Part shown: in pieces, positions 1 to 58,567 of the stretch
Layout: the number at the start of each line of letters is the position of its first letter
How positions within the stretch are numbered: the stretch's first letter is position 1
Sequence record: PZ445423.1
DNA: 58,567 nucleotides
Source: a phage
Strand: one strand, 5' to 3'
Position numbers and translations under genes: made by a program
Notes under the pieces: generated by a model
What the model saw: the letters and a program-made list of their open reading frames with translations, nothing else
What the model was told of the DNA's origin: nothing
Databases searched by the model: none

Positions 1-1560
1 ATGGAGCTAAACCGACAACCTGATAACATGCCGCGAGTCGTCTGGAAACCACATCCAGGTTCACAGACACTCGCTCTATCCTGCCCCGCTGATATTATCC
101 TATACCACGGAACTCGCGGTCCTGGAAAAACGGACTGCCAGCTTATGCGTTTCCGTAAGAATGTTGGTGTAGGGTACGGTAAATTTTGGAAGGGTATTAT
201 ATTCGACCGTGAATATAAAAACCTTGATGACCTTGTAACTAAATCCCAGCGTTGGTTTCCTGAATTTAAAGACGGGGCTAAATTCCTTAGCTCTAAGTCT
301 GATTATAAATGGGTTTGGCCTACAGGTGAAGAGCTACTGTTCCGCGTTGCTTGTAAAGAAAAGGATTACTGGTCTTATCACGGTCACGAATACCCATTTA
401 TCGGATGGAACGAATTAACAAAATATCCGGACGGGCGTTTGTTTGAAGCTATGATGTCCTGTAACCGTTCATCTTTCTTACCAGAAGATAACCCAATTAT
501 CAATCCAGATGGTACGGTCACATATTTACCAGACATTCCTCTGGAAGTGTTTGCCACCAGTAACCCGTTTGGCGCCGGGCATAACTGGGTTAAGAAACGC
601 TTCATTGACGCTGCACCGATGGGTAAAATACTCAGGAAGACTACGCGAGTGTTTAACCCGAGGACGCAGAAAGACGAAGATGTGGTTACGACGCAATGCC
701 ATATCTTTGGTTCGTACCGTGAAAACAAAAACCTAAGTCCAAAATATATTGCAGAACTTATGTCTATCACAGACCCGAACAAGCGTGCTGCATGGTTGGG
801 CGGGAGCTGGGATATTACATCCGGTGGTATGTTCGATGACCTGTGGCGTAGCACTGTTCACAAAGTACGACCATTCCCAATTCCAGCAAGTTGGAAGATT
901 ACACGTTCTTTCGACTGGGGTTCTTCAAAACCTTTCTCTGTCGGTTGGTGGGCTATTAGTGATGGTTCGGATGTTGTGCGTGAAGACGGCACTACATTCT
1001 CCACGGTCCGCGGTGACCTGTTTAGGATTAACGAATGGTATGGGACCAACGGTAAAACAAACGAAGGTCTACATTTGCTGGACTCAGAAATTGCAAGCGG
1101 TATACTGGAGCGGGAATTGGCCTGGGGTATACACGATCGTGTAGTTCCTGGTCCTGCGGATAACTCCATTTGGGATCTGGAGAACAATAACTCCACCGCT
1201 GCAACAATGGCGAAGAAAATTCGTCTTAACGGGAAGTTATACAACGGTATACATTGGAAGCGCAGTGATAAGTCTGCTGGGTCACGTAAACGAGGCTGGC
1301 AGAAAATGCGTGAGTTCCTTAAAGCTGCACTGCGGGAAGATGCGAACGGTAAACCTTTGCTCGGTCCGCGCGAGAATCCCGCAATGTACATTTTTGATAA
1401 CTGCAACTATTTCTTTGAGCTGGTTCCAAGTCTACCTCGCGATGAAGTAGATCAGGACGACGTTGATACGGAATGTGAAGACCATATGGGTGATGAAGTT
1501 CGTTATATGGTTCTGGATCAAGCTGTTTATACAGGTGTTGGCAAAACTATCGGTATTTAA
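1..1560 (+). CDS. terL: terminase large subunit
   Basis: 519-aa ORF with Walker-A-like GTRGPGKT near the N-terminus and an acidic C-terminal nuclease-like region; first gene upstream of the portal/capsid genes. Confidence 0.8.
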   Translation: MELNRQPDNMPRVVWKPHPGSQTLALSCPADIILYHGTRGPGKTDCQLMRFRKNVGVGYGKFWKGIIFDREYKNLDDLVTKSQRWFPEFKDGAKFLSSKSDYKWVWPTGEELLFRVACKEKDYWSYHGHEYPFIGWNELTKYPDGRLFEAMMSCNRSSFLPEDNPIINPDGTVTYLPDIPLEVFATSNPFGAGHNWVKKRFIDAAPMGKILRKTTRVFNPRTQKDEDVVTTQCHIFGSYRENKNLSPKYIAELMSITDPNKRAAWLGGSWDITSGGMFDDLWRSTVHKVRPFPIPASWKITRSFDWGSSKPFSVGWWAISDGSDVVREDGTTFSTVRGDLFRINEWYGTNGKTNEGLHLLDSEIASGILERELAWGIHDRVVPGPADNSIWDLENNNSTAATMAKKIRLNGKLYNGIHWKRSDKSAGSRKRGWQKMREFLKAALREDANGKPLLGPRENPAMYIFDNCNYFFELVPSLPRDEVDQDDVDTECEDHMGDEVRYMVLDQAVYTGVGKTIGI

Positions 1561-1571
1561 CTGGAGGGTAT

Positions 1572-3068
1572 ATGGGTATTGATGCAACTCACCCGCTATA
1601 TGACAAGTGGAAGGACGCATGGGTTAAGTGCAACGACTGCTATGAGGGTGAAGATAAAATTAAGGAAGAAGGTGTTAAATATCTACCACCTTTAGCTTCC
1701 ATGATTATTGATGGGATGAATAATCCTAATGATTTGGGCTTTCAACGTTGGCTCGCTTATCGTCTGCGTGCTAACTTCCCTGACGATTATTCAAGTGCGG
1801 TTACAAACAATTTAGGTCTGCTACACCAGAAGCCTCCTACAATCCAGCTCCCACCTGAAATGGAATACATGCGGGAGCTGTGTACTGCGGACGGTGAAGA
1901 CATTATTGCTCTGCTACGTCGCATCAATGAAATGCAGTTAAAAAATGGACGTTTGGGCCTGCTGCTGGATTTGCCGAAAGGTGAGGATGTAAATAACAGA
2001 CCTTATATTAGCGTTTATGATGCTTTATCCATTATCAACTGGGGTGATGGTAAAGATGAATTGGGTAATATCAACTTGAACATGGTTGTTCTGGATGAAA
2101 GCGGTCCTGTACGTGTCAATCAGTTTGACTGGAAAGAAGAGAAGCGTTATCGCGTTCTACAATTAGGTCCAATGGACACAGATGAAGTAGCAGGTGGAGC
2201 GGTCTACTCCCAACATCTGTTTATTAACAATACCAATTATGATGAAGGGCAAATGATTGCTCCTTATTATAAAGGTAATACGCTGGATGAAATTCCTTTC
2301 CAGTTTGTCAATACAACAGATATTACCCCAGCACCGGAAGCGCCGCCATTGTTGGGTCTTGCTAACATTTGTCTAAGCATGTACCGAAGTGACGCGGATT
2401 ACCGCCAATGCTTGCATATGCAGGGTCAGGATACTTTAGTTGTTGTTGGTGGTTCCATGGAAAATGGAGATAAAGCCCCTCAGCGTATTGGTCCTGGTGC
2501 AGTCATTAACGTTTCTCAGGGGGGTGACGCTAAATATGTAGGTGTTAGCGGTGACGGTTTGTCCGAGCAACGTCTCGCACTGGCAGCGGATAAGCAGGAA
2601 GCCCAAATTAAAGCCGGGCAAATGGTAAACAATACCAAGAGTACGCAGGAATCAGGCGAAGCTATGAAAACGCGTATTGCTGCGCGTACAGCTAGTTTGA
2701 TTCGGATTGCGTATACTGGTGCGGCTGGTCTGGAAAACTTGCTGAAGGTTTGCGCTAAGTGGATGGGCGCTGATCCCGAGAAAGTTGTGGTCAAGCCTAA
2801 TCTTGAATTTACCAAGAGCATGTTTAACGGTCAGGACTTTGTTCAAATTATTACTGCACGCAACCTTAAGGCTCCGATCAGTTTGCAGTCTATTCATGGC
2901 TGGCTTGTTGATCAGGGCTTAACCACACTAAGCTTTGAAGAAGAAATGGCAATTCTTGAAGAAGAGCTTAAGAAGTGGCCTCTGCCCGATGATGCTAAAG
3001 CTGATTTAAACGCAGAGCAGCAAGTAAGCAAAGATCCTAAGGAAGACGACGCTTCCGATAAAGAATAG
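1572..3068 (+). CDS. portal protein (putative)
   Basis: 498-aa ORF directly after terL, with SD GGAGGG before the ATG and an acidic C-terminal tail; assigned by size and position. Confidence 0.55.
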   Translation: MGIDATHPLYDKWKDAWVKCNDCYEGEDKIKEEGVKYLPPLASMIIDGMNNPNDLGFQRWLAYRLRANFPDDYSSAVTNNLGLLHQKPPTIQLPPEMEYMRELCTADGEDIIALLRRINEMQLKNGRLGLLLDLPKGEDVNNRPYISVYDALSIINWGDGKDELGNINLNMVVLDESGPVRVNQFDWKEEKRYRVLQLGPMDTDEVAGGAVYSQHLFINNTNYDEGQMIAPYYKGNTLDEIPFQFVNTTDITPAPEAPPLLGLANICLSMYRSDADYRQCLHMQGQDTLVVVGGSMENGDKAPQRIGPGAVINVSQGGDAKYVGVSGDGLSEQRLALAADKQEAQIKAGQMVNNTKSTQESGEAMKTRIAARTASLIRIAYTGAAGLENLLKVCAKWMGADPEKVVVKPNLEFTKSMFNGQDFVQIITARNLKAPISLQSIHGWLVDQGLTTLSFEEEMAILEEELKKWPLPDDAKADLNAEQQVSKDPKEDDASDKE

Positions 3069-3163
3069 TTGCAACTTCCAAGTTGATTGGTTTATATTAA
3101 CGAACACGGGGCTGGGACGGCTCAGCTCCAAAAACGTCACACGGGTGACAACGGAGATAAGAA

Positions 3164-4036
3164 ATGAAAAAGAGTTCTGTAGCTATTAGTGTTGGTATGG
3201 CTTTAATTAATCCACGCGCTCGCGGTGAAGGTGATGTGGAACTGGAATACGAATATGCATCTGCGGAAGAGATCCCGGCAGAGTTTGCAACTCTTTACGC
3301 AGAGCAGGGCGGTAAATACGTTCTTGCAAAAGTTAAAGGTGTAGCCCCTGCTGATAGCGTTCGTCGTCTGGAAAGTGCATTAGCAAAAGAACGTAACGAC
3401 CATCGCCAGGTGAAGCAACAGATTAGCGCACTTGGGCGTCCGGTTGAAGAAGTCCTTGCGGACCTTGATCGTATCCCTCAACTGGAAGCTGCCGCTAACG
3501 GTAAAGGTACTCCGGAAGACATCGAAAAGATGGTTAAAGCCCGTCTTGCTCCGCTCGAGCGTCAATTGCAAACTGTAGCAGCTGAACGCGATTCCGTTAA
3601 GCAGGAAATTGAAGGCTACCGCACTCGCGAAACTAAAGCGAAGATTAAAGACGCAGTTATTGCTGCTGCATCCGGTGCTAAGCTGCGTCCGTCTGCTATC
3701 GAAGATGCGGTGACTTATGCACAGTTGCAAATGACCGTCGACGAGAACGGCAATGTGGTTACGAAAGATGGGGCTGGTGTAACTCCATACCTAACTCCAG
3801 CGGATTGGCTTAACGAGATCCTCCCGAAACGTCCTCACTGGGTTGAGGGTTCTGCTGGTGGCGGTGCGTCTGGTCCGGGCGCTGGCGGCCATCACGGTGA
3901 AGACCCATACAGTCACGACGGTTGGAACATCTCTAAGCAGATGAATCTCTGGAAAACTAATCAATCTTTAGCTAAACGCTTAGCTGAAAAGAATGGCGTA
4001 GACCCGCTGAAGCCTGTACGTCCTGCTAAGAAATAA
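3164..4036 (+). CDS. scaffolding protein (putative)
   Basis: 290-aa charged, coiled-coil-like ORF between portal and capsid genes, with a Gly-rich C-terminus; positional call. Confidence 0.45.
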   Translation: MKKSSVAISVGMALINPRARGEGDVELEYEYASAEEIPAEFATLYAEQGGKYVLAKVKGVAPADSVRRLESALAKERNDHRQVKQQISALGRPVEEVLADLDRIPQLEAAANGKGTPEDIEKMVKARLAPLERQLQTVAAERDSVKQEIEGYRTRETKAKIKDAVIAAASGAKLRPSAIEDAVTYAQLQMTVDENGNVVTKDGAGVTPYLTPADWLNEILPKRPHWVEGSAGGGASGPGAGGHHGEDPYSHDGWNISKQMNLWKTNQSLAKRLAEKNGVDPLKPVRPAKK

Positions 4037-4037
4037 G

Positions 4038-4083
4038 TTGACATCCCGACGTCCCTGATGTTAAGTTTCAACACATCAGGGAC
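4038..4083 (+). promoter_or_regulatory. TTGACA hexamer plus 11-bp perfect inverted repeat upstream of the capsid gene
   Basis: TTGACA at 4038-4043 and TTAAGT 17 nt downstream; stem GTCCCTGATGT (4051-4061) pairs with ACATCAGGGAC (4073-4083); no U-tract follows. Confidence 0.3.
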
Positions 4084-4158
4084 ACGGGTTCCTAAACAGC
4101 CTTCCACGGGGAAAGGCTACCAACAGTAAACAAATCAATCCTTTTCCTGGAGACAAGT

Positions 4159-5211
4159 ATGTCTAAATCTAAAATTATTCTGCCATTTGGTCGTGGTGAA
4201 ACTGACCTGACTCGTTTGAAGGATGTCATTGTCCCTGAGATCTTCACTGGTTATGTACAGACGCAGACCGCTAAACTTTCTGCTCTGATTCAATCCGGTG
4301 CGGTTGTAATGGACGAGCGTTTATCTGCTAACCTTGCTGGTGCAGGTCTGACTTTTAACGAGCCGTTCTATAACGACCTGAAAGATGAAGACGAAGATAT
4401 CGCTGTTGATAAAGGCGATCCGTCCAAACCGTCTAACATCACTACCGGATCTGAAGTTCAGGTTCGTATGAGTCGTTCAAAATCCTGGGGTTCTGCGGAT
4501 CTGGTATCAGCTTTGATTGGTAACGACCCAATGACCGCTATCGGTAACCGCGTGTCTACGTGGTGGGTCCGCCGTCTGCAAGCTGCATACATCGCAACCT
4601 GGAAAGGTGTATTTGCTAATGCGAAGAAATCACATAACGACGATTTGACTTTCGACATCTCTAGTTCTTCTTTTGTAAATAACCAGACCAACTTTACCGC
4701 GTCTAACTTCATCAACGCAACTGCAACGATGGGTGATGCTGCCCGCGGTCTGACTATGATTATGGTACACTCTACCGTTCGTAACCGTATGCGTCAGTTG
4801 AACCTGATCGACTTCATTCCAGATGCTCGCGGTGAAACTCAGTTTGAGTATTATCAGGGTCTGCGTATTATTGAAGACGACTCCATGCCACACGATCCGT
4901 CTGCTGGTGTGTTTGAAAGCTGGCTGTTCGGCCCGGGCGCAACTGCAATGGGTGCTGGATCACCGAAAGTTCCGACCGCTGTGGTGCGTGACGAAGCCGC
5001 TAACCAAGGCGCTGGTGAAGAAGTTCTTCACAACCGTGTTGAATGGATTCTGCATCCGGTTGGCCATGCTTGGGCTGCTGCTCAAACTGCTAAAGGTGGT
5101 CCGTCTAACGCTGCTACCACTAACAACCTGGCCCATGAAGATTCCTGGCGTCGTGCGTTCCCTGAGCGCAAGCAGCTTAAAGTTGCACGCCTGATCACTC
5201 GTGAGTATTAG
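4159..5211 (+). CDS. major capsid protein (putative)
   Basis: 350-aa ORF after the scaffold gene, SD GGAGA, followed by a strong terminator; positional call. Confidence 0.6.
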   Translation: MSKSKIILPFGRGETDLTRLKDVIVPEIFTGYVQTQTAKLSALIQSGAVVMDERLSANLAGAGLTFNEPFYNDLKDEDEDIAVDKGDPSKPSNITTGSEVQVRMSRSKSWGSADLVSALIGNDPMTAIGNRVSTWWVRRLQAAYIATWKGVFANAKKSHNDDLTFDISSSSFVNNQTNFTASNFINATATMGDAARGLTMIMVHSTVRNRMRQLNLIDFIPDARGETQFEYYQGLRIIEDDSMPHDPSAGVFESWLFGPGATAMGAGSPKVPTAVVRDEAANQGAGEEVLHNRVEWILHPVGHAWAAAQTAKGGPSNAATTNNLAHEDSWRRAFPERKQLKVARLITREY

Positions 5212-5251
5212 GGTTCCTAAGGCTTCACTCAACGCCGCGCTGTAGTATTTT

Positions 5252-5278
5252 GGGGACATCTTATGTCCCCTCTTTTTT
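5252..5278 (+). terminator. rho-independent terminator after the capsid gene
   Basis: GGGGACA-tcttA-TGTCCCC hairpin followed by TCTTTTTT. Confidence 0.75.
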
Positions 5279-5290
5279 AGGAGAACAACC

Positions 5291-5614
5291 ATGCGTTATC
5301 AACGTTATGAGCGACATGACTTGATGGAAAAATCGTTGCAGGTGGAGCCAATTTCGATTGCTCTCGATCCTGCTAAGATTGACACCACAACTTCAGAAGT
5401 AAAAACGGTTACTGTTAAAATAAACTTTGTCCCAGGCGGAACTACAAACAAAGCGTATAGCGCGTCAGTTGACGGTTCCTCTGCTACAATTAAAGACAAC
5501 GGGGACGGTACAATTACCGTGACCACAACCGAAAGCAGCGGTACTTCAAACTTGACAGTAACGTCCAAGGCAAAGGATAGTGTTACTGGTACATGTGTTA
5601 TTAATGTGACCTAA
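5291..5614 (+). CDS. Ig-like domain protein, possible capsid decoration
   Basis: 107-aa Thr/Ser/Val-rich beta-strand-like sequence (TVTVKINF, TITVTTTESSG, NLTVTSKAKDSVTGTCVINVT); SD AGGAGA. Confidence 0.4.
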   Translation: MRYQRYERHDLMEKSLQVEPISIALDPAKIDTTTSEVKTVTVKINFVPGGTTNKAYSASVDGSSATIKDNGDGTITVTTTESSGTSNLTVTSKAKDSVTGTCVINVT

Positions 5615-5630
5615 AAATAAGGATTAAACA

Positions 5631-6284
5631 ATGAAGACATTAATTGAAGCATTGTTAGAACTTGATCCGGAAAACCCGAATCATTGGACCAGCGATGGCT
5701 TACCTAAAGTAGACGCTCTGCGTTTCGCTACCGCTAACCCGTCTTTAACCCGCGACGATATTACGACTGCTGCCCCTCTATTCACCCGCGACAACCGCGT
5801 GCTGGAAGAGCCCGAGCCTGTGGAACCCGTTAAATCTGCTGATCCAGTTTTACATGAAGCAGTTAAACAGGAGAAAGCTCATGAAGAACAAAAGAAAGTC
5901 GCGGTTGCAACGATGCAAATCGAAGTTAAGATTAGCGAAGCACTGCGTGCTCTTCTGGAGCCGGAAAAAATCGGTGACGCTTCCATCTTAACCGATGAAG
6001 AACTGAAAGCGAAGCGCGAAAAGCTTAGCAATGTGGTTAAAGAGATTGCCCACACTAAGCACGCGTTGGAGCTCGCTATCGCAGACGTTCAAGCGGATCT
6101 GGATAAGATTATCGTTGAGCAGGAGCGTCGTCGTCCTAAGTCCGGTCTTACTGCAACTCAAATGTATCTTGAAGCGCAGAAAAAACGTAAACCGGAAGAC
6201 ATGCTTTCTGACCATCGCTTCCAGAACCCTATTGACGATCCGGTCGCCCGTATGGTTGCACGTAATATGATGCGTCGAGGTTAA
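5631..6284 (+). CDS. hypothetical protein in the head module
   Basis: 217-aa ORF with SD AAGGA and a charged coiled-coil-like middle region. Confidence 0.4.
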   Translation: MKTLIEALLELDPENPNHWTSDGLPKVDALRFATANPSLTRDDITTAAPLFTRDNRVLEEPEPVEPVKSADPVLHEAVKQEKAHEEQKKVAVATMQIEVKISEALRALLEPEKIGDASILTDEELKAKREKLSNVVKEIAHTKHALELAIADVQADLDKIIVEQERRRPKSGLTATQMYLEAQKKRKPEDMLSDHRFQNPIDDPVARMVARNMMRRG

Positions 6285-6422
6285 CCATGGAAATGAGCCA
6301 TAGACAACATGTGTTGTGGCTCCTCCGACGTAATAGAAAACGGCGTCAAGAAGGTGCCGTTTCTGTTCCTGAAGAAGAGCTCCCGCCGCTTATCCCTACA
6401 ACCATCGCAATGAGGAAGAAAG

Positions 6423-6929
6423 ATGGAGATTCCACTGATAGTTGAAGATGGTACTGGTGTACCGGACGCCAACAGTTATGTCACCATTGAACAAGTCCGC
6501 ATGTATGCAGCAATGCGAGGTATTGTACTTCCAAGTGAAGACGAAGATCTAAAGACAAAGATCTTTGACGCTATGGATTTTGTGGAAGGGTACAGCCAAC
6601 GCTTTAAAGGTTATAAAATTGACCCACAGCAACCGCTAAATTGGCCCCGCTACGGGGTTTTTGTGGATGGGTTCGAGCTACCCCAAAGCCCCTTACCAAA
6701 GGTGCTTATAAACGCTGTTTGCCAGCTTACAGCGGACTCAGCTACTGGCGGTCCGCTTAATGGGAAAACTACCGCATATGCAGTCAAAAGAACTAAAGTA
6801 GAAGGTCTTGAGATTGAATATGCAACTGGTAGCACAGCACAGTCAGGTCCAGCAAAAACATATGATAAAGCTATGACGTTTTTATCACCTTTGCTGGGTT
6901 ATCAAATGGGTAATAGATTGATACGGTGA
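6423..6929 (+). CDS. head-tail connector/adaptor (putative)
   Basis: 168-aa ORF between head and tail genes; positional call. Confidence 0.35.
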   Translation: MEIPLIVEDGTGVPDANSYVTIEQVRMYAAMRGIVLPSEDEDLKTKIFDAMDFVEGYSQRFKGYKIDPQQPLNWPRYGVFVDGFELPQSPLPKVLINAVCQLTADSATGGPLNGKTTAYAVKRTKVEGLEIEYATGSTAQSGPAKTYDKAMTFLSPLLGYQMGNRLIR

Positions 6930-6932
6930 TTT

Positions 6933-7313
6933 ATGAGCTTTCCTTACGAGCAGCTAGTTGAAGCTGCAAAGCAAATGATCAACGATGCTGGTGTTAACTG
7001 TACCCTTGTTGTTATGGAGCAAGGGGAAGGTCAAGATGAATGGGACGATCCGAGCGTTGAAAAACGATACCCATTCATTGGAGCTTTCCTTTCACCGAAG
7101 GAAAAGATGATTGGCGGCAGTCTTGTTTCTGCTGGTGAACTGAAAGTGTTGACTTACCCAATGACACCTCCATTGACTCGCGATAAAGCAATGACTGCAC
7201 GCATTGAGCGTGTGTCACCGGATGGGGAACTGGAAGTGTGGACCATAAATGAGTTTGTTGATACACGACCAGCTAATGTTTCTGTTCTTTACACTTTTAA
7301 GGTGACGCGATAA
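6933..7313 (+). CDS. head-tail joining protein (putative)
   Basis: 126-aa ORF packed tightly with its neighbours. Confidence 0.35.
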   Translation: MSFPYEQLVEAAKQMINDAGVNCTLVVMEQGEGQDEWDDPSVEKRYPFIGAFLSPKEKMIGGSLVSAGELKVLTYPMTPPLTRDKAMTARIERVSPDGELEVWTINEFVDTRPANVSVLYTFKVTR

Positions 7314-7720
7314 TGGGATTCGGGGCGGATATTCGACGTGCAAGTCAGAAGGTACTTGTTCAGACAAGCGAGCAGGCCAAAAAAGTCGTTGTCAAGTTCA
7401 CAGAGAACGTGATACAGGATACTCCTGTTAAGACCGGACGCACAAAAGGTGGTTGGCGGTCATCCATTGGTGCGCCGTATGCAACGGAAACTATCCGCCT
7501 CGATCCTACTGGAGAGATGGCTAAAGCTGAAGCCCGAGTTGTTGCACGCCAACTACCTAATGATAAAGACTGGACTTTTTATTTTAGCAACATGACACCA
7601 TATGCTGGCAAACTGGAATACTTAGGTTGGTCACAGCAAGCTCCGAACGGTATGGTTCGTATTAACGTAGCGAAGCTTCCAATGTTGATACGTCAAGCTA
7701 TAGCAGAAGGAAAACTATAA
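7313..7720 (+). CDS. HK97 gp10-like head-tail/tail component
   Basis: 135 aa; DTPVKTGRTKGGW resembles the PVDTGxLRxS signature of HK97 gp10-like proteins; start overlaps the upstream stop. Confidence 0.5.
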   Translation: MGFGADIRRASQKVLVQTSEQAKKVVVKFTENVIQDTPVKTGRTKGGWRSSIGAPYATETIRLDPTGEMAKAEARVVARQLPNDKDWTFYFSNMTPYAGKLEYLGWSQQAPNGMVRINVAKLPMLIRQAIAEGKL

Positions 7721-8169
7721 TGCTTGGATACGATTTCATTAATGATGCATTTAATAAGATGCTACGCGAAGCAGTTGGACCGGATATTGGTATAGCGTGG
7801 AAGAATAAGAAGTTCACACCTAAAGCCAACCAGATGTGGTTAAGGGCAATTAATGCTCCTGCTTCCACTTACGCTGCAACACTAGGTGATAACGGTCTCA
7901 ATGAAATTCCTGGCTTCTACCAAATCACAGTATATAGCCCTTTAAACACTGGAACGTCTAAGCAGAATCAAATCTTGGATTCTATTCGGAAAAAGTTTAA
8001 ACTAGGCTTGCGTATCCCGTGCCCGGATGACCACACGTTACGGATAGTCAGTTTAGACTTTTCGCAAGGTGGGCAAACTTCGCTGAACGATTTTACCAAA
8101 GGCGGGGTTGAAGATAACTGGGACGTTAACTTTATCACAATCTATTGGTCGGCTCGTGAGCCGAGGTAA
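7720..8169 (+). CDS. tail completion/terminator protein (putative)
   Basis: 149-aa ORF immediately before the putative major tail gene. Confidence 0.35.
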   Translation: MLGYDFINDAFNKMLREAVGPDIGIAWKNKKFTPKANQMWLRAINAPASTYAATLGDNGLNEIPGFYQITVYSPLNTGTSKQNQILDSIRKKFKLGLRIPCPDDHTLRIVSLDFSQGGQTSLNDFTKGGVEDNWDVNFITIYWSAREPR

Positions 8170-8183
8170 GAGAGGATCTAAAT

Positions 8184-9107
8184 ATGGCTACAGGTTCACG
8201 TTATTCGTGTTACTACGTCAAAGAAGATGTAAGCAACACTACGCCAGCGAATGCGAAGTTTACCCCGTTCCGTGTTACCAGCTCCGGTCTGGACATTAAT
8301 ATTGCAACGCTGGAATCTGAAGAACTGCGTGATGACGCAGAAACCGCAGACTTCCGTCTTGGCGCTCGAAGCGTTGAAGGTACGGTAACGGGCGAAATGT
8401 CCTTCGGTACGTTTGACGACCTCATTGCGGCAGCACTGCGCGGTGAATGGCAGGGCAACGTCCTTAAAGGCGGTATTGTTCGCCAGTCATTTACTTTTGT
8501 AGACTATAACGCAGATCTGCCATCAGGTAAATACACAATCTATCGCGGTTGTGAAGTTAACAGCATGACTTTCTCATTGTCTGCTGAAAACATGACCACA
8601 GTAGAGTTCGGTATTGTTGGTCGCTCGATGGAAATTGCGGAATCGCTCCCATCTGGTGCAACTATCAAAGAGCGTACAACTACTTCCCCGATGGACGGTT
8701 TCTCCGGTCGCTTGCTGGAAAACGACAAAGAGATCAGCGTTATTACGGAAATTGGTCTTACTGTTGAAAACGATATTGCACCGCGCTTTGTTGTTGGTTC
8801 TAAGTTCTCCATTGAACCGTCCGCTGGTCGTCGTGCGGTAACTGGTACAGCTAACGTTTACTTCCTGGATAACAAACTGCGTATGAAGTATCTGGATGAA
8901 GTGGAAACTTCAATCAAGTTTGATCTGATTGACCCAAGCAATCCGGAACAAAAATACACTGTGGAAATCCCTCGCGTGAAGTTCACTGAAGCTCCGCGTC
9001 CTATTGACGGTGAAGGGGATATCATGCTTAATATGGGCTATCGCGGATTGCTGGACCCAACAACCGCAAGTTCCATCAAAATTACCCGCGTTCTAGCGGC
9101 AGCATAA
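8184..9107 (+). CDS. major tail (tube) protein (putative)
   Basis: 307-aa ORF directly upstream of the chaperone and tape-measure genes. Confidence 0.5.
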   Translation: MATGSRYSCYYVKEDVSNTTPANAKFTPFRVTSSGLDINIATLESEELRDDAETADFRLGARSVEGTVTGEMSFGTFDDLIAAALRGEWQGNVLKGGIVRQSFTFVDYNADLPSGKYTIYRGCEVNSMTFSLSAENMTTVEFGIVGRSMEIAESLPSGATIKERTTTSPMDGFSGRLLENDKEISVITEIGLTVENDIAPRFVVGSKFSIEPSAGRRAVTGTANVYFLDNKLRMKYLDEVETSIKFDLIDPSNPEQKYTVEIPRVKFTEAPRPIDGEGDIMLNMGYRGLLDPTTASSIKITRVLAAA

Positions 9108-9116
9108 GGATAAGAG

Positions 9117-9524
9117 ATGACCGACACCAAAAAAGCCAAAGTTGCAGTAGCTAAAAGCTTCCGTGATTTTAAAACTGTGAGCCGGGCTAACGACCCGGCA
9201 AACACTAAGCCTATGAATGTGGTTATTCCTGGTGTAGGCGACACTGGCGAAAAACTCTACATTCGTAGCCGCTACTGCACAGAGTACCGTGATGCTGAAC
9301 TGAAAGCACAGCGTCAACTGTTGGCGCTTATGCAGGGTAAAGACGGTGAAGTAACGGATGCTATGAAGGAAGATATCCTTACCCGTTCACTGTGTAACCT
9401 TGTAGCAGGTTGGACTTTTGACGAGCCACCGACTGTTGACAACGTGTTTGAGTTCTTAACGGAGAACCCAACTGTCCGAGAAGATCTTAACGTATTTGCC
9501 GCCAAAGATAGTAATTTTTTCTAA
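9117..9524 (+). CDS. tail assembly chaperone (G-like)
   Basis: 135-aa ORF just upstream of the tape measure gene; ends at a TTTTTTC slippery heptamer. Confidence 0.55.
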   Translation: MTDTKKAKVAVAKSFRDFKTVSRANDPANTKPMNVVIPGVGDTGEKLYIRSRYCTEYRDAELKAQRQLLALMQGKDGEVTDAMKEDILTRSLCNLVAGWTFDEPPTVDNVFEFLTENPTVREDLNVFAAKDSNFF

Positions 9525-9922
9525 AAGCGCGCAGACAGTTAATTGATAAGAAGATCCTCCAATGGGAACTAAATAGCAAAGTCCCCGGCGGGGGATCTTC
9601 TTTATTATCACAACTGCAAAAGGTTGAGGAACAGTCTGGTAAGACGCCGCCTAAGCTTAAAGAATATCGGGAAAAGGAAATACCGATTTGCTTTGAATAC
9701 CTGTCTACTTTATTTGATGATATTTACACTGGAGGGGATTTTAGTTATACAGAATTGCACAGCTATCAGGTAACAATGGGCTTACATCTTCAACCGTACG
9801 AATGCGAAATACTGCGACAGCTATGGCTTGAAAAGCGCGTGTCTGAAGCTGAACAAAATGCTAAACTCATGGAAAGTCAAATGCAAAATCAGAATAAAGG
9901 TAGAAGGAAAAGGAGAAGATAA
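9515..9922 (+). CDS. -1 frame extension of the tail assembly chaperone (GT-like fusion if joined to 9117-9521)
   Basis: The -1 frame is open for 135 codons from 9515 to a TAA overlapping the tape-measure ATG; T_TTT_TTC heptamer at 9515-9521. Confidence 0.45.
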   Translation, partial: FFLKARRQLIDKKILQWELNSKVPGGGSSLLSQLQKVEEQSGKTPPKLKEYREKEIPICFEYLSTLFDDIYTGGDFSYTELHSYQVTMGLHLQPYECEILRQLWLEKRVSEAEQNAKLMESQMQNQNKGRRKRRR

Positions 9923-12900
9923 TGGCCGAAACTGCTTCGCTAGTAATCAGGGTTGACGCGAAAGGGATTAGCACAGCGGACTCCATGCTGCGTAACCTTG
10001 CGCGTACAGGTGACACAGCGGAGCGTTCCGCTCAACGTGTCACATCCAGCTATAAAACATTGTCTAACACATCTAACGAACTTGCAACTGTCACAAGTCG
10101 TTTGGATGCTGCAATTGTAGGAATAATCAGCGTTGACACCATTGACCGTGTTATTTCGCTATCGGACTCCTGGACTATCCTCACCAATAAACTTGAACTG
10201 GCTCGTACGGGTAATGAAACCGTTGCGGATGCGCAGCAACGTGTATTTGATATTGCCCAGCGTTCGCGTACAAGCTTAGAAGCAACTGCAACTCTATACT
10301 CCCGCCTCCAGCGTGCAATGAAGAATACTGGTATGACAGGTATGGAGCTCGGGCGCATCACTGAAACAATCAACAAAGCAATGATCGTTTCTGGTGCAAC
10401 ATCCCACGAAGCAAGTGCTGCTCTTATTCAGTTTTCGCAAGCGATGGCATCCGGTGTTTTGCGCGGGGATGAATTCCGATCTGTTGCAGAACAAGCACCA
10501 CGCTTAACTCAAATCATGTCCGATGCATTAGGTGTTACCATTGGACAATTGCGTGAGCTGGCGTACAGCGGAAAGTTGAGCGCCGATGTGGTTATCAAAT
10601 CGTTGTCTGGTGCTGCGGATACAATTGATAAAGAATTTAGCCGCACTATGCCAACGTTCAACCAGCAATGGACGGTTGCAACAAACAACTTGACTAAGTT
10701 CATGGGCGAATCCCAAAAGACTCAAGGTGCGGTTGCTGCATTGGGGCAAACGTTTGTTGCATTATCCGAAAACTTAGGAACGGTTGTAACGGTTGGTTCA
10801 GCTTTAGCCACAGTGATTACCGCCCGTATCATTACGGCAATGCTTGCTAAGACTAAAGCGTCTATAGCTGCTGCAAAAGCATCTCAGATGGAAGCTGCAC
10901 AAACTGCGGCAACTACGGCAGTGATGCAAAGCTCTATTGGCGTTACCGCACAGAAAGCGGCTGCGGATCGTGCCGCTTCGCTTGCAGCGTTACAGGTTGC
11001 TCGCGGGTCATTAGCGGTTGCTAAGGGTACGGCAGCGGAAGCGGGCGCTCGTCTTGCGCTTATCAATGCCACCCGTGCTCACTCTGCGGCAATTATGGCG
11101 GACGTGCAAGCGCGGCAAGCGCTCAATGCTGCTCTTAATGCAACTGTACCAGCCGCAAGCCGGGCAGCTACAGCAATGAGCGTGCTGCGCGGTGCTATGG
11201 GGTTAATTGGTGGTCCTGTTGGTGTAGCAATGCTGGCAGCGGGTGCAATTTACTCCTATAAAGCGTCGCTGGAAGCAGGTCGTGCGGAAAACAATCAGTT
11301 TGCGGATAGTGTTGATTCTGTACGCGAGAAACTGATGCAGATGACAGAAGCTCAGCTGGCAGCTAACGCTGTCAAAGCTAGAGCAATCCTTCCTGAGCTT
11401 GAAGAGCAACTGAAGCGGGAGCAGAACGCTCTAAAATCTGCAACAGAAACACAGAAGTTCTATGAAGCACAATTAAAACGCCGTGCCGCGTCCGGTCGTG
11501 ATACAGCTAGTGCCGAGAAGAACTTACAAATTGCAACGGATAACGTCAAGCTTGCTGCCGAGCGTGCTGAAGAAGCTCAACGCCGTTACAACAATGTCTT
11601 AGAAATGACAAGCCCTGCTATCGAGAAGATAATTCCGTTAGCTCGTCAGCTTGCTGCTGATATGAAGGCCGTTCTTAACATCAAATCCGGTCCACTTATT
11701 GACGAGAAAGTCCTTGACCGTTTTAAAGGTCAGTTAGGTGACGTTAACCGTGAGATTGACGTTAACACTGTTAAGGGTGCTGGTAATGCTCGTCAAGCTG
11801 CAATCCTTAGCGGGCTGTATCAAACTCTAGGCAAGGATGCAGACACATACGGAAGTCTAATCCGAAAAGTGGCTATGGGGCAGGACGTTAGCTCAGAGGC
11901 AACAAATGAGTCCTCAAGACAGCTTGTTAAGTATGCTCAAGAGTTGGCGGAAGCTTACGGTAAGAACTACGATCTTGAAGAAGCTGAGCGCAACCGTACT
12001 AAAGCTACAAAAGATGCAATCAAAGCGGATAACCAGAACGCTAAAGTTGTCCAGGATCTACGCAATAAACTTGAAGAAGTAACCACAGGGGTTAAGGAAA
12101 ACGCCAAAGCAAAAGCGCAAGCGGTGGCACTTAATAAGCTCAATGCGTCTGCAACAGCTGCGGAAAAAGCAGAAGTCGTTAGTCTTGCCGCTGCAATCTA
12201 CGATGCAGAAGAAGCTCAAAAGAAACTGGACGAGCGTAAGAAGAATCGTAAGTTTGCTCAGGGTCTGTTAGATGAAGGTATGACGGACTATGAAAAAATC
12301 GCGTACGAGCAAAATACAAAGATTGCAGAGCTTAATGCAAAACAGCGAGCGGATGATTTAGCTTACTATCAGCTTTACGAAGATGCTAAAACCCAAGTGC
12401 TGAAAAAAGCAAGCATGGAAAGGGAAAACCTGGATAAAGTTCTTATGAACCGAATGATATCCTTTTCTCAGGAATCGTTGGGTATTATACTGTCAGGGCT
12501 GGAAGAAGGTGTTAGTAAACAGAACTTTATTTATAAGGCAATGTTTGCCGCACAGAAAGCAATGCAAATCCCATCAATCCTTGCTAACACGGAGACAGCG
12601 GCATCAGCGGCGCTTGCGTGGGGTACACAGCAAGGCGGTGCTACAATGGGCGCGGCTATGGCAGGAATTGTTAAAGCTATGGGATATGCGTCAGCCGCTA
12701 CTGTGGGTGGCTTAGCAATTGCTGGTATGGCTCACGACGGTATTGATAATGTTCCGCGTGAAGGTACATGGTTGCTGGATAAGGGTGAACGTGTACTCAA
12801 TGCTCCGTCTAATGACAAGTTAAATCGCTTCCTGGATAGTCAGGGTTCGCAACAAGGTGGCGTGAATATGTCAGGCGGTGTTACCATTATTCAGAATATT

Positions 12901-13038
12901 ACTGTACAAGGGAACGGCGATGTAGCGCTCAAGCAAGCAATGCAGCAAGCCGCTCGTGATGGTGCAGAGCAGGGATATAACAAGGTTCTTACAGACTTTG
13001 CTTCCCGAGGAACAATTCGTAGAACTGCAATGGGGTAA
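9922..13038 (+). CDS. tail tape measure protein
   Basis: 1038-aa largely alpha-helical, Ala/Gln-rich ORF after the chaperone pair, SD AAGGAG. Confidence 0.85.
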   Translation: MAETASLVIRVDAKGISTADSMLRNLARTGDTAERSAQRVTSSYKTLSNTSNELATVTSRLDAAIVGIISVDTIDRVISLSDSWTILTNKLELARTGNETVADAQQRVFDIAQRSRTSLEATATLYSRLQRAMKNTGMTGMELGRITETINKAMIVSGATSHEASAALIQFSQAMASGVLRGDEFRSVAEQAPRLTQIMSDALGVTIGQLRELAYSGKLSADVVIKSLSGAADTIDKEFSRTMPTFNQQWTVATNNLTKFMGESQKTQGAVAALGQTFVALSENLGTVVTVGSALATVITARIITAMLAKTKASIAAAKASQMEAAQTAATTAVMQSSIGVTAQKAAADRAASLAALQVARGSLAVAKGTAAEAGARLALINATRAHSAAIMADVQARQALNAALNATVPAASRAATAMSVLRGAMGLIGGPVGVAMLAAGAIYSYKASLEAGRAENNQFADSVDSVREKLMQMTEAQLAANAVKARAILPELEEQLKREQNALKSATETQKFYEAQLKRRAASGRDTASAEKNLQIATDNVKLAAERAEEAQRRYNNVLEMTSPAIEKIIPLARQLAADMKAVLNIKSGPLIDEKVLDRFKGQLGDVNREIDVNTVKGAGNARQAAILSGLYQTLGKDADTYGSLIRKVAMGQDVSSEATNESSRQLVKYAQELAEAYGKNYDLEEAERNRTKATKDAIKADNQNAKVVQDLRNKLEEVTTGVKENAKAKAQAVALNKLNASATAAEKAEVVSLAAAIYDAEEAQKKLDERKKNRKFAQGLLDEGMTDYEKIAYEQNTKIAELNAKQRADDLAYYQLYEDAKTQVLKKASMERENLDKVLMNRMISFSQESLGIILSGLEEGVSKQNFIYKAMFAAQKAMQIPSILANTETAASAALAWGTQQGGATMGAAMAGIVKAMGYASAATVGGLAIAGMAHDGIDNVPREGTWLLDKGERVLNAPSNDKLNRFLDSQGSQQGGVNMSGGVTIIQNITVQGNGDVALKQAMQQAARDGAEQGYNKVLTDFASRGTIRRTAMG

Positions 13039-13041
13039 CAT

Positions 13042-13626
13042 ATGCTTGACTGGCCTGAGGAACTTAGACCATCTTCGATGGAGTGGTATCTGGTATCTAA
13101 CTCCGTAGAATTCACTAGCCCCTTCAATGGGGCTACACAAACTGTCTCCTATCCTGGGTCCAGATGGGAGGCAACTTTATCTTTCGACAATTTAAACGAT
13201 TGGCAATCTAGAAAATTAGAATCCACTCTGGTTAAGCTGGATGGTAAATCTGGTCGCATCATGCTTCAAGATTTTGGACGTTGGGGTAGGCCGCCTATGG
13301 GAACTCCTGTGGTTAATGGTGCAAGCAACACAGGAACTACATTGGCGACTAAAGGTTGGACACCTAACAGAAAAGTCTTATGGGAAGGGGACTATATTAC
13401 CGTGAATGGTGAGTTAAAGATGGTCACTGAGGACGCATGGAGCGATGGTGCTGGTAACGTTATCTTAAATATCGCGCCAATGCTGAGAACTATTCCCCCC
13501 AATGGTGCTAAAGTTGAAACGCAGAAACCACAAGGCGCCTTTCGCTTATCTGACAATACCAACGGCGTTAAACGTCAACCAGCTTTCAACAACTCATTTA
13601 CTTTAAAGTTTTCGGAGGCTTTCTAA
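13042..13626 (+). CDS. minor tail protein (lambda M-like position)
   Basis: 194-aa ORF directly after the tape measure gene. Confidence 0.45.
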   Translation: MLDWPEELRPSSMEWYLVSNSVEFTSPFNGATQTVSYPGSRWEATLSFDNLNDWQSRKLESTLVKLDGKSGRIMLQDFGRWGRPPMGTPVVNGASNTGTTLATKGWTPNRKVLWEGDYITVNGELKMVTEDAWSDGAGNVILNIAPMLRTIPPNGAKVETQKPQGAFRLSDNTNGVKRQPAFNNSFTLKFSEAF

Positions 13627-14210
13627 TGCTGTTCAGCCCTTTTAGTGATAGTGTTTTAACTGCCATGGACCAACCGGATGTTAAGCTTGTCCTTGCTGCG
13701 GAAATACATTTCCCTTCTGGTATAACTAGAGTTCATACAGGGACCGGAGTTGTTGTTATTGACGGTCAAACGTTTCTTGGAGTTGGAACGTTAGGGGACG
13801 TTGGCTCGGTTACTGAAGAAAACAGCACAAGTTCAAGTACCATGTCCATGACCCTTAACGGACTTGATATGAGTCTTGTTGGGGAGACATTGAACGAAGA
13901 AGTAATCGGGTGCACAGTTATATGCTACATTGCGGTATTAAATAGTCAAGGTGTTGTAACTGGTGCTAACGTTCTCTTTGAAGGGTTTATTACAGATACT
14001 GCAATGCAAGCAGGTCAACAGAACGCATTAAGTTATGTTGTTGCTAACGTATTTGAAAAATGGTCGCAGGGTTTACCTGATCGCTATACAGATGAAAGTC
14101 AACAGCGGTTACATCCAGGAGATCGCTTTTTTAGATATGTTGCACAAATGGCAGAACGTTCAATCTTTTGGGGAAGTAAGAAAGATGCACCGGGATTCTA
14201 CTATGAATAA
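13626..14210 (+). CDS. minor tail protein (lambda L-like position)
   Basis: 194-aa ORF whose start overlaps the upstream stop. Confidence 0.45.
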   Translation: MLFSPFSDSVLTAMDQPDVKLVLAAEIHFPSGITRVHTGTGVVVIDGQTFLGVGTLGDVGSVTEENSTSSSTMSMTLNGLDMSLVGETLNEEVIGCTVICYIAVLNSQGVVTGANVLFEGFITDTAMQAGQQNALSYVVANVFEKWSQGLPDRYTDESQQRLHPGDRFFRYVAQMAERSIFWGSKKDAPGFYYE

Positions 14211-14619
14211 AACTGCTGGGTGGCAGACACGCCTATTAACCACAGTAAACGAGCTAAAGGAAGTCCCTTTTGTTTGGGGGCAAAATGATTGCTGTATATT
14301 TGTCGCTAAATGTTTAGACGCACAATACGGGACTAGTATTGCGGACGGGATAATTGGCCAGTACAGCACAGAGCTTGGAAGCAAGAGATTTATGCTGGAA
14401 AAAGCCAAGAGCACGTATTTGCCTACAATGTTGGATGTATACATTACGCAGCGTGTCGATAAGAAATATGCGCAGCGCGGAGATGTGGTTACATTTAATG
14501 GTGACTTAGGTTTAACCGCTGGCGTATTATGGTCGGGTGTTGTTTGGGCTATGGGTCCAAACGGTGTTGAAACTTTTCCATTAAGTAAGATTGAAATTAC
14601 CGACATTTGGAGGATGTAA
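14203..14619 (+). CDS. tail assembly protein, NlpC/P60-like (lambda K-like position)
   Basis: 138 aa from the ATG at 14203; VWGQNDCCIFV resembles an NlpC/P60 catalytic-Cys context; the track's longer ORF (14035) overlaps the upstream gene. Confidence 0.45.
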   Translation: MNKTAGWQTRLLTTVNELKEVPFVWGQNDCCIFVAKCLDAQYGTSIADGIIGQYSTELGSKRFMLEKAKSTYLPTMLDVYITQRVDKKYAQRGDVVTFNGDLGLTAGVLWSGVVWAMGPNGVETFPLSKIEITDIWRM

Positions 14620-17583
14620 ATGCCACCAGCAATAATTGGAGCAGCAATTGCACTAGGCGCGTCCGCTGCCGCGGCTGCTAGTATTATTTCCGTTACAACC
14701 GCTTTAGTGATAGGTATGGCTGCAACCGCAGCGGGTGCTTTGCTTACCAAAACACCTAAATTTGATTTCAACGCCTTTAAAGGTCAGCAAGAACGTAAAC
14801 AAGTTTTGCGGTCCGCTGCCTCTTCAAGAGTTGTTGTTTACGGTACAACGGTTTCATCCGGTCTATTATCCTTTGCAGAGGAACAAGCTGGTGATCAGGA
14901 TGATAAAGAAATTCTAAATATGGTGCTTGTCCTTGCATCCCATAGGCTAGAAGGGATAGGGCCAATATGGCTTGGTGACGATGCTATTGAAACTTTTGGG
15001 GATTTGGTATCGTGGGAGTTTCATAACGATCGTCAAACAGTTGACCCTTATATGTTGAATAATTGTCCTTCGTGGAAGGCGGACATGATTGGTAAAGGTT
15101 TAGCATGGCTAAGACTGACCTATAAGTTCGATGCGGAAAAGTTCCCTTCTGGTTTACCTAACGTTAAAGTTTTAAAGAAAGGTAGAAGGGTGTACGACCC
15201 GCGTTCAGGGGTAGAAGTCTTTAGCGATAATGCTGCTTTAGTGATATTGGATTATTTTCGTGTGTACTTAAATCGTAAAGACTCCAGTATAAACTGGGAT
15301 CAGTTTATTGAAGCTGCCAATATTTGTGATGAAATCATAAATAACGCAGATGGTACATCTGAACGCCGCTATCGCATTAATGGCGAGTTTGAGGTTGAAG
15401 AGGCCCCGTCTAAAATACTGGATGCGATGCTGGAAGCTTGCGGCGGTGAACTGACATATATTGGAGGTAAACACGGCTTGCTTGTTGGTGCTTATTACGG
15501 CCCTGCAACAATGACGTTGGACGAAAGTTGTATTGCTGGTGATATTAAAATAGTACCGGAGACATCATATAAAGACCGTACTAACACCATCACAGGTACA
15601 TTCATCGATCCTGAGCAAAACTATACAGAAGCGGACTTCCCCTCAGTTGTGGTTAAGGAATGGGTGGAGAAAGATGGAGGGGAAATTACGCAGGATATGG
15701 AATACCGCTTTGTTGTAAGTCCGTATCAAGCCCAGCGTCTTGCAAATATTATTTTACGTCGTAAACGTGTAGGTAGAACGCTTGAAATTCCTTGTAATAT
15801 GAAGGGGTATAAATTCCGCCCAGGCATGTACTTAAAAGTATCAATCCCACAGATTGGTATGCGCGATGTTGAAATGCGTGTAACTAAATGGTCTTTTGAT
15901 CCTAAAGGAGGTGTCAACCTTACATTACGTCAGGATTTCCTGGAAATGTGGGACGATGCTATTGGTAAGCCGATGGAGCGTCCGGATCTTGTCGATCTTC
16001 CTACTGGTGGGATCCCTCAACCGCAGAATTTGCAGTATCAGGTGTTGCAGATTAGCGACGTTGTACAAGGTGTATTAACGTGGAGCAATATAGGATCTTT
16101 TTCATATAACCGTGTTGCAATTAAGCAGAACGGACAAACAATATGGACAGCACAGGTTCCCGGGCAGAACGTGCGTGTAACGGGATTATTGCGCGGCGGG
16201 TATACTGCTCACGTGCAAGCTGTAGCCTATAGCGGTGCAGTATCACCAGAAGCATATCTGGAATTTAATATCCAAGCTCCGCCACCGCCGTCCAATGTAG
16301 AAGTACAAAACGGGTATTTTGCCATAACGTTAATCCCACGTATTAAGGATTTAACTAGTGTTAGTACGCAGTTTGACTTCTGGACATCCGGTGAAACAAG
16401 ATTACCGTCTTACGCTACTGAGATTGTCGAAGCTCAAGCAACAAGAAAGGGTATGGGTACAACGTGGACAGATCAAAACCTTAAGAATGACCACACTTAT
16501 TACTGGTATGTTCGTTCAATAAATGCATTTGGTTCGTCTGCGTTTGTGGAAGTTGCTGCGGTAGTTCATGCAGAAACAGGTCAGCTAATTGACTTTGTAG
16601 AGGACACGTTATCTCAAACAGAAGCATATAAAAACCTTGTCGCGTCTGTAAAAGAAGTTGAAGATGGCGTCACGTCTCTTGAGACCACTATAGAGGAAAA
16701 TGACACCAAATATACGGAGCAAATCAACTCAGTCCAGAGCAGTGTGGGTGATGTTAAAGTCACTGTGCAGGAACAAGCTTCCGCGTTCGCAGACCTAAAC
16801 GGCAAACTGTCCGCGCAATGGGGGCAAAAAGTTCAGGTTGACAATAATGGTAATAAATATGTTGCCGGTATGCAGATGGGCGTGGAAGGCCAAGGTGGGC
16901 AATATCAGTCTTACTGGATGGTAAGCGCGGACAACTTTGCGGTTTATAATCCAGTAGCAGGAGCTGCGAGCTTAGCGTTTGTTATTAAGAACGGTCAAGT
17001 TTTTATGAGAGAAGGTTTTATTGAAAACGGTTCAATTAATAACGCTAAGATAGGTAACGTTATCCAGTCTTATAACTGGAATGGTAATGATCAAGGTTGG
17101 GCAATAGTTAAAGACGGTTGGGCGACGTTCAACAACGTTACTGTCCGTGGTACTGTATATGCAACCAACGGTGAGTTTAGAGGAACCGTGTATGCAACTA
17201 ATGGTAAATTCACTGGAACTGTTGAAGCTCAAAGGTTTATTGGTGATATTGCAAACATGCACACTGGAACGAACGTTAGTCGAACGAATAACGGTGTACT
17301 GGAAAAGGTAATGACATACACAGATTCATCCTCCTCAAGGCACGCAAGACACGTCTGTGTTATAGCAAACGTGAGAGGGAATGGTGCAGGTACGATAAAT
17401 ATTAACGGATCTGAGGGCTCTTCCCGCGTACAGGATGTAGAACGACTTATTATGCATTCTGCTGTTGTAACTGGTCCAAAGGTTACGGTAAGAATTACAG
17501 TTTCCGCTCAGAACAATAGAGGGGCGTCTATAGCCTCGCCTACTATTATTGTTTCGCACGGATCCGGTTCATTCACAGGTTAA
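14620..17583 (+). CDS. tail tip / host specificity protein (J-like central fiber)
   Basis: 987-aa ORF at the end of the tail block with SD GGAGG, a hydrophobic Ala-rich N-terminus and a beta-rich C-terminal half. Confidence 0.65.
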   Translation: MPPAIIGAAIALGASAAAAASIISVTTALVIGMAATAAGALLTKTPKFDFNAFKGQQERKQVLRSAASSRVVVYGTTVSSGLLSFAEEQAGDQDDKEILNMVLVLASHRLEGIGPIWLGDDAIETFGDLVSWEFHNDRQTVDPYMLNNCPSWKADMIGKGLAWLRLTYKFDAEKFPSGLPNVKVLKKGRRVYDPRSGVEVFSDNAALVILDYFRVYLNRKDSSINWDQFIEAANICDEIINNADGTSERRYRINGEFEVEEAPSKILDAMLEACGGELTYIGGKHGLLVGAYYGPATMTLDESCIAGDIKIVPETSYKDRTNTITGTFIDPEQNYTEADFPSVVVKEWVEKDGGEITQDMEYRFVVSPYQAQRLANIILRRKRVGRTLEIPCNMKGYKFRPGMYLKVSIPQIGMRDVEMRVTKWSFDPKGGVNLTLRQDFLEMWDDAIGKPMERPDLVDLPTGGIPQPQNLQYQVLQISDVVQGVLTWSNIGSFSYNRVAIKQNGQTIWTAQVPGQNVRVTGLLRGGYTAHVQAVAYSGAVSPEAYLEFNIQAPPPPSNVEVQNGYFAITLIPRIKDLTSVSTQFDFWTSGETRLPSYATEIVEAQATRKGMGTTWTDQNLKNDHTYYWYVRSINAFGSSAFVEVAAVVHAETGQLIDFVEDTLSQTEAYKNLVASVKEVEDGVTSLETTIEENDTKYTEQINSVQSSVGDVKVTVQEQASAFADLNGKLSAQWGQKVQVDNNGNKYVAGMQMGVEGQGGQYQSYWMVSADNFAVYNPVAGAASLAFVIKNGQVFMREGFIENGSINNAKIGNVIQSYNWNGNDQGWAIVKDGWATFNNVTVRGTVYATNGEFRGTVYATNGKFTGTVEAQRFIGDIANMHTGTNVSRTNNGVLEKVMTYTDSSSSRHARHVCVIANVRGNGAGTININGSEGSSRVQDVERLIMHSAVVTGPKVTVRITVSAQNNRGASIASPTIIVSHGSGSFTG

Positions 17584-17587
17584 ACAA

Positions 17588-17615
17588 AACCCCCGCTAAT
17601 GCGGGGTAATTTTTA
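17588..17615. terminator. bidirectional rho-independent terminator between convergent genes
   Basis: CCCCGC-taat-GCGGGG hairpin flanked by A-run (5') and T-run (3'), between the J-like gene and the - strand lipoprotein gene. Confidence 0.7.
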
Positions 17616-17846
17616 GTAATCTATAACACAGTTGGAAGGACTACCAATTCGTCGGTACTCGTGATCAATCTCATGGCACCATTGCCCGGTCATTGGAAGT
17701 TTTTCGGTATCGTAGATTAAAGAACCGTTACCGTCACGGTCTAAAGGTTTTGGAATAACACCGGAATTAGGCTTTCCTGTGTCCAAACCAGTACCGCAAG
17801 CAGATAACAGAAATGTTAATGTCAAAATTGCAATAGAACGTTTCAT
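17613..17846 (-). CDS. small outer-membrane lipoprotein, candidate receptor-blocking superinfection exclusion protein (Cor/Llp-like)
   Basis: Start at the ATG with SD AAAGGAG; signal peptide MKRSIAILTLTFLLSACG with lipobox LSAC; opposite strand, wedged between tail tip and fiber genes. Confidence 0.55.
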   Translation of the reverse strand: MKRSIAILTLTFLLSACGTGLDTGKPNSGVIPKPLDRDGNGSLIYDTEKLPMTGQWCHEIDHEYRRIGSPSNCVIDY

Positions 17847-17929
17847 CGGGACTCCTTTTAGGTTGTTGTCAAGGTTCAAGTTTAATATACTTGTTAGGTT
17901 GAGTAAGTCAATTAAATGTGGGAGAAATT

Positions 17930-19681
17930 ATGGCTACGCGCTTGCACGGTATCTTGCTGGATGGTTTGAATAAGCCAATTATTAACGCTACAGTTGCTTT
18001 GATAGCAAAAGGGAACACGATCACCGTATTGAACGGAAGCGAGGCAATATTCCGCACTGACGGATCCGGTGCGTATAATGTAACCGTACAAACAGGCCAT
18101 TATAAGGTGATCATTGGTCCGCAGGGTATTGAGCCTTATAAAGCGGGTGAAATTGTTATTTATGGTGATAGTCCTGAAGGTTCGCTCAACGGCTATTTAA
18201 TTAACTGGGCTCCGGAAGAGTTGACACCGGATGTTATTAAACAAGTCCAGCAACTTGTGGCTAACTCTGAGGAATACGCGTTACAAGCTGGTCGCTCTGC
18301 TGCGGCAGCTAAAAACGACGCAGACCGCGCAAAGACGGAAGCAGACCGTGCGGAATCTGCTGCTAACAATGCACCAGAAATCCAACCATTACCAGATGTG
18401 TGGATACCCTTTAATAATTCACTGGATATGATCACCGGATTCTCGCCGTCATACAAAAAGATTGTCATAGGTGATGATGAGATCACAATGCTAGGTGACA
18501 AGATTGTTAAGTTTAAACGCGCATCAGCCGCTACTTACATTAATAAGTCTGGCGTGTTCACAATTGCTGAAATCGATGAACCAAGATTTGAACGTGAAGG
18601 TTTATTGATTGAGGGCCAGAGAACTAACCTGCTAATCAATTCAACCAATCCGACTAAATGGAACAAGTCGTCAAATATGATCTTAGATAGATCAGGTGTA
18701 GATGATCTCGGATTTCAGTACGCAAAATTTACATTAAAACCAGAAATGGTAGGGCAAACTTCAGCGATTAACATAGTGACCGTTTCCGGCAGTAAAGGTT
18801 TTGATGTAACAGGAAATGAAAAGTATGTAACCATATCATGCAGGGCGCAAAGTGGGACTCCAAATTTAAGATGCCGATTACGATTTGAAAACTACGATGG
18901 TTCTGCTTATACATTTTTGGGTGATGCTTACCTAAATATGACAGATCTATCGATTGAAAAAACTGGCGGCGCTGCAAATCGTATTACTGCAAGGGCTGTT
19001 AAAGATAAAGCAAGCAAATGGATTTTCTTTGAGGCAACAATTAAAGCACTTGATACAGAAAATATGATCGGTGCAATGGTGCAGTATGCACCAGCAAAAG
19101 GGGGAGGTACTGGTGCAGATGATTATATTTATATTGCGACCCCTCAAGTTGAAGGCGGGGCATGTGCTTCATCCTTTATTATTACAGAAGCAACTCCAGT
19201 GACAAGGGCTAGTGATATGGTTACAATGCCAATCAAAAACAATATTTATAGCTTACCTTTCACAATACTGTGTGAGGTACATAAGAACTGGTATAAAACA
19301 CCAAACGCAGCACCTCGAGTTTTTGATACTGGCGGCCACCAAACTGGGGCGGCAATGATCCTTGGCTTTGGTTCTTCAACGGATTATGACGGATTCCCTT
19401 ATTGTGATATAGGTGGTTCAAACCGACGCGTTAATGAAAACGCTTCTCTTGAAAAAATGGTTATGGGGATGCGTGTAAAAGCAGATCAATTGACATGTGC
19501 AATAAGTAACGGACGTATATCCAGCGAAACAAAAACAACCTGGACTTACATTCAAAGCTCCGCAACTATTCGTATCGGTGGTCAGACAACGACAGGACAA
19601 GGTCATTTATTTGGCCATGTCAGAAATTTTCGAGTATGGCATAAAGCATTGACTGACCGTGAATTGAAGGAGTCTGTATGA
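17930..19681 (+). CDS. tail fiber / receptor-binding protein (putative)
   Basis: About 583 aa from the ATG at 17930 (SD GGGAGA); beta-rich N-terminus, Ala-rich coiled-coil segment, large C-terminal domain. Confidence 0.5.
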   Translation: MATRLHGILLDGLNKPIINATVALIAKGNTITVLNGSEAIFRTDGSGAYNVTVQTGHYKVIIGPQGIEPYKAGEIVIYGDSPEGSLNGYLINWAPEELTPDVIKQVQQLVANSEEYALQAGRSAAAAKNDADRAKTEADRAESAANNAPEIQPLPDVWIPFNNSLDMITGFSPSYKKIVIGDDEITMLGDKIVKFKRASAATYINKSGVFTIAEIDEPRFEREGLLIEGQRTNLLINSTNPTKWNKSSNMILDRSGVDDLGFQYAKFTLKPEMVGQTSAINIVTVSGSKGFDVTGNEKYVTISCRAQSGTPNLRCRLRFENYDGSAYTFLGDAYLNMTDLSIEKTGGAANRITARAVKDKASKWIFFEATIKALDTENMIGAMVQYAPAKGGGTGADDYIYIATPQVEGGACASSFIITEATPVTRASDMVTMPIKNNIYSLPFTILCEVHKNWYKTPNAAPRVFDTGGHQTGAAMILGFGSSTDYDGFPYCDIGGSNRRVNENASLEKMVMGMRVKADQLTCAISNGRISSETKTTWTYIQSSATIRIGGQTTTGQGHLFGHVRNFRVWHKALTDRELKESV

Positions 19682-19956
19682 AAGATATTATTTTAACATT
19701 TAAAGATAAGCAAGAATACCAAAATTTCTTGATTGGGATAAATTGGCAGGATAATGAGGAGCTTCAGGATAAGATCCTTCTGGACGAAATTGGTTACACC
19801 TATACAAACATATCCGGAAGTGAAGACGAAGAACCAGAATCAATTCGAAACGATGGTTACTTTGTTAATGTTCGTATCTTGAACTTTGACTTCAACCAGC
19901 AGATATTTGATGGATATGTGGTTACATTAGATCGACCTTTAAGAGAATGGGCGTAA
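19678..19956 (+). CDS. hypothetical protein, possible fiber assembly factor
   Basis: 92-aa ORF overlapping the upstream stop (ATGA) and lying between two fiber genes. Confidence 0.4.
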   Translation: MKDIILTFKDKQEYQNFLIGINWQDNEELQDKILLDEIGYTYTNISGSEDEEPESIRNDGYFVNVRILNFDFNQQIFDGYVVTLDRPLREWA

Positions 19957-19965
19957 GGAGCGTTT

Positions 19966-21498
19966 ATGGTAACTAAGACTATTATACCAACTGATATAAC
20001 CAAACTTAAATCTGATGTTGAAGCGATAAACGGAGAAGTATCAACATTAACGGAGGATACCTCCACGTTAAAGTCCGATGTGGGAACTCTAAAATCTGAC
20101 GTTGGCAACTTGAAAACACGAGAAATTGTGAATACAGATTGGACAGCGCAGCGACCACAGAATCAGCAGAACGATTCGTCTAGCAACTTCGGAACAGGCT
20201 ATAAATTAATCTCTCAAGGTATAGATATTGATGGAAAAACATATGCTGCGTCACTGGAAATGGTGCGGGTTAGATCTGACGGAATCATAAACGCGCGTAT
20301 TAATGTTGTTAACGCTGCTGGTGACTCAATATATTACGATTTTAATGATAATGGTGAAATTGTAGTTCCACCGAAACAAAATATTAGCTCAAGACGTTTT
20401 CGTATTGCAAATGATGGCACATCGTCAATGGATGGTCGGTTGAACATGTGGGGTGCTAGTACGCGCGCCGATGTTTTTGAATACGGCTGGAGTAGCGGTT
20501 ACGGCTTTTATATGCAGCGCAATACCGATAACTCAAGAGAGTTTCATGTAAATGGAACTATTACAGCAAATAACGTAAGTTCGGGATCCGACCGAGACTT
20601 GAAAACCGATATCGAAACTATCGCGAATGCTACCGAAAAACTGCGTAAGATATATGGATACACATATACACTTAAGTCCGACGGAATGCCTTACGCTGGT
20701 GTGATTGCACAAGAGGTTATGGAAGCGTTGCCAGAAGCGGTTGGTGGGATGACAGTTTACACTGAAGAAGATAAGGAAATAGGGACGCGTTACCTTACTG
20801 TTAACTATTCTGGTATTGTTGGTTTGCTTGTTCAGGTATGTCGTGAAGCTGGTGCGGCTGGTATCGGTGGCGCGATCGGTGGCTTAATTGGTTCCTGGAT
20901 CGGTAATGGTTGGGGTGGCAATGGTGGCTGGGGTGGTCGCGGTAACTTCGCTGGTCCGGTGGAAGTGCAAGCTTCTGTTGACACCAACGCAATTCTGCAA
21001 GCTATCAACAACGGTACTCTTCAGACCATTCAGGGTCAGAACGGTACTAACCTGACTGTTGAGCGCTCCGCTGCTTCTACCTATAACGGTATTACTCAGC
21101 AGAACACTCAAAACCTGCTGGCTTCCGTTCAGGGTTTTGCTGGTCTGAACACACAGATCCAGGGCGGCACCAGCCAAGTGCTCGCGGCTCTGTGTAACAA
21201 CGAAGCAGCTAACATTACCCGTTCCTTCCAGGCGCAGCTAGAAGCTCAGAAGTGTTGCTGCGAAACCAACCTGAACATCGAGCGTCAAGCAGAAGCTACT
21301 CGTGCGCTCCTGCGCGATCAGCACGCACAAGCGCAAGCTGTTCTGATCTGTGACCTGAAGTCCCAGTTGCAGGAAGCTCGCTTTGCAAACTCTCAGTTGG
21401 CGCAGACGGCTGGTCTTACCTGTAAGATCAATCAGGTTGAGCAGTTAGTTAACTTTAAACTGCCAACTCCTCCGACTCCTCCGACTAGCTGCTGCTAA
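19966..21498 (+). CDS. tail fiber with S74-type intramolecular chaperone domain and long low-complexity C-terminal extension
   Basis: SD AAGGAG; N-terminal LKSDVGTLKSDVGNLK repeats; GSDRDLKTDIETI...AGVIAQEVMEALPEAV matches the S74 autoproteolytic chaperone signature; ~220 more residues follow. Confidence 0.7.
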   Translation: MVTKTIIPTDITKLKSDVEAINGEVSTLTEDTSTLKSDVGTLKSDVGNLKTREIVNTDWTAQRPQNQQNDSSSNFGTGYKLISQGIDIDGKTYAASLEMVRVRSDGIINARINVVNAAGDSIYYDFNDNGEIVVPPKQNISSRRFRIANDGTSSMDGRLNMWGASTRADVFEYGWSSGYGFYMQRNTDNSREFHVNGTITANNVSSGSDRDLKTDIETIANATEKLRKIYGYTYTLKSDGMPYAGVIAQEVMEALPEAVGGMTVYTEEDKEIGTRYLTVNYSGIVGLLVQVCREAGAAGIGGAIGGLIGSWIGNGWGGNGGWGGRGNFAGPVEVQASVDTNAILQAINNGTLQTIQGQNGTNLTVERSAASTYNGITQQNTQNLLASVQGFAGLNTQIQGGTSQVLAALCNNEAANITRSFQAQLEAQKCCCETNLNIERQAEATRALLRDQHAQAQAVLICDLKSQLQEARFANSQLAQTAGLTCKINQVEQLVNFKLPTPPTPPTSCC

Positions 21499-21520
21499 TC
21501 GTTGAAGTGTGGTTAAACTA

Positions 21521-21556
21521 AAGCGCCTTTCGCTCCTCCGCTTGGGGCGCTTTTAA
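21521..21556 (+). terminator. candidate terminator/stem-loop after the fiber gene
   Basis: AGCGCC...GGCGCT stem with a 19-nt loop, followed by TTTTAAC. Confidence 0.35.
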
Positions 21557-21569
21557 CAGAGGTACTATC

Positions 21570-21938
21570 ATGAGCCACATTAAAATCGCAACGATGGGAA
21601 TGCCACGGGTCAAATTGCCTAAGGTTGCTTTACCTCGCATTAGCGTAGGTGAGCACAACCATGAACATGAGAAAGAGGAATATAAACATGCTCACTCTTA
21701 TGCTCGAGATCATGAACATATGGCAGCTATGTCAAATGTTCTTGACCGGATGGAAGAACCTCCGCATACGTGGGCGGCGTACCACGACAAGCCCGGCGGT
21801 ATGATGTCCATTGTTGAAATGGAATACCGCGAATTAATGGAGTGTAAGAAAGAAGGCGACCGCGCAGGGATCATGAAAGAGTTGACTGATCTTGCCGCAG
21901 CTTGTACTTGCGCTCTTCAAAAAATGAAAGATATGTAA
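21570..21938 (+). CDS. hypothetical His/Glu-rich protein (possibly MazG-like NTP pyrophosphatase)
   Basis: 122 aa, SD AGAGGT; EMEYRELMECKKEGD...LTDLAAA loosely resembles MazG-type EExxE helices. Confidence 0.35.
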   Translation: MSHIKIATMGMPRVKLPKVALPRISVGEHNHEHEKEEYKHAHSYARDHEHMAAMSNVLDRMEEPPHTWAAYHDKPGGMMSIVEMEYRELMECKKEGDRAGIMKELTDLAAACTCALQKMKDM

Positions 21939-21953
21939 GAATAGGAAGCCGAC

Positions 21954-22484
21954 ATGCAAAACGTAAACGCAGGAATGGGCGTAACCCAGTTCAACGGGAT
22001 GAAACCGAAAAACTCCATCAACATGGGCGGTGTTGATTGGACGTTACGTCGGGACGCTACCGATTCAACTACCATGTTCCCACACCAGAAGGTGAGCTGG
22101 CTTAATGCTGGATGTGAACCTATGGGTGATGGAAGGGTTCATTACTGTTGGATTATGGGAGTGATACCGCCTACGCCGGGCACTATCGAACGACCCGTGA
22201 ATGTGATGTATGTCGGCTTCCACCAGTTCAAGATTACAATTGCTCCAAACTCCATTAGTCAATCAGATCTTGATCGTATGCATGTTTACGTCAGCGATGG
22301 CACAGACTTCGCAGGGGATTTTATTAGTAAGTTTCTTGGTATGCAACCAGAGCAGCCTGTAGAAGCACGCGAGCATATTAGCCCGTGGCCACCCATGATT
22401 GATCAGGAAGTGCTGCAACCAAAGACCGCTCAAACGGTCCCTCAGAAACCGGAGCAGAAGGTGAAACCAAATGACGAAGAATGA
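21954..22484 (+). CDS. hypothetical protein
   Basis: 176-aa ORF with SD AGGAAG and a Pro/Gln-rich C-terminus. Confidence 0.4.
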   Translation: MQNVNAGMGVTQFNGMKPKNSINMGGVDWTLRRDATDSTTMFPHQKVSWLNAGCEPMGDGRVHYCWIMGVIPPTPGTIERPVNVMYVGFHQFKITIAPNSISQSDLDRMHVYVSDGTDFAGDFISKFLGMQPEQPVEAREHISPWPPMIDQEVLQPKTAQTVPQKPEQKVKPNDEE

Positions 22485-22755
22485 AGGTATTGATAAAGTC
22501 GTTGAAGGGCTTTCTATTCGTGCTCATGTTATAGCAGACGAAGGTCATGATCAACTTACAATTATGAAATCTGCATTCAGCGATTTTAAGTCTCTTGGAA
22601 ACTTAAGCGGGTTAATGACTGTGGTGTCGACCGGAAAATTAACCCAGCAGCAAATCAGTCTAGCTCAGCGTATTGCTGTTAAAGTTATTGCGGTACTTGG
22701 GATGATTGAAGCTGAAAAGCCCAGTTCCAAGCAGGATAACGAAAGCGACCTTTAA
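22471..22755 (+). CDS. hypothetical protein
   Basis: 94-aa ORF overlapping the upstream gene end. Confidence 0.4.
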   Translation: MTKNEGIDKVVEGLSIRAHVIADEGHDQLTIMKSAFSDFKSLGNLSGLMTVVSTGKLTQQQISLAQRIAVKVIAVLGMIEAEKPSSKQDNESDL

Positions 22756-22766
22756 GGAGGTCTACT

Positions 22767-22970
22767 ATGTGTGGTAATACTAACCGTTGCTGTCTAGGCA
22801 GTCCTGCAACACAAGTAGGTATACTTCAGGGGCAATTGGCTCAAGCAGCGTGTAATTGCAAAACTTTTCAACCAGTAGCGCCAACTCCTGTGTTTGTGAA
22901 TGCTTTTGCACCGCCTGTTTTCAATACTTTTGGCGTATACCCATACGGTGCTTTCTTTCGTATATTCTAA
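22767..22970 (+). CDS. hypothetical small Cys-rich protein
   Basis: 67 aa with 5 Cys near the N-terminus; strong SD AAGGAGG. Confidence 0.3.
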   Translation: MCGNTNRCCLGSPATQVGILQGQLAQAACNCKTFQPVAPTPVFVNAFAPPVFNTFGVYPYGAFFRIF

Positions 22971-22974
22971 GAAG

Positions 22975-23002
22975 AGAAAAAGGGGCAAACGCCTCTTTCT
23001 TT
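22975..23002. terminator. convergent-junction hairpin (candidate bidirectional terminator)
   Basis: AAAGGGGC-aaac-GCCTCTTT stem-loop between the last + strand structural ORF and the first - strand ORF. Confidence 0.4.
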
Positions 23003-23282
23003 AACGCTTATGAAAAGCTGACAGGATTGCAAGTGTTACAGCACCCAATCCAACGACGGTAGCATAAGTGAGTTGGTGTTGAACTTTAACAAAGCCATAA
23101 TAGGTGCTAGGGATGTCTACAATCCCAAACGCCATAGCAAAGCTGGTCCCAAGTAGTGCTACAGCAAGGGCGCGTAATAACGCCCTGCTCATTGCTGTAA
23201 AGCCCTTCTCATTACTATCTCCGGTCATTATAACAACAATGATTAGAAATAGCGAAACGACAACTAATAGATATTCCATCAT
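23001..23282 (-). CDS. small membrane protein
   Basis: 93 aa with three hydrophobic helices; start overlaps the upstream stop (ATGA). Confidence 0.4.
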   Translation of the reverse strand: MMEYLLVVVSLFLIIVVIMTGDSNEKGFTAMSRALLRALAVALLGTSFAMAFGIVDIPSTYYGFVKVQHQLTYATVVGLGAVTLAILSAFHKR

Positions 23283-23485
23283 TTGCGTCTCCTGTACATG
23301 TATTGATCATACGCGGTCGCAATAATAGTGACTGGCCAGCAAGCGAGTATACATAGAAGACTTACAATCTTCTCCCAACGTTTCTTATGGGATAGCGCAT
23401 AATTATAGTTATTCCAACAAAAGAAATAAGTCATTGCTGCAATAACTACACCAATTACAAAATACATAACCACATATTCATGCAT
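23279..23485 (-). CDS. small membrane protein
   Basis: 68 aa with two hydrophobic helices and a basic C-terminus (YRRRK). Confidence 0.4.
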   Translation of the reverse strand: MHEYVVMYFVIGVVIAAMTYFFCWNNYNYALSHKKRWEKIVSLLCILACWPVTIIATAYDQYMYRRRK

Positions 23486-23666
23486 CGGTAAACTCCCAAA
23501 TCAGATTATAATTATTTCCCGCTGGTACATAGCGCCCTGGACGTGGATCGAAGCTTTTCACTGAAAACTCCAGCGTTCCGGCGCTATATAGTTGCACCTT
23601 TTGTCCGTCCCACGGTCCACCTATCAATTTAAAAGTCTGTCGATAACCTTTTGCAGCTTTAGCCAT
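23478..23666 (-). CDS. hypothetical protein
   Basis: 62-aa ORF with SD AAGGAG. Confidence 0.35.
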   Translation of the reverse strand: MAKAAKGYRQTFKLIGGPWDGQKVQLYSAGTLEFSVKSFDPRPGRYVPAGNNYNLIWEFTDA

Positions 23667-23680
23667 GCTCGCTCCTTAAA

Positions 23681-23710
23681 TACCCGCGCGAACGCGGGTA
23701 TTATTTTATT
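23681..23710. terminator. GC-rich hairpin with flanking T-run
   Basis: TACCCGCG-cgaa-CGCGGGTA followed on + by TTATTTTATT; lies between two - strand ORFs, so orientation is ambiguous. Confidence 0.35.
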
Positions 23711-23915
23711 ACGCTTCCGGTGTTTCCGGTGATGGTTCATCAGGAACAACAATAACATCGGCTAAAACTTTCAACGCTTCTTGTTGCTCCGCTGTCATAT
23801 TATTCCAGTAATAGACGTGAATGTAAACTACTGGTTTGTCACCATGTTGCCACGGTTCGCGACTTACTACATCCGCAGCTAAATCGCTTGCTACGCTCTT
23901 TTCTTTACCAGCCAT
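23709..23915 (-). CDS. hypothetical acidic protein
   Basis: 68-aa ORF. Confidence 0.35.
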   Translation of the reverse strand: MAGKEKSVASDLAADVVSREPWQHGDKPVVYIHVYYWNNMTAEQQEALKVLADVIVVPDEPSPETPEA

Positions 23916-23947
23916 GCTAATGTACCCCTTTAAGGTTTTACACGCGG

Positions 23948-24241
23948 CTAACCCCCAAAAGTACCCATATGATCAAGGGTTCTAATGCGCTGCTCCAGCC
24001 AACGTGCGTTCTTTTCAAAATGTTTATTGGTACGCGCTGCTTTGCACGCATCAATAATACCTAACTCACATCCAAGCTGCGTTTGTCCCATCACGTAAGA
24101 ATTGGTTAACATGCTGGATACAAGCTCTTCACATTGTAACTTAATAGGATGGTCTTGGCATAGTTTCTTTGCTGCATCTTTTAAATCCACAGCTTGGACA
24201 CCAGGCGCTATCAGCAAAGTTACGAGTAATAAACGTTTCAT
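23948..24241 (-). CDS. secreted/periplasmic small Cys-containing protein
   Basis: 97 aa; signal peptide MKRLLLVTLLIAPGVQA then a mature domain with 4 Cys. Confidence 0.45.
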   Translation of the reverse strand: MKRLLLVTLLIAPGVQAVDLKDAAKKLCQDHPIKLQCEELVSSMLTNSYVMGQTQLGCELGIIDACKAARTNKHFEKNARWLEQRIRTLDHMGTFGG

Positions 24242-24525
24242 TATGCTTTCCCTTTACGACATAAGGCTTGAAGTTCCAGAAGCGCATCAATGTCTTCCTG
24301 TGGAGTTACACCAACGTGAATTGGATATTTAGCGCGACATTCGTTGCCGACTTCAACAGTGTGGTTAATGTAGCCGTAAACACATCCACCAATAACAGTG
24401 AAGATAAGCGCAACAATCATTGTAAGATACTTACCTTGTTTGCGTTCTTCATTTTGTTTATTAAGCTGACGGTTAAGTTCTACCGCGTCGATTTTACCTT
24501 TATTGTAATCGTCTACTAAGCTCAT
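24241..24525 (-). CDS. membrane-anchored hypothetical protein
   Basis: 94 aa from the ATG at 24525 (SD AAGAGGGG); the track ORF start at 24582 is a TTG; central TM helix LTMIVALIFTVIGGCVYGYI. Confidence 0.4.
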   Translation of the reverse strand: MSLVDDYNKGKIDAVELNRQLNKQNEERKQGKYLTMIVALIFTVIGGCVYGYINHTVEVGNECRAKYPIHVGVTPQEDIDALLELQALCRKGKA

Positions 24526-24550
24526 TTTGTATCCCCTCTTGTTGTATGCA

Positions 24551-24579
24551 TATATTAAAACAGACCCGCGAAGGGTCTG
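24551..24579 (-). terminator. rho-independent terminator after the DNA polymerase gene
   Basis: On the - strand: CAGACCC-ttcgc-GGGTCTG followed by TTTTAATATA. Confidence 0.55.
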
Positions 24580-24589
24580 CAAGTAGAAT

Positions 24590-26575
24590 TTAGGCGTATC
24601 CCATGTCTTCGAGATACTTCTCTGCTTTAGCTATATAAGCATCATAATCTATGTCGTCCGGTACTTTATCCGGTAGCGTCATGATTGGGACACCTCCCGC
24701 GCTACCAGCTACACGGTTGCCCGAGTTAGCATAGATTATTTCAGGTGTTTCTTCATTAGTGCTTAAATACCAGCGTACAACCTTACCCAAAAATTCGCCA
24801 TTCCATACCGCGCCACCTTTTACCGCACGTAAGATAATGAATTTTCTAATATCGTTGCAATTGCGTATAGTACGAGAAACAGGCGTACCGTGGGCCAAAC
24901 ATTCACATACAGCTTCCATAATGATTTCACCAGTACAGTTCTTTTGAAGACCTGTCTTTGCGAACCACCCTTTACGTTTAATTTCAACATTTCCTTCCTC
25001 GTCAGGTTCTTTTACTGCAACATAGTTATTAACGTTAGCACTGTACAGCTTGTCATAGTAGTTGGATTCCATTTCAAAACCTGTTACGGATTCCCACCAC
25101 TTGATCATATTATCAACGAAGTCCTGCATATGGTCCGGATACTTAACCACAATACCATCCGTGTTGGCTGAAATTACTTTAACACTATTTAACTCAAATG
25201 CTTCAATAAGCATCAACAGTGAAAGTTGCCCTGTTAATGTAACTTGTATCAATAATTGCGGCGCGTAAAGGACAGACCACATAGACCCTAACTTACCGAA
25301 CGATCCGTTGATTACGATCTTCAGCGTGTTGGCTGTGTTCTTGTCCCCTGAGTGCTTAGCTGCAATACGTCGGTCTACAATGCTTTTATAAACACGAAGA
25401 AACGCTGGTCCCAACTGCTCAGGATACAAGCCCTGATTAAGAATAATAGAAGGGTAATAGGACGTTACGTCAATGTCCCGCTTTTTAATACCTGGCTCTT
25501 TACCATGCCCGGCACATTCTTCAGAGCTGTGCAAACCACCAATGCCCATACGGTAGACACCGTCCGCAATCTTAATTTCAAGGCCTGTTAACGCTGGAGG
25601 TAAGCTAACACCACCGTTATCGCTAACAACAAAGCGGCAGTCCCGAACAATATCCAAAACACTATTCATCAGAGGTGTTTGAAAACGAATAAAGTCCGGT
25701 ATGTTATATGCATACTTTGTTCCAGGATAAACTTGTGGACGTTGCGGACGCACACCAGTTAACGCTTGAATTTCGTGTTTAATTACGTCTTCTGCAATCT
25801 GCGCATCAGAACGTGAACGCAGATCCACACCGTATTCTTGTGACATAATTTCACGGAGGTGCAAAGGCTCTTGCAATGCAATAAAACATTCTTCTGTCTG
25901 TACAAGGTCGTTAATACAGTACCAGCGTACAATTAACATCTGGTCCTGCGTCAACATTGTATTTGGCTTGAACGGTAAATCCTGCATACGGCGAGTATGT
26001 ACACGTCCGCCATATTGTTTCAAACCACCAGATCCAGGCAGAACTTCCATAATATCAATGTGGTTAACGTTCTGCATACGCTTAAGACGGTAACTCTTCA
26101 ATACATCCGAAGGACGCCAGTCTTCAACGATTATTTTATCGGTCGCGTCTTTAAGCTGTGCATTAGAACAGCCGTTGAGCGCAAGCGTAGCAATGGGCAT
26201 ATCGTACCCGTTACCGTTAAAGCTCACGATAAGGAAGTTTGTCATTACCCAGTTAAGTAACAAGCAATTCAAACTACAACCATGATACATTTCGAAGTAG
26301 ACAACTTTCTTAGTCCGTACTCCGCGAAACGCGATTAAGAAATAGTTTGGATAACATTCAATATCGTATACAAGCGGTTCGCGGTTAATCCATGCTTGAA
26401 TAAGTTCGTCCTGCGTATACAGGTTGTATTGGAAGTTCCGCGCTTCCTCAAGGTTAGGTAGATAATCCGGGCGCTCCCAAGTGCGCTCCGGCGGTAAACG
26501 TTTAACCTTTTCTTTCTTTGCTTTTGGCTCAGGCGGTAAGTCCTGCCAAAAGAAACCAATAGCATCTGTCCGCAT
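24590..26575 (-). CDS. DNA polymerase, family B
   Basis: Exo-like YDIECYPN; DVTSYYPSI (motif A, DxxSLYPS); KIVINGSFGKLG (motif B, KxxxNSxYG); SANTDGI (motif C, DTDS-like). Start set at the ATG overlapping the upstream stop (TAATG). Confidence 0.85.
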   Translation of the reverse strand: MRTDAIGFFWQDLPPEPKAKKEKVKRLPPERTWERPDYLPNLEEARNFQYNLYTQDELIQAWINREPLVYDIECYPNYFLIAFRGVRTKKVVYFEMYHGCSLNCLLLNWVMTNFLIVSFNGNGYDMPIATLALNGCSNAQLKDATDKIIVEDWRPSDVLKSYRLKRMQNVNHIDIMEVLPGSGGLKQYGGRVHTRRMQDLPFKPNTMLTQDQMLIVRWYCINDLVQTEECFIALQEPLHLREIMSQEYGVDLRSRSDAQIAEDVIKHEIQALTGVRPQRPQVYPGTKYAYNIPDFIRFQTPLMNSVLDIVRDCRFVVSDNGGVSLPPALTGLEIKIADGVYRMGIGGLHSSEECAGHGKEPGIKKRDIDVTSYYPSIILNQGLYPEQLGPAFLRVYKSIVDRRIAAKHSGDKNTANTLKIVINGSFGKLGSMWSVLYAPQLLIQVTLTGQLSLLMLIEAFELNSVKVISANTDGIVVKYPDHMQDFVDNMIKWWESVTGFEMESNYYDKLYSANVNNYVAVKEPDEEGNVEIKRKGWFAKTGLQKNCTGEIIMEAVCECLAHGTPVSRTIRNCNDIRKFIILRAVKGGAVWNGEFLGKVVRWYLSTNEETPEIIYANSGNRVAGSAGGVPIMTLPDKVPDDIDYDAYIAKAEKYLEDMGYA

Positions 26576-27528
26576 TAGACACGTTCTCCAATTAATACAC
26601 CGCGAAGGTTTTCCCCAAAGAATGCGCAAGGTTGCGGATATAAACTAAAGTCCGCAGTCTTAACCACATTTTCAAGCAATAGCAGGATATCAATATTGTA
26701 CACTCCCGTTATTGTGCGGTCCTGTAATACGAAGCTTGCACCTTCCGCATCGTCATAATGGGTACGCGCCAGACCGTTTTCAATATATACACGCGGTCGG
26801 TCTTCTGCGAACGGTTTAATTTTATGCAAGCCTTCAAAAAGACCTGGATCAACAGGATGTGCATTACATTGAACATTTAAAATACGACGTATATCGGGCC
26901 ACTCCGCATCAATAAGCTGTGTTCGCAACCAGCGGCCTTCCGGATAATGAAACGTTACATTGTTCTTACTAACCTGAATATGTGTCGGGTTAGCTTTAAT
27001 GCGAAGTATTTCTTTAATAGCAACAGACGGTATTATGCAGTCAATAGGGAATTGATTACCAAACCAATATTCCGCAATGGTGACGTTATTTGTAGCAAAC
27101 AGGCTACCGTTATTAATCAGAATACCGCAAGCCCACGGGCGGGACGCATCCGAGCCTACAAACGGAGCAACAGACTTCACACCGTGTACGAAGCGAGCAC
27201 CGTCTATTTCGTATAAATCACCTTCAGGGAATACGTGAGGCGTTTCCTTGTCAATGCAGCGTATAGCAACACGAAACGGTCCGGACTTAATATTAAGTTT
27301 ACCGTTAGCCATCATTGTTAACTGTACGGTTTCGTCACAGTTTGAAATAGCTTTAATCATAGGCCCAGCTTCAGGCTTGCAATCAATATCCAGCTCAATA
27401 GGGCTACCCAGTGCAATAACACCGTTAAAGCCCTGTACCTGTCCATCACGGATAAGAAAGCTGGTAAGCCCTTCTACCAGTTCCTTTTTAGCGACGGACC
27501 CTTGAACAAATTTAAGAGCGTCTAACAT
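26575..27528 (-). CDS. putative sliding clamp (beta-clamp-like processivity factor)
   Basis: 317 aa directly upstream of and coupled to the polymerase; ACGILINNGSLFATNN loosely resembles the beta-clamp LVATDGHRLA region. Confidence 0.35.
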   Translation of the reverse strand: MLDALKFVQGSVAKKELVEGLTSFLIRDGQVQGFNGVIALGSPIELDIDCKPEAGPMIKAISNCDETVQLTMMANGKLNIKSGPFRVAIRCIDKETPHVFPEGDLYEIDGARFVHGVKSVAPFVGSDASRPWACGILINNGSLFATNNVTIAEYWFGNQFPIDCIIPSVAIKEILRIKANPTHIQVSKNNVTFHYPEGRWLRTQLIDAEWPDIRRILNVQCNAHPVDPGLFEGLHKIKPFAEDRPRVYIENGLARTHYDDAEGASFVLQDRTITGVYNIDILLLLENVVKTADFSLYPQPCAFFGENLRGVLIGERV

Positions 27529-27755
27529 TAGCGATCCTCGATTGCTCTAATTGTGGTTAAATCTAATTCGCAGGTTGGAGGGTATCCATAAAGTCCCATT
27601 TGTTTTCCTTGTGCATTAAACCATGTACCTGACGGATCCTGCCACTGCTTAGGTGTCTTGTGGAGAAATACTACTCTGTTTTCACCATAATAATTAATTC
27701 TTACTCCTGTGTGAGTATATTTACGTTTACCTTTTGGTCTTCTTAAGTTAGCCAT
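27528..27755 (-). CDS. hypothetical basic protein
   Basis: 75 aa; stop/start overlaps with both neighbours. Confidence 0.35.
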   Translation of the reverse strand: MANLRRPKGKRKYTHTGVRINYYGENRVVFLHKTPKQWQDPSGTWFNAQGKQMGLYGYPPTCELDLTTIRAIEDR

Positions 27756-28675
27756 CAGAACAACTCCATTACACGATCACGGAATGTGCCGTCATGGGTG
27801 GCGTTAATGTTTGCAGCAATTACACCATACGCCCATAAGTTGAAGGCAGCACGTGATTCATAGATTGTTGATAAACGTTCGTAAGTGAAACCGTTTTGCT
27901 CAAGGTATTTAAGGACAGCATCCTGTTCAATTTCAGTTAATGTTGAAACATGCTTACCAAAATGATGGCGGTCCGGTGACTTATCTGATACGCGCATTGG
28001 TCCCCACGGAGGAGTAACCACACTTCCAAACGCTGCCGCTTGAATCCAGGAGGATGAGTCACAGCTATACCACGGATAACGCTCCATAATTGTTGTTGAC
28101 GTAATACCAAACGCATGAAGTTTAATCTTAGCACGCCCGCTACCGTCGCAAATATATTTGTCCCACATGCGGTCAAGCCAAGTTTTAAGCGTGTCCGTTG
28201 AACGCCCTACCATGCCCCCGATGGTGATGTATTCGTAGTTCTTCATGTAGTATTCAAGATAGCGGAAGTCCTCCCCGAAGTGGAAGCAGGGTAACGGTTT
28301 AGCACCGCGTGCTTCCATTTCAAGCTGGTTACGGTAGGTTTGCAACGGATCACCGATACCATCAAGCACCGATGCCATTACCGCACCATCTTCAACGCGA
28401 AGAATATCTTTGTTGCGCTTAATGTATTCACAGTATTCAACAATATCAATGTGAGCACCTAAAGAATGTGCAGAGAATGCACCGGAGTCGAGAAATACTT
28501 TAGCCCCGTCCGCACGCATCTGATCAACATACTTTTGACGCCCAACGTAGTGATATGATTCCAAAATATGGGGCAGATTGCGCGTGATATTTTTCTCATG
28601 CTCAGACAGCTTTTCATAACGCTGCTGGCCAGGCATATATCCGTTCGTGTAAACTGCTGCCATAAAAACGTTCAT
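27755..28675 (-). CDS. dpdA: DpdA-like DNA-guanine transglycosylase (TGT fold)
   Basis: 306 aa; FLDSGAFSAH matches the TGT active-site DSGGFQ region; adjacent to a full preQ0 synthesis gene set. Confidence 0.75.
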   Translation of the reverse strand: MNVFMAAVYTNGYMPGQQRYEKLSEHEKNITRNLPHILESYHYVGRQKYVDQMRADGAKVFLDSGAFSAHSLGAHIDIVEYCEYIKRNKDILRVEDGAVMASVLDGIGDPLQTYRNQLEMEARGAKPLPCFHFGEDFRYLEYYMKNYEYITIGGMVGRSTDTLKTWLDRMWDKYICDGSGRAKIKLHAFGITSTTIMERYPWYSCDSSSWIQAAAFGSVVTPPWGPMRVSDKSPDRHHFGKHVSTLTEIEQDAVLKYLEQNGFTYERLSTIYESRAAFNLWAYGVIAANINATHDGTFRDRVMELF

Positions 28676-28878
28676 TTTTGGAACGGCCCTCCAAACTGAT
28701 CAATTAGTTCTAAAGTACGCCACGTTTCATTAAATGCTTCGTCCGCTCGATGTTTAGCGTCAATAAGCTGCTGCTTTAAAACATCTGTAGGCGCATCATT
28801 CTGTATTGCAGAGCAAGCATCCGCAGTACCTGCTTTAAGCTGGTAGAATGCTGTCTCTAAGATTAGTTGTCTTGACAT
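28672..28878 (-). CDS. hypothetical protein
   Basis: 68 aa from the ATG at 28878 (SD GGAGGA); the longer track start would overlap the upstream hairpin. Confidence 0.35.
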   Translation of the reverse strand: MSRQLILETAFYQLKAGTADACSAIQNDAPTDVLKQQLIDAKHRADEAFNETWRTLELIDQFGGPFQK

Positions 28879-28890
28879 ATTTCCTCCAAT

Positions 28891-28930
28891 AACTAAAAAG
28901 CCCATACCAGTATTATGACCGATATGGGCT
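28891..28930 (-). terminator. candidate terminator/attenuator after folE
   Basis: On the - strand: AGCCCATA stem with 16-nt loop and TATGGGCT, followed by TTTTTAGTT. Confidence 0.4.
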
Positions 28931-28949
28931 TGATCTGTAAAGCTATCTA

Positions 28950-29597
28950 TTATTTACAAGCTTCGAGGAACTCCCGGCGCCAATATGCACCCATATCGGT
29001 TCCCCCCAGCCCCGCGCGTGCGGTGCATCCGCGGAACGCTTTGGTGATAGTAGAGCTGCCGCATACCTGCTTAACACCGCGCGACTCCATGCACATATGT
29101 TTGGCGTCAATATAAACACATACAGCTTTCGGGTTTAAATGCTCTTGAATAGCGTCTGCAATCTGGTTAGTAAGACGTTCCTGAACTTGCAGTCGACGAC
29201 TAAAAGCATCCACAACGCGAGACAGCTTACTAAGCCCAACAATCTTCCCATTGGGGACATAACCAACAACAGCATGACCGATGATAGGAGCCATGTGATG
29301 CTCACAATGACTGTATACAGGAATATCACGGACAATGACCATTTCATTGGTGTTTTCCGCCCCATCCTCAAAGGTTTTAAACAGACCAGCAATATCTACA
29401 TCGTAACCGCTAAACCATGTAGCATAAGCTTTAGCGACACGGTCTGGTGTCTCTGCTAATCCTGGACGTAATTCAATGCAATCTTCAATCTGAGTTAGTA
29501 AAGTATGCACCGCGCGAGCAATACGGAATTGAGTACCTTCATTATCAATAGTAAATTTTGGCATGGTTTGCAGTTTCCTTGTTGTTAATGTGGTCAT
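28950..29597 (-). CDS. folE: GTP cyclohydrolase I
   Basis: [18 protein letters not shown] and [17 protein letters not shown] match conserved FolE segments (ETPHRIAKMY, TSTCEHH in E. coli FolE as recalled). Confidence 0.9.
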
Positions 29598-29598
29598 A

Positions 29599-30120
29599 TT
29601 ACAGGCTATAGTTTACGTGACATTTCGAAGTTTCTTCGATGGTGCATTCTACAAGTTGAACACCATGTTCGTCAAGCAGTTGTGGCCCAATTACTTCAAC
29701 CATGTACGCAGCTAAGTTTTCAGCGGTCGGGTTGAATGGAAGTGACACCAGCGAACCTAAATAATCCATTTGATCCCGATGCGACATATTGTCCATAGTT
29801 GTCGTATCTACAAATTTATTTAAGCTCTCAATGAGAGGATCATGCTCCCAGTGCAGGAACTTATGGTCCCAGTTATCTTCCAGCCACTGACACAGCGTAG
29901 TTTTAACCACACTAAAATCGATCACGCGTCCCACGTTATCCAGCCCACCTTTTTCGCGAAGTGTGCCACAGCGAATAACTTTAACGTCCGTACGACCTTT
30001 CGGTGCAACCTTAAAGTGAAACTTATAATTATGACCGTGAAGGTGACGACACTTGCTTTCATGTCCTACAACACGATGACCGGCGCAAATTTCATGTGAA
30101 CGAATTACTGTATAGCTCAT
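29599..30120 (-). CDS. queD: 6-carboxy-5,6,7,8-tetrahydropterin synthase
   Basis: 173 aa with CRHLHGH (CxxxHGH zinc/catalytic motif of the QueD/PTPS family). Confidence 0.85.
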
Positions 30121-30665
30121 TTTAATACCTCTTTAGACTGTTCAATTTCTAACGCACGCTGTGCTGACGCAATAATGTCTTTCAAATCTTCTACAAGAGT
30201 CTTATGACCGCGTTCGCCAGGCTGCAACGCCTTTTTAATCAAATGTTGTAAAGCTGGGTTAGTTGTCTTCCAAGCTTCCAAGACATCATACACGTCTACG
30301 ATACATTTTACAACATTCCCATTTTGATCTTTACCATAAATAATTTTCTGATATTTATTCATGGGAATTTTAGATGGTTCGTATTTCATAAAAATTGCGG
30401 TTTTGTCAATTCGCCAATCGGGTAAATTCCCTTCAATGGCTTGCTTGGCATAATCCTCCGCAACAATATAACGCCAAGATATAACCGAATCCCGTTCTAA
30501 CGGTATTGCGTTATCGCAGGATTTTTTATACCAGTCCCATCCTTGCTTATGGTTTTTCTTAAGAGAACCGTCAGCTAATTGAACTTCAAACTGTTCGTTT
30601 TGAAGAAAAATGGGCATTCCTTTCCCATCGTGCTTGTGCCAGATTTTATTAAGATTATCTTTCAT
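30117..30665 (-). CDS. hypothetical protein embedded in the 7-deazaguanine cluster
   Basis: 182 aa from the ATG at 30665; start follows the transporter stop by a few nt and the stop overlaps the queD start; no motif recognised. Confidence 0.45.
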   Translation of the reverse strand: MKDNLNKIWHKHDGKGMPIFLQNEQFEVQLADGSLKKNHKQGWDWYKKSCDNAIPLERDSVISWRYIVAEDYAKQAIEGNLPDWRIDKTAIFMKYEPSKIPMNKYQKIIYGKDQNGNVVKCIVDVYDVLEAWKTTNPALQHLIKKALQPGERGHKTLVEDLKDIIASAQRALEIEQSKEVLK

Positions 30666-30667
30666 TT

Positions 30668-31147
30668 TTACGCTCTTGCTGTACGTGAATGAACTTCGTA
30701 AACAACCCAAAGGATAGCGGACGCTGTGAACTTACTTAAGCTCATTGCTACCATAGATCCCGGATTAACAATACCTATAATACTTAAGAACACAATGGAG
30801 TCAATCGGTACAGCTACCAAAGAGCTGATAAATACTCGTTGATGGAAAGGCTTCTTGGTGACCGTGTATACCACATAGTCCGCAAACTCACTAAGCGCAA
30901 AAGACGCAACGGATGCAACTACAACCGCAGGATCTCCGAACACCCAGCTAAGGATGCAACCAACAATCATTGCAGGGATGACGCCTTTGCCAGCGTTACG
31001 CTGTGCGTAATCACGCAGAACAAAGATAATACCTACAAAGAAAGCCATCATTGGGACTACGCCAAGTGGCGTATTAAGCATCGGAAGGTAGGAAAAGCCC
31101 AGGTTTACGAATGTAATTGCAGCCAGATAAGCAACGATAAATTTCAT
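30668..31147 (-). CDS. integral membrane protein, putative 7-deazaguanine precursor transporter (YhhQ/QueT-like)
   Basis: 159 aa, SD GGAGA, 4-5 predicted TM helices; located inside the que cluster; family call tentative. Confidence 0.45.
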   Translation of the reverse strand: MKFIVAYLAAITFVNLGFSYLPMLNTPLGVVPMMAFFVGIIFVLRDYAQRNAGKGVIPAMIVGCILSWVFGDPAVVVASVASFALSEFADYVVYTVTKKPFHQRVFISSLVAVPIDSIVFLSIIGIVNPGSMVAMSLSKFTASAILWVVYEVHSRTARA

Positions 31148-31267
31148 ACTTTTGTTCTCCAGTTTTAACAGCGATATTCGCTGGTTGTCGGGTTTAAAAG
31201 CTTTAGTAGTATAGTTGGGTTACCGCACCCTAAACAATGCGCTAGCGGTGCGGTTTTCGCGGTAAGA

Positions 31268-31990
31268 TCAAATGTGTTTGCTGTAAGCCTTATCCATAAA
31301 TTCGCTATAGCCTTTAGCGCGAAGTTTACACGCCGGGCATTCCCCGCAACCGTATCCCCAGTCATGCAGAGTACGACGGACGCCATTATAGCACGTATGG
31401 GACTGCTCAATTACTGTGGTTAAGAAACCAACCTTATCCGCCAGCTCAAACGTTTCCGCTTTGTTTAAACGCATAAGCGGAGTAACAAAATGGATATCTG
31501 TTTCATATCCAACGTTTAACGTAGCTTCAAGCAAATCTACAAACTGCTGACGGCAGTCCGGATAACCGCTATAGTCCGTTTCACAAACGCCCGTAACCAC
31601 ATATCGGGCTCCGACCTTCTGCGCGTAAGCGTGCGCGGTAGTCAGGAAAAGGGCATTACGGTTTGGCACAAAGCTTGCCGGAAGGTTGTTGTGCTGTTCA
31701 TGATACTCGTTAACATCACCTTCGTTCCCGATTAAAGCGCTATTGCCGATCTGTTTCAAAGCAGGTAATTCAAAGACAACAAACGGGACATTGTGCTCTT
31801 TACAAATTTGATTAGCACAAGCCAGCTCAATGTTATGACGTTGACCGTATGCAAAACCGATAGCGTAGACTTTGTCATAGTTATTAAGTGCAAGACCCAA
31901 ACATGTCACGCTGTCCTGGCCGCCAGACAGGACGACAACGGCGGAGTTATGATTTTTTACAGGGAATACCAGTTTATCTAATTTATTCAT
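31268..31990 (-). CDS. queC: 7-cyano-7-deazaguanine synthase
   Basis: 240 aa; PP-loop VVLSGGQDS; C-terminal Cys cluster CYNG...CGECPAC typical of QueC zinc site. Confidence 0.9.
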   Translation of the reverse strand: MNKLDKLVFPVKNHNSAVVVLSGGQDSVTCLGLALNNYDKVYAIGFAYGQRHNIELACANQICKEHNVPFVVFELPALKQIGNSALIGNEGDVNEYHEQHNNLPASFVPNRNALFLTTAHAYAQKVGARYVVTGVCETDYSGYPDCRQQFVDLLEATLNVGYETDIHFVTPLMRLNKAETFELADKVGFLTTVIEQSHTCYNGVRRTLHDWGYGCGECPACKLRAKGYSEFMDKAYSKHI

Positions 31991-31991
31991 T

Positions 31992-32180
31992 TTAGAAACC
32001 TTTAAGGCTAATATTAAGGTTAATGACTACTTGTTCAACTACAGCTTCAGAGGTTACCTGACGCTGGTGTATCTCAAGCTCCGTATGTATTTTCTTGGAT
32101 GCAGCACGACAAATAGCGTCATTCAACTCGTCTTGTAAACGTTGAATTTTCTGCATAAGGATTACAGTTTCTTCATTCAT
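31992..32180 (-). CDS. small protein, paralog of the upstream ORF
   Basis: 62 aa; shares the pattern L-x-x-L-N-x-A-I-x-x-A...H-x-E-L-[DE]-I...V-x-x-V-x-I-N with 32173-32385; stop abuts the queC start. Confidence 0.5.
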   Translation of the reverse strand: MNEETVILMQKIQRLQDELNDAICRAASKKIHTELEIHQRQVTSEAVVEQVVINLNISLKGF

Positions 32181-32385
32181 TTACTTCACCTTTAATATCA
32201 CAAGGGTTGATTGTTACGTTAGACATCACAATTGGATGATTGCGAGCTCCAATTGTGCTAACGTGATTAATATCTAATTCTACATGCACGCCCTGCATAG
32301 TAGCGTGAGCAATTGCAGAATTAAGTTTTTCTACCAGTTCAGTGATCATTTCCTGATGCTGTTTCGCTTCTTCCAAAGTGATCAT
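32173..32385 (-). CDS. small protein, paralog of the downstream ORF
   Basis: 70 aa; start overlaps the queE stop (TAATG) and stop overlaps the next ORF start. Confidence 0.5.
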   Translation of the reverse strand: MITLEEAKQHQEMITELVEKLNSAIAHATMQGVHVELDINHVSTIGARNHPIVMSNVTINPCDIKGEVNE

Positions 32386-33092
32386 TATTCCACCCCGATA
32401 TATTTGTGAACCTGAAGCTGCAACGTGTAACCGTATTTCATACAGCTTTGGACAACGGCTTGGATATTACTGTGGTTAAGGTCTTCATCCTGCTCGTCCA
32501 TTGGCTGTAAATATATCTTACCCTTGAAACCCTTCGGAGGTCTAGCGATAAATGGCGTAGCTTGATGATCTAATGCCTGAAGCGGCAAACCATCTTCCAC
32601 GTTTACACAGCACGCTTTAAGTACATATTTAAATGCATTAGCGCGGCGCAGCACAGAAGGATGAATCTTTGAGGTCTTGGGGCTACATACAATTACAGGT
32701 AACTGGGAAAAGTTCTTAGGTAAAGGCATAGACCCATTAGTTTCAATTTGCACCAAATAGCCGCGCGATAACAGTTGTTCAATAAACGGGTTAATTTGCT
32801 GACGGAACGGTTCACCCCCAGTGATAACCACAAGTGAGGTGCTATTGCCTGATTCCAGCTTACGGCTTTCGATTAAACGCATAATATCGACAATATGATA
32901 AAGACTACGACCAACAGTATAATCGGTATCACAGCCAGGGCATTGCAGATTACACCCAGCAAGACGCACAAATACAGCAGGTTGGCCGCAGAATGGACCT
33001 TCACCCTGAATGGTAGAGAATACCGAATGCACGTCTAAATACATATCGTTTTCTTTAGAACGGGACTCGGGAGCTTGTTGATTAATATTCAT
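32385..33092 (-). CDS. queE: 7-carboxy-7-deazaguanine synthase (radical SAM)
   Basis: 235 aa with CNLQCPGC cysteine motif and Gly-rich SAM region VVITGGEPF; SD AGAGGA. Confidence 0.85.
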   Translation of the reverse strand: MNINQQAPESRSKENDMYLDVHSVFSTIQGEGPFCGQPAVFVRLAGCNLQCPGCDTDYTVGRSLYHIVDIMRLIESRKLESGNSTSLVVITGGEPFRQQINPFIEQLLSRGYLVQIETNGSMPLPKNFSQLPVIVCSPKTSKIHPSVLRRANAFKYVLKACCVNVEDGLPLQALDHQATPFIARPPKGFKGKIYLQPMDEQDEDLNHSNIQAVVQSCMKYGYTLQLQVHKYIGVE

Positions 33093-33161
33093 CTTAAATC
33101 CTCTAGTGAAAAAGAAAGCGCCTCATTGGGCGCTTTCATTATAACGTGATATGTTTTGATA

Positions 33162-33965
33162 TTACAAGCCGTTCAGGGCTTCCGGTACTGGCATAGGTAC
33201 GCGACCAGTTACACCATTAAACTTCTTCCAACGTGCATACTGAGTTTTAACGGTATCTTCGTTCAGACCGTGGCGACCTGCCAGATTCAGAACATAAGAG
33301 ATTGGAGCAGGCTGACCCAGCGTAGCGCTAATCTGATCCATCAGGGCCCAGGCACGACCGCAGGAAGTTTCAGGTTGCGGACGACGAACACCATTCTGTT
33401 CAGGCATACGGTTCGCTTCTTTCGCTTTTTCACGTTCAGCTTTTTCGCGGGCTTTTTCAGCAGCCTTTTCAGCCTGTTTAGCAGCGCGGATCTTGTCTTT
33501 GAAGCCTTTGATAGACGAATCCAGTTCGTCAACCATGCTCTGAGCAGCAGTTACTGCACCGGACAGATCTTCACCTTTGGATTTTTTAACAACTGCTTTC
33601 AGCTCTTTCAGAGCATTCTTTAAATGCTTCAGCTGTTCAGAACCCTTAGATTCTGCTTCCGTGATCTGATCAACAGTGCTTTCATCGGTAATACCGGATA
33701 AAGCAAACTTCACGGTTTCAACTGCCTGAGAAAGAGCGGTAAATTTATTTTCCGCTTCAGTACGAATTTCAGCTTGTTTCTTTTCAGCGGCAGCTTTTTT
33801 CTCTGCTTCTTTTTTCTCTTTTGCTACGCGTGCAGCTTCAGCGGCAGCGGCTTTTTTAGCTTCTGCATCGTTAGCAGTAGCTTCTTTCTTTGCAGGCTTA
33901 GCAGATTTTGCAGCGGCAGCAGCGGCTGCGGCAGCAGCGGCTTTCTTATCTTCAATATTACTCAT
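33162..33965 (-). CDS. Ala/Lys-rich histone H1-like protein with a globular C-terminal domain
   Basis: About 267 aa from the ATG at 33965 (SD GGAG; track start is GTG); long AAAAAAAAAAAKSAKPAKK / KKAAAE low-complexity run. Confidence 0.5.
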   Translation of the reverse strand: MSNIEDKKAAAAAAAAAAAKSAKPAKKEATANDAEAKKAAAAEAARVAKEKKEAEKKAAAEKKQAEIRTEAENKFTALSQAVETVKFALSGITDESTVDQITEAESKGSEQLKHLKNALKELKAVVKKSKGEDLSGAVTAAQSMVDELDSSIKGFKDKIRAAKQAEKAAEKAREKAEREKAKEANRMPEQNGVRRPQPETSCGRAWALMDQISATLGQPAPISYVLNLAGRHGLNEDTVKTQYARWKKFNGVTGRVPMPVPEALNGL

Positions 33966-34092
33966 TTTCTTCACTCCGAATTATTATGGGTTCGTTTGTT
34001 ACCAACGGGGTTAAATGTACCAAAGGATTTTGTGACACGCAACCCCTTACATAAACATTTTTAAAAATATTTTTGATCAGGGTTAGAACTTA

Positions 34093-34587
34093 TTAGCTCT
34101 TCGCACCTCTGCCCGGTGTCCATGCTGCTTGCAATGCGTGTTGCTCACAAATGACCCTGGCACCGGAAATAATACCACCCTCCCGTTCAGCATCGTATTT
34201 GACACGGGCAGGTTTCCAAAGTCCTTCATCCATTGACGGAACGTATTGCCCAATTTGAGGTGAGCAAAAGCCTTGGATATCGTATTCCACACAGAATTCG
34301 GCTTGTGCTCTGATTTGGGCGTGATCCAGGATCGTTTCTGGAAGTTGCGTAAAGTAATCAGACAAAATGCGCTCAACGATTTCCCGTTCATATGGTGCAG
34401 CTCCTAAGTTTTCTGTCAGATTAATATAAAGCATTTGAAGATCAACATCTTCAAGATCTTTTAAATCGTTTACTGGTGTTACCAGTGTTGACTCTGGACA
34501 ACAGATAATTCCAAGTTGGTGTAATGTCAACCAATTGGGATGCTTTGCCAAGAGTTCAAATTTATCTGTATCAATTAGGACGTACAT
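34093..34587 (-). CDS. hypothetical acidic protein
   Basis: 164-aa ORF with SD AGGGGA. Confidence 0.4.
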   Translation of the reverse strand: MYVLIDTDKFELLAKHPNWLTLHQLGIICCPESTLVTPVNDLKDLEDVDLQMLYINLTENLGAAPYEREIVERILSDYFTQLPETILDHAQIRAQAEFCVEYDIQGFCSPQIGQYVPSMDEGLWKPARVKYDAEREGGIISGARVICEQHALQAAWTPGRGAKS

Positions 34588-34646
34588 TGCAATCCCCTAT
34601 AAATAAGTAATGCCCCAATAGTAGGGGCATTAGATGTTGAAGTCAA

Positions 34647-36623
34647 TTAGAACGGAACGTAATCCGGATCATCTACTTGCACAGGATTAACCACATTGTT
34701 CACTGTTATACCTTGCGTATTCTGTGAAACAATATCATCCCAGCTCACATCATCGTTATAGCTTGGACCTTCTGTTGTTCCATCCTGCCCGTATACTTTA
34801 ACCTGAATAGCTTCGTCGTCCTGTGGTGCTTCAAACTTACCGAAACACGTACCATCATAATCATAGTTCAATATCTCAGGCCATTTCTTATTGGTATGAA
34901 CTTTGATGTATTTCGGTGTTTTGAGCATTGCAGCAACATCAAGAGCTTCTTCAATAGTTTGTGGTAAAGGAAGATGAGTCCTTTTCTTCCACCATGCAAC
35001 CGCTTTACGACCTGCCCAGTCACCGTGAAGTAGAGCTACCCATTCGCTGAATATTTTACTACCGCAATAATAAGTCACCTTCATTGTTGGAGGTTTAGAG
35101 CTGTCATTGCGTTTAGTGTGCTTCGCATAAGTAACATGCGTAACTTTAAAGTCTTCAACTACTGGAATATCCTGCTTGATCAGGGCTTCCGTACTTGCAG
35201 CTTTCTTGAGTTTGGTCTGGAACTTAAACTCATGACCGCAAAAGCCTTCTTTAACGTAATCCGTCCCGCGTAGTCTAAATCCTTTCAGATATAATTGTTG
35301 AACTTGTTCCTGTGTAACGCTGTCCATTGGGATTGGTGCGAAGCCACCGCAATAACGAGCGGATGCATGATTATACGACCCGCATACATCGCATTCTTTA
35401 ACCGGAGCAGTACCAGCACCTTTTTCGCCAGGGCGCTTGGGCTTAACAGGGTCGTTAATAGGGCCTAAACGCCGCGTATTACCGCTGAAATCCAGTACAA
35501 GGCAGTTCTGCTTAGGGCTTGCCGCAATAGCTTGTAAGCGCCCCTCCTGCGTGGAAAGATCAAAGCCCTCCGCGTACACCGGACGCGTACCGCGACCCAG
35601 CATCTGGACCCATAGCACCGCCGACGCAGTTGGGCGGAGCATGATAATTAAGTCCAGCATTGGGTGATCAAAACCTGTGGTTAAGACGTTATTGTTAGTT
35701 AATGCTCGAAATTCACCGCGCTTGAATTTTTCAATAATCTCGTCACGTTCTTTTGCATCAAGCTTAGAGTGAATACATCCACAGCTAATACCCATATCGT
35801 TCAGCATATCGCACGCGTCTTTAGCGTGTTCAATGCCAGAACAAAATATAAGCCAGCTTTGACGGTCTTCACCACATTCAATCGCTTCCTCAAGTGCGCG
35901 GAGTGTTGCGTCATCGCGATTTACCGCACTTTGCAACTCACTCTGGATAAACTCACCGCCGCGTTTACCTACCCCGTTGAGGTCCAGTTCCATCTTAGTA
36001 CGCTTTGGCACAACCGGAAGAAGATAACCTTGCTCCAGGAACCAGTTGAAGGCTTCCGGAGTAGTTGCATCGAATGTTACCTTATCAAATAACGCATCAT
36101 CGTCTTCGTTTTCCTTGACAATTGAACCATACCCCAGTCGATAAGGTGTAGCAGTAAGGCCGATGATTTTTAAGTAAGGGTTAACTTCACGCAACGCTGC
36201 AAAGAACTTCTTATACATTGTTGCATCACGCGGACTAATAAGATGCGCTTCGTCCACAAAAATAAGATCAACTTTGCCGAACTTTTTCGGATGCTTAGCA
36301 ACGGACGCAATCCCTGCAAAGGTAATAAGATTATAGACTTCTTTACGCTTCAAACCCGCGCTGTAAATACCTGCTGGCGCTTCGGGCCAGACTTTCATTA
36401 ATTTATCATAGTTTTGTGCAATTAACTCTTTGACGTGAGTTAACATCATTACGCGCTGGTTTGGATACCATTTGTAAAGCAGATCGAGGAACCCCGCGAT
36501 AACGAGCGATTTTCCTGTCCCTGTTGGTAACAGGATCAAAGGGTTCCCCGCGTTACCCTTTTCAGCATCAAAATAGCGAAATACGCTATAAACTGCTTCC
36601 TGTTGATAATCGCGGAGTTGCAT
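34647..36623 (-). CDS. SF2 DEAD/DEAH-box helicase
   Basis: Walker A PTGTGKS, DEAH box FVDEAH, motif III-like LTATP; ~250-aa C-terminal extension with Cys pairs. Confidence 0.8.
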   Translation of the reverse strand: MQLRDYQQEAVYSVFRYFDAEKGNAGNPLILLPTGTGKSLVIAGFLDLLYKWYPNQRVMMLTHVKELIAQNYDKLMKVWPEAPAGIYSAGLKRKEVYNLITFAGIASVAKHPKKFGKVDLIFVDEAHLISPRDATMYKKFFAALREVNPYLKIIGLTATPYRLGYGSIVKENEDDDALFDKVTFDATTPEAFNWFLEQGYLLPVVPKRTKMELDLNGVGKRGGEFIQSELQSAVNRDDATLRALEEAIECGEDRQSWLIFCSGIEHAKDACDMLNDMGISCGCIHSKLDAKERDEIIEKFKRGEFRALTNNNVLTTGFDHPMLDLIIMLRPTASAVLWVQMLGRGTRPVYAEGFDLSTQEGRLQAIAASPKQNCLVLDFSGNTRRLGPINDPVKPKRPGEKGAGTAPVKECDVCGSYNHASARYCGGFAPIPMDSVTQEQVQQLYLKGFRLRGTDYVKEGFCGHEFKFQTKLKKAASTEALIKQDIPVVEDFKVTHVTYAKHTKRNDSSKPPTMKVTYYCGSKIFSEWVALLHGDWAGRKAVAWWKKRTHLPLPQTIEEALDVAAMLKTPKYIKVHTNKKWPEILNYDYDGTCFGKFEAPQDDEAIQVKVYGQDGTTEGPSYNDDVSWDDIVSQNTQGITVNNVVNPVQVDDPDYVPF

Positions 36624-36624
36624 A

Positions 36625-37533
36625 TCAATCTTTCCCGTAATAATTAGCTACTTGATAGTTTTGACAACCAACTTTCTGTCCTTGCGTATCCACTGAGGCG
36701 GAATGGAAATTGCAATACCATGTTCCATCTTCTTTTGGCTCAAGGAATTGACATGTACGGCAGTTTACTTCCGGCATAGTTTTACGCCAGCATAGTGAGG
36801 AGTGATCGCACCATTTACATTCGAAGAAAGTGGAATCTTTAAATGCACGGTCCGGAATATCTGTAGCAATAGCAATCTGCACACCACGATCAATATACAT
36901 GTCCGCGGTAACAGGATCAAACGGAATAATTTCTGCGTAAACTTCATCGTCATTCTTGTTTACAGCAAGATATAACGCTGCGCCAAGACCTAGTTTTCGC
37001 ATGTACACGTTCATCTGTACATAGTGCTCAGGTTTAGCTTCTTTGACACCTTTAGCTTTCAGCTTTTTAAAAGACTTATCGTTATGCGTCTTCATTTCGG
37101 TAAGCACAGGCATCCCAGGCTGCACGTCCGGACAACCTATAACCACACCATCGCAGGAACCGCCAAAGTGTCCGCCAGCTTCGCTGATACGAAACTGGTG
37201 TCCGTTTTCGTCCTGCTGATAGACCTGCATACCTGCCGCGAGCAGCATAGCAATAAAGCGCGCTTCTTCCAGATGTCCGCGGTTAAACAGTCGAAGCTGG
37301 CGTCCGTCAAACTCTTTGCGTGTAGCCCAGCGATATCCATAGAAAAGCTTTCGTGCGCATTGTTGACCAATAAGGGAAGCGCCTAAGTGACTGCGGTTAC
37401 CGCTTTCAGGACGATAAGCGTCTTCAATTGTGGGAATAACTACGCCAAGATATTTACGGTAAGTCCCGCCCTGATCTTTTTGCACACCATCATTGATCGC
37501 TTGAAGTGTTTTTTCTGCAATATAAATAGCCAT
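36625..37533 (-). CDS. PD-(D/E)xK nuclease with C-terminal Cys cluster (Cas4/RecB-like exonuclease)
   Basis: 302 aa, SD AAGGT; C-terminal CKWCDHSSLC...CRTC...C consistent with an Fe-S-binding Cas4-like nuclease. Confidence 0.65.
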   Translation of the reverse strand: MAIYIAEKTLQAINDGVQKDQGGTYRKYLGVVIPTIEDAYRPESGNRSHLGASLIGQQCARKLFYGYRWATRKEFDGRQLRLFNRGHLEEARFIAMLLAAGMQVYQQDENGHQFRISEAGGHFGGSCDGVVIGCPDVQPGMPVLTEMKTHNDKSFKKLKAKGVKEAKPEHYVQMNVYMRKLGLGAALYLAVNKNDDEVYAEIIPFDPVTADMYIDRGVQIAIATDIPDRAFKDSTFFECKWCDHSSLCWRKTMPEVNCRTCQFLEPKEDGTWYCNFHSASVDTQGQKVGCQNYQVANYYGKD

Positions 37534-37598
37534 TGGAATACCTTAGAAAAATAAGCCGTCTTTCGACGGCTTATGGACACTACAGAGGGAGGGTTAAC

Positions 37599-38483
37599 TT
37601 ACTGCTGCCACGGCGGGACTGCTGCTTGTGCCGGATGCGGTTCAGCTTGCTGCTGTGGCTGAGCTTGCTGCTGAGGCGCTGCTGCCTGGCCCGGCTGCGC
37701 TACCTGCTGCGCCCACGGCTGCTGAGCTGCTTCCGGTGCTACTGGCTGTTGTACCGGAGCTTGCTGCACTGGCTGCTGTGGTGCTGCGTTTTGAGCAGGA
37801 TTATCCCACGGCTGCGGTGCGGCATTCTGCCACGGTTGTGCTGCTGCGCCCTGCTGTGGTGCTGGTTGCTGCACTGGCTGCTGAACTGGTTGCTGTTGCT
37901 GCACCGGAGCTTGCTGCTGTACAGGCGCTTGCTGTTGCTGTGCAAACGGGTTAGCTGCTGGTTGCTGAGGTGCTGCGCCCGGGAAAGCTGGCTGCTGTGC
38001 TGGCGCACCTGCACCGAACGGGTTAGCTACTGCCGCTTGAGCACCCATTGCTGGAGCACCTGCTTCTTTTTCTGCATACTTAACCGGATCGTTGATGTTA
38101 GCATAACCGTTAGGCTCGTTGCTGTCTTCATAACCTTCCTGAGAACGAACTTTCAGACGCAGGTTCAGCGGAATGTTATGCAGTTGAGAAGGAGTATCCC
38201 AGCGAATTACGCCAACCGCATGGGAAAGCGCGCCCAGTTGTTCGTATGCGATACGCACAGTATCTTCGTTGTCGTTGATAACGTTGTAACGAGCAAAGAT
38301 TTTACGACCTTTAGCAAAACCATCAATGATGCTAAACGTTACCTGGATCGCCATACCGCCATTTTTGGTCGGTTTAAATTCAGATGCTTCAATTACTGCT
38401 TTATACCAACCTTTCGGCAATGCGCCGTAAGAAGGTGCTTGATAGCTGCTCGCGTCAAAGTGGAAATTAGTTGGCATAGTCAT
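37599..38483 (-). CDS. DUF669-like ssDNA-binding protein with Gln/Pro/Ala-rich tail
   Basis: 294 aa; globular N-terminal ~140 aa followed by a long low-complexity tail (QQQAPVQQQAPVQQQQPVQQ...); coupled to the ATPase gene. Confidence 0.55.
   Translation of the reverse strand: MTMPTNFHFDASSYQAPSYGALPKGWYKAVIEASEFKPTKNGGMAIQVTFSIIDGFAKGRKIFARYNVINDNEDTVRIAYEQLGALSHAVGVIRWDTPSQLHNIPLNLRLKVRSQEGYEDSNEPNGYANINDPVKYAEKEAGAPAMGAQAAVANPFGAGAPAQQPAFPGAAPQQPAANPFAQQQQAPVQQQAPVQQQQPVQQPVQQPAPQQGAAAQPWQNAAPQPWDNPAQNAAPQQPVQQAPVQQPVAPEAAQQPWAQQVAQPGQAAAPQQQAQPQQQAEPHPAQAAVPPWQQ
37610..38000. repeat. low-complexity CTGCTG/GGCTGC-type DNA repeats
   Basis: Degenerate tandem triplet repeats encoding the Q/P/A tail; the complementary strand gives a spurious 317-aa ORF. 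Confidence 0.6.
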
Positions 38484-39211
38484 TAGTTAATACCTTTCAT
38501 TTTGTTGATAACAGAACCTAAGTGTGGGACTTCAACCGCATCTAAACGTCCCGAACGATCCTTAGCGATTGTATTAAAGTCCGGTTGAGTTTGCAAGTAA
38601 CGATACGAGTTACCTTGCTGATCCTTATTTACATTCAGACGAAATACTTCGTCGAAGAAGTAAGGGAGCATTTGCCCCAATTTGGATCCAGGCATAGATG
38701 GAGCATACGCGGTAACACCGGAGACTTCATCTTTGTCTTTGCCCATTTTAGCAGACATATAAACATGTTTGCCAGGAATATCGCGAAATTTACGGATCAG
38801 ATCTTGCATCTTTTCAAGCAAAGTACCATAAGCTTGACGAGGATCTTTCGTTCCCTTTTTCGCGTTGTTTAAACATTGTTCAGCAATTTCGCTCAAGCTG
38901 TCAAGCGCAATAGAATCGAAATACTGCTGGTTAGCTGGAGTTACGCACCACTGATAAGCCGCTTCAACGTCTTCCAGACATTTCACTTCAATTACCGGAA
39001 TATCGTAAACGATGGGCAAACCCATGTTACCATAAACACGGTTAAGGTTTTCCGCTGCAATAGACAACAGACCGGATTCTGCGCTGATTAAAATTGGTTT
39101 AGGTAGTGTGGCTACAAGGCTGGTTTTACCCATACCTGCTTCACCGTAAACCAGAATTTTAACACCTGTGTCCTGCACAACTTGTGAAGACATTTTAATT
39201 TCAATGGCCAT
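38483..39211 (-). CDS. RecA-like ATPase (AAA_24 / Sak4-like recombination protein)
   Basis: 242 aa; Walker A GEAGMGKTS at the N-terminus; follows the pattern of phage Sak4-type recombinases. Confidence 0.65.
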   Translation of the reverse strand: MAIEIKMSSQVVQDTGVKILVYGEAGMGKTSLVATLPKPILISAESGLLSIAAENLNRVYGNMGLPIVYDIPVIEVKCLEDVEAAYQWCVTPANQQYFDSIALDSLSEIAEQCLNNAKKGTKDPRQAYGTLLEKMQDLIRKFRDIPGKHVYMSAKMGKDKDEVSGVTAYAPSMPGSKLGQMLPYFFDEVFRLNVNKDQQGNSYRYLQTQPDFNTIAKDRSGRLDAVEVPHLGSVINKMKGIN

Positions 39212-39276
39212 TTAACGCCTCTCTTTTAAGTTCGCGCTCATTGTAACGTAATATACTTTGAACCCTCAATTACTTT

Positions 39277-40191
39277 TTAATCTAAAGCCTGATCACTTTC
39301 ATCGCGGAAATGCATAAAGTTTGCAAAACGCGGTTTATCTTTCACGCCATGAGGGAAGTGTTTATATGAAATAGTCCGACCTTTAATTTTGTCAGGGTTA
39401 TTCCAATAATAAATCTTATCCTCTTGCGTTAGTTTACCAGGACTAACGTTGATTGTATTGCCCGTCTTAACGTCTTTACAAACCAACGTCCCGATCATAC
39501 CGTTAGGAACTTTATTTTCCTGATGTGAAGATCGTGTAGTCCTGCCCAGCTCGTTAACAGTAGCTTCATTAAGATTAGTTTCACCCTCAATAATATCAAG
39601 GACGATAGCGTCTTCCTGAATAAAGCGTTTAATACGAAGGTATCCACCTTCACGAACTGTGCCGCGCCCATGTTTATAAGGCTTGTCAGGATCACGGATA
39701 ATAATACCTTCATAACCCATATCAAGCCAGATGTTTTCCCAGTAGAGCAGCTCTTGTAAAGACTTAACCACATGCATCTCTACCACTTTCAGGTCGAACA
39801 ATTCACCCTTCGCGTGCTGTGTGGTTATAAAGTCTTTCATCATGTTGTAGCGAGCTTCATACCCCAGCTCTGCCACACTTTCCGCACACAGATCAAAGAT
39901 GTGCCATATTAGCAATGGTTCACCTTCAATTGTATTTACCGCACTGGTTGTTTTACGACACAGGTCTGGATCTGTTTCCAACCCTGCTGCAAGTTCACCG
40001 TCATAGCCCATGTACTGGGGACCGCTGAAAATTGCGCTTGTATGGCGGTTTTTAAACAGCTTTAAGCTCCGCCCTACTATTTGCCCGTCCGGATTTAAAC
40101 CGCGTACACCGTCAATTTTAGGCAGTATACAGCATGGAAACTTAATCTTTTCTTCAACCGCGTCAGTAGCTAAATGTGGTTTAAATGCCAT
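39277..40191 (-). CDS. ATP-dependent DNA ligase
   Basis: 304 aa; adenylation motif KIDGVRG (KxDGxR). Confidence 0.8.
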   Translation of the reverse strand: MAFKPHLATDAVEEKIKFPCCILPKIDGVRGLNPDGQIVGRSLKLFKNRHTSAIFSGPQYMGYDGELAAGLETDPDLCRKTTSAVNTIEGEPLLIWHIFDLCAESVAELGYEARYNMMKDFITTQHAKGELFDLKVVEMHVVKSLQELLYWENIWLDMGYEGIIIRDPDKPYKHGRGTVREGGYLRIKRFIQEDAIVLDIIEGETNLNEATVNELGRTTRSSHQENKVPNGMIGTLVCKDVKTGNTINVSPGKLTQEDKIYYWNNPDKIKGRTISYKHFPHGVKDKPRFANFMHFRDESDQALD

Positions 40192-40201
40192 TCAAATCTC
40201 C

Positions 40202-40855
40202 TTACATTTCATAGTCAAAGTCTGACCAGTCTGAGCGAGTTGTAATTGGATTTACGCCCATATCTTTACCCATAGAACGCCGCCAAACGGTTGCAGCTTT
40301 TTGAGCTTTCTCTTTCATACGAGTATTGCGACGTAAATGTCCGCTACCCTTTTTAGGTCTATTTTCCTTTTTCTTTGCTTCGGAAATAAGCTCTTTGCAT
40401 TCCTGCAAACGGATTTTGCTTCTTTCCAATCGCATAGCAGAACGCGCACGTTCATCGCAGAATCTTTGTGCTTTACTACGTTGGTCTTGCGTGCTCGTAT
40501 GACCTTTAACGTGGCGGAACTCAATAGTTAGATTATATTTACGCAATTGATCGTTCAACCATTTGAAAGCTACACCTTCCTGTTCACTTTTCCAGCTTGC
40601 TTCTTTATACACTTTAATAGCTGTTGAACAATCTGTTTGCACAATTAAATGATCGCCCGGATGGATTAATTTAGCCTTCATTCCCTCCCAAATAACATTA
40701 CAGATTGCCATTGTTTCAGCTGCATTATTATCAGGAGCTCCGCGTAACGGTCCACCGTTAGCGTTATTTCCACGGTTGCACACTACCCATCCACCGTATC
40801 CCGCGGCTTTTGTATTTGGACAAAAGCTTGCATCAGATATAATTGTTACTCTCAT
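40202..40855 (-). CDS. ribonuclease H
   Basis: About 217 aa from the ATG at 40855 (SD AGGAG); RNase H-like segments IISDASF, GYGGW, AE..AI, QTDC, FRHVKGHT. Confidence 0.75.
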   Translation of the reverse strand: MRVTIISDASFCPNTKAAGYGGWVVCNRGNNANGGPLRGAPDNNAAETMAICNVIWEGMKAKLIHPGDHLIVQTDCSTAIKVYKEASWKSEQEGVAFKWLNDQLRKYNLTIEFRHVKGHTSTQDQRSKAQRFCDERARSAMRLERSKIRLQECKELISEAKKKENRPKKGSGHLRRNTRMKEKAQKAATVWRRSMGKDMGVNPITTRSDWSDFDYEM

Positions 40856-40865
40856 AATAACTCCT

Positions 40866-40890
40866 GTTAAAAAGGGGTCTACTGACCCCT
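40866..40890 (-). terminator. intra-operon terminator/attenuator hairpin
   Basis: On the - strand: AGGGGTC-agta-GACCCCT followed by TTTTTAAC, immediately upstream of the RNase H SD. Confidence 0.55.
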
Positions 40891-40898
40891 TTAGTTTA

Positions 40899-41690
40899 TT
40901 ACAGTTTGTCTTTGAAATCTTCGATGTATTGCTCGATCGGGTACTGCTTACGCTTGAAACGATCAAACAAGATTTTAGCTGCGGTCACGTCTTCTTTATT
41001 CTCCTTATTTGCGCCAGGAGCCATAAAATCACGCCACGTGAAACCGTTCAAAGTATGCATGTTTGCAATGTGTTTATTGTAACGACTTTCCCAGTCCACA
41101 CGCGGACCTTCCATCTTGCGCAAACCGCGTCCCAACACCTGCACAAACACCCCTTGTCGATCTAACACAGCTTCCCCATCGAAAGACCCTGTGTTAAACC
41201 CTATAACGTTATCACCAAGATCTACACTATCTGCAAAGTTTTGCAACAGAGTGTCAATAACGTCATTGAATGTCGGGACCGTCACTTTACCCTGTGCAAT
41301 ACCTGCCAAATAACCGACATTTTCTTCACCGTACAACTCGATCAGTTCTTTCTTGGTCGCTTCTGCTTCTTTGTTTGCGGACAAAGCCAACATCTGTTGT
41401 TCGAACATGTGTTCCTGTTCCAGGAAGTGAGCGTAGCGCTCTTCATCCACTTTGCAGACAATCCATTTATATTCAACATCCTTACTGAAGTCCGGATATT
41501 GATCCACTTCTACTACTTCCGTAGTAAAGAACTTGCCGTTATATTGAATAACAACAGTATCGCCCGGCTGCAATTCGTCACTTTCCAGAGCACGGTAGGT
41601 ATAAAGACGACCACCTGCTTCAAACTTAACTTTGACAGTTACAACACCTTTTAACAGGGCATGATAAGCTTTCTGAAATTCTTTACGCAT
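40899..41690 (-). CDS. hypothetical protein
   Basis: 263-aa ORF with strong SD AAGAGGAA. Confidence 0.45.
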   Translation of the reverse strand: MRKEFQKAYHALLKGVVTVKVKFEAGGRLYTYRALESDELQPGDTVVIQYNGKFFTTEVVEVDQYPDFSKDVEYKWIVCKVDEERYAHFLEQEHMFEQQMLALSANKEAEATKKELIELYGEENVGYLAGIAQGKVTVPTFNDVIDTLLQNFADSVDLGDNVIGFNTGSFDGEAVLDRQGVFVQVLGRGLRKMEGPRVDWESRYNKHIANMHTLNGFTWRDFMAPGANKENKEDVTAAKILFDRFKRKQYPIEQYIEDFKDKL

Positions 41691-41731
41691 TTTAGTTTCC
41701 TCTTGGACGGATCAACCGCCCGTTAATGTGG

Positions 41732-42142
41732 TTAAGCTTTATTTGGAACAATTTCCAGTGACGCAGATCCAACTTTAGATTCAACGCACTGGTTAAAGAC
41801 TGCGGCTTGCTCCGCTGTAAGTTTACGCCAAGCCGCAACTTTCAACACAGGTTTGTTTTCCACAATCTGATCAACGTCAACACCAACTTTAATCAGATCG
41901 CCCAGGATTCCGTTAAGACTTGGAAGATCAATCTTACGATCAATCTTGTGGGTCATTTTCATAACCCCGCCAGTAATTTCAACTTTATTAGTCCCCTCAG
42001 ATGGCGCTGGGAAATAGGACTTAATAATCTTATCACGGAGTGCTCGCTCACGAGCTTGCAGTTTCTGCAATTCCGCTTTAGTTTTATACCACTCGATTAC
42101 ATCTGCTTCTGTTGCTTGTACTGCTTTATCTGCGTCGAACAT
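41732..42142 (-). CDS. hypothetical protein
   Basis: 136 aa from the ATG at 42142 (SD GAGGA); the track start at 42202 is a TTG. Confidence 0.4.
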   Translation of the reverse strand: MFDADKAVQATEADVIEWYKTKAELQKLQARERALRDKIIKSYFPAPSEGTNKVEITGGVMKMTHKIDRKIDLPSLNGILGDLIKVGVDVDQIVENKPVLKVAAWRKLTAEQAAVFNQCVESKVGSASLEIVPNKA

Positions 42143-42383
42143 TTTTCTGTCCTCTGTTGTGTTTCGATGTATGTATAGTAGCACATCCATGTGCTTAGGC
42201 AAGACTCAATTTGTATCAATTAATCTTTTTAAACGGATTAGTAATCTAGCAACCTTCCTCCATTCAGCATCCTCCATTAATGGTGAAGGCTTATACGCTT
42301 CAGGTATCGGACAAGGTATATAGGGTTCCATGTCAGATATTACTTGCTTTGATAACTTTTTCTTCCGTTTACCCATAAATAGC

Positions 42384-42968
42384 CTATTTCAAATAGCGGG
42401 AAGTCATAATTGGATGCAAAGACACTTCTTCCTCAGATGTAACCACATTGGCAGACGTTCCTGTAGACCCGAAGCCGTTAGCACCGCGCTCAGTAGTCTT
42501 AAGCTCGCCCACTTCTACCAGTTGCACGCTGGGCAGCTTGATAAGCATAGCTTGCGCAATGCGGTCACCGTGCTTAATGATATAAGGTAATTCACCATCG
42601 ATTGTAAGTTTAATCTTAACTTCACCAGTGTAGTCGCTATCAATGACGCCCACGCAGTTTGCCAGACGCACGTTATTTTTGAATCCTTGCCCACTACGGG
42701 AATAAACCATAAGCGCATATCCTTCAGGAATATCAAACGCTAACCCTGTGCGAATAACTTTATTTACACGGAAATAAAGCTGGTCGTAACCTTCCGCACG
42801 CAAATCCGCGTGAAGGTCAAAGCAAGCTGCCCCCGCACTGGCAAACGATGGCAGGATTGCGGTGTCTGTTAAGCGTTTTACCCCGAGAAGAGTTGGCGCA
42901 AAGGATGTAGCGGTTACGTTAGAATCAGTTATAGAAATAGTGTGCATGTTATTTAATACGTCCGTCAT
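42384..42968 (-). CDS. dut: dUTP diphosphatase
   Basis: 194 aa; dUTPase motifs AGAACFDL, RSGQG, GVIDSDYTGEV, GDRIAQ, RGANGFGSTG; SD AAGGTGA. Confidence 0.9.
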   Translation of the reverse strand: MTDVLNNMHTISITDSNVTATSFAPTLLGVKRLTDTAILPSFASAGAACFDLHADLRAEGYDQLYFRVNKVIRTGLAFDIPEGYALMVYSRSGQGFKNNVRLANCVGVIDSDYTGEVKIKLTIDGELPYIIKHGDRIAQAMLIKLPSVQLVEVGELKTTERGANGFGSTGTSANVVTSEEEVSLHPIMTSRYLK

Positions 42969-42977
42969 AATTTCACC

Positions 42978-43445
42978 TTATTGGATGGAGCCGCGATCAA
43001 TTAGCCATTGTTTCGCGTGCGCTTTAAAAATAATGCGGTAGTCATTAAGACTAATTTCCGCGCGGATGGAATCTTTAACTTCATACCACTGCCATTCCCC
43101 ATTACTGAAGACAACCGGATTAAGCGGTAGAACGACCTTCCATCCTTTACGTTCTATTTTATACATCAGAACTGGATATCTGCCAAGCTCTTTAGCAGAT
43201 TGGACAGTCTGCTTCCACCATGTGTTTACTTGTGGCGTAGCGTGGTTTTTTACTTCAACCGCATGGTGGCATGTATTGCTAATGTCGCAACCACCGACCG
43301 CACTTTGATTCTGGTTACGCTGAGCAATAGGTTTTTCCGGTAACTGCATCCCCAGCTCTGCGTAAATTTCGGCATAAATTGCATTAAAGAAATCACATAC
43401 TTCCCGCTCACCGCGTTGACCTTTAGCGCGAATATTTACTGCCAT
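42978..43445 (-). CDS. putative nuclease (Holliday-junction-resolvase-like)
   Basis: 155 aa from the ATG at 43445 (SD GGAGA); GQRGEREVCDFF then HHAVEVK suggests a PD-(D/E)xK-type site; low certainty. Confidence 0.3.
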   Translation of the reverse strand: MAVNIRAKGQRGEREVCDFFNAIYAEIYAELGMQLPEKPIAQRNQNQSAVGGCDISNTCHHAVEVKNHATPQVNTWWKQTVQSAKELGRYPVLMYKIERKGWKVVLPLNPVVFSNGEWQWYEVKDSIRAEISLNDYRIIFKAHAKQWLIDRGSIQ

Positions 43446-43862
43446 GTTTGTCTCCATAACTTTAATGTAAAACACTTCATAAAGAATTTTATATTGAAGT
43501 TATGTTGATCGCAAGGAACAAAAAAGCCCAGGCATAAGGATTCCTGGGCTCTCTTGATTGTCGGATAGCTTACTTTGACTGCCGTCTTCGTCTATCCTGG
43601 CCTACTTGTACAGCCTCGCCAAAGGCTGGTGACGGTTTGGTACATCTGGCGCCGTCGCGTTAAACATCGTTCACATCGTTCAGTAAGTTGCGGGTTTACC
43701 CTGTCCGCTCCAGGAAGCCCAGCGAAAGTAGTTGCTGTAAGGAGGTACAGCTACCGCTTTCAAGGGCTTGAGTTAAGCATCGTTCACTAAGTTAATGTTG
43801 TTAAATTGTTAAACCTCGTTAACTGTGGTTATCTTAAAGGATGCAGTCTTGAATGGCAAGCT

Positions 43863-44177
43863 TCAATTTTGCGCGGTTCCCTTTGCCGCTTTTGGTGCTA
43901 AAGTACCATCATTTAACATCAACTCAAAACCCGTTACTTGATCTGTTGGAACAATAGGGTAATTCATAATAGCTATGTGGATACGATGCCCTCCGTCACA
44001 TTCATCGATGTATTCATTACCCCAATAGTATAAATGTCCATCTCTTCGAATATCCATTGCCGTTGGGAAATCTACAAGAATTCTTTTAATTTCTTTTCGT
44101 CCTTCTTTATGCAGATTAGTTTCAATACGGATAAGCTCCGCATAAATTGCTTCACAGATAGTGTTTACAATACTCAT
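43863..44177 (-). CDS. hypothetical protein
   Basis: 104-aa ORF whose start overlaps the upstream stop (ATGA). Confidence 0.4.
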   Translation of the reverse strand: MSIVNTICEAIYAELIRIETNLHKEGRKEIKRILVDFPTAMDIRRDGHLYYWGNEYIDECDGGHRIHIAIMNYPIVPTDQVTGFELMLNDGTLAPKAAKGTAQN

Positions 44178-44581
44178 TTTTCATTCCTCACAATTTCATT
44201 AGCTTCTTTCCACATAGCTTCTCCGTACTTGTCAATGCAAGAGCGAGCAAAGTATCCGTCACCATAGCAGTAATTCATCATGGTGCGATACTTACCTTTA
44301 CCCTGAATGCGACGGGCATCGTCCAGACACTTAGCGGACGGCATTCTTTTACCCGAGGCAGCTTTTTGAACTTTTTCTTCTGTGGCAGCTTTTTGGTGTT
44401 TTATTTTACCGTTCATAAAGCGATAGCCGTTTTTTCTAGCAACGGAACGGGCCTCATCTTCGGTAATCATAAATACGGTATGATACCCAGGCTCCATAAT
44501 TTCCGTCTCGGTTACGCAACCATAACCAACTTTCATATAAAGATGACCGATATTCACTTCAAAGTAATGTAAGTATTTCAT
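44174..44581 (-). CDS. hypothetical protein
   Basis: 135 aa from the ATG at 44581 (SD GAGGTG); the N-terminal extension in the track lacks an SD. Confidence 0.4.
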   Translation of the reverse strand: MKYLHYFEVNIGHLYMKVGYGCVTETEIMEPGYHTVFMITEDEARSVARKNGYRFMNGKIKHQKAATEEKVQKAASGKRMPSAKCLDDARRIQGKGKYRTMMNYCYGDGYFARSCIDKYGEAMWKEANEIVRNEK

Positions 44582-45073
44582 CTTACACCTCACAGAATGT
44601 ACATAAACCAAAAATAACCAGCTACGAAAATAGCACCCGCAAATAATTTTAAAATCTCGAACATTGTTCCCTCCGTTAACTTTATGCTGTAAGTATAGCA
44701 GGACTTGCGATGTATGCAACAACTTTAGACTTGAAATGCATCTATAAAATAGCACGATTTGCCTTTACCTTTGATCCGTCTAGCTGTACTATTAACTCAT
44801 AAACAGAACGGAGGATTACAAAATGGTCATGCTGAATAAAGTATATAGCACAATGGGCGCGGATTATAAAGTTGTACGTCACCCGCGTACTGGTAAATTT
44901 GAAGCATATATCCGTCCAATGGGTGAAAGTTGGATGTATTACGGTACTTATGATGATGCTGAGCAAGCTTATAAAGAAGCGGAAAGTGCCGCGGAAGCAT
45001 CCGAAATTATGGCAAGGTACGACGTCGATGATTACTACCTTAACTAAAAATAAAGGGCCTTTCGGCCCTTTAT

Positions 45074-47416
45074 TTATTCCTCTTCTCCTAAGTTTGCCAT
45101 AATACCTTCAACATCTTGCGTAATGCGCCAAGCTGCGCCAGTGAATCCCAGTTTGATAGTCTCCTCCCGTGTTACCGGAACAAGAGCACCCATAGCAACC
45201 ATCTCTTTGATCGTAGACTCAATTGCTGCGGACAATCCGTGGTGATAGTTTTTAAACGCGGACTTACTTGCAAGACGAGTAGTAATGTCACCCCGCGTGA
45301 TAATACCTTCTTTACGCAGATCTACACGTTTAACTTTCACCCAATCTTTAGTTAGATAATTGACACAAACCTGGCACATAGTACGGATACGAGCTTCGTC
45401 ATTAGTACCAATACCCCCACTATGCCATTCCTTCATAATGATATCCTGTCCATGACGCACAAAGTCCAAGGCCCATTGAACATGATAGGTTTGCACAACC
45501 GGATTGATCCAGTTTTCTCCCACAGCTAACAGGGCGGATAGACGTAACACCTTCAGGTGCGCACGGTTCCACGGCTGACGGATTGCTTCGTCTTTGGTTG
45601 CGTTAATATTACGATCACATTCGTCGTTAAACTGATCGCATAATGCTTCCGCTTCTGGACTAAACTGCACTTCAATACTTTGATGCTTTGCCATTGCGAC
45701 TAAGGTGTGGTTAACAAGATGGCACACCATATCACGCAAATGCTGATCCATTGTAGTCTGCTGGTTCTTGTTTAAAGGTGGTCGATCACCTTCATAGCGG
45801 ACAACATGGAAACGGGATAAGAATCCATCCTCCATCATTTCACGGGTTAACGCTTCAAAAAACGTGTCCGGTGTTGTTTCGCCCATGATGCTATAGGCCA
45901 CACCTTGTTGTGCTTCCGTATTATTAGCCTTATCAGAATAAGACATACCACCAACAATAGACATCTGACCGGACTTTTGATAAACATCGGTAAGATCATT
46001 CTTGAAGCTTTGCATCGGTGAACCTGCTGGCGCCGTAGCCATTGCTTTAATAATCTTACCAAACTCACCGTTCAAGTTGATAAAAGATTGTTTGTCCGCA
46101 AAAGATTTACGCAGTGCGGAGCCGGAAGCACATCGGTCAAAAGATACAAAGCTATGAATCTGCGGAAACGGTTCCTGAAGCTGGCTAACTATATTAGATA
46201 AGCCACTGTTCAACGTTTCTTTACCAACACCAGAACGGGCAATAAGGACGAAATATCCATTAAGACCGGATTGAGGAATCTGCCAAACCTTCCCGCATAC
46301 GCCAGCCATAAATCCTAGTGCTGTCACAATAGAAATTTCTTTCACTGGTCGGACGGATGCTTTGTAGATATACTTCGCAAGCTCCCCAGCAAGTCCCGGC
46401 GGCCAGTCAATGGCGGTTGCATCAATAGACGTACTTTCTGCAACTACGGTCTGCCCCTGTGTTGTTTCAACAGTTACGGGCATTTCCGCTACCTGTTGCA
46501 TTGCACTGTGTGCCGCTTGCATACGGGCAGCATAATCCCGCGCCAGCGCCGCTACGTTTTCCTGGGCAATGCGCTCACGCTCCATGCGACCGCGACACAT
46601 ACGCAAGCAACGGTCAATATGAACATTGTTCTTATTAGCCTTCTCACGTTTGCCCAGTGCACTATAACGGAACAGACGACGACATTGCTCATTACTTTCC
46701 GTGTAAAATGCATACATAGAAATAAGGGCAAGGTCTGCTTCAGACTGGGAAGGGAAACCCATTTCAACCCATTCACCATTAAATAACCGCGCATACTTAT
46801 CGCCGTTATCTGCTTCAAGCGCACGCTGATGAATAGTTGCATCATCTTCTACCGGATCTTTTTCTACTAGTTCAATTTCATATGTCTTGCGCTGAAGATC
46901 AATTTCATTCACAAGCATAGTAAGGTAATGATCACGTTCTGCAACTGGTTTGTTGTAGACGGGATTGCCCGTGCAGATAATAAAACGCTCCTGACTATAA
47001 ACCTCAACACCATCACGTCGACGACCTTTACCAATGTTACCTCTTAACCACAGGTGAACACCCAGGCCTGAGCGACTTACTTCGGTGTAAGTATCGAACG
47101 CAGTCATGATCTGTTCGAAGCGGCGCAACTGCTCCGGCGTCGTGTGCTTCTTGGGATCCGGTTCATTGGTCGCATTCTTCACATCCAGGTCGATGCAGGT
47201 GAACGGATCTTGTGCAGTAAGCACAAAGCCAATATAAGGTTTATTGAAATGAGCGGCGCAACCTTTGGCAGCTTCAAACGTCATAAGCATATCCGGATCG
47301 GTAACGTCCGCCGCCATCAAACGTCCAATATCGTTATCCCATACGAGCGGTTTCTTGTCCGCATCGGCCACCGCCCATTGTGGGAAAGCTTTAATTTCAG
47401 CGGGAAACAGTTCCAT
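45074..47416 (-). CDS. primase/helicase (primase-polymerase-like N-terminal domain plus P-loop NTPase domain)
   Basis: 780 aa, SD AAAGGA; acidic N-terminal FTCIDLDV segment; central P-loop-like IARSGVGKETL; largest replication ORF. Confidence 0.65.
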   Translation of the reverse strand: MELFPAEIKAFPQWAVADADKKPLVWDNDIGRLMAADVTDPDMLMTFEAAKGCAAHFNKPYIGFVLTAQDPFTCIDLDVKNATNEPDPKKHTTPEQLRRFEQIMTAFDTYTEVSRSGLGVHLWLRGNIGKGRRRDGVEVYSQERFIICTGNPVYNKPVAERDHYLTMLVNEIDLQRKTYEIELVEKDPVEDDATIHQRALEADNGDKYARLFNGEWVEMGFPSQSEADLALISMYAFYTESNEQCRRLFRYSALGKREKANKNNVHIDRCLRMCRGRMERERIAQENVAALARDYAARMQAAHSAMQQVAEMPVTVETTQGQTVVAESTSIDATAIDWPPGLAGELAKYIYKASVRPVKEISIVTALGFMAGVCGKVWQIPQSGLNGYFVLIARSGVGKETLNSGLSNIVSQLQEPFPQIHSFVSFDRCASGSALRKSFADKQSFINLNGEFGKIIKAMATAPAGSPMQSFKNDLTDVYQKSGQMSIVGGMSYSDKANNTEAQQGVAYSIMGETTPDTFFEALTREMMEDGFLSRFHVVRYEGDRPPLNKNQQTTMDQHLRDMVCHLVNHTLVAMAKHQSIEVQFSPEAEALCDQFNDECDRNINATKDEAIRQPWNRAHLKVLRLSALLAVGENWINPVVQTYHVQWALDFVRHGQDIIMKEWHSGGIGTNDEARIRTMCQVCVNYLTKDWVKVKRVDLRKEGIITRGDITTRLASKSAFKNYHHGLSAAIESTIKEMVAMGALVPVTREETIKLGFTGAAWRITQDVEGIMANLGEEE

Positions 47417-47427
47417 GATTTATCCTT

Positions 47428-47643
47428 TTACTGAGAACTAACCATTGCACAACCGATGGCAGCAAATAAGTGCTTCTTAGTCTCGTTGATCACTTTCTCT
47501 GCATCCAGATAGCTCTCATAATGTCCAAGGTAAACAATAGTACCTGCAACCATAATATAAGCTGTGCGGTAATGCATATAATACCCAATGAACCATCCCT
47601 GCCCCCGAAGCTTATTTTGTCCAACTTCACTAAGTACCATCAT
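47428..47643 (-). CDS. hypothetical protein
   Basis: 71-aa ORF overlapping the upstream gene end. Confidence 0.35.
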   Translation of the reverse strand: MMVLSEVGQNKLRGQGWFIGYYMHYRTAYIMVAGTIVYLGHYESYLDAEKVINETKKHLFAAIGCAMVSSQ

Positions 47644-47843
47644 GACCTCCGACGCTTATCGCCTTGCATCTTTTCCAGGGCGGGTACTGCTAAGGAACGT
47701 TTGTAGATGTACTGGTTAGCAATTCTGATGGCGCCCGGGATGTTGTCACGTATGCGCGACATCTTAAACTTAGATATGCCATAACGGTCTTCAATTTCCG
47801 CCGCCGTTATGTAGTTCAAATCAAATTCCGATTCGTGATCCAT
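47640..47843 (-). CDS. small putative HTH DNA-binding protein
   Basis: 67 aa from the ATG at 47843 (SD GGAGGG; track start is TTG); ITAAEIEDRYGISKFKMSRIRDN looks like a helix-turn-helix. Confidence 0.35.
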   Translation of the reverse strand: MDHESEFDLNYITAAEIEDRYGISKFKMSRIRDNIPGAIRIANQYIYKRSLAVPALEKMQGDKRRRS

Positions 47844-47908
47844 AATACCCTCCGTTACAACCGTCCACACAATACACAGTAAAGTCTTACTTTGCAACTA
47901 TTTTTGCA

Positions 47909-48637
47909 TTATTGCGGAGTTGTGATAATATGGTTACCAACTTCTAACATAACGTCCTGAGGCTCCCGTCCCTGTCTTAAGCTAATGAGCCAATTATCAA
48001 TATTAGGAAGAATATTTTTAGCCTGCTCAGAATCCCTGTATAGCGCAAGGTCTACCCATTGAGCCCCAAGCTTCACACGGATAGCGGTAGCGGTTTCGTA
48101 ATGGTGCAGGGAACACGTAGGCCAGCGACCGCGATTATCCCAATCCTGGATATCCCCGCTCCGGCGCATTCTGTACCAGCGATGGGTCAATTTATCCATT
48201 TCCTTATCCGTCAGAGCGTCTCCTTTAAGCAAAGCTTGGCGCTGTATCCAGGCCTTGAGATCGGCGTTTTCCTTGCGCCCGGTTTTACCCTTATCTACTT
48301 TTACCTTCAGTGCTTCCTCATAAGGATCGTTACCCTTGCCCATGTGGTAATTGAATTTGCCCGTATAGCTACGAAGCTCTTTGGCGTCCAGCTCATGTCC
48401 CAACTTATCGCTAACCCATGCAAGGAAAGCCGCACGCTCTGCATCCAGTTTACCCGCTTTTTGTCTTACCGCTTTTTTAATTGGTTGCTCCACATCTTCG
48501 TTGAAGTAATCCTCCACCATAGCAAGCGCCTGAGCCTTAGTGGGCACGCCCCGTAACCGCGAGCACGCTTGCACGACCCAGGCAGCAAAGCACAAATCCT
48601 TAACCACAGTTTTAGATGTAATAGTTTCTTCGCTCAT
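47909..48637 (-). CDS. hypothetical protein (first gene downstream of the AT-rich control region)
   Basis: 242-aa ORF with strong SD AGGAGG. Confidence 0.45.
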   Translation of the reverse strand: MSEETITSKTVVKDLCFAAWVVQACSRLRGVPTKAQALAMVEDYFNEDVEQPIKKAVRQKAGKLDAERAAFLAWVSDKLGHELDAKELRSYTGKFNYHMGKGNDPYEEALKVKVDKGKTGRKENADLKAWIQRQALLKGDALTDKEMDKLTHRWYRMRRSGDIQDWDNRGRWPTCSLHHYETATAIRVKLGAQWVDLALYRDSEQAKNILPNIDNWLISLRQGREPQDVMLEVGNHIITTPQ

Positions 48638-48776
48638 AAATCCTCCTAGTGAACTGGTAATGTCACTATAAAACAGCTATTAGCTATTTGCAAGAATTGT
48701 TTTAATATAGTGCTTAGTGGCGTACATAGTGGGCAAAACGTGTATAGTACGCCGTTACTGGCTTTGTAAAAGTTTG

Positions 48777-48808
48777 CCACTATAAACCACTATCCCACTA
48801 TTCACTAA
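48777..48808. repeat. three direct CCACTAT repeats plus a degenerate fourth copy
   Basis: CCACTATaaaCCACTATcCCACTATTCACTAA; copies start at 48777, 48787 and 48795. Confidence 0.6.
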
Positions 48809-48911
48809 TTTTTTATTTTTACACAGAGCAAAGTTTATAAGTTTACGGTTTTCCCCTTATTACCCCGTTTTCAAACAAAGAATTAGTAGTAGTAGTGAAA
48901 ACGTGTAAATG

Positions 48912-48933
48912 CCACTATCACTACTATACTATT
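48912..48933. repeat. second CCACTAT/CACTACTATACTAT repeat cluster
   Basis: CCACTATCACTACTATACTATT. Confidence 0.5.
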
Positions 48934-49306
48934 AATTATCTGAAAAAAGTTGGGAGTATACCCCTATAAACTTATAAACTTTCAGTCAACTAACTAAAAT
49001 AAAACTAATTAAACTAATATTAATAATAACTATAAATATATATAAAATAAGGATTTATTATTATTGTATATAGTACCTATTGGTATTATGTGATGAGTTT
49101 ATAGTCACTAAATAAACTCTATAAATTTTAATAAACCTGAACGGATGCAGATCAAAAATGAGAAGTCAAGTGCTTTTGAGGGAAATTTATTGAACTATTG
49201 TGATCGGAAGGTATATCAAGCTATAATGCGCTTAATCGCGGGATATTGGAGGAGGACTTTATTGCGCGGTTAACCGGACCAGTAGGAGGGCTGGCCCGGA
49301 AGTAGT

Positions 49307-49633
49307 TTAGAGCTGTACAGGTGTGAAGTGGGCTAATGTGTCGTCGGACATAATACCAGACAGTTTTTCGGTTACCCATTCGGACCAAATACTATCCGGT
49401 TCCTGGCGGTGCACAAACCAGATTTCGGATGTGCCTTCTTTGCGCATCGGTTGCACTTCTACAAGGAACTTGTCCTGCATAAGGCGGGTGAAGCATACGC
49501 TGGTCATTGGAACCGGCTTTTCGTCTTTATTGTAATAAGGGATTAATATTTTATTTCCGAAGTTAGCAACTTCATAAACCGTTCCTTTGCGAAGACCTCT
49601 GATGTCAGTGTAAGAGCGGATGAACGTTTTCAT
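49307..49633 (-). CDS. hypothetical protein
   Basis: 108-aa ORF with SD AGGAG. Confidence 0.45.
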   Translation of the reverse strand: MKTFIRSYTDIRGLRKGTVYEVANFGNKILIPYYNKDEKPVPMTSVCFTRLMQDKFLVEVQPMRKEGTSEIWFVHRQEPDSIWSEWVTEKLSGIMSDDTLAHFTPVQL

Positions 49634-49686
49634 ATTTACTCCTAGGGCTCCCGCAGAAGCCCGTCAGTGAACAGTGTGGTTATAGA

Positions 49687-50301
49687 TTATGCGTCCAGTC
49701 CGTTGTATTTTCGCCAGGCGTAGAACTGAATGGCGACAGTTGTTCCGTTGTAAGAAGGCATTGCTGCTTTCATTTCTTTCAGCTCGGGGGTACGACCCAG
49801 CTCACTTAAAAGTTTGTCACCCATTGCCCACACTTCGGCAGTTTTTCCTTTGAGCGGCTTGCGAGCGCCATTTTTGAAATCACAGCGAGCAGCTTTTGCA
49901 TCCTGTTTTGGCGCGGCAGCTTTTGGCTCTTCAATTTTGATTTCAGAAACCTGCGTGGCAGCTTTTGCGTGTTTCATATCTTTCTCTTCCTCCTGCTCCA
50001 GAGCTTCGAGGCAGCTTTTGACAATTTCCGGATTTACCATCGGGCGCAGTACCGAGACGCTGGCAGCTGGCGCGGCGGTCGGTGCCGGGACTTTCTGCTC
50101 CGGCTGTTGCGCTTTTTTATGGTCGCGCAGCACCTGAAGCACTTCCTTTTCGATGATGTAAAAACCAATATCGTCCTGATGGATTAACTGTTCGTGTGCA
50201 TCGCGTGCAACCTGGCCCCAGCGGGTCTTAAGGGCGCGGCGTGCATTCGTTTTCATGGTGTAACGCATTTTGTCCTGTTCGCGGTGAGTTACTTTAGACA
50301 T
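49687..50301 (-). CDS. hypothetical protein with Ala/Pro/Lys-rich linker
   Basis: About 204 aa from the ATG at 50301 (SD AGGAG). Confidence 0.45.
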   Translation of the reverse strand: MSKVTHREQDKMRYTMKTNARRALKTRWGQVARDAHEQLIHQDDIGFYIIEKEVLQVLRDHKKAQQPEQKVPAPTAAPAASVSVLRPMVNPEIVKSCLEALEQEEEKDMKHAKAATQVSEIKIEEPKAAAPKQDAKAARCDFKNGARKPLKGKTAEVWAMGDKLLSELGRTPELKEMKAAMPSYNGTTVAIQFYAWRKYNGLDA

Positions 50302-50374
50302 GGTATAGCTCCTTTCGTTAATGTTAGTTTGCTTATTACTGCCCACCGTAATGATGAGCAGTGTATAAGAAAAC

Positions 50375-50625
50375 TTATTGCACGATTGCTACGAAATCGG
50401 CGGTTGCGATATCCATGCTTGCGAAAGCAACGATGCCATAGTCGGTGTCGTTCTCGGCGTTAAAAGCTTTGAGGAACTGCTGCACCGCTGCTTTATGGTT
50501 AAGAGTTACGTCGATAGCATAGTCCAGCTATAGACTTTGCGCTTGCCAAAACCTTTAACTGCAATGCGAGCGCTTTTAGTGTTGGTTGGTGCCAAAAATT
50601 TGGTGACGATAGAAGTAGCCATGAT
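50375..50625 (-). pseudogene. small gene interrupted by a frameshift (pseudogene, recoding site or sequencing error)
   Basis: ATG at 50625 with SD GAGGA opens a 38-codon frame ending ~50509; the adjacent frame continues ~49 codons to a TAA at ~50375 but has no start codon of its own. Confidence 0.4.
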
Positions 50626-50690
50626 GTAATCCTCGTTTTGTTTAAGTTGACTTATTATTGCCCAGTCAGATCAACTAGGCAAGATATAAA

Positions 50691-50903
50691 TCACTTAATT
50701 TGTACCAAATCGTATTCCTTGTAAATGTCGCTAATGTACATATCGAACTGACCCATTAAGAAGATTTCGGCCTCCTCCCAGCTTGGGGCAGATACATAAC
50801 CAGCTATTTTACCGGACGCGAGTTCCACTAATTTGAATTCCATGATGCTACCTTTAATGTGGTTAAGCAGTATTGCTTTGTTGAAGTAATAATAGCCTTG
50901 CAT
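50691..50903 (-). CDS. hypothetical small protein
   Basis: 70-aa ORF without a clear SD; an internal ATG at 50843 with a weak AAAGGT SD would give 50 aa. Confidence 0.3.
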   Translation of the reverse strand: MQGYYYFNKAILLNHIKGSIMEFKLVELASGKIAGYVSAPSWEEAEIFLMGQFDMYISDIYKEYDLVQIK

Positions 50904-51086
50904 CGTGATATTGAATAGGCCAAAAGTGCTCTTTTAGAATTGTTTTGCATCTAGTGAAAAATACGCTTGCCCTGCATGTTTAGCACTAAGGGCCTAACTA
51001 ACATCACATCATCTGGAGTATTCGCGCAGGTGTACACATACATATAAAGCTGCCAAAATATTTTTATAAAAAGATGCAAAAAGGTG

Positions 51087-51115
51087 TAGACACATGATCG
51101 GTCTAGCACTACTAT
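51087..51115 (+). promoter_or_regulatory. candidate promoter, copy 1 of a repeated element
   Basis: TAGACA, a 17-nt spacer containing CATGATCGGTCT, then TACTAT; ~48 nt upstream of the ATG at 51163. Confidence 0.4.
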
Positions 51116-51162
51116 ATACACATACCGCAAGGTGCTACAAATTAACTTAAAGGGTACACATT

Positions 51163-51447
51163 ATGTCCATCGTCACTATGTCGTTCTTCGACCATTGCAA
51201 TAACGAAAAACAAATTATCGTGAACCTGCAAAAAGGGTTTGTTGTCGCACGCAATGCTAACCGCCAATGCATCGCGCTAACCGATTTTGCTTTTCGCCTT
51301 AACGTGGACAACACCACCGCCAAAAATATCGTTCACGATACAGCGTTGGAAGCTGCTCACGCTGCGAAGGATAAAGGTATCCGCGCCGCACGCGAAATCA
51401 TGCACAAGGCGCTCGGCATCACGTTCTTCGTTGGGATTAAGGGGTAA
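51163..51447 (+). CDS. hypothetical early protein
   Basis: 94-aa ORF with SD AAAGGGT; first + strand gene after the divergent region. Confidence 0.45.
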   Translation: MSIVTMSFFDHCNNEKQIIVNLQKGFVVARNANRQCIALTDFAFRLNVDNTTAKNIVHDTALEAAHAAKDKGIRAAREIMHKALGITFFVGIKG

Positions 51448-51452
51448 CTACT

Positions 51453-51596
51453 ATGGCACGCAAATATTCGCTTACACGCGCACAACATGCTTTATTATTG
51501 CAGGTTATGCGCATGGAGTACGAAGAGACTACATGGGCGCAAGCTATGCAGACAGGGCGCGAGTTCTACGCGCAACTAATAGCACAAAATGCCTAG
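51453..51596 (+). CDS. hypothetical small protein
   Basis: 47-aa ORF (MARKYSLTRAQHALLL...) with SD AAGGGGT; below the track's size cutoff. Confidence 0.3.
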   Translation: MARKYSLTRAQHALLLQVMRMEYEETTWAQAMQTGREFYAQLIAQNA

Positions 51597-51625
51597 ACAA
51601 CATGATCGGTCTGGTGGATACTACA
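51594..51625 (+). promoter_or_regulatory. candidate promoter, copy 2 of the repeated element
   Basis: TAGACA-a-CATGATCGGTCT (exact 12-mer shared with copy 1) then GATACT; ~30 nt upstream of the ATG at 51656. Confidence 0.35.
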
Positions 51626-51655
51626 CACATCAACCAAACAACGGGGGTAAACAAA

Positions 51656-51883
51656 ATGCGTAGTTTCAAATGTGTAAGCGTAAATGCTACTGGTAACGGT
51701 CTGTTCACGGCAGGTAATGTATATGACTTCAACATGGAAAGTTATAAAGACACAACGCTTACAGGTGTAATGTTCGGTGGCGCTCGTGTCGTTCGCTGCC
51801 ATTTAAACAAGAACACGGAAAATGAATATACCCTTATCAGTCGCTACACGGGCGAGCCGTTAGCTGTGTTCCATGCAGCTTAA
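51656..51883 (+). CDS. hypothetical small protein
   Basis: 75 aa with SD GGGGGT; same frame as the track's 198-aa ORF, whose upstream part looks non-coding. Confidence 0.4.
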   Translation: MRSFKCVSVNATGNGLFTAGNVYDFNMESYKDTTLTGVMFGGARVVRCHLNKNTENEYTLISRYTGEPLAVFHAA

Positions 51884-51960
51884 GCTATAACGCACACAGC
51901 GCCGCGCTAGCGATCTAATGTACATAGGTAATGGTAATGCATTAGCTCGGGCGAAACGGG

Positions 51961-51999
51961 CGCACAGCGTCGCGCACAGCTCGCACAGCGCACACAGAC
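51961..51999. repeat. degenerate tandem CGCACAG(C) repeats in a non-coding GC-rich stretch
   Basis: CGCACAGCGTCGCGCACAGCTCGCACAGCGCACACAGAC. Confidence 0.5.
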
Positions 52000-52317
52000 C
52001 CACGCAGGCCCAGCCGCGCAACCCGACCCATCCTTTTCCAGGTACTTGGATCGCTGGGGCGTGCCCTGTCCATCCTGATAGTAAGTCCTTGTCTAAATCT
52101 CACCTGTCACATTCCTATCCACCTACATCCATGACCCCACCTACCTTCTTTTTGAATATATTGCGCTCATCCTTTCTAAATATATGGATTTTGGTAGTAA
52201 ATTCTGAGTCGTCAACGTATAATCCGTCTTGTAGCTGCTCCATAGCTACCATCTTTAAGCGGATGCAACCAATTTCTATCAATCCACACCTGTTTTTAGA
52301 GCATCAAGGAGGTATTT

Positions 52318-52581
52318 ATGTGCGACTCCAGTACAAGCGCTTCACCCAGCACCTCCAGCAATGTGGTTACAGAGGTAAATGCAATGCGATTAGGCCCATA
52401 TCGCGGGTATTATGGTCGGGCAGCATGGAATGACGCTACTCAACGTTTTGAAGGCTGGATTATCTGTCCGGAACGTGTTAAATTTCATTCCGTAAAAGAG
52501 AAAAATATCGTTCTTAATTTTCAAAAATGTGTCACTAAATATGTAGAGGAGCAAGAAGAATGTCTTATGTGTCAGCATTAG
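52318..52581 (+). CDS. hypothetical protein
   Basis: 87-aa ORF with strong SD AAGGAGGT 7 nt before the ATG. Confidence 0.45.
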   Translation: MCDSSTSASPSTSSNVVTEVNAMRLGPYRGYYGRAAWNDATQRFEGWIICPERVKFHSVKEKNIVLNFQKCVTKYVEEQEECLMCQH

Positions 52582-52925
52582 AAGCTGCTGGATGCGAAGT
52601 ATTAGATTTTGTTGAGTTTGGTTGTTATCAGGGTGAATGGCTTGCCCTGATAAGAAAAGATGGTGTATTGGGAGTTTGCGAAGGGTCTTATGGATCATGC
52701 TCTGGTTGCGATTCATTTGAAGCTGAATTTGGCTGGCATAATGAGGAAAGTCCCGATTATCAGAAACGTCTTGCTGAATTTGGTAAAAGTTACTTACCAG
52801 CTAACAGCTTTGAAGAAATGATCGTCAAACTTCAAAAGGATATTGAGAATTATGATTGGGATGACGATTATAAATCTATGTTAGAAACTGTTCGTGACTG
52901 GCAGAAAAATATAGGACAAGTATAA
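52560..52925 (+). CDS. hypothetical Cys-containing acidic protein
   Basis: 121-aa ORF with SD AGAGGAG; contains CEGSYGSCSGCDSFE. Confidence 0.45.
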   Translation: MSYVSALEAAGCEVLDFVEFGCYQGEWLALIRKDGVLGVCEGSYGSCSGCDSFEAEFGWHNEESPDYQKRLAEFGKSYLPANSFEEMIVKLQKDIENYDWDDDYKSMLETVRDWQKNIGQV

Positions 52926-52940
52926 TTATCAATCTATAAT

Positions 52941-52964
52941 GGGCTCTACGGAGCCCTTAATTAT
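52941..52964 (+). terminator. candidate terminator/attenuator
   Basis: GGGCTC-tacg-GAGCCC hairpin followed by TTAATTAT. Confidence 0.45.
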
Positions 52965-52976
52965 CTGGAGGTTGTT

Positions 52977-53279
52977 ATGCTGTATTTAGGAATGGACGAA
53001 ACTGGACACGCGATTCCTTCCGTTAACAAGGAGACGCAAGTATTTACCGACTATTACGGGTCTGCTGTCCCTGTTGAGCCCTGGGCTAACTTTATCGCTG
53101 TAGACGCAGACGGTAAAGTACATTGTTATGACGCCAAACCTTCTTGCTATGAATCTGGTAAGCAATGGATGCTTGGCGTATACGGTTTGCATGTCCGCTA
53201 CTGCGGTGAAGTTGACCTCGAAGGTATGGACTGGCGCAATACGCTAAGGGAAATTAAAGAATATCGGGTTGAAGCATGA
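52977..53279 (+). CDS. hypothetical protein
   Basis: 100-aa ORF with SD GGAGG. Confidence 0.45.
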   Translation: MLYLGMDETGHAIPSVNKETQVFTDYYGSAVPVEPWANFIAVDADGKVHCYDAKPSCYESGKQWMLGVYGLHVRYCGEVDLEGMDWRNTLREIKEYRVEA

Positions 53280-53500
53280 AAATATTCATGGTACTAGGCG
53301 TTATACTTGCCGCTTTCATTGTATTTGCAATCGTAGACTCTAGAGAAATGGAGCAGCAAAACTGTCAGCGTACTGGTAACAGTCGGGATGATGTCATTTG
53401 GCAATATATTTACGATGCAAAAGGTAATGTTATGTCAATGTATCCTCAGGTTATTACTGAGTATGAATATAAATGCAATGACCGTAACAGGTGGAGATAA
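53276..53500 (+). CDS. small membrane-anchored protein
   Basis: 74 aa; N-terminal TM helix MKIFMVLGVILAAFIVFAIV; start overlaps the upstream stop (ATGA). Confidence 0.4.
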   Translation: MKIFMVLGVILAAFIVFAIVDSREMEQQNCQRTGNSRDDVIWQYIYDAKGNVMSMYPQVITEYEYKCNDRNRWR

Positions 53501-53502
53501 TA

Positions 53503-53694
53503 ATGGATAGACTATCCGATGAGCGCGTTGCTAAGCTTGCAGAATATGACTGTGCAAGCAATGAGGAGGTTATGTCTTTAGCACAAGAGGTGAAGGAACT
53601 TCGAGCTGTAGCAAAGGACTTCCTGCGTCGTAATAAATATGGTCCTTTGTTCTATCGTGATTTGTATAACCGTTTTAAGGAGATTGTGAAATGA
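53503..53694 (+). CDS. hypothetical protein
   Basis: 63 aa from the ATG at 53503 (SD GGAGA); the track start at 53491 is a GTG. Confidence 0.4.
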   Translation: MDRLSDERVAKLAEYDCASNEEVMSLAQEVKELRAVAKDFLRRNKYGPLFYRDLYNRFKEIVK

Positions 53695-53960
53695 TTACTG
53701 CTCAAGAAGCTCGTGAATTAAGCGATAAGCTGGATATTAGCGAAGATATTGAATTTATCAGTGACAGCATTCGCGTAGCTGCTACAAAGGGATACAATAA
53801 AGTATCACTGGTGACCAAATACGGCGCTGTTGGCAATCCTGACACTCAAGACCCAACCACTATGAAGATCGCTAAATGGTTAGCCGATTCTGGTTTTACG
53901 GTGCTATATTACCCTTCCATGGACCAACGTGATAACGAGCGTACTGAGGTAGCATGGTGA
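53691..53960 (+). CDS. hypothetical protein
   Basis: 89-aa ORF with SD AAGGAG. Confidence 0.4.
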   Translation: MITAQEARELSDKLDISEDIEFISDSIRVAATKGYNKVSLVTKYGAVGNPDTQDPTTMKIAKWLADSGFTVLYYPSMDQRDNERTEVAW

Positions 53961-54027
53961 TTGAAGAAAATATCAAATATTGGAAAGGCTTTATTGACGA
54001 AATGTTGAAACCATTGGAGAAGAAATA

Positions 54028-54420
54028 ATGCTATTAGTCGTCACCGGAGGTCGAGATTTTAAGCATGTGGAGTATATTTACGCTCAATTGGATAAGCTGC
54101 ATATGCAAAGAAGGATAACCACACTTCGCCACGGTGACGCTGACGGTGTTGACCGGATTTGCGCACATTGGGCGGAGCGCAACGGTATTAAGACAGAAGC
54201 ATTCCCTGCCCCGTGGGGCAATCTTTCCTTACCAAATACCAAGATACGGTATAATGCCAAAGGTGCTTATAATGCACAAGCAGGCGCTTACCGCAACCAA
54301 TTAATGCTGGATACTGATCCTAAACCAGATCACGCTATTGTGTTTCCTGGCGGAGCTGGTACTATGGATATGTACAGACGGATTAAAGCATCCGGTATTC
54401 CTTACACTTTAGCGGGGTAA
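54028..54420 (+). CDS. SLOG/LOG-like Rossmann-fold protein (YspA/DprA-like)
   Basis: 130 aa; LLVVTGGRDF, GDADGVD and FPGGAGTMDM resemble the Gly-rich nucleotide-binding motifs of LOG/SLOG proteins (PGGxGT); SD GGAGA. Confidence 0.4.
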   Translation: MLLVVTGGRDFKHVEYIYAQLDKLHMQRRITTLRHGDADGVDRICAHWAERNGIKTEAFPAPWGNLSLPNTKIRYNAKGAYNAQAGAYRNQLMLDTDPKPDHAIVFPGGAGTMDMYRRIKASGIPYTLAG

Positions 54421-54423
54421 ATA

Positions 54424-54894
54424 ATGGCTGACGTTAAAACTATTGTTGATGCAATGGACGAGTCCAAAGACTGCCAACTGAAGAAGTCGTTTGAAGTAAA
54501 ACAGGTTACAGAGACTCAGTTAATAGCAAGATTCGCACGTCGTTGCGGCTTGGGGCGCGGGAAAGACTGGAACGGGCTTATTGTTATGCCCACATCACAG
54601 ATCCTTGTCTATGTCCGTAATGTTGTAGAAGATCTTTTGCGTCTTCAAATTGATATTGGTGACGTAGAAATTAACATGACCGCGAGCTCTACCATTGTGG
54701 TTAAATGGCAGTCGGGCGAGACACTGCGTTTGGAAGCGTGCCATTGTGCTAAGAGCTTGCACCACCTGCGAGGCTGTCATTACCAGTTCGTTGGGTTTGT
54801 ACATCCGCAAGGGTTAAGCGAGCGTACGGCGCTTGTAGCGCGTTTGCTGCTGCGTCCTTATAATAACGAGCCGGAAGTCATATACGAGGCATAA
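54424..54894 (+). CDS. hypothetical protein
   Basis: 156-aa ORF tightly following the upstream gene. Confidence 0.4.
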   Translation: MADVKTIVDAMDESKDCQLKKSFEVKQVTETQLIARFARRCGLGRGKDWNGLIVMPTSQILVYVRNVVEDLLRLQIDIGDVEINMTASSTIVVKWQSGETLRLEACHCAKSLHHLRGCHYQFVGFVHPQGLSERTALVARLLLRPYNNEPEVIYEA

Positions 54895-54895
54895 G

Positions 54896-55102
54896 ATGGA
54901 AACTCCATTAGCTAAACAAATGATAGAGCGTGCGGATCGGGACGGTTTACCGGAAGACCATGCTATGCGTCGAACTGCCCAGGTATTTGACGAAATTAGC
55001 GTTAAATACGCGATGGGTAAGAGCACGCCTAAAGGTTTATTGGGTGCTTGGGCTCGCGCTCGACGCTGCTGGTGTAACTATACCGGAGAACCTCTTGTAT
55101 GA
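54896..55102 (+). CDS. hypothetical protein
   Basis: 68-aa ORF. Confidence 0.35.
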   Translation: METPLAKQMIERADRDGLPEDHAMRRTAQVFDEISVKYAMGKSTPKGLLGAWARARRCWCNYTGEPLV

Positions 55103-55521
55103 TAAAACACGTTAAACAGCCAACGTTGAATACATGCGTTTCTGCGTGTTTGGCAATGATTCTTAATAAACCTGTTGAGAAGGTCATTGAGGAATTTCAT
55201 AGTCGTTATTATAACAACTGGGAAATCACTATCAGCGAATATTTGACTAAAAACAGCGTCATGCATCATTGTTCAGAAGGTGGTGGGCGTGAAACTTTGC
55301 ATATGGGAGGTTTGTTCCTATGCACGGTGCCAAGTCTTAATATTCCTGGCGCATTGCACCAGATTGTGATTGATATGACGGATCACAAGTTTATTGTGCA
55401 TGATCCAATTAAAGGATGGGAAGGTAAAAAGTTCTATGTTGGTCCGGATCAAGATCCTGAAGAGCCTGGAGCTTTTATCATTCATACTTGGGTCAAAGAC
55501 GTTGAAATCCTGCCTTATTAA
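55099..55521 (+). CDS. papain-like cysteine peptidase, C39-like
   Basis: 140 aa; N-terminal QPTLNTCVSACLAMIL matches the Q-x5-C-G-x-A-C-L-A-M-I catalytic-Cys signature of C39 peptidases; a downstream FIVHDP could supply the His. Confidence 0.5.
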   Translation: MIKHVKQPTLNTCVSACLAMILNKPVEKVIEEFHSRYYNNWEITISEYLTKNSVMHHCSEGGGRETLHMGGLFLCTVPSLNIPGALHQIVIDMTDHKFIVHDPIKGWEGKKFYVGPDQDPEEPGAFIIHTWVKDVEILPY

Positions 55522-55553
55522 TTTTCTTGCTATCACATAACCCTTCATTGTAT

Positions 55554-55583
55554 TGTGTACCCATCGAATAAGAGGGGTACACA
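55554..55583 (+). promoter_or_regulatory. 9-bp perfect inverted repeat enclosing the SD of the downstream gene
   Basis: TGTGTACCC-atcgaataagag-GGGTACACA ends one nt before the ATG at 55584; the SD AAGAGGGG lies in the loop and 3' arm. Confidence 0.35.
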
Positions 55584-55769
55584 ATGACCAAACTATACGC
55601 CGGATTGTTTTTATTTGCGACGTTGATGTTCGCTGGGCTTTATACCTATACAGTAGTCGAACAACCTTCCACGGTTATCCGAATCTTTGCAAGTACAGGG
55701 CTTTGCATCTGTCTTATTCTATTTGTTTTATGCATTGTTATTATCCAAGACCAAAGGAAAGTTAAATGA
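55584..55769 (+). CDS. small two-TM membrane protein
   Basis: 61 aa with two hydrophobic helices (LFLFATLMFAGLYTY and GLCICLILFVLCIVII). Confidence 0.4.
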   Translation: MTKLYAGLFLFATLMFAGLYTYTVVEQPSTVIRIFASTGLCICLILFVLCIVIIQDQRKVK

Positions 55770-56230
55770 CCACAATTGCGTTTGATGGAAAAGTATTAGC
55801 TGCGGACCGTGGCGTTATGCGCGGGGAAGCTGTGACTGCTTATAAGAAAGTTCATAGCGTGAATGGACATCGTGGACGGTTTTTACTGGGCTTGTGCGGC
55901 CTTACAGCATTTACCGATCAGGTGTTGCGTTATTTTAATAGCGCGGAAACTGTTAAGTTCCCTGATATTAAACTTTACAGCAAAGATGATGATTACGGGC
56001 AAACTTGCGGTCTTGCTGTCACTCCGGAAGGTACTTGCCATTTTATTTATAATGATGGTACTTTGAGCAAGCCCATGCTGGATGGATGGGGATCTGAGGG
56101 TAGCGGTTGTGTGTTTGCCGCTGGCGCATTAGCCGCTGGTGCAAGCGCAAGCGAAGCTATTGAGCTGGCAATTAAACACACCACATGTGCATTCCTGGGA
56201 GTTGATACAATATCATTTGAGGGTTTTTAA
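55766..56230 (+). CDS. HslV/proteasome-like Ntn-hydrolase peptidase (putative)
   Basis: 154 aa beginning MTTIAFDGKVLAADRG (cf. HslV MTTIVSVRRNG with Thr nucleophile) and GSEGSGCVFAAGA (cf. HslV GSGG region); SD AAAGGAAA. Confidence 0.45.
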   Translation: MTTIAFDGKVLAADRGVMRGEAVTAYKKVHSVNGHRGRFLLGLCGLTAFTDQVLRYFNSAETVKFPDIKLYSKDDDYGQTCGLAVTPEGTCHFIYNDGTLSKPMLDGWGSEGSGCVFAAGALAAGASASEAIELAIKHTTCAFLGVDTISFEGF

Positions 56231-56491
56231 ATGACTACATTCAGTCACCTGATCCCACCTGCTTATCATAGTAAGGTAGTTGACCACGGGACGCATGTTG
56301 TAATTGGTGGCGAAATCTTTATCACAGATAACGAGGAAATCGCCATTGCAATTATTGACAGCACTCAGCATGACTTTATGGTTATCCTGCAACACGAACC
56401 AGATAACTTCACTTTTTACTCCAGCTACGGGGTCGATAAAGGTGGAAAAAGCCTTGTTAGCTGGTACATTAGCGAGTGGTTTGACGGGTAA
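56231..56491 (+). CDS. hypothetical protein
   Basis: 86-aa ORF directly after the upstream stop. Confidence 0.4.
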   Translation: MTTFSHLIPPAYHSKVVDHGTHVVIGGEIFITDNEEIAIAIIDSTQHDFMVILQHEPDNFTFYSSYGVDKGGKSLVSWYISEWFDG

Positions 56492-56573
56492 TCTCCTTAG
56501 ATCAATTCTCCTTGCGCCGTATCAAGTTTCTCTGTTACCCTTGAGTGGTTCATGTCAAGCGGAGGAACTCGAT

Positions 56574-57011
56574 ATGGCACTTCAACCTCGTGGTATTCGT
56601 AATAACAATCCAGGCAATATTCGCTGGGGTGATAATTGGCAGGGCTTAGTTCCTGCTGATAAGCGAACCGATAAATCTTTTGCGCAATTCACGCAACCGA
56701 TTTACGGCATTCGTGCACTAGCGAAAATCCTGACAAACTACACCAAACGTGAAGGCTTACCCAATGTGGGTAAGAAAAACATCGACACTGTACGTGAAAT
56801 CATCGCTCGCTGGGCACCGCCTAACGAAAACGATACGGAAGCGTATATTCGCTCTGTTGCCAAAGCAATTGGTGTTCAACCTAACGATCCAATTAATGTC
56901 TTCGACAAGGCAATTATGTCAGGATTGGTGAAAGCAATCATTCGTCATGAAAATGGCATGATGCCCTATACCGACGACGTAATTAACCGCGCTATTGCAA
57001 TGGTACTTTAA
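56574..57011 (+). CDS. putative endolysin / cell-wall hydrolase (family unresolved)
   Basis: 145 aa from the ATG at 56574 (SD GGAGGAA), immediately upstream of the holin/spanin genes; contains RGIRNNNPGNIRWG. Confidence 0.45.
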   Translation: MALQPRGIRNNNPGNIRWGDNWQGLVPADKRTDKSFAQFTQPIYGIRALAKILTNYTKREGLPNVGKKNIDTVREIIARWAPPNENDTEAYIRSVAKAIGVQPNDPINVFDKAIMSGLVKAIIRHENGMMPYTDDVINRAIAMVL

Positions 57012-57047
57012 CTGACGGGGCGTTAGCCCCTTTTATTTGGAGGGAAC

Positions 57048-57392
57048 ATGTTCAATTCACCCAACGAACATTGGGCAGTTCTAGCGGGGTTTGCGTTTAT
57101 CTCCCTCATTGGGGGAGCTCTCGGTTATGTCATGCGTACAATAGACGCTGGTAAGAAAGTACGGGCAAGCATTGCATTTCTTGAAGGCTTATCCGCCGCT
57201 TTCTTTGGCGTTATAATGTATGCGATCTACAGGGAGTTTAACATCAGCCTTTGGTTCGCTTTTGGCCTTGCTGGCCTATTTGCTTGGGCAGGTTCACGTG
57301 CTACGCTAAAAGCCCTAACGTCGCTTATAGCTTCACGGACAGGGATCAAACTCGATTCAGGGGACTGCAAACATGAAAACGATTCTAAATAA
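57048..57392 (+). CDS. holin (putative, 3 TM)
   Basis: 114 aa with three hydrophobic helices and a charged C-terminus; between the endolysin candidate and the spanins. Confidence 0.55.
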   Translation: MFNSPNEHWAVLAGFAFISLIGGALGYVMRTIDAGKKVRASIAFLEGLSAAFFGVIMYAIYREFNISLWFAFGLAGLFAWAGSRATLKALTSLIASRTGIKLDSGDCKHENDSK

Positions 57393-57849
57393 CTTCTTCG
57401 GTTTTATAAAAACTAAACCGCGTCTGTTTATCGAGTATTTGATGATCGGCGCGGTTGTGTTTTTATGCGGGGTGGCTGCATACTTGTGGTCACAGAACGA
57501 GCTCAGCAAAACTAATTTAAATCATGCTGAGCAAAGACTAACCGTTGTAGAACGGGACAATGCAAAGCTGGGCGAAGCTGTTGTATTTCTTGCATCCCAA
57601 CGGGAGAAGGATACTGAATCCTATCGAAAATTGGCTTCAGCGATTGAAAGTGAGCAACATAACCACAGGTTGCTTCAGGACAAATTAAAAGCACTGGAGA
57701 AAAGCAATGCCGACGTCAAAGCTTATCTTAATGAGCGTGTTCCTGATGATTTGCGCAGGCTGCTCGACGGAGATACAACCTCCACCACAGTCACAGATAG
57801 TCAAGATAAAACTTCCGGCTCATCTGTTGGTAGAATGTCGGGAAGTTGA
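57373..57849 (+). CDS. inner-membrane spanin (Rz-like)
   Basis: 158 aa; N-terminal TM helix then a coiled-coil-like periplasmic domain; contains the o-spanin gene in another frame. Confidence 0.6.
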   Translation: MKTILNNFFGFIKTKPRLFIEYLMIGAVVFLCGVAAYLWSQNELSKTNLNHAEQRLTVVERDNAKLGEAVVFLASQREKDTESYRKLASAIESEQHNHRLLQDKLKALEKSNADVKAYLNERVPDDLRRLLDGDTTSTTVTDSQDKTSGSSVGRMSGS

Positions 57850-58012
57850 TAAATATCCTTTGGTTTATACAAGGGACATTATCCAACGTTTGCAGGATAC
57901 AGAAACAGCTCTGACTGAATGTAAACTGAGGGTTAAGGAAATCATACGCTATGAAGCTGAAAATGTTTCGCTTGATTTTGTAGGATCAAGCAATTATATT
58001 CAGCCTAAATAG
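57707..58012 (+). CDS. outer-membrane spanin lipoprotein (Rz1-like), embedded in the i-spanin gene
   Basis: 101 aa; signal peptide MPTSKLILMSVFLMICAGC with lipobox-like Cys, then a Pro-rich stretch EIQPPPQ. Confidence 0.65.
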   Translation: MPTSKLILMSVFLMICAGCSTEIQPPPQSQIVKIKLPAHLLVECREVDKYPLVYTRDIIQRLQDTETALTECKLRVKEIIRYEAENVSLDFVGSSNYIQPK

Positions 58013-58032
58013 CAATAAGAAAGGGGGCTTCC

Positions 58033-58567
58033 ATGAACGGGGCAAGTCAAGAGCAATATGATCGTGACTGGACGAATTACATCCAGTATGCAAATAGCTT
58101 GTCCGCTGAAGAGATGGCAATACGTGACAAAGTTGTTGCTGAGTACATGTTCGACTACAATTGGACTAACGCTTGCATGAGATGCGGGTTCAATGCTATG
58201 TTTGCACAGGAGCTTGGCCAACGCTTTGCCACGGACTGTTATGTTCGATGGAAGCTCAAGGAGATTGAAAGATCCCGTGTTCAACGTACTTCTGAGCAAG
58301 CTAACATTGAAGCAGACCTTGAGCGTCAGCATATCATTGAAGCATTAAAACGTGAAGCTCATTATACAGGACCGGGATCTTCTCAAGCTGCTAGAGTCGC
58401 CGCATTGGGCAAGCTTGCACAAATTTATGATTTGGATGCTCCCAAGAAGGCTAAGATTGATGTTACTAACAGAGGCGGCGTAATGATAGTCCCTGCTGTA
58501 GCAAATATTGACGAATGGGAAAAAACTGCATCCGAGTCTCAACAACGACTAGTTAAAGAGACTGAAG
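58033..58567 (+). CDS. possible terminase small subunit, 3'-truncated at the window edge
   Basis: Open frame from the ATG at 58033 (SD AAGGGGG) with no stop through 58567; sits just upstream of terL if the genome is circular or permuted. Confidence 0.35.
   Translation, partial: MNGASQEQYDRDWTNYIQYANSLSAEEMAIRDKVVAEYMFDYNWTNACMRCGFNAMFAQELGQRFATDCYVRWKLKEIERSRVQRTSEQANIEADLERQHIIEALKREAHYTGPGSSQAARVAALGKLAQIYDLDAPKKAKIDVTNRGGVMIVPAVANIDEWEKTASESQQRLVKETE

Follow-up and report, generated by a model that had tools for sequence, protein, structure and literature searches.

Here we report that a gene-free stretch of about 670 bp (48638-49306), which heads the primase operon of the Seurat-like coliphage PZ445423.1, may serve as a replication origin and replication-control region, with two protein-DNA modules arranged around an invariant AT core. 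We consider this reading slightly more probable than its opposite; it starts from the repeats and their statistics, the instability of the duplex, two co-variations between repeats and protein segments, and the fold class of a helicase. The whole 58,567-nt record is referred to as the window, and its features are collected in Table 1. Comparison among about 30 Seuratvirus genomes, many of them near-identical, divides the stretch into three zones: hexamer repeats at 48638-48960 (zone A), the AT core with its flanking repeats (zone B), and a promoter with two hairpins (zone C). As the first-pass annotation had it, no credible ORF lies here; the 44-aa (- strand) and 42-aa (+ strand) ORFs called by some pipelines are broken or absent in relatives.

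In the mechanism we propose, the 780-aa primase-helicase would recognise TAAACT-type repeats through its variable C-terminal tail, and the helicase would load at the copies at 48967, 48975 and 49010 on one side of the core and at 49096 and 49113 on the other. The core would then melt, after which the prim-pol domain would prime. A second protein, the 242-aa product of the operon's first gene, may bind CACTAT hexamers through residues ~47-115 and autoregulate the replication operon, as suggested by the presence of hexamers in two dyad clusters and of one copy over the -10 of its own promoter; possibly it also helps or gates origin firing. The conserved + strand promoter and the two hairpins would lie where the convergent upstream transcription unit ends.

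Table 1. Features in and around the gene-free stretch (window positions).
Feature	Position	Strand	Details
Prim-pol/MCM-like helicase, 780 aa	45074..47416	-	PHROG DNA primase; Pfam NrS1-1_pol-like_HBD
Hypervariable C-terminal tail of primase-helicase	45077-45466	-	Last ~130 codons
67-aa protein, HTH-like by eye	47640..47843	-	phrog_11967; no Pfam or NCBIfam match
242-aa orphan protein, first gene of primase operon	47909..48637	-	phrog_27223, function not assigned
Predicted operon promoter and leader	48642..48693	-	-35 TTGCAA 48693-48688; -10 TATAGT 48670-48665; SD GGAGG 48646-48642
Hexamer cluster 1, dyad	48707..48808		ATAGTG 48707, 48726; ATAGTA 48744; CCACTAT 48777, 48787, 48795; TCACTAA 48802
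16-nt inverted repeat, left arm	48830..48845		AAAGTTTATAAGTTTA, two TAAACTT units in reverse orientation
Hexamer cluster 2, dyad	48884..48933		TAGTAGTAGTAGTG ... CCACTATCACTACTATACTATT; ssDNA fold z=-3.0
16-nt inverted repeat, right arm	48967..48982		TAAACTTATAAACTTT; with TAAACT 49010, left-hand candidate helicase iterons
AT-rich core, candidate unwinding/initiation site	49032..49089		Inside 83% A+T stretch 48983-49131
Right-hand TAAACT-type repeats	49096..49118		AGTTTA 49096, TAAACT 49113; GTCGCAAAACTCACAAAA instead in S-type phages
Sigma-70-like promoter TTGTGA-N18-TATAAT	49198..49227	+ (rightward)	10/12 match
Two hairpins with GGAGG/CCTCC motifs	49232..49299 (49232-49273, 49274-49299)		Predicted folds

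The AT core, its flanking repeats and the primase-helicase tail

Zone B contains the least stable 100-bp duplex of the genome (48989-49088; nearest-neighbour dG -96, against a genome mean of -135.8 with an sd of 7.5 and a next-lowest value of -113), a 5-sd outlier of the kind expected of the DNA unwinding element in a classical iteron origin. The extreme AT stretch that had been pointed out earlier is real, with A+T content rising to 88% at 48973-49072, and the core within it is near-invariant across 18 distinct sequences, the distant Y lineage included. Around it, TAAACT occurs seven times in 48800-49140 against 1.2 times in shuffles, none of 2000 of which reached that number. The three copies to the left of the core are all in + orientation; to the right, a single copy (49096) opposes the left-hand set and the other (49113) is again in + orientation, and two further copies in - orientation lie at 48832 and 48840. 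The TTATAA(G/A)(T/C)TT repeats listed in the first-pass annotation are present as TTATAAGTTT and TTATAAACTT, and together make up a perfect 16-nt inverted repeat, one arm each. The two arms have changed jointly in S-type phages, to AAAGTTTTGGGTTTTTGG and CCAAAAACCTAAAACTTT. Across the genomes compared, the flank repeats are of a TAAACT, a CAAAAC or a third type.

The N-terminal part of the primase matches SaPI5 PriRep5 (7ola; E=7.7e-11 over residues 61-264) as well as NrS-1 primase chains. For residues 270-780, the AF2 model (pLDDT 89) has MCM helicases as its best Foldseek matches, and from this model we confidently assign the C-terminal half of the protein to an MCM-like AAA+ fold; 7ola does not appear among the 50 best Foldseek hits of the helicase half, and its sequence match is limited to the primase domain. 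The modelled tail (residues ~700-775) shows a strand-helix-helix-strand-strand pattern, from which secondary-structure pattern alone a winged helix is predicted. A homologue search with the tail alone gave zero matches.

The C-terminal part of the primase exists in W, S and Y forms, most divergent over the last ~120 aa (17-55% identity), and the flank repeats on both sides of the core fall into the same W/S/Y groups as the tail, with zero exceptions among 33 GenBank records and the loci L018-L024, L056, L057, L095 and L109. The intervening primase N-terminus is ~100% identical between the groups, as are the AT core and the promoter, and the hexamer cassette in between assorts independently. 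The Y and S forms have similar ATPase bodies (70-90%), while their tails and flanks are both different. The proposal of an origin made in the first-pass annotation is partly supported, in that the region heads the primase operon and has an AT core flanked by repeats that co-vary with the primase-helicase tail; its choice of the CCACTAT repeats as iterons is not, as these are probably not initiator sites, for which the TAAACT-type repeats appear on comparison to be better candidates.

The W/S/Y association could partly reflect clade structure, because independent events are few, about three per co-variation.

Lineage structure, together with mosaic recombination at a hot spot with many homing endonucleases, might account for the associations more generally and would leave the repeats without a specific partner among the neighbouring proteins. 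HNH genes do come and go at this locus, linked segments tend to be co-inherited, and the near-identity of many of the ~30 genomes reduces the number of independent events. We nevertheless judge this explanation improbable: the associated segments are non-contiguous, being split by the ~100% identical primase N-terminus, AT core and promoter; the cassette in between assorts on its own; a hexamer repeated 7-13 times within 320 bp is not a product of chance; and the switch between hexamer types described below recurs in a second background.

CACTAT hexamers and the 242-aa orphan protein

Zone A carries seven copies of CACTAT, both strands counted, against 0.11 expected from the rate in the rest of the genome (Poisson P=4e-11), and none of 2000 dinucleotide shuffles of the region reached seven. 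Five of the eight CCACTAT copies in the genome fall inside 200 bp here, and CACTAT pairs no more than 60 bp apart occur nowhere else in the genome. The individual repeats had been correctly located before: the three direct CCACTAT copies (spacing 10 and 8 bp), now seen to be followed by TCACTAA; the second cluster, CCACTATCACTACTATACTATT at 48912-48933; and the two inverted ATAGTG copies, to which an ATAGTA can be added. The conserved core of the hexamers is 6-7 bp long with non-conserved flanks, spacings of 6-19 bp and mixed orientation, unlike the 17-22 bp direct repeats at helical spacing of a classical iteron origin, and our repeat search of the region found no TRF-type tandem arrays.

Some Seuratvirus phages carry CACTAT (type I) and others CCCTAT (type II). 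In type II phages, CCCTAT or ATAGGG stands at positions aligned with cluster 1, and cluster 2 aligns with TAGGGGTACTAGGG ... CCCTATACCCTACTCCCTAT of CAjan in a homologous surrounding context. Across 16 GenBank and about 12 metagenomic genomes, CACTAT is always found with a 242-248-aa form of the orphan protein and CCCTAT with a 251-263-aa form, with zero exceptions. The I/II switch is found in the window/CAjan lineage and again in a second genomic background, the L024/L021 lineage. The hexamer module and the 242-aa protein are missing in a third of the genus; Skure-type phages, which are without both, have other repeats and three small genes, one of them with a sub-threshold match to an AP2 domain.

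Pfam, NCBIfam and PDB contain no relative of the 242-aa protein, which is represented by only 11 clusters among 5.8 billion proteins and whose AF2 model (pLDDT 75) has no significant structural neighbour. Its only segment that partitions by hexamer type is residues 47-115, where identity is 56-94% within type I, 51-75% within type II and 34-42% between types. Residues 116-242 re-assort freely relative to hexamer type, as in the chimeric locus L023, which combines a type II-like segment 47-115 with a C-terminal part resembling that of the type I phage SA126VB. Such natural domain swaps would map hexamer specificity to residues 47-115, our candidate segment.

Other candidate readers of CACTAT were considered and ruled out. 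The C-terminal beta-beta-beta-alpha domain of the 242-aa protein re-assorts against hexamer type, the primase is ~100% identical between the type I window phage and type II CAjan, and the type II phage L021 carries a type I-like form of the 67-aa HTH-like protein. The last of these is conserved beside the primase in Seuratvirus, Vid5 and JenP2, directly upstream of it in the latter two. The window and CAjan genomes are 94% identical where aligned, and one divergent block between them (47417-48830) begins exactly at the end of the primase gene and stops at the left arm of the inverted repeat; the pair differs in six further blocks, so that from this comparison alone the binder could be encoded elsewhere.

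One of the CACTAT copies (48664-48669) overlaps the -10 of the operon promoter (9/12 consensus match in a promoter scan), whose first gene encodes the 242-aa protein. The equivalent promoter of CAjan, TTGCAA-17-TACCAT, overlaps a CCCTAT copy, and a hexamer lies over the operon -10 in type I and type II phages alike. On this comparative evidence, an adjacent gene appears matched to the repeats and has one of them over its own -10, as in a classical iteron origin. The CCACTAT repeats look like sites of an accessory or autoregulatory factor, since they track a segment of the 242-aa protein, overlap the -10 of its gene, and are missing together with the protein in a third of the genus.

The same switch could be viewed as base-pair compensation in the stems of structured RNA or ssDNA hairpins, CACTAT-to-CCCTAT being matched by ATAGTG-to-ATAGGG with no protein specificity involved. 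Both clusters are imperfect palindromes in which A-to-C on one arm is paired with T-to-G on the other, the outer 16-nt inverted repeat changes on both arms in S-type phages, and ssDNA fold z-scores range from -1.7 to -3.5. Compensation, however, needs no common hexamer in every stem, and isolated copies, such as that at the promoter -10, switch likewise. Copies on one arm form direct repeats with a spacing of 6-11 bp, the folds are only modestly better in energy than those of shuffles, no Rfam family matches, and the switch follows one protein segment; we thus regard the hairpin explanation as quite improbable and retain protein recognition of the hexamers as the preferred reading.

Promoters, hairpins and other readings of the region

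No other 30 bp in the 1.8 kb examined are as conserved as the + strand promoter of zone C, and in Dru_SM1, SLUR76 and L023 homology stops right after its TATAAT and is followed by a + strand HNH gene. The hairpins may form the 3' end of the transcript of the convergent 108-aa gene and/or the leader of the + strand transcript. The Y lineage retains the hairpin and the loop motif on stems that differ. SA80RD and SA126VB were deposited with promoters and a terminator marked in this region, the terminator at the hairpin site. Early promoters or a small RNA had been suggested as an alternative to an origin. This is partly right, in that a highly conserved + strand promoter with a structured leader is present (49198-49299). 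A scan of 48400-49500 against Rfam (Rfam 15, E<=1) gave no meaningful match, its sole hit being snoZ173 with 20 bits against a gathering score of 70 and E=0.97. Both this promoter and the operon promoter face away from the AT core, and those pointing into it are weak candidates only, unlike in transcription-primed origins (T7 primary, T4 oriF/oriG).

The main rival to an origin is a purely transcriptional control region in which replication does not start and which times the replication operon. The 242-aa protein would then be a repressor or activator and the hexamer clusters its operators, possibly with looping between clusters 1 and 2, while the AT core and TAAACT repeats would be promoter, UP-element or nucleoid-protein sites. 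Consistent with this are the hexamer over the operon -10 in both types, the very conserved + strand promoter, the annotations in the two relatives, and the dispensability of the hexamer module in a third of the genus, along with the lack of conserved DnaA boxes and of an IHF consensus and the indecisive GC skew considered below. The rival leaves unexplained why the flank repeats track the primase-helicase tail across identical intervening DNA, and why the core should be both the genome's least stable DNA and invariant in sequence. Moreover, the repeat clusters are confined to this region, so the factor would control this one site only. On these grounds we hold transcriptional control without replication start to be rather unlikely, and continue with the origin as the favoured interpretation.

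Involvement of DnaA or IHF is not supported, as neither a conserved DnaA box nor an IHF consensus is present: the IHF consensus is absent from the window phage, CAjan, SA80RD, Skure and L024, and one relaxed DnaA box, TTTTACACA (48817-48825), occurs in the window phage and is absent from the other four. GC skew over the whole genome, proposed earlier as a check, is compatible with an origin and not decisive, because the cumulative curve has a broad double trough (at 49000 and 52356) confounded by gene orientation, which it follows elsewhere.

Packaging recognition (pac or cos) might also explain a long conserved non-coding region with repeats, and a few deposited genomes (SLUR76, ECP2304) were opened nearby. 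Genome starts are, however, arbitrary and differ between records, the terminase is not linked to repeat types, and the terminase genes lie about 9 kb off, with terL starting at window position 1 and terS/terL at 1-2095 in CAjan. A packaging site is therefore hardly to be expected here.

Relation to known replication systems

Searches of plasmids and E. coli genomes gave no match to the region; a scan of IMG/VR yielded 3 loci, and a metagenome pattern scan returned mostly chance matches and about 12 usable loci. In Vid5, whose primase is 58% identical, the 3.5 kb upstream of that gene contain no comparable gap, and JenP2 has a 1-kb gap with unrelated repeats. In our literature searches no paper dealt with the origin of a Seuratvirus or other Queuovirinae phage, with Seuratvirus promoters or termini, or with how Queuovirinae replication genes are controlled. 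Queuovirinae (Seurat, CAjan, BASEL Bas21-25) are coliphages commonly used as models in work on 7-deazaguanine DNA modification and in screens of defence systems.

By analogy, the best reading of the region is an origin similar to those of SaPI PriRep5 and P4 alpha. The load-melt-prime logic has been shown experimentally for the self-loading helicases SaPI Rep/PriRep5 and for P4 alpha. In SaPI5 PriRep5 (PDB 7OLA; PMC9371898), as here, a prim-pol and a hexameric AAA+ helicase are joined in one protein of about 780-800 aa, and the N-terminal domains are homologous; the helicase half here is unmatched to 7OLA by sequence and structurally closest to MCM proteins. In SaPI origins an AT-rich region separates 6-12 iterons of five or six nucleotides, at least two per side and in opposite directions, which the C-terminal winged helix of Rep reads (PMC9371898). 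The candidate arrangement here has seven copies of a 6-bp repeat around a central AT-rich region, with one right-hand copy opposing the left-hand set, and specificity is assigned there to the helicase C-terminal domain and here to a candidate tail; neither system has DnaA boxes or a separate loader. The SaPI origin lies immediately downstream of rep, whereas the present region precedes the operon, 1.2 kb from the primase start on its upstream side, and a small opposite-strand gene lies downstream of the primase gene. Further differences are the extra hexamer module with its own orphan protein, the invariance of the AT core, and the carrier, a lytic E. coli siphovirus.

P4 alpha reportedly joins a primase, a helicase and a C-terminal origin-binding domain (PDB 1KA8). 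P4 has 8 bp repeats in mixed orientation and in two clusters, ori and crr, 4.5 kb apart, and its small Cnr protein modulates binding. Common to both systems would be a single ~780-aa primase-helicase with a C-terminal origin-binding domain (a candidate here), short repeats of mixed orientation in two separated clusters, and a second protein modulating binding, as we propose for the window. They differ in the 4.5-kb distance between ori and crr and in enzyme class: P4 has a Toprim-type primase and an SF3 helicase, the window phage an AEP prim-pol and an MCM-like helicase, with no sequence similarity between them.

The co-variation of a defined initiator segment with repeats beside an AT-rich region, and the exchange of such modules by recombination, recall lambdoid O and ori-lambda. 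Lambda iterons, however, measure 18-19 bp and are part of the O gene, host DnaB is recruited in lambda by way of P, and no similarity links the 242-aa protein to O. Iteron plasmids (pSC101, pPS10, P1, F) combine Rep, iterons, a DUE and an autoregulatory operator over the rep promoter (PMC4980987), and share with the window single-motif repeats beside a DUE and one or more further copies over the promoter of the adjacent gene. In the plasmids, winged-helix Rep monomers read iterons that are direct repeats of 17-22 bp, and DnaA boxes are usual; here the 6-7 bp repeats form dyad clusters and DnaA boxes are absent. The architecture of a prim-pol and an MCM-like AAA+ helicase is shared with BcMCM of Bacillus cereus, which is said to be a prim-pol-MCM fusion. 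To our knowledge, no cognate origin has been defined so far for proteins of this kind.

More tentatively, and with doubt outweighing confidence, we suggest that Seuratvirus has a two-layer replicon of exchangeable cassettes, in which a self-loading helicase with its flank hexamers is overlaid by the 242-aa protein with a second hexamer code. In the first layer, the tail of the MCM-like prim-pol helicase would decide which flank type is used. In the second, the orphan would represent a new family of sequence-specific DNA-binding proteins whose ~70-residue helical segment sets specificity for codes differing by one base (CACTAT or CCCTAT), and which gates both the same origin and its own operon. 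If this is true, the repeated shuffling of both layers would result from selection for replicon specificity or for exclusion between relatives that co-infect, and Skure-type phages, with their AP2-like small proteins, would have a third solution of this exchangeable kind.

The analysis gives testable assignments in the form of an origin core, a candidate recognition tail of the primase-helicase, and an orphan protein with a mapped specificity segment and two site types that differ by one base. With these assignments, mapping the origin, engineering the replicon and swapping specificities should be straightforward. If the region is an origin, the SaPI/P4 type, based on a self-loading initiator-helicase, would extend to a lytic E. 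coli siphovirus.

Layout of the gene-free region

The window is a complete 58.6-kb Seuratvirus genome (Queuovirinae) and, over the gene-free region at 48638-49306, is 97% identical to Escherichia phages KS_A3, KS_S4, SLUR75 and SHIN8. This region lies between two minus-strand genes and holds no conserved ORF, in agreement with the first-pass annotation; 630-830 gene-free bp occupy the corresponding place in 33 of 33 related GenBank records, and the region had no match in plasmids or E. coli genomes. In JenP2, a phage of the sister genus Nonagvirus, a gap of 1034 bp lies at the head of the corresponding leftward operon (NC_028997.1, 51502-52535; 203-1236 of compared locus L113). It shares no sequence similarity with the window, and has an AT-rich stretch and its own unrelated repeats (TGCAAAGTTTTTGC, ATTTATAAAG three times, GCAATATACGA three times); Vid5 has no comparable gap within 3.5 kb upstream of its primase.

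All repeats previously listed were found at their coordinates. CACTAT, on either strand, occurs seven times in 48638-48960, where its frequency outside predicts 0.11 (P=4e-11). A count of seven was never reached when the region was dinucleotide-shuffled 2000 times, and no pair of copies lies within 60 bp elsewhere in the genome. The TTATAA(G/A)(T/C)TT repeats make up a perfect inverted repeat with 16-nt arms (48830-48845 / 48967-48982) and are members of a second family, TAAACT, which has seven copies in 48800-49140 where shuffles give 1.2 (0/2000). No other 100-bp duplex of the genome is as unstable as 48989-49088, which lies in the stretch likened to an unwinding element and falls more than 5 sd under the mean. 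Alignment with relatives splits the region into three zones (see table), and the Zone B core hardly varies among 18 distinct sequences, a distant metagenomic lineage included. Around it the order is TAAACT at 48967, 48975 and 49010, the AT core, AGTTTA at 49096 and TAAACT at 49113. The genome's densest hexamer cluster is at 37600-37700 (GCAGCA x13, CAGCAG x12), inside coding sequence with long ORFs on both strands (37533-38486, +; 37599-38483, -).

Features of the region and its neighbourhood (window coordinates)
Feature	Position	Strand	Remarks
780-aa primase gene	45074-47416	-	same operon as 242-aa gene
71-aa gene	47428-47643	-	between HTH gene and primase
67-aa protein gene	primase operon	-	resembles small helix-turn-helix (HTH) protein
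242-aa gene	47909-48637	-	left neighbour; heads primase operon
Zone A	48638 to ~48960		variable; hexamer clusters here
Operon promoter TTGCAA-17-TATAGT	48693-48665	-	CACTAT at 48664-48669 over -10
Zone B	core 49032-49089		AT-rich; core flanks come as discrete types
Zone C	49133-49306		nearly invariant within genus; + strand promoter and two hairpins
Sigma-70-like promoter TTGTGA-N18-TATAAT	49198-49227	+	best conserved 30 bp of 1.8 kb examined
Hairpin 1	49232-49273		U.G wobble only on + strand reading
Hairpin 2	49274-49299		G.U wobble only on - strand reading
108-aa gene	49307-49633	-	right neighbour

Hexamer type and the 242-aa protein

In CAjan, Seurat, slur01 and SLUR76, 11-13 copies of CCCTAT/ATAGGG (type II) replace the CACTAT/ATAGTG of the window (type I) at aligned positions and in a shared layout, two dyad clusters plus promoter copies. 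Skure-type phages have neither hexamer and carry GGAATA and tandem AGTTTTGYR repeats instead, with three small genes in place of the 242-aa gene. One of these, encoding a 93-aa protein, has a Pfam AP2 match below the cut-off (E=2e-4); an AP2-like pattern is visible by eye in that protein, in the Skure 89-aa protein and in the window's 71-aa sequence, a gene missing in CAjan and Seurat. A GGAATA/TATTCC-rich insert of ~100 bp replaces window 49133-49187, between AT core and plus-strand promoter, in Skure, GottfriedDienst, VogelGryff and Dru_SM1, the last without the Skure-type small genes.

Across 16 GenBank genomes and about 12 from metagenomes, hexamer type agrees with the variant of the adjacent protein without exception. 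The window and CAjan genomes are 94% identical where aligned, and their primases are ~100% identical, so the primase was rejected as the setter of hexamer specificity. Their divergent block, 47417-48830, begins where the primase gene ends and stops at the inverted repeat's left arm; hexamer cluster 2 is just past it in alignable sequence. Because six other blocks also differ, this pair taken alone would be compatible with a binder encoded elsewhere; those blocks (unaligned or <85% identical) are 44178-44578, 30125-30582, 51504-51886, 52563-52917, 54899-55110 and 16560-20839, the biggest being the tail-fibre region and the rest small genes of unknown function. L024 and L021, two loci on one common diverged background with primases 95-100% identical, carry CACTAT x10 and CCCTAT x9, each with a protein of matching type. 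The HTH protein was rejected as a tracker of hexamer type, as that of the type II locus L021 resembles the type I form.

In the compared locus L023 the 242-aa protein is chimeric. By segment-wise identities only residues 47-115, a basic linker and two helices, partition by hexamer type, and residues 116-160 and 161-242 re-assort against it. This pattern points to residues 47-115 as the segment through which the protein would bind the hexamers. This orphan protein accounts for 11 clusters among 5.8 billion proteins; it has no relative in Pfam, NCBIfam or PDB, and no significant structural neighbour for its AF2 model (pLDDT 75). A helix-loop-helix duplication was seen by eye at residues 61-101, inside the specificity segment, and 125-160 (F.AW......G..L..KE......K[FW]Y).

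Compensatory change in the stems of an RNA or single-stranded DNA structure is an unlikely source of the hexamer switch, as one hexamer is used in all copies, isolated copies switch as well, and folding is just modestly better than in shuffles.

Promoters and Zone C

Both strong predicted promoters face away from the core, and in CAjan the operon promoter reads TTGCAA-17-TACCAT over CCCTAT. A hexamer placed over the -10 in this way suggests that the replication genes are autoregulated and that the origin may be gated as well. Zone C would close the convergent upstream transcription unit, and its plus-strand promoter looks real; of the earlier alternative of early promoters or a small RNA, the predicted promoter stands and an Rfam search of the region found nothing. 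In Dru_SM1, SLUR76 and L023, homology stops right after TATAAT and a plus-strand HNH endonuclease gene with a related leader follows, a homing endonuclease that appears to use or to have captured this promoter. The wobble asymmetry of hairpin 2 recurs in the diverged lineage of L021 and L024 (Y), and three GGAGG (+ strand) / CCUCC (- strand) motifs are conserved in 49232-49299.

HNH genes near the locus come and go among relatives and are missing from the window. KS_A3, CAjan and WildeMaa carry them upstream of the phrog_22313 gene, whereas in SA80RD, Dru_SM1 and L023 they separate HTH gene and primase. The window ORF at 49687-50346 (-) starts 15 codons upstream of its family profile.

Core flanks, primase tail and a candidate origin

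The N-terminal 280 aa of the primase are 100% identical in two groups whose C-terminal 500 aa differ: a W form (window, CAjan, Seurat and others, at least 98% identical) and an S form ~65% identical to it (Skure, SA80RD, Greed, Dru_SM1 and others). Both flanks of the AT core split into exactly these groups, with TAAACT-type repeats in W and CAAAAC-type in S phages. Y has a third flank type and a third tail, its ATPase body being like S (70-90%) and its last ~120 aa unlike S (17-38%). The hexamer cassette between primase gene and core assorts on its own, type I being found with each of W, S and Y. The tail and flank islands are non-contiguous, separated by DNA identical between groups. Functional coupling would fit this pattern better than simple linkage, although independent events are few; a lineage or linkage artefact is less likely still than stem compensation, as is a packaging site.

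The primase N-terminus is a prim-pol, matching Pfam NrS1-1_pol-like_HBD, NrS-1 primase chains and the fused primase-helicase PriRep5 of SaPI5 (7ola; E=7.7e-11). A confident AF2 model of residues 270-780 (pLDDT 89, pTM 0.85) has MCM helicases as its best PDB matches and finishes in a strand-helix-helix-strand-strand unit. Phage P4 alpha works by the logic of the SaPI initiators. SaPI Reps and PriRep5 are initiator-helicases that load themselves; their C-terminal winged helix recognises 6-12 iterons of five or six nucleotides, set to either side of a central AT-rich region (PMC9371898). The TAAACT flanks and AT core resemble that pattern, although the SaPI site is downstream of the helicase gene whereas that of the window is upstream of the operon.

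We propose that the AT core and the TAAACT repeats flanking it would form the origin proper, which the prim-pol/MCM-like helicase would recognise by its tail, and that the CACTAT clusters would be sites for an accessory protein that would also occupy the -10 of its own operon promoter. The origin first proposed keeps its place in candidate form, and its CCACTAT iterons are reread as probable accessory-protein sites. GC skew, suggested earlier as a check, is at most compatible, with a slope change near 49000 and a trough reaching 52356. No conserved DnaA box was found in the region on comparison with CAjan, SA80RD, Skure and L024, nor any IHF consensus; a relaxed DnaA-box match, TTTTACACA at 48817-48825 between hexamer cluster 1 and the inverted repeat, is missing in all four. 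The main rival, a purely transcriptional control region, seems less probable to us: it accounts for hexamers and promoters but leaves unexplained the tail-flank association and the invariant, unstable core.

Our literature search turned up no paper that deals with the origin of a Seuratvirus or of other Queuovirinae. The proposed mechanism would be of a known kind, the SaPI/P4-type initiator-helicase origin; its new elements would be the lytic coliphage setting, a second swappable layer of specificity and an orphan protein family.

What the first reader, a model, noticed from the sequence alone, without database searches (positions are those of the whole stretch)
50375..50625. Small conserved-looking gene split by a frameshift
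A well-initiated frame (SD GAGGA, ATG at 50625) runs 38 codons and terminates, while the adjacent frame continues for ~49 codons without its own start; the junction lies in a CTATAGCTGGACTATG stretch. This is a pseudogene, a sequencing or assembly indel, or a recoding event. Joined, the product would be ~86 aa.
Basis: seen in the sequence. Interest (0 to 1): 0.45.

Follow-up and report, generated by a model that had tools for sequence, protein, structure and literature searches.

The report
One-base deletion splits small phage gene
A small, widely conserved phage gene of unknown function is broken here by the loss of a single G, which is an ordinary gene-killing mutation (or, less likely, a sequencing slip) and not a programmed recoding signal.

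Summary
On the minus strand an ORF with a good SD (GAGGA 50634-50630) starts at ATG 50622, not 50625. It stops after 38 codons at TAA 50508-50506. The -1 frame then runs open for 50 codons to TAA 50377-50375.

The window is a Seuratvirus (Queuovirinae) coliphage genome. All 26 related phage records carry one uninterrupted 82-aa ORF here. They read AGCTGGGACTAT where the window reads AGCTGGACTAT, so one G of a GGG run is missing (window GG 50525-50524). Putting it back gives a protein 100% identical to that of phages Greed, SLUR25 and SLUR63.

Recoding is not supported: there is no slippery heptamer, no notable downstream structure, and no relative keeps the split. The window's true -1 frameshift site, T_TTT_TTC at 9515-9521 in the tail chaperone gene, looks quite different.

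I favour a genuine recent mutation (about 0.6) over an assembly error (about 0.3):
- It is the only one of 91 CAjan genes split in the window.
- All 110 homopolymer runs of 5-6 nt match CAjan in length.
- The gene is dispensable; some relatives carry a different gene in the slot.
- Two other independent frameshift alleles exist in metagenome contigs.

The intact protein belongs to phrog_3199, a large uncharacterised phage family. Interest is low.

The parts
50654..50682 (-). sigma-70-like promoter candidate (TTGCCT-17-AATAAT) in the spacer upstream of the gene; it overlaps a short inverted repeat followed by GGCAATAATAAG
   Evidence: Consensus scan; sequence; motif search. This is a consensus match only and has not been tested.
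50630..50634 (-). Shine-Dalgarno GAGGA, 7 nt upstream of the ATG
   Evidence: Sequence; identical in relatives.
50506..50622 (-). 5' fragment: ATG, 38 codons, TAA. Codons 1-33 are native (strands b1-b3 of the fold); codons 34-38 (TMLST) are out of frame.
   Evidence: tblastn HSP for CAjan residues 1-33 at 50622-50524, frame -2.
50524..50525 (-). Lesion: a GG run where all orthologs have GGG (codons Trp33-Asp34, TGG GAC). On the + strand this is CC instead of CCC.
   Evidence: Alignments; indel list (del_in_window 1 at 50524: AGCATAGT-CCAGCTAT vs AGCATAGTCCCAGCTAT).
50375..50527 (-). 3' fragment in the -1 frame: 50 codons plus TAA, encoding native residues 34-82 (helix 39-58, b4, b5, and the conserved H43, A46 and N55). 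It has no SD or start of its own.
   Evidence: tblastn HSP for CAjan residues 33-82 at 50527-50378, frame -1; structure model; conserved columns.
50691..50903 (-). Upstream neighbour: intact 70-aa gene, 98.6% identical to CAjan AJT60555.1
49687..50301 (-). Downstream neighbour: intact 204-aa gene, 97.5% identical to CAjan AJT60553.1

Best explanation
The locus is the Seuratvirus ortholog of a conserved 82-aa early accessory phage protein (phrog_3199 / VOG5306; CAjan AJT60554.1, WildeMaa bas23_0076). It has been inactivated by loss of one G from a GGG run at codons 33/34.

Shown: translation from the normal SD/ATG goes out of frame after Trp33 and stops five codons later. The 38-aa product keeps only the first three beta-strands. 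It lacks the long helix, the last two strands and three of the family's most conserved residues (H43, A46, N55). The 3' part has no translation start of its own.

Inferred: this is most likely a genuine and very recent loss-of-function mutation in a dispensable gene, caused by replication slippage or deletion in a short homopolymer. It is neither a read or assembly artefact nor a programmed frameshift. The intact protein's biochemical role is unknown. From its position I infer an early-expressed host-takeover or counter-defence accessory factor. In this window it is the second gene of the leftward gene cluster that runs into the replication genes. In Autographiviridae it lies at the extreme left end of the genome.
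For: The lesion:
- Four-way and six-way DNA alignments show a single missing G and otherwise 98% column identity.
- The repaired translation is 100% identical to Greed, SLUR25 and SLUR63. All 26 close phage records give one uninterrupted tblastn piece over residues 1-82.
- 19 of 20 close metagenome homologs are 82-83 aa.

A real gene under selection:
- dN/dS is 0.17 among 11 intact orthologs, and both halves are constrained.
- The AF2 model has pLDDT 95.3.
- The family has 4215 representatives of 50%-identity clusters.

Against an assembly artefact:
- Of 91 CAjan CDS, this is the only one split over two frames in the window.
- Almost all other isolated 1-nt indels relative to CAjan lie in intergenic DNA or at the very 3' ends of genes. 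That pattern is expected of selection-filtered real differences, not random errors.
- All 110 homopolymer runs of 5-6 nt, and 378 of 381 runs of 4 nt, have the same length as in CAjan.

The gene is dispensable:
- KS_A3 and SHIN8 carry an unrelated 74-aa gene in the same slot.
- KS_A3, SHIN8, VogelGryff and SA80RD match only part of the 601-nt query that holds the gene and its flanks.

Recurrent loss:
- SKFA01024783 and SKEP01054787, two separate assemblies, carry T4->T5 at codons 24-25.
- MAVE01000110 carries TT->TTT at codons 22-23.
Against: - No reads are available, so a consensus error at this single site cannot be excluded.
- The repaired gene carries no other lesion and no substitution unique to the window. 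A very recent mutation and an artefact would both look like this.
- The GG allele was found in no other public sequence.
- Seuratvirus DNA carries 7-deazaguanine (preQ0) modifications (title and abstract of PMC7544227; the target motifs were not read here). From my own knowledge, not checked here, such modifications could disturb nanopore basecalling locally.
- The early accessory role of the intact protein is inferred from position only.
Confidence: 0.62

Rival explanations
1. Sequencing, assembly or polishing error: the phage really has GGG and an intact 82-aa gene, and the deposited consensus dropped one G.
For: The lesion lies in a homopolymer, though a short one. There is no secondary decay: the repaired ORF is 100% identical to known proteins and has no unique substitutions. 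The allele is seen nowhere else. Seuratvirus DNA is preQ0-modified (title and abstract of PMC7544227; the motifs were not read here).
Against: The assembly shows no sign of homopolymer errors. All 110 runs of 5-6 nt agree with CAjan, and no other of 91 genes is frameshifted. The other 1-nt indels avoid coding sequence. A 3-nt run is an unlikely place for the only error in 58.6 kb.
Confidence: 0.32
2. Programmed recoding: a -1 ribosomal frameshift or transcriptional slippage restores the 82-aa product from the split gene.
For: Only the geometry. A -1 shift anywhere within CTGGACTATGCTATCGACGTAA would join the two frames.
Against: The 22-nt overlap holds no X_XXY_YYZ heptamer (sequence). There is no A or T run for polymerase slippage. 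The local RNA fold is no better than shuffles (z = -0.94). All 26 related phages encode the protein in one frame, so the split is not conserved. The genome's real -1 site, the tail chaperone T_TTT_TTC at 9515-9521 with a 133-codon extension ending at the tape-measure start, shows what a true site looks like here.
Confidence: 0.02
3. Two separately functional mini-proteins: the 38-aa N-terminal piece and a 36-aa piece restarted at GTG 50485 are both made and reassemble or act independently.
For: GTG 50485 lies 20 nt downstream of the TAA, so reinitiation is conceivable.
Against: No SD precedes the GTG. The restart would begin inside the single helix at residue 47, losing invariant H43 and A46. 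None of the ~1240 90%-identity clusters and ~4200 50%-identity representatives listed suggests a naturally split form.
Confidence: 0.03

Closest known systems
Intact orthologs in Seuratvirus phages: Greed ANY29771.1, CAjan AJT60554.1, WildeMaa bas23_0076 (QXV85816.1), slur01_00019
   Same: Same position between the same 70-aa and ~203-aa neighbours, and the same SD, start and stop. DNA column identity is 98%. The repaired protein is 100% identical to Greed's and 96-98% identical to the others.
   Different: They read TGG GAC across codons 33-34 in one 249-nt ORF. The window lacks one G and is split.
Other frameshifted alleles of the same gene in metagenome contigs: SKFA01024783.1 and SKEP01054787.1 (T4->T5, annotated as the 63-aa ORF P0019), and MAVE01000110.1 (TT->TTT, giving an immediate TAA)
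   Same: The same gene, disrupted by a 1-nt length change in a short homopolymer within codons 22-34.
   Different: The positions differ and these are insertions, not a deletion, so they are independent events. They come from uncultured assemblies of unknown read quality.
phrog_3199 / pVOG VOG5306: stand-alone ~80-90-aa phage proteins of unknown function (Vequintavirus, Otagovirus, Nonagvirus 9g gp36, Autographiviridae such as PPpW-4 ORF2 and Pantoea phage Nufs112 ORF7)
   Same: Full-length HMM match at E = 4.5e-26. Shared motif TKF.aPTNTKgaRI ... W.Y ... NH..A ... N. Located among small genes at early-looking genome positions.
   Different: Identity to non-Seuratvirus members is 30-48%. Nothing is known of the function of any member. 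There is no Pfam, NCBIfam or PDB relative.
Programmed -1 frameshift of tail assembly chaperones (lambda G/GT type)
   Same: Two overlapping frames related by a -1 shift.
   Different: G/GT sites have a slippery heptamer, the split is conserved in all relatives, and both products are used. That arrangement is present in this window at 9515-9521. The 50524 site has none of these features.
Small accessory phage proteins whose loss lets the phage escape a defence system (for example Ksap1 of Dhillonvirus SECphi18, sensed by KpAvs2; PMC11564622)
   Same: A small early protein of unknown function that is dispensable in the laboratory. In that system, frameshift and deletion alleles arise under defence pressure.
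   Different: There is no sequence or structural relation, and no defence system is known to sense phrog_3199 proteins. This is an analogy only.

Membership tests
phrog_3199 / VOG5306 small phage protein family | Significant full-length profile match | tested here: met
   The repaired 82-aa translation matches phrog_3199 at E = 4.5e-26 over residues 1-81. A profile of homologs retrieves 1241 clusters at 90% identity and 4215 representatives at 50% identity.
phrog_3199 / VOG5306 small phage protein family | One continuous stand-alone ORF of about 77-100 aa | tested here: not met
   In the window the coding sequence is split into 38 codons and 50 codons in two frames. It is therefore a disrupted allele, a pseudogene, of the family and not a functional member.
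phrog_3199 / VOG5306 small phage protein family | Conserved residues T7, T13, R19, H43, A46, N55 | tested here: met
   All six are encoded. T7, T13 and R19 lie in the 5' fragment. H43, A46 and N55 lie only in the -1-frame fragment.
Programmed -1 ribosomal frameshift site | Slippery heptamer X_XXY_YYZ in the zero frame within the frame overlap | tested here: not met
   The overlap is CTG GAC TAT GCT ATC GAC GTA A, read in the zero frame as AGC TGG ACT ATG CTA TCG ACG TAA. No heptamer of that form is present.
Programmed -1 ribosomal frameshift site | Stimulatory downstream RNA structure | tested here: not met
   The MFE of 50560-50420 is -37.6 kcal/mol against a shuffle mean of -34.1 (z = -0.94); 34 of 200 shuffles fold as well.
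Programmed -1 ribosomal frameshift site | The two-frame arrangement is conserved in relatives | tested here: not met
   All 26 Seuratvirus records, 2 IMG/VR contigs and 5 of 7 metagenome contigs have a single frame. The two exceptions are shifted at other positions.
Transcriptional (polymerase) slippage site | Long A or T homopolymer (about 7 nt or more; threshold from general knowledge) at the junction | tested here: not met
   The junction is a GG run of 2 nt, and no A or T run lies in the overlap.
RNase H-like / HicB-N-terminal-like fold | Strong structural match, and for nucleases a set of conserved acidic catalytic residues | tested here: not met

The most novel reading that the evidence does not exclude
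The gene may be a recurrent target of inactivation. Three independent 1-nt frameshift alleles (the window; SKFA/SKEP; MAVE) all fall within codons 22-34, and some Seuratviruses have replaced the gene with another cassette. This could mean that the phrog_3199 protein is sensed by, or costly in the presence of, some host defence system, and that phages escape by losing it. The frameshift would then record a defence-escape event in a very widespread family (about 4200 representatives at 50% identity) of uncharacterised early phage proteins that has a confidently predicted fold and no solved relative.
Probability: 0.1. Interest if true: 0.55.

Novelty: new member of a known kind. Interest (0 to 1): 0.15.

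Why it matters
For annotation, this locus should be marked as a frameshifted pseudogene, or flagged for read-level checking. It should not be annotated as two tiny ORFs or as a recoding site. Biologically it adds little: one more dispensable early phage gene caught in a broken state.

The side observations are of modest value. The family is very large, is absent from Pfam and PDB, and folds confidently in prediction. It is lost or replaced repeatedly in close relatives. That makes it a reasonable candidate for screens of anti-defence or defence-trigger proteins.

Tried and rejected
- Recoding: I looked for a slippery heptamer, an A/T run and a stimulatory structure and found none. I contrasted the site with the window's real G/GT site.
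- Same allele elsewhere: exact-pattern scans of IMG/VR and JGI metagenomes for the GG version gave 0 hits. Exact-product look-ups of the 38-aa and 36-aa fragments and of both neighbouring proteins gave nothing. No independent assembly of this phage could therefore be found to confirm or refute the base count.
- Literature: searches for the family identifiers returned nothing. Papers mentioning Seuratvirus with frameshifts concern other genes.
- Repeated hairpins: an inverted-repeat scan of the local intergenic regions did not pick up the short stems I saw by eye.

Full report
**1. The observation**

Reading the minus strand of 50200-50800 shows an SD GAGGA at 50634-50630, a 7-nt spacer, and ATG at 50622-50620. 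This frame runs 38 codons (MATSIVTKFLAPTNTKSARIAVKGFGKRKVYSWTMLST) to TAA at 50508-50506.

The frame displaced by -1 carries a TAG at 50530-50528. It is then open from CTG 50527 for 50 codons to TAA 50377-50375. Its only start codon is a GTG at 50485 with no SD. The description is therefore correct, and the junction is in CTATAGCTGGACTATG as stated.

**2. What the window is**

Megablast places the region and the last 20 kb of the window in Seuratvirus (Queuovirinae) coliphages such as CAjan, slur01, Greed, WildeMaa and KS_A8, at about 91-98% identity. The window is collinear with the whole CAjan genome, permuted by 535 nt. It is not itself among the phage records (best identity below 99% over 20 kb). 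The GG junction sequence is also absent from IMG/VR.

**3. The lesion**

In WildeMaa, CAjan and Greed the same position holds an annotated 249-nt CDS of 82 aa. The DNA alignment has 98% column identity and a single gap. Relatives read AGCTGGGACTAT and the window reads AGCTGGACTAT. One G of the GGG spanning Trp33-Asp34 (TGG GAC) is missing, and the remaining GG is at window 50525-50524.

Re-inserting it gives MATSIVTKFLAPTNTKSARIAVKGFGKRKVYSWDYAIDVTLNHKAAVQQFLKAFNAENDTDYGIVAFASMDIATADFVAIVQ. This is 100% identical to the Greed, SLUR25 and SLUR63 proteins. All 26 close phage records give one uninterrupted tblastn piece over residues 1-82. Nineteen of 20 close homologs from metagenomes are 82-83 aa.

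**4. It is a real gene**

- Among 11 intact orthologs, dN/dS is 0.17 (about 0.13 for codons 1-33 and 0.19 for codons 34-82).
- The repaired protein matches phrog_3199 at E = 4.5e-26.
- Homologs at 30-48% identity occur in Vequintavirus, Otagovirus, Nonagvirus 9g, several Autographiviridae and others, always as stand-alone genes of about 80-90 aa among other small genes. In Autographiviridae they sit at the extreme left (early) end of the genome.
- A profile search finds 1241 clusters at 90% identity and 4215 representatives at 50% identity.
- AlphaFold2 with an 82-sequence alignment gives pLDDT 95.3 and the topology b1(3-10) b2(19-24) b3(27-32) helix(39-58) b4(64-69) b5(77-81).
- Invariant or near-invariant residues are T7, T13, T15, R19, H43, A46 and N55.

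**5. Consequence of the deletion**

The 38-aa product keeps b1-b3 only. The helix, b4, b5 and H43, A46 and N55 are encoded only in the -1 frame, which has no initiation signal. That amounts to loss of function.

**6. Recoding is not supported**

- The only stretch where a -1 shift could join the frames is CTGGACTATGCTATCGACGTAA. It contains no X_XXY_YYZ heptamer and no A or T run.
- The surrounding RNA folds no better than shuffles (z = -0.94).
- No relative conserves the split.
- The same window provides a positive control. The tail-assembly-chaperone ORF 9117-9524 ends AAT TTT TTC TAA, with the canonical T_TTT_TTC at 9515-9521. Its -1 frame stays open for 133 codons and stops exactly at the tape-measure ATG at 9922.

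**7. Genuine mutation or assembly error?**

Reads are not available, so I audited the assembly instead.

- tblastn of all 91 CAjan proteins against the window shows that this is the only gene split over two frames.
- In the base-level comparison, the other isolated 1-nt indels in well-aligned sequence lie almost entirely in intergenic DNA or at the last codons of genes. That is the pattern of selection-filtered real differences, not of random errors, which would mostly hit coding sequence.
- All 110 homopolymer runs of length 5-6, 378 of 381 of length 4 and 1726 of 1732 of length 3 have the same length as in CAjan. There is no homopolymer-error signature, and a 3-nt run would be an odd place for the only error.

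The gene is also dispensable. KS_A3 and SHIN8 carry an unrelated 74-aa gene in the same slot. KS_A3, SHIN8, VogelGryff and SA80RD match only part of the 601-nt region holding the gene and its flanks.

Two further independent frameshift alleles exist:

- SKFA01024783 and SKEP01054787, from two separate assemblies, have GGTTTTGG->GGTTTTTGG at codons 24-25. The remnant is annotated there as a 63-aa ORF.
- MAVE01000110 has GCAGTTAAA->GCAGTTTAAA at codons 22-23, which creates an immediate TAA.

Some evidence points the other way:

- The repaired gene carries no other lesion and no substitution unique to the window, so the event is either very recent or artefactual.
- The GG allele is found nowhere else.
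- Seuratvirus DNA carries preQ0 modifications (title and abstract of PMC7544227; I did not read the paper for the motifs). From general knowledge, these could disturb nanopore basecalling locally.

I put a genuine mutation at about 0.6, an artefact at about 0.3 and everything else at about 0.05.

**8. Function of the intact protein**

The fold is a generic beta-beta-beta-alpha-beta-beta unit, and there are no conserved acidic residues, so I do not file it under RNase H or HicB. Position is the only functional hint: an early accessory, host-takeover or counter-defence gene. That is inference only.

**9. Comparison and novelty**

This is a disrupted allele of a catalogued but uncharacterised phage gene family, produced by an ordinary homopolymer indel. 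The allele is new, but the kind is well known.

The most novel reading still open (about 10%) is that repeated disruption and replacement reflect selection to lose a protein that some host defence senses. This would be analogous to Ksap1 and KpAvs2 (PMC11564622), but nothing here tests it.

**10. Verdict**

It is an ordinary feature of low interest (0.15).

Noticed in passing
window 9117-9922 (+): Classical tail-assembly-chaperone G/GT arrangement. ORF 9117-9524 ends AAT TTT TTC TAA, with the canonical -1 slippery heptamer T_TTT_TTC at 9515-9521. The -1 frame stays open for 133 codons and stops at the tape-measure ATG at 9922. CAjan annotates only the short product.
   Followed up: partly
window 50651-50682 and 50332-50362 (-): The spacers before the split gene and before the next gene share an architecture: a short inverted repeat (TTGCC...GGGCAA; CTGC...GGCAG) followed by GGCA(A/G)TAATAAG, then about 25 nt, an SD and ATG. 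The 12-mer occurs exactly only at these two places. KS_A3 has a similar hairpin plus ATAATAA in its spacer. These may be repeated early promoters or RNA-processing sites.
   Followed up: partly
window ~51047-51147 (+): Relative to CAjan the window lacks about 142 bp (CAjan 52798-52939) in the divergent region between the leftward and rightward gene clusters. This removes the 5' part of CAjan's 69-aa CDS 52826-53035. The remaining stretch also differs by a +1/-1 indel pair.
   Followed up: no
window 49633-49700 and several other sites: Several CAjan accessory genes have no counterpart in the window: the homing endonuclease 50970-51452 and the small ORFs at 31193-31516, 42284-42514, 45876-46073, 53052-53315 and 54485-54763. 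Most of the tail fibre 18627-21710 is replaced, with only residues 1-146 matching. This is typical mosaicism.
   Followed up: no
window 58033-58567 (+): The last 535 nt are 100% identical to CAjan 1-535 (small terminase gene), while the rest of the genome is 78-99% identical. The window is a circular permutation of the CAjan record, and the small terminase ORF runs off the window end.
   Followed up: no
L014 (phage KS_A3, PP627278.1) 1195-1211: An A8-G9 homopolymer pair (AAAAAAAAGGGGGGGGG) sits directly upstream of the 74-aa gene that replaces the phrog_3199 gene in KS_A3. This is an unusual ribosome-binding region, or possibly a homopolymer artefact.
   Followed up: no
L016 (SKFA01024783.1) ~236: This contig carries the T5 frameshift allele. 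It also has a 1-nt deletion near the 3' end of the upstream 70-aa gene, called there as 75 aa. The sister contig L017 lacks that deletion.
   Followed up: no

Follow-up and report, generated by a model that had tools for sequence, protein, structure and literature searches.

Two probable sigma-70-type promoter cassettes, likely doubling as recombination junctions, ahead of small genes in a Seuratvirus genome

Ahead of two small rightward genes of a phage genome, the hexamer TAGACA is followed twice by the same 12-mer, CATGATCGGTCT, which raises the question of whether the repeated stretch is a site for an early regulator, a pair of promoters, or a coincidence. The window, that is, the whole stretch of DNA analyzed here (58,567 nucleotides, PZ445423.1), represents approximately a whole genome of the genus Seuratvirus (Queuovirinae). 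Thirty-four phage records, including slur01, Greed, CAjan, Seurat, and the BASEL phages Bas21-25, matched the region at 90-99% identity, and the genus, where assigned, was always Seuratvirus. The two copies, hereafter P1 and P2, lie just to the right of the point of gene divergence (50904-51162), and P1 is located at the point where the orientation switches (Table 1). The genes around them (orfA, orfB, and orfC) and their neighbours gave no informative match in Pfam or NCBIfam and belonged to PHROGs of unknown function; the ATG of orfC was placed at 51656, not 51657. Additionally, an Rfam search of the whole window returned no family at the gathering score.

Table 1. Positions of genes and of observed or predicted regulatory features in the window.
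Feature	Position	Strand	Description
Structural genes	1 to ~22.5 kb	+	
Replication genes	~50.9 kb down to 24.6 kb	-	
P447 (predicted promoter)	44751-44792	+	box AGCACGATTTGCC 44751-44763; -35 TTTACC 44764-44769; spacer 44770-44786; -10 TACTAT 44787-44792
AP2-like ORF	44823-45047	+	stand-alone, 74 aa; downstream of P447; strong ribosome-binding site
Hairpin terminator	45048-45075	+	directly 3' of the AP2-like ORF
PL (predicted leftward promoter)	50889-50930	-	box AGCACTTTTGGCC 50930-50918; -35 TATTCA 50917-50912; 17 nt; -10 TATTAT 50894-50889
R (orphan site)	50982-51000	+	box AGCACTAAGGGCC and TAACTA; 17 nt downstream GTATTC, not -10-like
AT-rich tract	51055-51086	+	aaaatatttttataaaaagatgcaaaaaggtg, upstream of P1; possible UP-like element; no recognisable AGCAC-N4-KGCC box
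P1 core (predicted promoter)	51087-51115	+	-35 TAGACA 51087-51092; spacer 51093-51109 (CATGATCGGTCT 51093-51104, then AGCAC); -10 TACTAT 51110-51115
Small-ORF block	51163 to window end	+	
orfA	51163-51447	+	94 aa
orfB	51453-51596	+	47 aa; stop codon is the TAG of the P2 TAGACA
P2 upstream box	51581-51593	+	AGCACAAAATGCC; within orfB 3' end; exact match to AGCACNNNNKGCCTA
P2 core (predicted promoter)	51594-51622	+	-35 TAGACA 51594-51599; spacer of extra A 51600, CATGATCGGTCT 51601-51612, and GGTG; -10 GATACT 51617-51622
orfC	ATG 51656, stop 51883	+	

A sequence-only reading had described the motif as occurring twice about 510 bp apart, each copy being followed by a -10-like hexamer and located upstream of a small plus-strand ORF. 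This description was borne out: the TAGACA starts are 507 bp apart, and gaps of 47 and 33 nt separate the -10-like hexamers of P1 and P2 from the starts of orfA and orfC, respectively. The copies share an exact run of 13 nt (ACATGATCGGTCT). By itself, the 12-mer is statistically unremarkable, since approximately 4.6 exact 12-mer pairs within 1 kb are expected per genome in first-order Markov simulations of the window, and with up to two mismatches the 12-mer had 4 matches in the window against 3.2 expected. Chance does not account for the extended match, a gapped one of 19 nt in this case: a 13-mer pair within 1 kb with an identical 5-mer (here TAGAC) ahead of it at an offset of 0 or 1 arose in 0 of 600 simulations. 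The same reading had proposed a genome-wide search for more copies, and the whole motif was present only at P1 and P2 when the window was searched with mismatches, with an indel, and for every TAGACA followed by a -10-like hexamer. A partial third copy, consisting of spacer and -10, was found at 44770-44792 (TTTGATCCGTCTAGCTG TACTAT), matching P1 at 12 of 17 spacer positions and at 18 of 21 positions when the count runs from the third spacer position to the end of the -10. When IMG/VR was scanned for exact occurrences of ACATGATCGGTCTRG, there were 60 hits with one match each, including the slur01 genome, a number that corresponds to chance for a 15-mer.

Both copies have the anatomy of sigma-70-type promoters. 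TAGACA matches the -35 consensus TTGACA at five of six positions in each, and TACTAT and GATACT match TATAAT at four of six; both retain A at position 2 and T at position 6, as do CATAAT and TATTAT, the other -10 variants of the family. P1 and P2 each have a 17-nt spacer, score 9/12 in a consensus scan, and are followed by a co-oriented ORF with a ribosome-binding site. Transcription is predicted to start near 51120-51123 at P1, giving a leader of approximately 41 nt behind a 30-nt AT-rich tract, and near 51629 at P2, which overlaps the end of orfB, giving a leader of approximately 27 nt to orfC. The consensus scan gave 26 promoter-like sites in the window compared with 27.3 in shuffled sequence; a hexamer match alone therefore proves nothing, and the evidence must come from comparison. 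P1 is predicted to drive orfA and orfB, and since no terminator was detected between P1 and P2 in a scan, P2 may be redundant. We found no transcriptome, transcription-start map, or promoter description of a Seuratvirus in the literature, and the terms 'promoter', 'motif', 'regulat', and 'intergenic' were absent from the Seuratvirus comparative-genomics paper. The promoter features in the GenBank records of SA126VB and SA80RD are other consensus matches, not P1.

The region was read in 23 related phage genomes, to which three of greater distance were added, and 24 genomes entered the comparison of P1. All relatives belong to one genus, mostly at 85-98% identity, so part of the conservation reflects recent ancestry. 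P1 was present in every genome compared and occurred in two forms, type A (19 loci), with an AT-rich upstream sequence and the spacer YATGATCRRTCTARCNN, and type B (5 loci), with a different upstream sequence and the spacer YRGATCARGYCATGNNG. TAGACA and TACTAT were invariant in both types, and 6 of 17 spacer positions varied in each; over these 19 and 5 loci, variable positions numbered 0 of 24 in the hexamers and 12 of 34 in the spacers (Fisher p = 7e-4). Across the 24 genomes, TAGACA was also invariant in the common form of P2, and the -35 of divergent members was TAATCA (phiG7 and STP-SP5) or TAGGCA (STP-SP5).

The spacer measured 17 nt in every family member. Type-A P1, type-B P1, P2, and the P2 of yong3 differ by single-base spacer indels that are always paired, keeping the 17 nt: the 13-mer of P2 is 1 nt further from the -35 than that of P1, and 1 nt is missing further on. 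Such paired indels are predicted by a constraint on promoter geometry, not by a binding site in the spacer. P2 was found in 13 of the 24 genomes, namely in the same form in 11, as a variant in yong3, and with a different -35 in phiG7; variant forms of P2 were seen in yong3, STP-SP5, phiG7, and one IMG/VR contig. In phages without P2, orfB has a different C-terminal version. Because P2 and its flanks hardly vary, they are uninformative. The 5' half of the spacer retained GATC and TC in all three promoter groups across the genus, the sole exception being the P2 of yong3 (GATA), and this retention is unexplained if the spacer is fully neutral.

Pairwise alignments showed P1 as a homology island (51054-51147) between unrelated flanks, and the AT-rich tract was conserved within this island in all type-A relatives. 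Breaks recurred at 51047/51054, 51147-51170, 51437-51452, 51497-51512, 51658, and 51884-51887. Among the relatives, the first gene behind P1 is one of at least three different genes, and the same holds for P2. SA80RD has a chimeric promoter that switches at TACTATATA from type A in its upstream half to type B in its downstream half, and the promoter at the P1 position of STP-SP5 has a P2-type -10 and leader, a form that phiG7 carries at the P2 position. In addition, the Felixounavirus SWJM-02 contained a copy of the P447 region, 94-95% identical, in which a whole gene cassette is inserted between the box described below and the -10. The cassettes are the only sequence shared by otherwise unrelated small genes, and for this reason would serve as crossover points. 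In the Seuratvirus CSP1, a 14-bp direct repeat gave rise to a spontaneous 4.7-kb deletion (PMC13577005). Folding z-scores at P1 and P2 were -0.26 and -0.28, with no terminator-like site at either.

Taken together, these results suggest, with a probability that we put at roughly 0.65, that P1 and P2 are paralogous sigma-70-type promoters that also act as recombination junctions. Host RNA polymerase would read both, and each would precede a module of small genes where the rightward transcription unit begins. P1, universal in the relatives, would belong to a divergent control region opposite the leftward promoter PL, and P2 would be an accessory internal promoter fused to the 3' end of orfB that travels with the C-terminal variant of this gene. 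The identical 12/13-mer in the spacer would stem from common descent or from gene conversion between the cassettes, with selection keeping the two hexamers, their 17-nt spacing, and the start-site region. Promoter-leader cassettes of approximately 60-90 bp would then provide crossover points for the gain, loss, and swapping of gene modules. That P1 and P2 are promoters is well supported in silico; from their position we infer that they act early. The pair itself is, on the preferred reading, an ordinary case of duplicated host-type early promoters doubling as recombination junctions.

The sequence-only reading had seen in the conservation beyond the hexamers a phage-specific promoter or operator family. 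A small phage-specific promoter family, comprising PL, P1, P2, P447, and the orphan site R, is indeed suggested by the comparison, and the sigma-70 geometry of P1 and P2 has comparative support, but the 12-mer did not hold up as a conserved operator-like feature: the extra conserved element is another one. This element, a box of the form (AT)AGCAC-N4-KGCC, directly abuts the -35, spans -48 to -36, and is centred near -42. It is common to PL, P2, type-B P1, both STP-SP5 promoters, and P447, and no such box is recognisable at the P1 of the window. When 14 cassettes were aligned on an anchor, information content peaked at the box, exceeding that of the -10, the -35, and the spacer. With up to one mismatch, ATAGCACNNNNKGCC gave 7 hits in the window against 1.8 expected (0 of 100 shuffles reached 7), and the exact matches to AGCACNNNNKGCCTA are three, all within 50916-51595, one of them being R. 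PL, P447, R, and the box are new in this analysis.

The members of the family differ in their surroundings. PL lies within a block (50854-50938) that is 97-99% conserved even where the flanks differ, and its ortholog in STP-SP5 retains the box, the -10, and the leader. Given the position of PL, the start of the first leftward gene would be the internal ATG at 50843, not 50903. R is conserved in all type-A relatives, in STP-SP5, and in the IMG/VR contig. P447 is conserved across the genus, and its spacer resembles that of P1; in STP-SP5, its box (15/15) and its -10 are identical, whereas the -35 has changed from TTTACC to TAGAGC and the spacer has diverged. The best-conserved box is that of P447.

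Other explanations of the repeat were weighed against paralogous promoters. That the repeat arose by chance, or is a scar of recombination that has no promoter function, might be argued from the number of 12-mer pairs expected within 1 kb and from the lack of enrichment in the consensus scan, but this is hardly credible in view of the simulations of the extended match and of hexamers and spacing that stay invariant, with compensated indels, in 24 genomes and several contexts. The idea that TAGACA...CATGATCGGTCT is itself the operator of an early regulator, as the sequence-only reading had suggested, with an overlap of the promoter spacer, could draw on the exact 13-mer identity of two copies that differ elsewhere, on a partial dyad in P1 (TAGAC-N9-GTCTA), on the retained GATC and TC, and on the similar spacer at P447. 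It is nevertheless very improbable. The spacer is the most variable segment of the cassette (CATGATCGGTCTAGCAC against TATGATCAATCTAACCC, TAGATCAAGTCATGTCG, and TACGATAAGTCTTAGGT in relatives), its register to the hexamers shifts by 1-2 nt among type-A P1, type-B P1, and P2 (1 nt between the copies of the window), SeppeHuegi and KS_W4 have mismatches at 3 of 12 positions between their two copies, the variants lack the dyad, and the orthologs in STP-SP5 have unrelated spacers. GATC is also not unusual in the genome (217 sites against approximately 204-224 expected), and the motif is not a genome-wide family. The operator reading is thus largely refuted by comparison, and we conclude that the identity of the 12-mers probably reflects paralogy or gene conversion between cassettes rather than an operator. 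In an informal comparison with known E. coli sites, LexA, MetJ, CRP, Lrp, sigma-54, IHF, and the GntR/HutC-type GGTCTAGACC gave no fit that was conserved among the variants. The 67-aa ORF at 47640-47843, which had been proposed as a small HTH regulator, had no support from Pfam, NCBIfam, or annotated PHROGs; its sequence looks excisionase-like by eye.

What the box does is a separate matter. The box could, as a tentative possibility that extends the promoter reading of P1 and P2 without replacing it, be the binding site of a phage-encoded regulator, either an activator or a shut-off repressor, that coordinates PL, P2, P447, and type-B P1, with the box-less P1 and its AT-rich tract as an unregulated immediate-early promoter. 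Consistent with this are the conservation of the box above that of the hexamers, the excess of ATAGCACNNNNKGCC over shuffles and the confinement of exact AGCACNNNNKGCCTA matches, the poor -35 hexamers of PL and P447 (TATTCA and TTTACC), the conservation of R without a -10, and the bipartite form of the box with its variable A/T-rich centre. The box of P447 in STP-SP5, kept while the -35 and spacer change, has the signature of an activator-dependent promoter. When IMG/VR was searched for exact matches, only a Seuratvirus contig had the box in promoter geometry, and no box was found in the Nonagvirus 9g. Against this, the box is a candidate site in cassettes that are paralogs, so the shared sequence can be ancestry; its halves TAGCAC and TAGGCC form a weak dyad, PL would presumably have to be active on naked DNA upon infection, and a proximal UP subsite read by host RNA polymerase would also explain the A/T-rich centre at -43 to -40. 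The box may therefore have an UP-like role or simply reflect shared ancestry. It is far less probable that the boxes and the AT-rich tract of the divergent region are iterons and an unwinding element of a replication origin, with no transcriptional role. Three boxes within 700 bp adjoin the 30-nt AT-rich tract, the cumulative GC skew has its minimum at 48-51 kb, and a further box lies beside the primase gene, but in four promoters, on both strands, the box stands at a constant distance from the -35 and -10, gene orientation is likewise reflected in the skew, and no initiator was identified.

The stand-alone gene behind P447 encodes a putative AP2-like DNA-binding protein, and its orientation opposes that of the neighbouring genes. 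The Pfam AP2 profile matched it at 19.5 bits, below the cut-off of 33.3 (E = 1.3e-3), and its best PDB sequence hits were the AP2 domains of WRI1 and ERF1. The AlphaFold2 model (pLDDT 77.5) shows a beta-sheet followed by a helix, and a Foldseek search of the model against the PDB gave nothing significant. In the searches made, homologs of this ORF were found only in close relatives, and the box together with the AP2-like protein was restricted to Seuratvirus. As a regulator acting on the box, this protein is a speculative candidate, the sole link being that its own promoter, P447, carries one. In the fullest version, the box would be the operator or activator site of a Seuratvirus-specific circuit, in which the AP2-like protein is autoregulated via P447 and PL, P2, P447, and R are co-regulated, the box-less P1 coming first; we consider this version unlikely. 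If true, a phage AP2 domain that stands on its own would thereby be assigned a function as transcription factor. Of the system described here, it is the upstream box, the orphan site R, and the AP2-like gene that merit experiments.

Several known systems resemble the arrangement described here. The A1, A2, and A3 promoters of T7 are tandem early promoters of a coliphage, and the -10 of A1 is GATACT, as in P2. As is predicted here, several related promoters for host RNA polymerase stand at the entry end of the T7 early region; unlike those of T7, P1 and P2 are 507 bp apart with two genes between them, and one of the two is dispensable in half of the relatives. Class II activation takes place near -41.5, and in the middle promoters of T4 dependent on MotA and in those dependent on Mu Mor/C or lambda CII, a box overlaps or replaces the -35. 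With a conserved box near -42 beside or overlapping a weakly conserved -35, and a conserved -10, the predicted promoters PL, P2, and P447 resemble such activator-dependent promoters, whereas P1 has no box and both P1 and P2 have a good -35 (5/6). To our knowledge, the sequence of the box is unrelated to the sites of MotA, Mor/C, or CII, and we know of no activator for it.

A parallel in terms of plasticity is provided by the PeSLs (promoter-early stem-loops) of T4-type phages. Like the predicted promoters here, these are short conserved sigma-70-like early promoter cassettes that recur among small non-essential genes in a plastic part of the genome, and they occur at the boundaries of insertions, deletions, and replacements, where they offer homology for modular shuffling (PMC2839356, PMC4122927). 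The Seuratvirus cassettes differ in having no stem-loop or terminator partner and in number, with 2-5 copies (P1, P2, PL, P447, and R in 58.6 kb) compared with dozens; the hosts of PeSLs are myoviruses, whereas the phage here is a siphovirus, and excised mini-circles are a further feature of PeSLs. In the Nonagvirus 9g, which belongs to the same subfamily, divergent PL/PR promoters were predicted by BPROM (PMC4276943). There too, one intergenic region holds two opposed promoters between transcription blocks (PMC4276943), but it has neither the box nor a TAGACA-type cassette, and the promoters differ in sequence.

Seuratviruses are common coliphages (e.g., BASEL Bas21-25 and CAjan) and are used for studies of 7-deazaguanine DNA modification and anti-phage defence. 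The present analysis gives PL, P1, P2 as an accessory promoter, and a separate unit at 44.8 kb coordinates that can be tested, and it revises where the first leftward gene probably begins. Crossovers within promoter cassettes would also account for how plastic the small-gene region is. The P1 of CAjan is identical to that of the window, and in CAjan preQ0 replaces G in GA and GGC contexts (PMC7544227). If the same replacement occurs here, it would affect the G of TAGACA, GATC, and GATACT, and the locus would offer a natural test of how sigma-70 reads a -35 with a major-groove modification.

A second, small divergent control region was found at 44665-45075 of the window, where a rightward unit headed by the predicted promoter P447 is surrounded by replication genes on the minus strand and adjoins the primase. 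A leftward promoter candidate, recognized by eye (TTGCAT-16-TATACT), faces the gene starting near 44664. In the Salmonella phage SWJM-02 (Felixounavirus), positions 1490-2120 contain about 200 bp that are 94-95% identical to window 44650-44842 and adjoin a homing endonuclease, and the P447 promoter of this copy is interrupted by a 127-aa ORF with a promoter of its own (box-TAGACA-17-CATAGT, the box being AGCAC-N4-KGCC abutting the -35 hexamer). SWJM-02 is an unrelated myovirus, and the arrangement is evidence for transfer across families.

Features of the window considered in this part
Feature	Position	Strand	Details
P447 unit	within 44665-45075	+	P447, GGAGG ribosome-binding site, 74-aa AP2-like ORF, hairpin terminator (45048-45075)
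First leftward gene, mechanical ORF	50691-50903	-	begins at ATG 50903
R, orphan box copy	50982-51000	+	AGCACTAAGGGCC TAACTA
Stretch without convincing gene	51884-52317		434 bp
67-aa ORF	47640-47843	-	called HTH in the sequence-only reading
130-aa protein	54028-54420	+	YspA/SLOG-family domain (Pfam YAcAr, E = 1e-17)
Imperfect direct repeats inside ORF	37627-37935	- (ORF)	7 x 45-nt unit, 60-71% identity, GCTGCTG-rich

The orphan box R and the box of the leftward promoter PL stand back to back, with about 64 bp between their centres. R is kept in the more distant relative STP-SP5 and in every relative sharing the window's form (type A) of the region around P1, a predicted promoter of the rightward small-gene block, and a -10-like hexamer is absent at 17-nt spacing from R. 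The first ATG of the leftward mechanical ORF has no ribosome-binding site and precedes the start predicted for PL transcription (about 50882). The true start of this gene is probably the internal ATG 50843, which is preceded by AAAGG and gives a product beginning MEFKLVE.

Some relatives carry sequences near P1 that the window lacks. In SA80RD (2670-2930) and WildeMaa (2240-2513), where P1 is of the type-B or hybrid form, a stretch of about 250-300 nt with no gene annotated separates P1 from orfB, which in the window is the second gene after P1; this stretch, absent from the window, may represent a small RNA or an extended leader. Additionally, Greed has GC-rich repeats (1947-2059; form GTGTGCCGGAAATACCAGG) directly upstream of P1, between the equivalents of window 51047 and 51054, a position at which KS_A8, CSP1, and CAjan also have an insertion. 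Three similar repeats occur in the divergent region of the Nonagvirus 9g (about 24950-25030). The repeats of Greed and 9g could be iterons or regulator sites, and the window has none of this form.

Most relatives share the stretch without a convincing gene, in which CGCACAG-like repeats are abundant at 51890-52000; its conservation is interrupted by breakpoints at 51944, about 52063, and 52110. Skure, WildeMaa, phiG7, Dru_SM1, and SA80RD have homing endonuclease genes inserted around 52110-52360. The stretch had no Rfam match and a folding z-score of -0.69.

The 67-aa ORF gave no match in Pfam (E up to 0.1) or NCBIfam (E up to 1), the sole profile match being a PHROG of unknown function; a resemblance to excisionase/AlpA-type helix-turn-helix proteins is visible by eye. 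Annotations of the 130-aa protein in relatives read 'GTP-binding domain' or 'putative DNA binding protein', and the direct repeats are probably a low-complexity coding repeat.

Over the whole window, cumulative GC skew reaches its minimum in the divergent control region (48-51 kb) and its maximum near 21 kb, where the two gene blocks converge. This profile tracks gene orientation and is consistent with an origin lying close to that region.

Follow-up and report, generated by a model that had tools for sequence, protein, structure and literature searches.

What occupies the 434 bp between two small genes in the early region of the phage genome PZ445423.1? The window, by which we mean the whole stretch of 58,567 nucleotides that was analysed, is the genome of a Seuratvirus (Queuovirinae) phage, whose nearest relative is Escherichia phage Greed (98% identity over 51600-52562); the region is matched by 33 phage records. 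An earlier note, made from the letters of the sequence, had singled out this gap as apparently non-coding and GC-rich, and had offered three readings of it, namely a structured RNA, a regulatory leader or the remnant of a lost gene.

The gap and its coding potential

The gap (51884-52317) runs from the stop codon of a plus-strand gene to the ATG at 52318, and the following features define it and its coding potential:

51656-51883, plus strand: upstream accessory small gene of 75 aa, with a GGGGG Shine-Dalgarno sequence and a codon score of 0.28
51960-51999, plus strand: degenerate CGCACAG(C) tandem repeats found by TRF, with CACAG at 51963, 51975, 51984 and 51993
51918-52433, plus strand: ORF of 171 aa, not a gene as judged by indels, codon usage, substitution pattern and the lack of a Pfam match
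52115-52282, minus strand: ORF of 55 aa without protein-coding constraint, as judged by substitutions and by stops or frameshifts in relatives
52306-52581, plus strand: Shine-Dalgarno sequence AAGGAGGT (52306-52313) and downstream gene of 87 aa (phrog_24875), with its ATG at 52318

The stop codon of the upstream gene, at 51883, adjoins the element; this gene is missing from many relatives, and in some of them, such as CAjan and Seurat, homology is lost upstream of 51884/51887. The downstream gene is conserved and always linked to the element. Much of what the earlier note had read from the letters holds: the gap of about 430 bp between two genes, the single long ORF (51918-52433), for which we found no Shine-Dalgarno sequence, the perfect TATAAT (52218-52223), and the degenerate tandem repeats, which TRF reports with periods of 12, 9 and 7 at 51960-51997. 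Its description of the stretch as GC-rich applies to 51884-52062 (61%), and above all to the core 51945-52062 (69%), but not to 52063-52317 (41%); within the latter, 52140-52230 falls to 34%, and the gap as a whole has 49% as against 44.7% for the genome. Outside the repeat array there is a further CACAG copy at 51895. The motif GCGCACAGC, allowing at most one mismatch, has 10 matches genome-wide, four of which lie within 100 bp in the gap, and copies of GCACAGC are kept in the distant relatives STP-SP5, yong3 and L043. A scan for tRNAs and tmRNAs found none.

The start ATG of the 171-aa ORF sits within an arm of the hairpin P2 described below. In an alignment of 14 relatives this ORF is disrupted by insertions (31, 2 and 1 nt long) and by the loss of a single nucleotide, and its substitutions are spread over the codon positions as 17:12:15 (13 synonymous versus 31 non-synonymous), whereas the control genes show 10:3:19 (the downstream gene) and 12:6:25 (a 47-aa gene at 51453). 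The codon-usage scoring that had been suggested with the original observation gives a log-likelihood of -0.07, as against 0.18-0.31 in the neighbouring genes, and a Pfam search returned no match. Conservation of this ORF under purifying selection, which the earlier note had named as evidence that would overturn its view, is not seen, the frame being broken in relatives and the codon positions flat; the non-coding assessment is thus well supported.

The 55-aa ORF on the minus strand is annotated as a 43-aa protein in Greed, CSP1C, ECP2304 and OddieOddie. Stop codons interrupt it in PLYYY01, STP-SP5 and L043, and its frame is shifted in CAjan, KS_A8 and L039; its substitutions comprise 5 synonymous, 17 non-synonymous and one stop, distributed over codon positions as 8:9:6, and a protein-family search gave no match. 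The sole point favouring it as a gene is its codon score, which at 0.205 is coding-like. Among the distant homologues no ORF on either strand is common to the five lineages, and the conserved nucleotides fall in different frames between lineages. The gap is real, and it is non-coding on both strands. Public records treat it variously: plus-strand ORFs of varying length are annotated in CAjan, Seurat, KS_A8, SeppeHuegi and WildeMaa, a minus-strand ORF in Greed, CSP1C, ECP2304, OddieOddie and SHIN8, and nothing in slur01, PLYYY01 and STP-SP5. The three mutually inconsistent ORF annotations (plus strand, 53-126 aa; minus strand, 43-50 aa) are probably spurious.

Conservation, modular alleles and plus-strand hairpins

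All 18 relatives that were aligned have the element, its majority fraction being 0.98-0.99, and the genes that flank it are mosaic. Its conserved parts and hairpins are as follows:

51884-51906, plus strand: left boundary of the element, a mosaic breakpoint with the imperfect inverted repeat P1 (GCTAT..ACAGC)
51911-51949, plus strand: hairpin P2, a 12-bp stem (51911-51922 with 51938-51949) and a 15-nt loop, recognized by pairing in relatives
52022-52047, plus strand: conserved block CCCGACCCATCCTTTTCCAGGTACTT, near-invariant in five lineages and single-copy in the genome
52067-52083, plus strand: conserved block TGTCCATCCTGATAGTA, also retained in the type B allele
52135-52146, plus strand: conserved block CCCCACCTACCT, also retained in the alleles that bear a homing endonuclease gene
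52231-52249, plus strand: hairpin P5, GTAGCT/AGCTAC with a 7-nt loop, starting 7 nt after TATAAT, with a fold z of -1.83
52250-52265, plus strand: 5' leader motif CATCTTTAAGCGGATG, which does not vary among the window group, STP-SP5 and L043

Distant copies were recovered from Salmonella phage STP-SP5, Hafnia phage yong3 and the metagenome contigs L043 and L046. STP-SP5 likewise has an unannotated gap of about 400 nt at the same place; no other stretch of the early region conserved between the two phages is as long as the element (394 nt, 71%), and most of the small genes flanking it are not common to STP-SP5. Identity of the element to STP-SP5, yong3 and L043 is 0.62-0.71, whereas in the adjacent gene third codon positions are 0.49-0.59 identical, and for L046 the corresponding values are 0.90-0.92 and 0.74. 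Among members of the E. coli group, 0.27 events of variation per site were counted in the first half, which is near the synonymous rate of the neighbouring genes. The conservation is organized in blocks, with indel-rich spacers between invariant single-copy segments. The element is conserved and under selection, and it is the always-present, best-conserved block of the mosaic early region of Seuratvirus phages of E. coli, Salmonella and Hafnia. Contigs from viruses, metagenomes and genomes, scanned with sequence patterns, and a search with an nhmmer profile yielded only Seuratvirus-type sequences; the element was not found in the Providencia phages that have the downstream gene, and acquisition from a host or plasmid was rejected as an origin, since neither 5,426 E. 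coli genomes nor 72,556 plasmids contained a match. We also rejected a sequestering of the downstream Shine-Dalgarno sequence by CCCCACCTACCT, as the duplex energies are no better than those of shuffles in all four lineages.

The mosaicism extends into the element itself, with breakpoints at 51884/51887, 51944, 52063 and 52562. In type B alleles (GottfriedDienst, SA126VB, ECP2304, Skure, SHIN8 and three contigs) positions 51945-52062 are replaced by 257 unrelated nt, and hairpin P2 is cut at its base. In WildeMaa, SA80RD and Skure, a homing endonuclease gene follows the block CCCCACCTACC and replaces the promoter-like part, along with the first 14-22 codons of the downstream gene; these alleles have neither the promoter-like site P+ (described below) nor P5, and their first half is still 94-98% identical. 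No single sub-part is therefore indispensable, because type B and endonuclease-bearing alleles each replace portions of the element.

The hairpins P2 and P5 are elements of plus-strand RNA that have been kept by compensatory and G.U-only changes. The loop of P2 contains the conserved AGGTAATGGTAA, and the window's own stem has one mismatch, at T51914. Across 10 relatives 99.2% of cells are paired, and three pairs alternate between G-C and G.U on the plus strand only, a change that would produce A.C on the minus strand. STP-SP5 retains a 10-bp helix in which three consecutive pairs are changed on both sides; since MAFFT left the arms out of register, the distant arms were counted by hand and with a covariance model, whose count includes two spurious hits, so that only the three double changes of STP-SP5 are counted. 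The stem of P5 differs in sequence in each of the four lineages, being TGTACC/GGTACA in STP-SP5, GCGCTA/TAGCGT in L043 and ATTGA/TCAAT in yong3, and two stem variants of the E. coli group give G.U on the plus and A.C on the minus strand. In that group all five wobble variants fit plus-strand RNA (p ~0.03), with P1 pointing the opposite way. Support for P1 as RNA is divided, the E. coli group agreeing with the minus strand and yong3 and L043 with the plus strand; STP-SP5 has a perfect 7-bp version (GCGCTGT/ACAGCGC).

Beyond these hairpins the fold is unremarkable. The whole gap folds with z = -0.69 on the plus and +1.03 on the minus strand relative to shuffles, and consensus folding of the whole element on both strands (RNAalifold, ViennaRNA) yielded no consistent global structure. 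A long-range stem of 51896-51924 with 52041-52069, present in the minimum-free-energy fold of the window, was rejected for want of compensatory support, with 1-2 mismatches in relatives and different folds in other lineages. A search of the whole window against Rfam 15 at gathering scores found nothing, nor did one of 51700-52500 at E<=10. The annotators of SA80RD labelled P2 a terminator; nevertheless, a scan of 51884-52317 found no intrinsic terminator, the next plus-strand site being at 52941-52956, and P2 is followed by GGGCGAAAC and P5 by CAUCUUUAAG, rather than a G+C-rich hairpin running directly into a U-tract. Comparison across relatives thus bears out local structure in the form of P2 and P5 and not a global fold. 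The structured-RNA reading of the earlier note holds for these two hairpins; most of the stretch is unstructured and matches no Rfam family.

A candidate control region for early transcription

The surrounding genes place the element in a transcriptional context. The minus-strand genes end at about 50903, and a rightward promoter-like cassette, TAGACA-17-TACTAT, lies at 51087-51115; three small genes thus make up a short early operon that precedes the gap. The cassette is repeated at 51594-51622, before the accessory gene, so that rightward promoter-like cassettes stand about 0.3-0.8 kb upstream of the element. Three further features bear on its possible role:

51952-52180, plus strand: untranslated tract rich in C, poor in G and without structure, proposed to serve as rut region and termination zone, recognized by composition and folding
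52195-52200 and 52218-52223, plus strand: promoter-like site P+, TAGTAA-17-TATAAT, preceded by an AT-rich tract (52147-52194)
52188-52215, minus strand: antisense promoter-like site P-, TTGACG-16-CAAAAT, overlapping P+ and scoring 9/12

On their sense strand the genes of this phage have more G than C (mean C-G of -3.0 per 78 nt, standard deviation 5.7). Strand asymmetry marks the gap more strikingly than its GC content does. The top sense-strand windows of 78 nt with C over G in the entire genome are 52099-52176 (C30/G5, z = 5.0) and 51963-52040 (C37/G16, z = 4.2), ranks 1 and 2, and no window outside the element reaches an excess of 21; the leftward small-gene operon likewise ends in a C-over-G window, of rank 4. 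Every lineage, and the type B allele too, has a C/G ratio of 1.6-2.2 in this tract, which is the local maximum at each locus, and the bias persists where the sequence has been replaced, as in the C13 tract of WildeMaa. The tract has little secondary structure: its minimum free energy is -7.9 kcal/mol over 121 nt, and 51952-52062 folds with z = +1.56, worse than 191 of 200 shuffles. It provides the roughly 80 nt or more of C-rich, G-poor RNA expected of a rut region, and this RNA, presumably transcribed past the stop codon at 51883, would be untranslated, as there is neither a conserved ORF nor a Shine-Dalgarno sequence. Judging by composition, position and lack of structure, termination here probably depends on Rho.

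P+ has a -10 element of 6/6, a spacing of 17 and a -35 of only 3/6; it lies below the threshold of the promoter scan itself, and the chance expectation for a perfect TATAAT is about 25 per strand. Its -10 shows no variation among all the E. coli-type relatives, takes the form TATACT in STP-SP5 and L043, and always lies 5-7 nt before P5 in these three lineages; yong3 lacks the site. P- is good in the window group and yong3 but poor in STP-SP5, which has no proper -10, and in L043 (CAAAAC), and it is lost in the endonuclease-bearing alleles that retain the first half. A second pairing of promoter-like site and stem-loop, TATAAT at 52935-52940 with a hairpin at 52941-52956, lies further downstream.

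We posit, with a probability of roughly 0.45, that the gap is a cis-acting transcription-control region in which a rut-type terminator ends the short early operon and a promoter restarts transcription for the next gene. Under this proposal, the plus-strand RNA beyond the last stop codon (51883) would fold into P2 and continue as about 230 nt of untranslated, unstructured, C-rich and G-poor RNA with CACAGC repeats, the signature of a rut region; Rho would load on this tract and free RNA polymerase in the A/U-rich zone that follows, at about 52150-52230. The gene at 52318 would then rely on the sigma-70 promoter-like site P+ (52195-52223), whose transcript would begin with hairpin P5 and run on into the conserved leader. 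Rho dependence, the termination zone, the use of P+ and any role in timing are inferred. Of the three readings in the earlier note, the regulatory leader fits best, given the conservation, the selection, the plus-strand hairpins, the rut-like tract and the promoter-like site.

Certain observations do not sit easily with the control-region model, namely the weak -35 of P+, the number of TATAAT sites expected by chance, the absence of P+ from yong3, the cutting of P2 in type B alleles, the near-synonymous variation of the first half in the E. coli group and the contrary direction of P1 there. P+ and P5 are not indispensable, because the endonuclease-bearing alleles replace both. Furthermore, rut sites normally need no invariant blocks, and a plain rut model does not account for blocks such as CCCGACCCATCCTTTTCCAGGTACTT and TGTCCATCCTGATAGTA; these may serve a more specific function, with a protein or another RNA as partner, or as part of an RNA that acts in trans.

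Such blocks would suit a specific RNA partner, and the conserved hairpins and the selection on the region would also be in keeping with a non-coding RNA that has a function of its own. This could be a G-rich antisense RNA of about 230-290 nt, starting near 52181 at P- (9/12, and good in the window group and yong3) and ending at P2/P1, or a stable plus-strand RNA processed from the early transcript. We regard this as unlikely, given the poor P- of STP-SP5 and L043, its loss from alleles that keep the first half almost unchanged, the wobble variants that fit the plus strand and not the minus, an overall fold no better than shuffles on either strand (minus z = +0.35 and +1.03), and the lack of an Rfam match even at E = 10. 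A narrower version, in which the C-rich plus-strand RNA, capped at its 5' end by P2 and carrying the invariant blocks, is a stable, early, trans-acting and Seuratvirus-specific RNA for host takeover, is highly improbable; its targets could include Rho or some other RNA-binding protein of the host, which it would titrate, or a host defence. Alternatively, the element might act as DNA, either as a replication origin or as a protein-binding array in which CACAGC iterons bind a phage protein. The repeats clustered at 9-12 bp spacing, the palindromes TAATGCATTA and TGAC-N2-GTCA, the adjacent AT-rich tract (34% GC) and the overlapping face-to-face promoter-like sites are consistent with this. However, type B alleles swap the repeat core (51945-52062) for unrelated sequence and the endonuclease-bearing alleles replace the AT-rich and promoter part, so that neither half is indispensable; the stems change yet stay paired and tolerate G.U on one strand, which favours RNA over a sequence-specific DNA site; and 48638-49306, an AT-rich region of 670 nt with ATAGTGG repeats in both orientations, is a better origin-like candidate. 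A DNA-level role accordingly appears quite improbable to us.

We give similarly little credence to the view that the element is mainly a recombination cassette, which promotes module exchange around accessory genes, in the manner of the promoter-stem-loop cassettes of T4-type phages, and has no regulatory role of its own. The mosaic breakpoints placed exactly at 51884/51887, 51944, 52063 and 52562, the repeated promoter cassette at 51087 and 51594 and the endonuclease insertion site inside the element all accord with such a cassette, but it does not explain the compensatory changes of the hairpins, the strand-specific composition that is kept despite sequence replacement, or the conservation above synonymous sites in distant lineages; moreover, it is compatible with the control-region model and does not exclude it. 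The remaining explanation, decaying coding sequence, would have the 43-55-aa minus-strand ORF as real or recently lost and the GC-rich part as a remnant of another gene. Most E. coli-type relatives have this ORF unbroken, several records annotate it and its codon score is coding-like, and type B alleles contain a 40-aa minus-strand ORF with a Shine-Dalgarno sequence. Against this stand its predominantly non-synonymous substitutions, the interruptions noted above, the absence of a protein-family match and the frames that differ between lineages. The region is conserved above nearby synonymous sites, and its composition is extreme even for the antisense strand of a gene, a value reached by 0.01% of windows. 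We hence deem this explanation very improbable, and the remnant of a lost gene that the earlier note had considered finds no favour here, as no ORF is shared by the five lineages and conservation exceeds that of adjacent synonymous sites.

Significance and relation to known systems

The element is undescribed, and it is of an ordinary, known kind; our literature search found no paper on this region or on Seuratvirus transcription. If the control-region reading is correct, the element marks the boundary of an immediate-early operon in Seuratvirus (Queuovirinae), whose transcription programme is without a published description, and offers a case in which control by Rho could be tested in a virulent siphophage that belongs to neither the lambdoid nor the T-even models. 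In practical terms, our findings correct the inconsistent ORF annotations in public records and identify the element as a conserved non-coding anchor for the exchange of accessory genes and a homing endonuclease.

Among known systems, the arrangement recalls the nutR-tR1 region of lambda, a Rho-dependent terminator after cro in which rutA and rutB flank the boxB hairpin. As in lambda, the element lies a few hundred nt past an early promoter-like site, with the stop codon of a small early gene immediately before it, and comprises a hairpin, then C-rich, G-poor, unstructured and untranslated RNA, and then an A/U-rich zone ahead of the Shine-Dalgarno sequence of the next gene. The two differ in that there is no sequence homology between them; boxA (CGCUCUUA / GCUCUUUAACA) was not found in 51884-52317, at up to three mismatches in one scan and up to one in the other; boxB is a 5-bp hairpin with a GNRA-like loop, as against the 12 bp and 15-nt loop of P2; an N-like arginine-rich protein is not apparent in the products of the three upstream genes; and in the element, for which Rho dependence is a candidate property, a promoter-like site follows. 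As this site follows the tract, antitermination need not be invoked, and the lack of boxA, the different hairpin and the absence of homology place the element outside the lambda nut family.

The iteron-type origins, such as lambda ori, P1 oriR and P4 ori, likewise display clustered short direct repeats, an AT-rich tract and nearby promoters; the repeats of the element, however, are only 7-9 nt long, degenerate and irregularly spaced (12, 9, 9), and its repeat core and AT-rich part are each replaced in viable relatives, which sets it apart from such origins. Phage small and antisense RNAs provide a further parallel in the conserved non-coding stretch, the antisense promoter-like site and the terminal hairpins, but here there is no Rfam match, the structure fits the plus strand and the antisense promoter is not conserved. 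Finally, the promoter-early stem-loop (PeSL) cassettes of T4-type phages, described by Arbiol and colleagues in 2010, are reportedly short (tens of nt) and present in many copies per genome. They resemble the element in the immediate succession of a sigma-70-type promoter and a stem-loop, as in P+ with P5 and in the second pair at 52935-52940 and 52941-52956, and in their position at the borders of variable small early genes, where they coincide with mosaic breakpoints; the element differs from them in being a 434-bp, single-copy region, most of which is neither promoter nor stem-loop.

Allelic rearrangements within the non-coding element

The conserved non-coding gap at 51884-52317 differs among relatives by small changes, among others. 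Positions 52054-52060 are ggggcgt in the window and in most relatives of the E. coli type, whereas SeppeHuegi, the metagenome contigs L043 and L046, and the Salmonella phage STP-SP5, which has a distant copy of the element, have acgccct or gcgccct; this difference looks like a 7-nt inversion arising by template switch. A 31-nt insertion in the variable spacer, 3' of window position ~52084, is seen in slur01 (L005), SeppeHuegi (L007) and L046; it is among the indels that disrupt the 171-aa ORF (51918-52433, + strand).

In the type B alleles (L011-L015, L037, L040 and L041), the equivalent of window 51945-52062 is an alternative insert of 257 nt, which contains a minus-strand 40-aa ORF (MSRLIGPVYDCKICY...) with the Shine-Dalgarno sequence GGTGGGG upstream. 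The coding status of this ORF is doubtful, since non-synonymous differences are numerous and L041 has a frameshift.

In three alleles, the counterpart of window ~52147-52360 is replaced by a free-standing homing/HNH endonuclease gene:

WildeMaa (L009), 1510-2094: homing/HNH endonuclease gene
SA80RD (L010), 1330-1812: homing/HNH endonuclease gene
Skure (L014), 1560-2129: homing/HNH endonuclease gene

In these alleles the downstream gene shows just 76-79% identity, and its start is an internal GTG; in WildeMaa, a C13 tract additionally takes the position of window 52108-52134.

Promoter-like sites and genes flanking the element

Promoter-like sites lie on both sides of the element:

51087-51125 and 51594-51635, + strand: two copies of a promoter-like cassette (TAGACA, 17 nt, TACTAT/GATACT, then ACACACAT)
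52921-52956: two overlapping TATAAT promoter-like sites, directly followed 3' by a G+C-rich hairpin (GGGCTCTACGGAGCCC) with a T-rich tail

The second cassette copy has a 1-nt insertion, and STP-SP5 likewise carries two copies. Each copy in the window is followed by a small + strand gene. The layout of promoter then hairpin at 52921-52956 is shared with 52218-52249 inside the element. Of the genes downstream, 52318-52581 and 52560-52925 are labeled 'RNA-binding protein Hfq' and 'antitoxin HicB', respectively, in the CSP1C record. No Pfam match backs either name, and the sole lead for them in PHROGs is a weak HicB-like match of gene 52318-52581 (E = 0.005).

Other non-coding regions for comparison

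Leftward of the element lies a further non-coding region:

48638-49306: AT-rich non-coding region of ~670 nt between minus-strand genes

ATAGTGG-type repeats occur in it in either orientation, together with several promoter-like sites. As a candidate for an origin or regulatory hub, it is preferable to the element. Positions 49238-49315 (minus-strand sense), where the leftward small-gene operon ends, rank fourth in C>G among sense-strand windows and include the hairpin CCGGGCCAG..CTGGTCCGG; they may be a counterpart of the rut-like tract, the C-rich, G-poor stretch proposed as a Rho-utilization region at 51952-52180. Unrelated in sequence to the element is a non-coding gap in the Providencia phage PSTCR7 (L050, 229-873), whose 640 nt are packed with AATAACA-type repeats.
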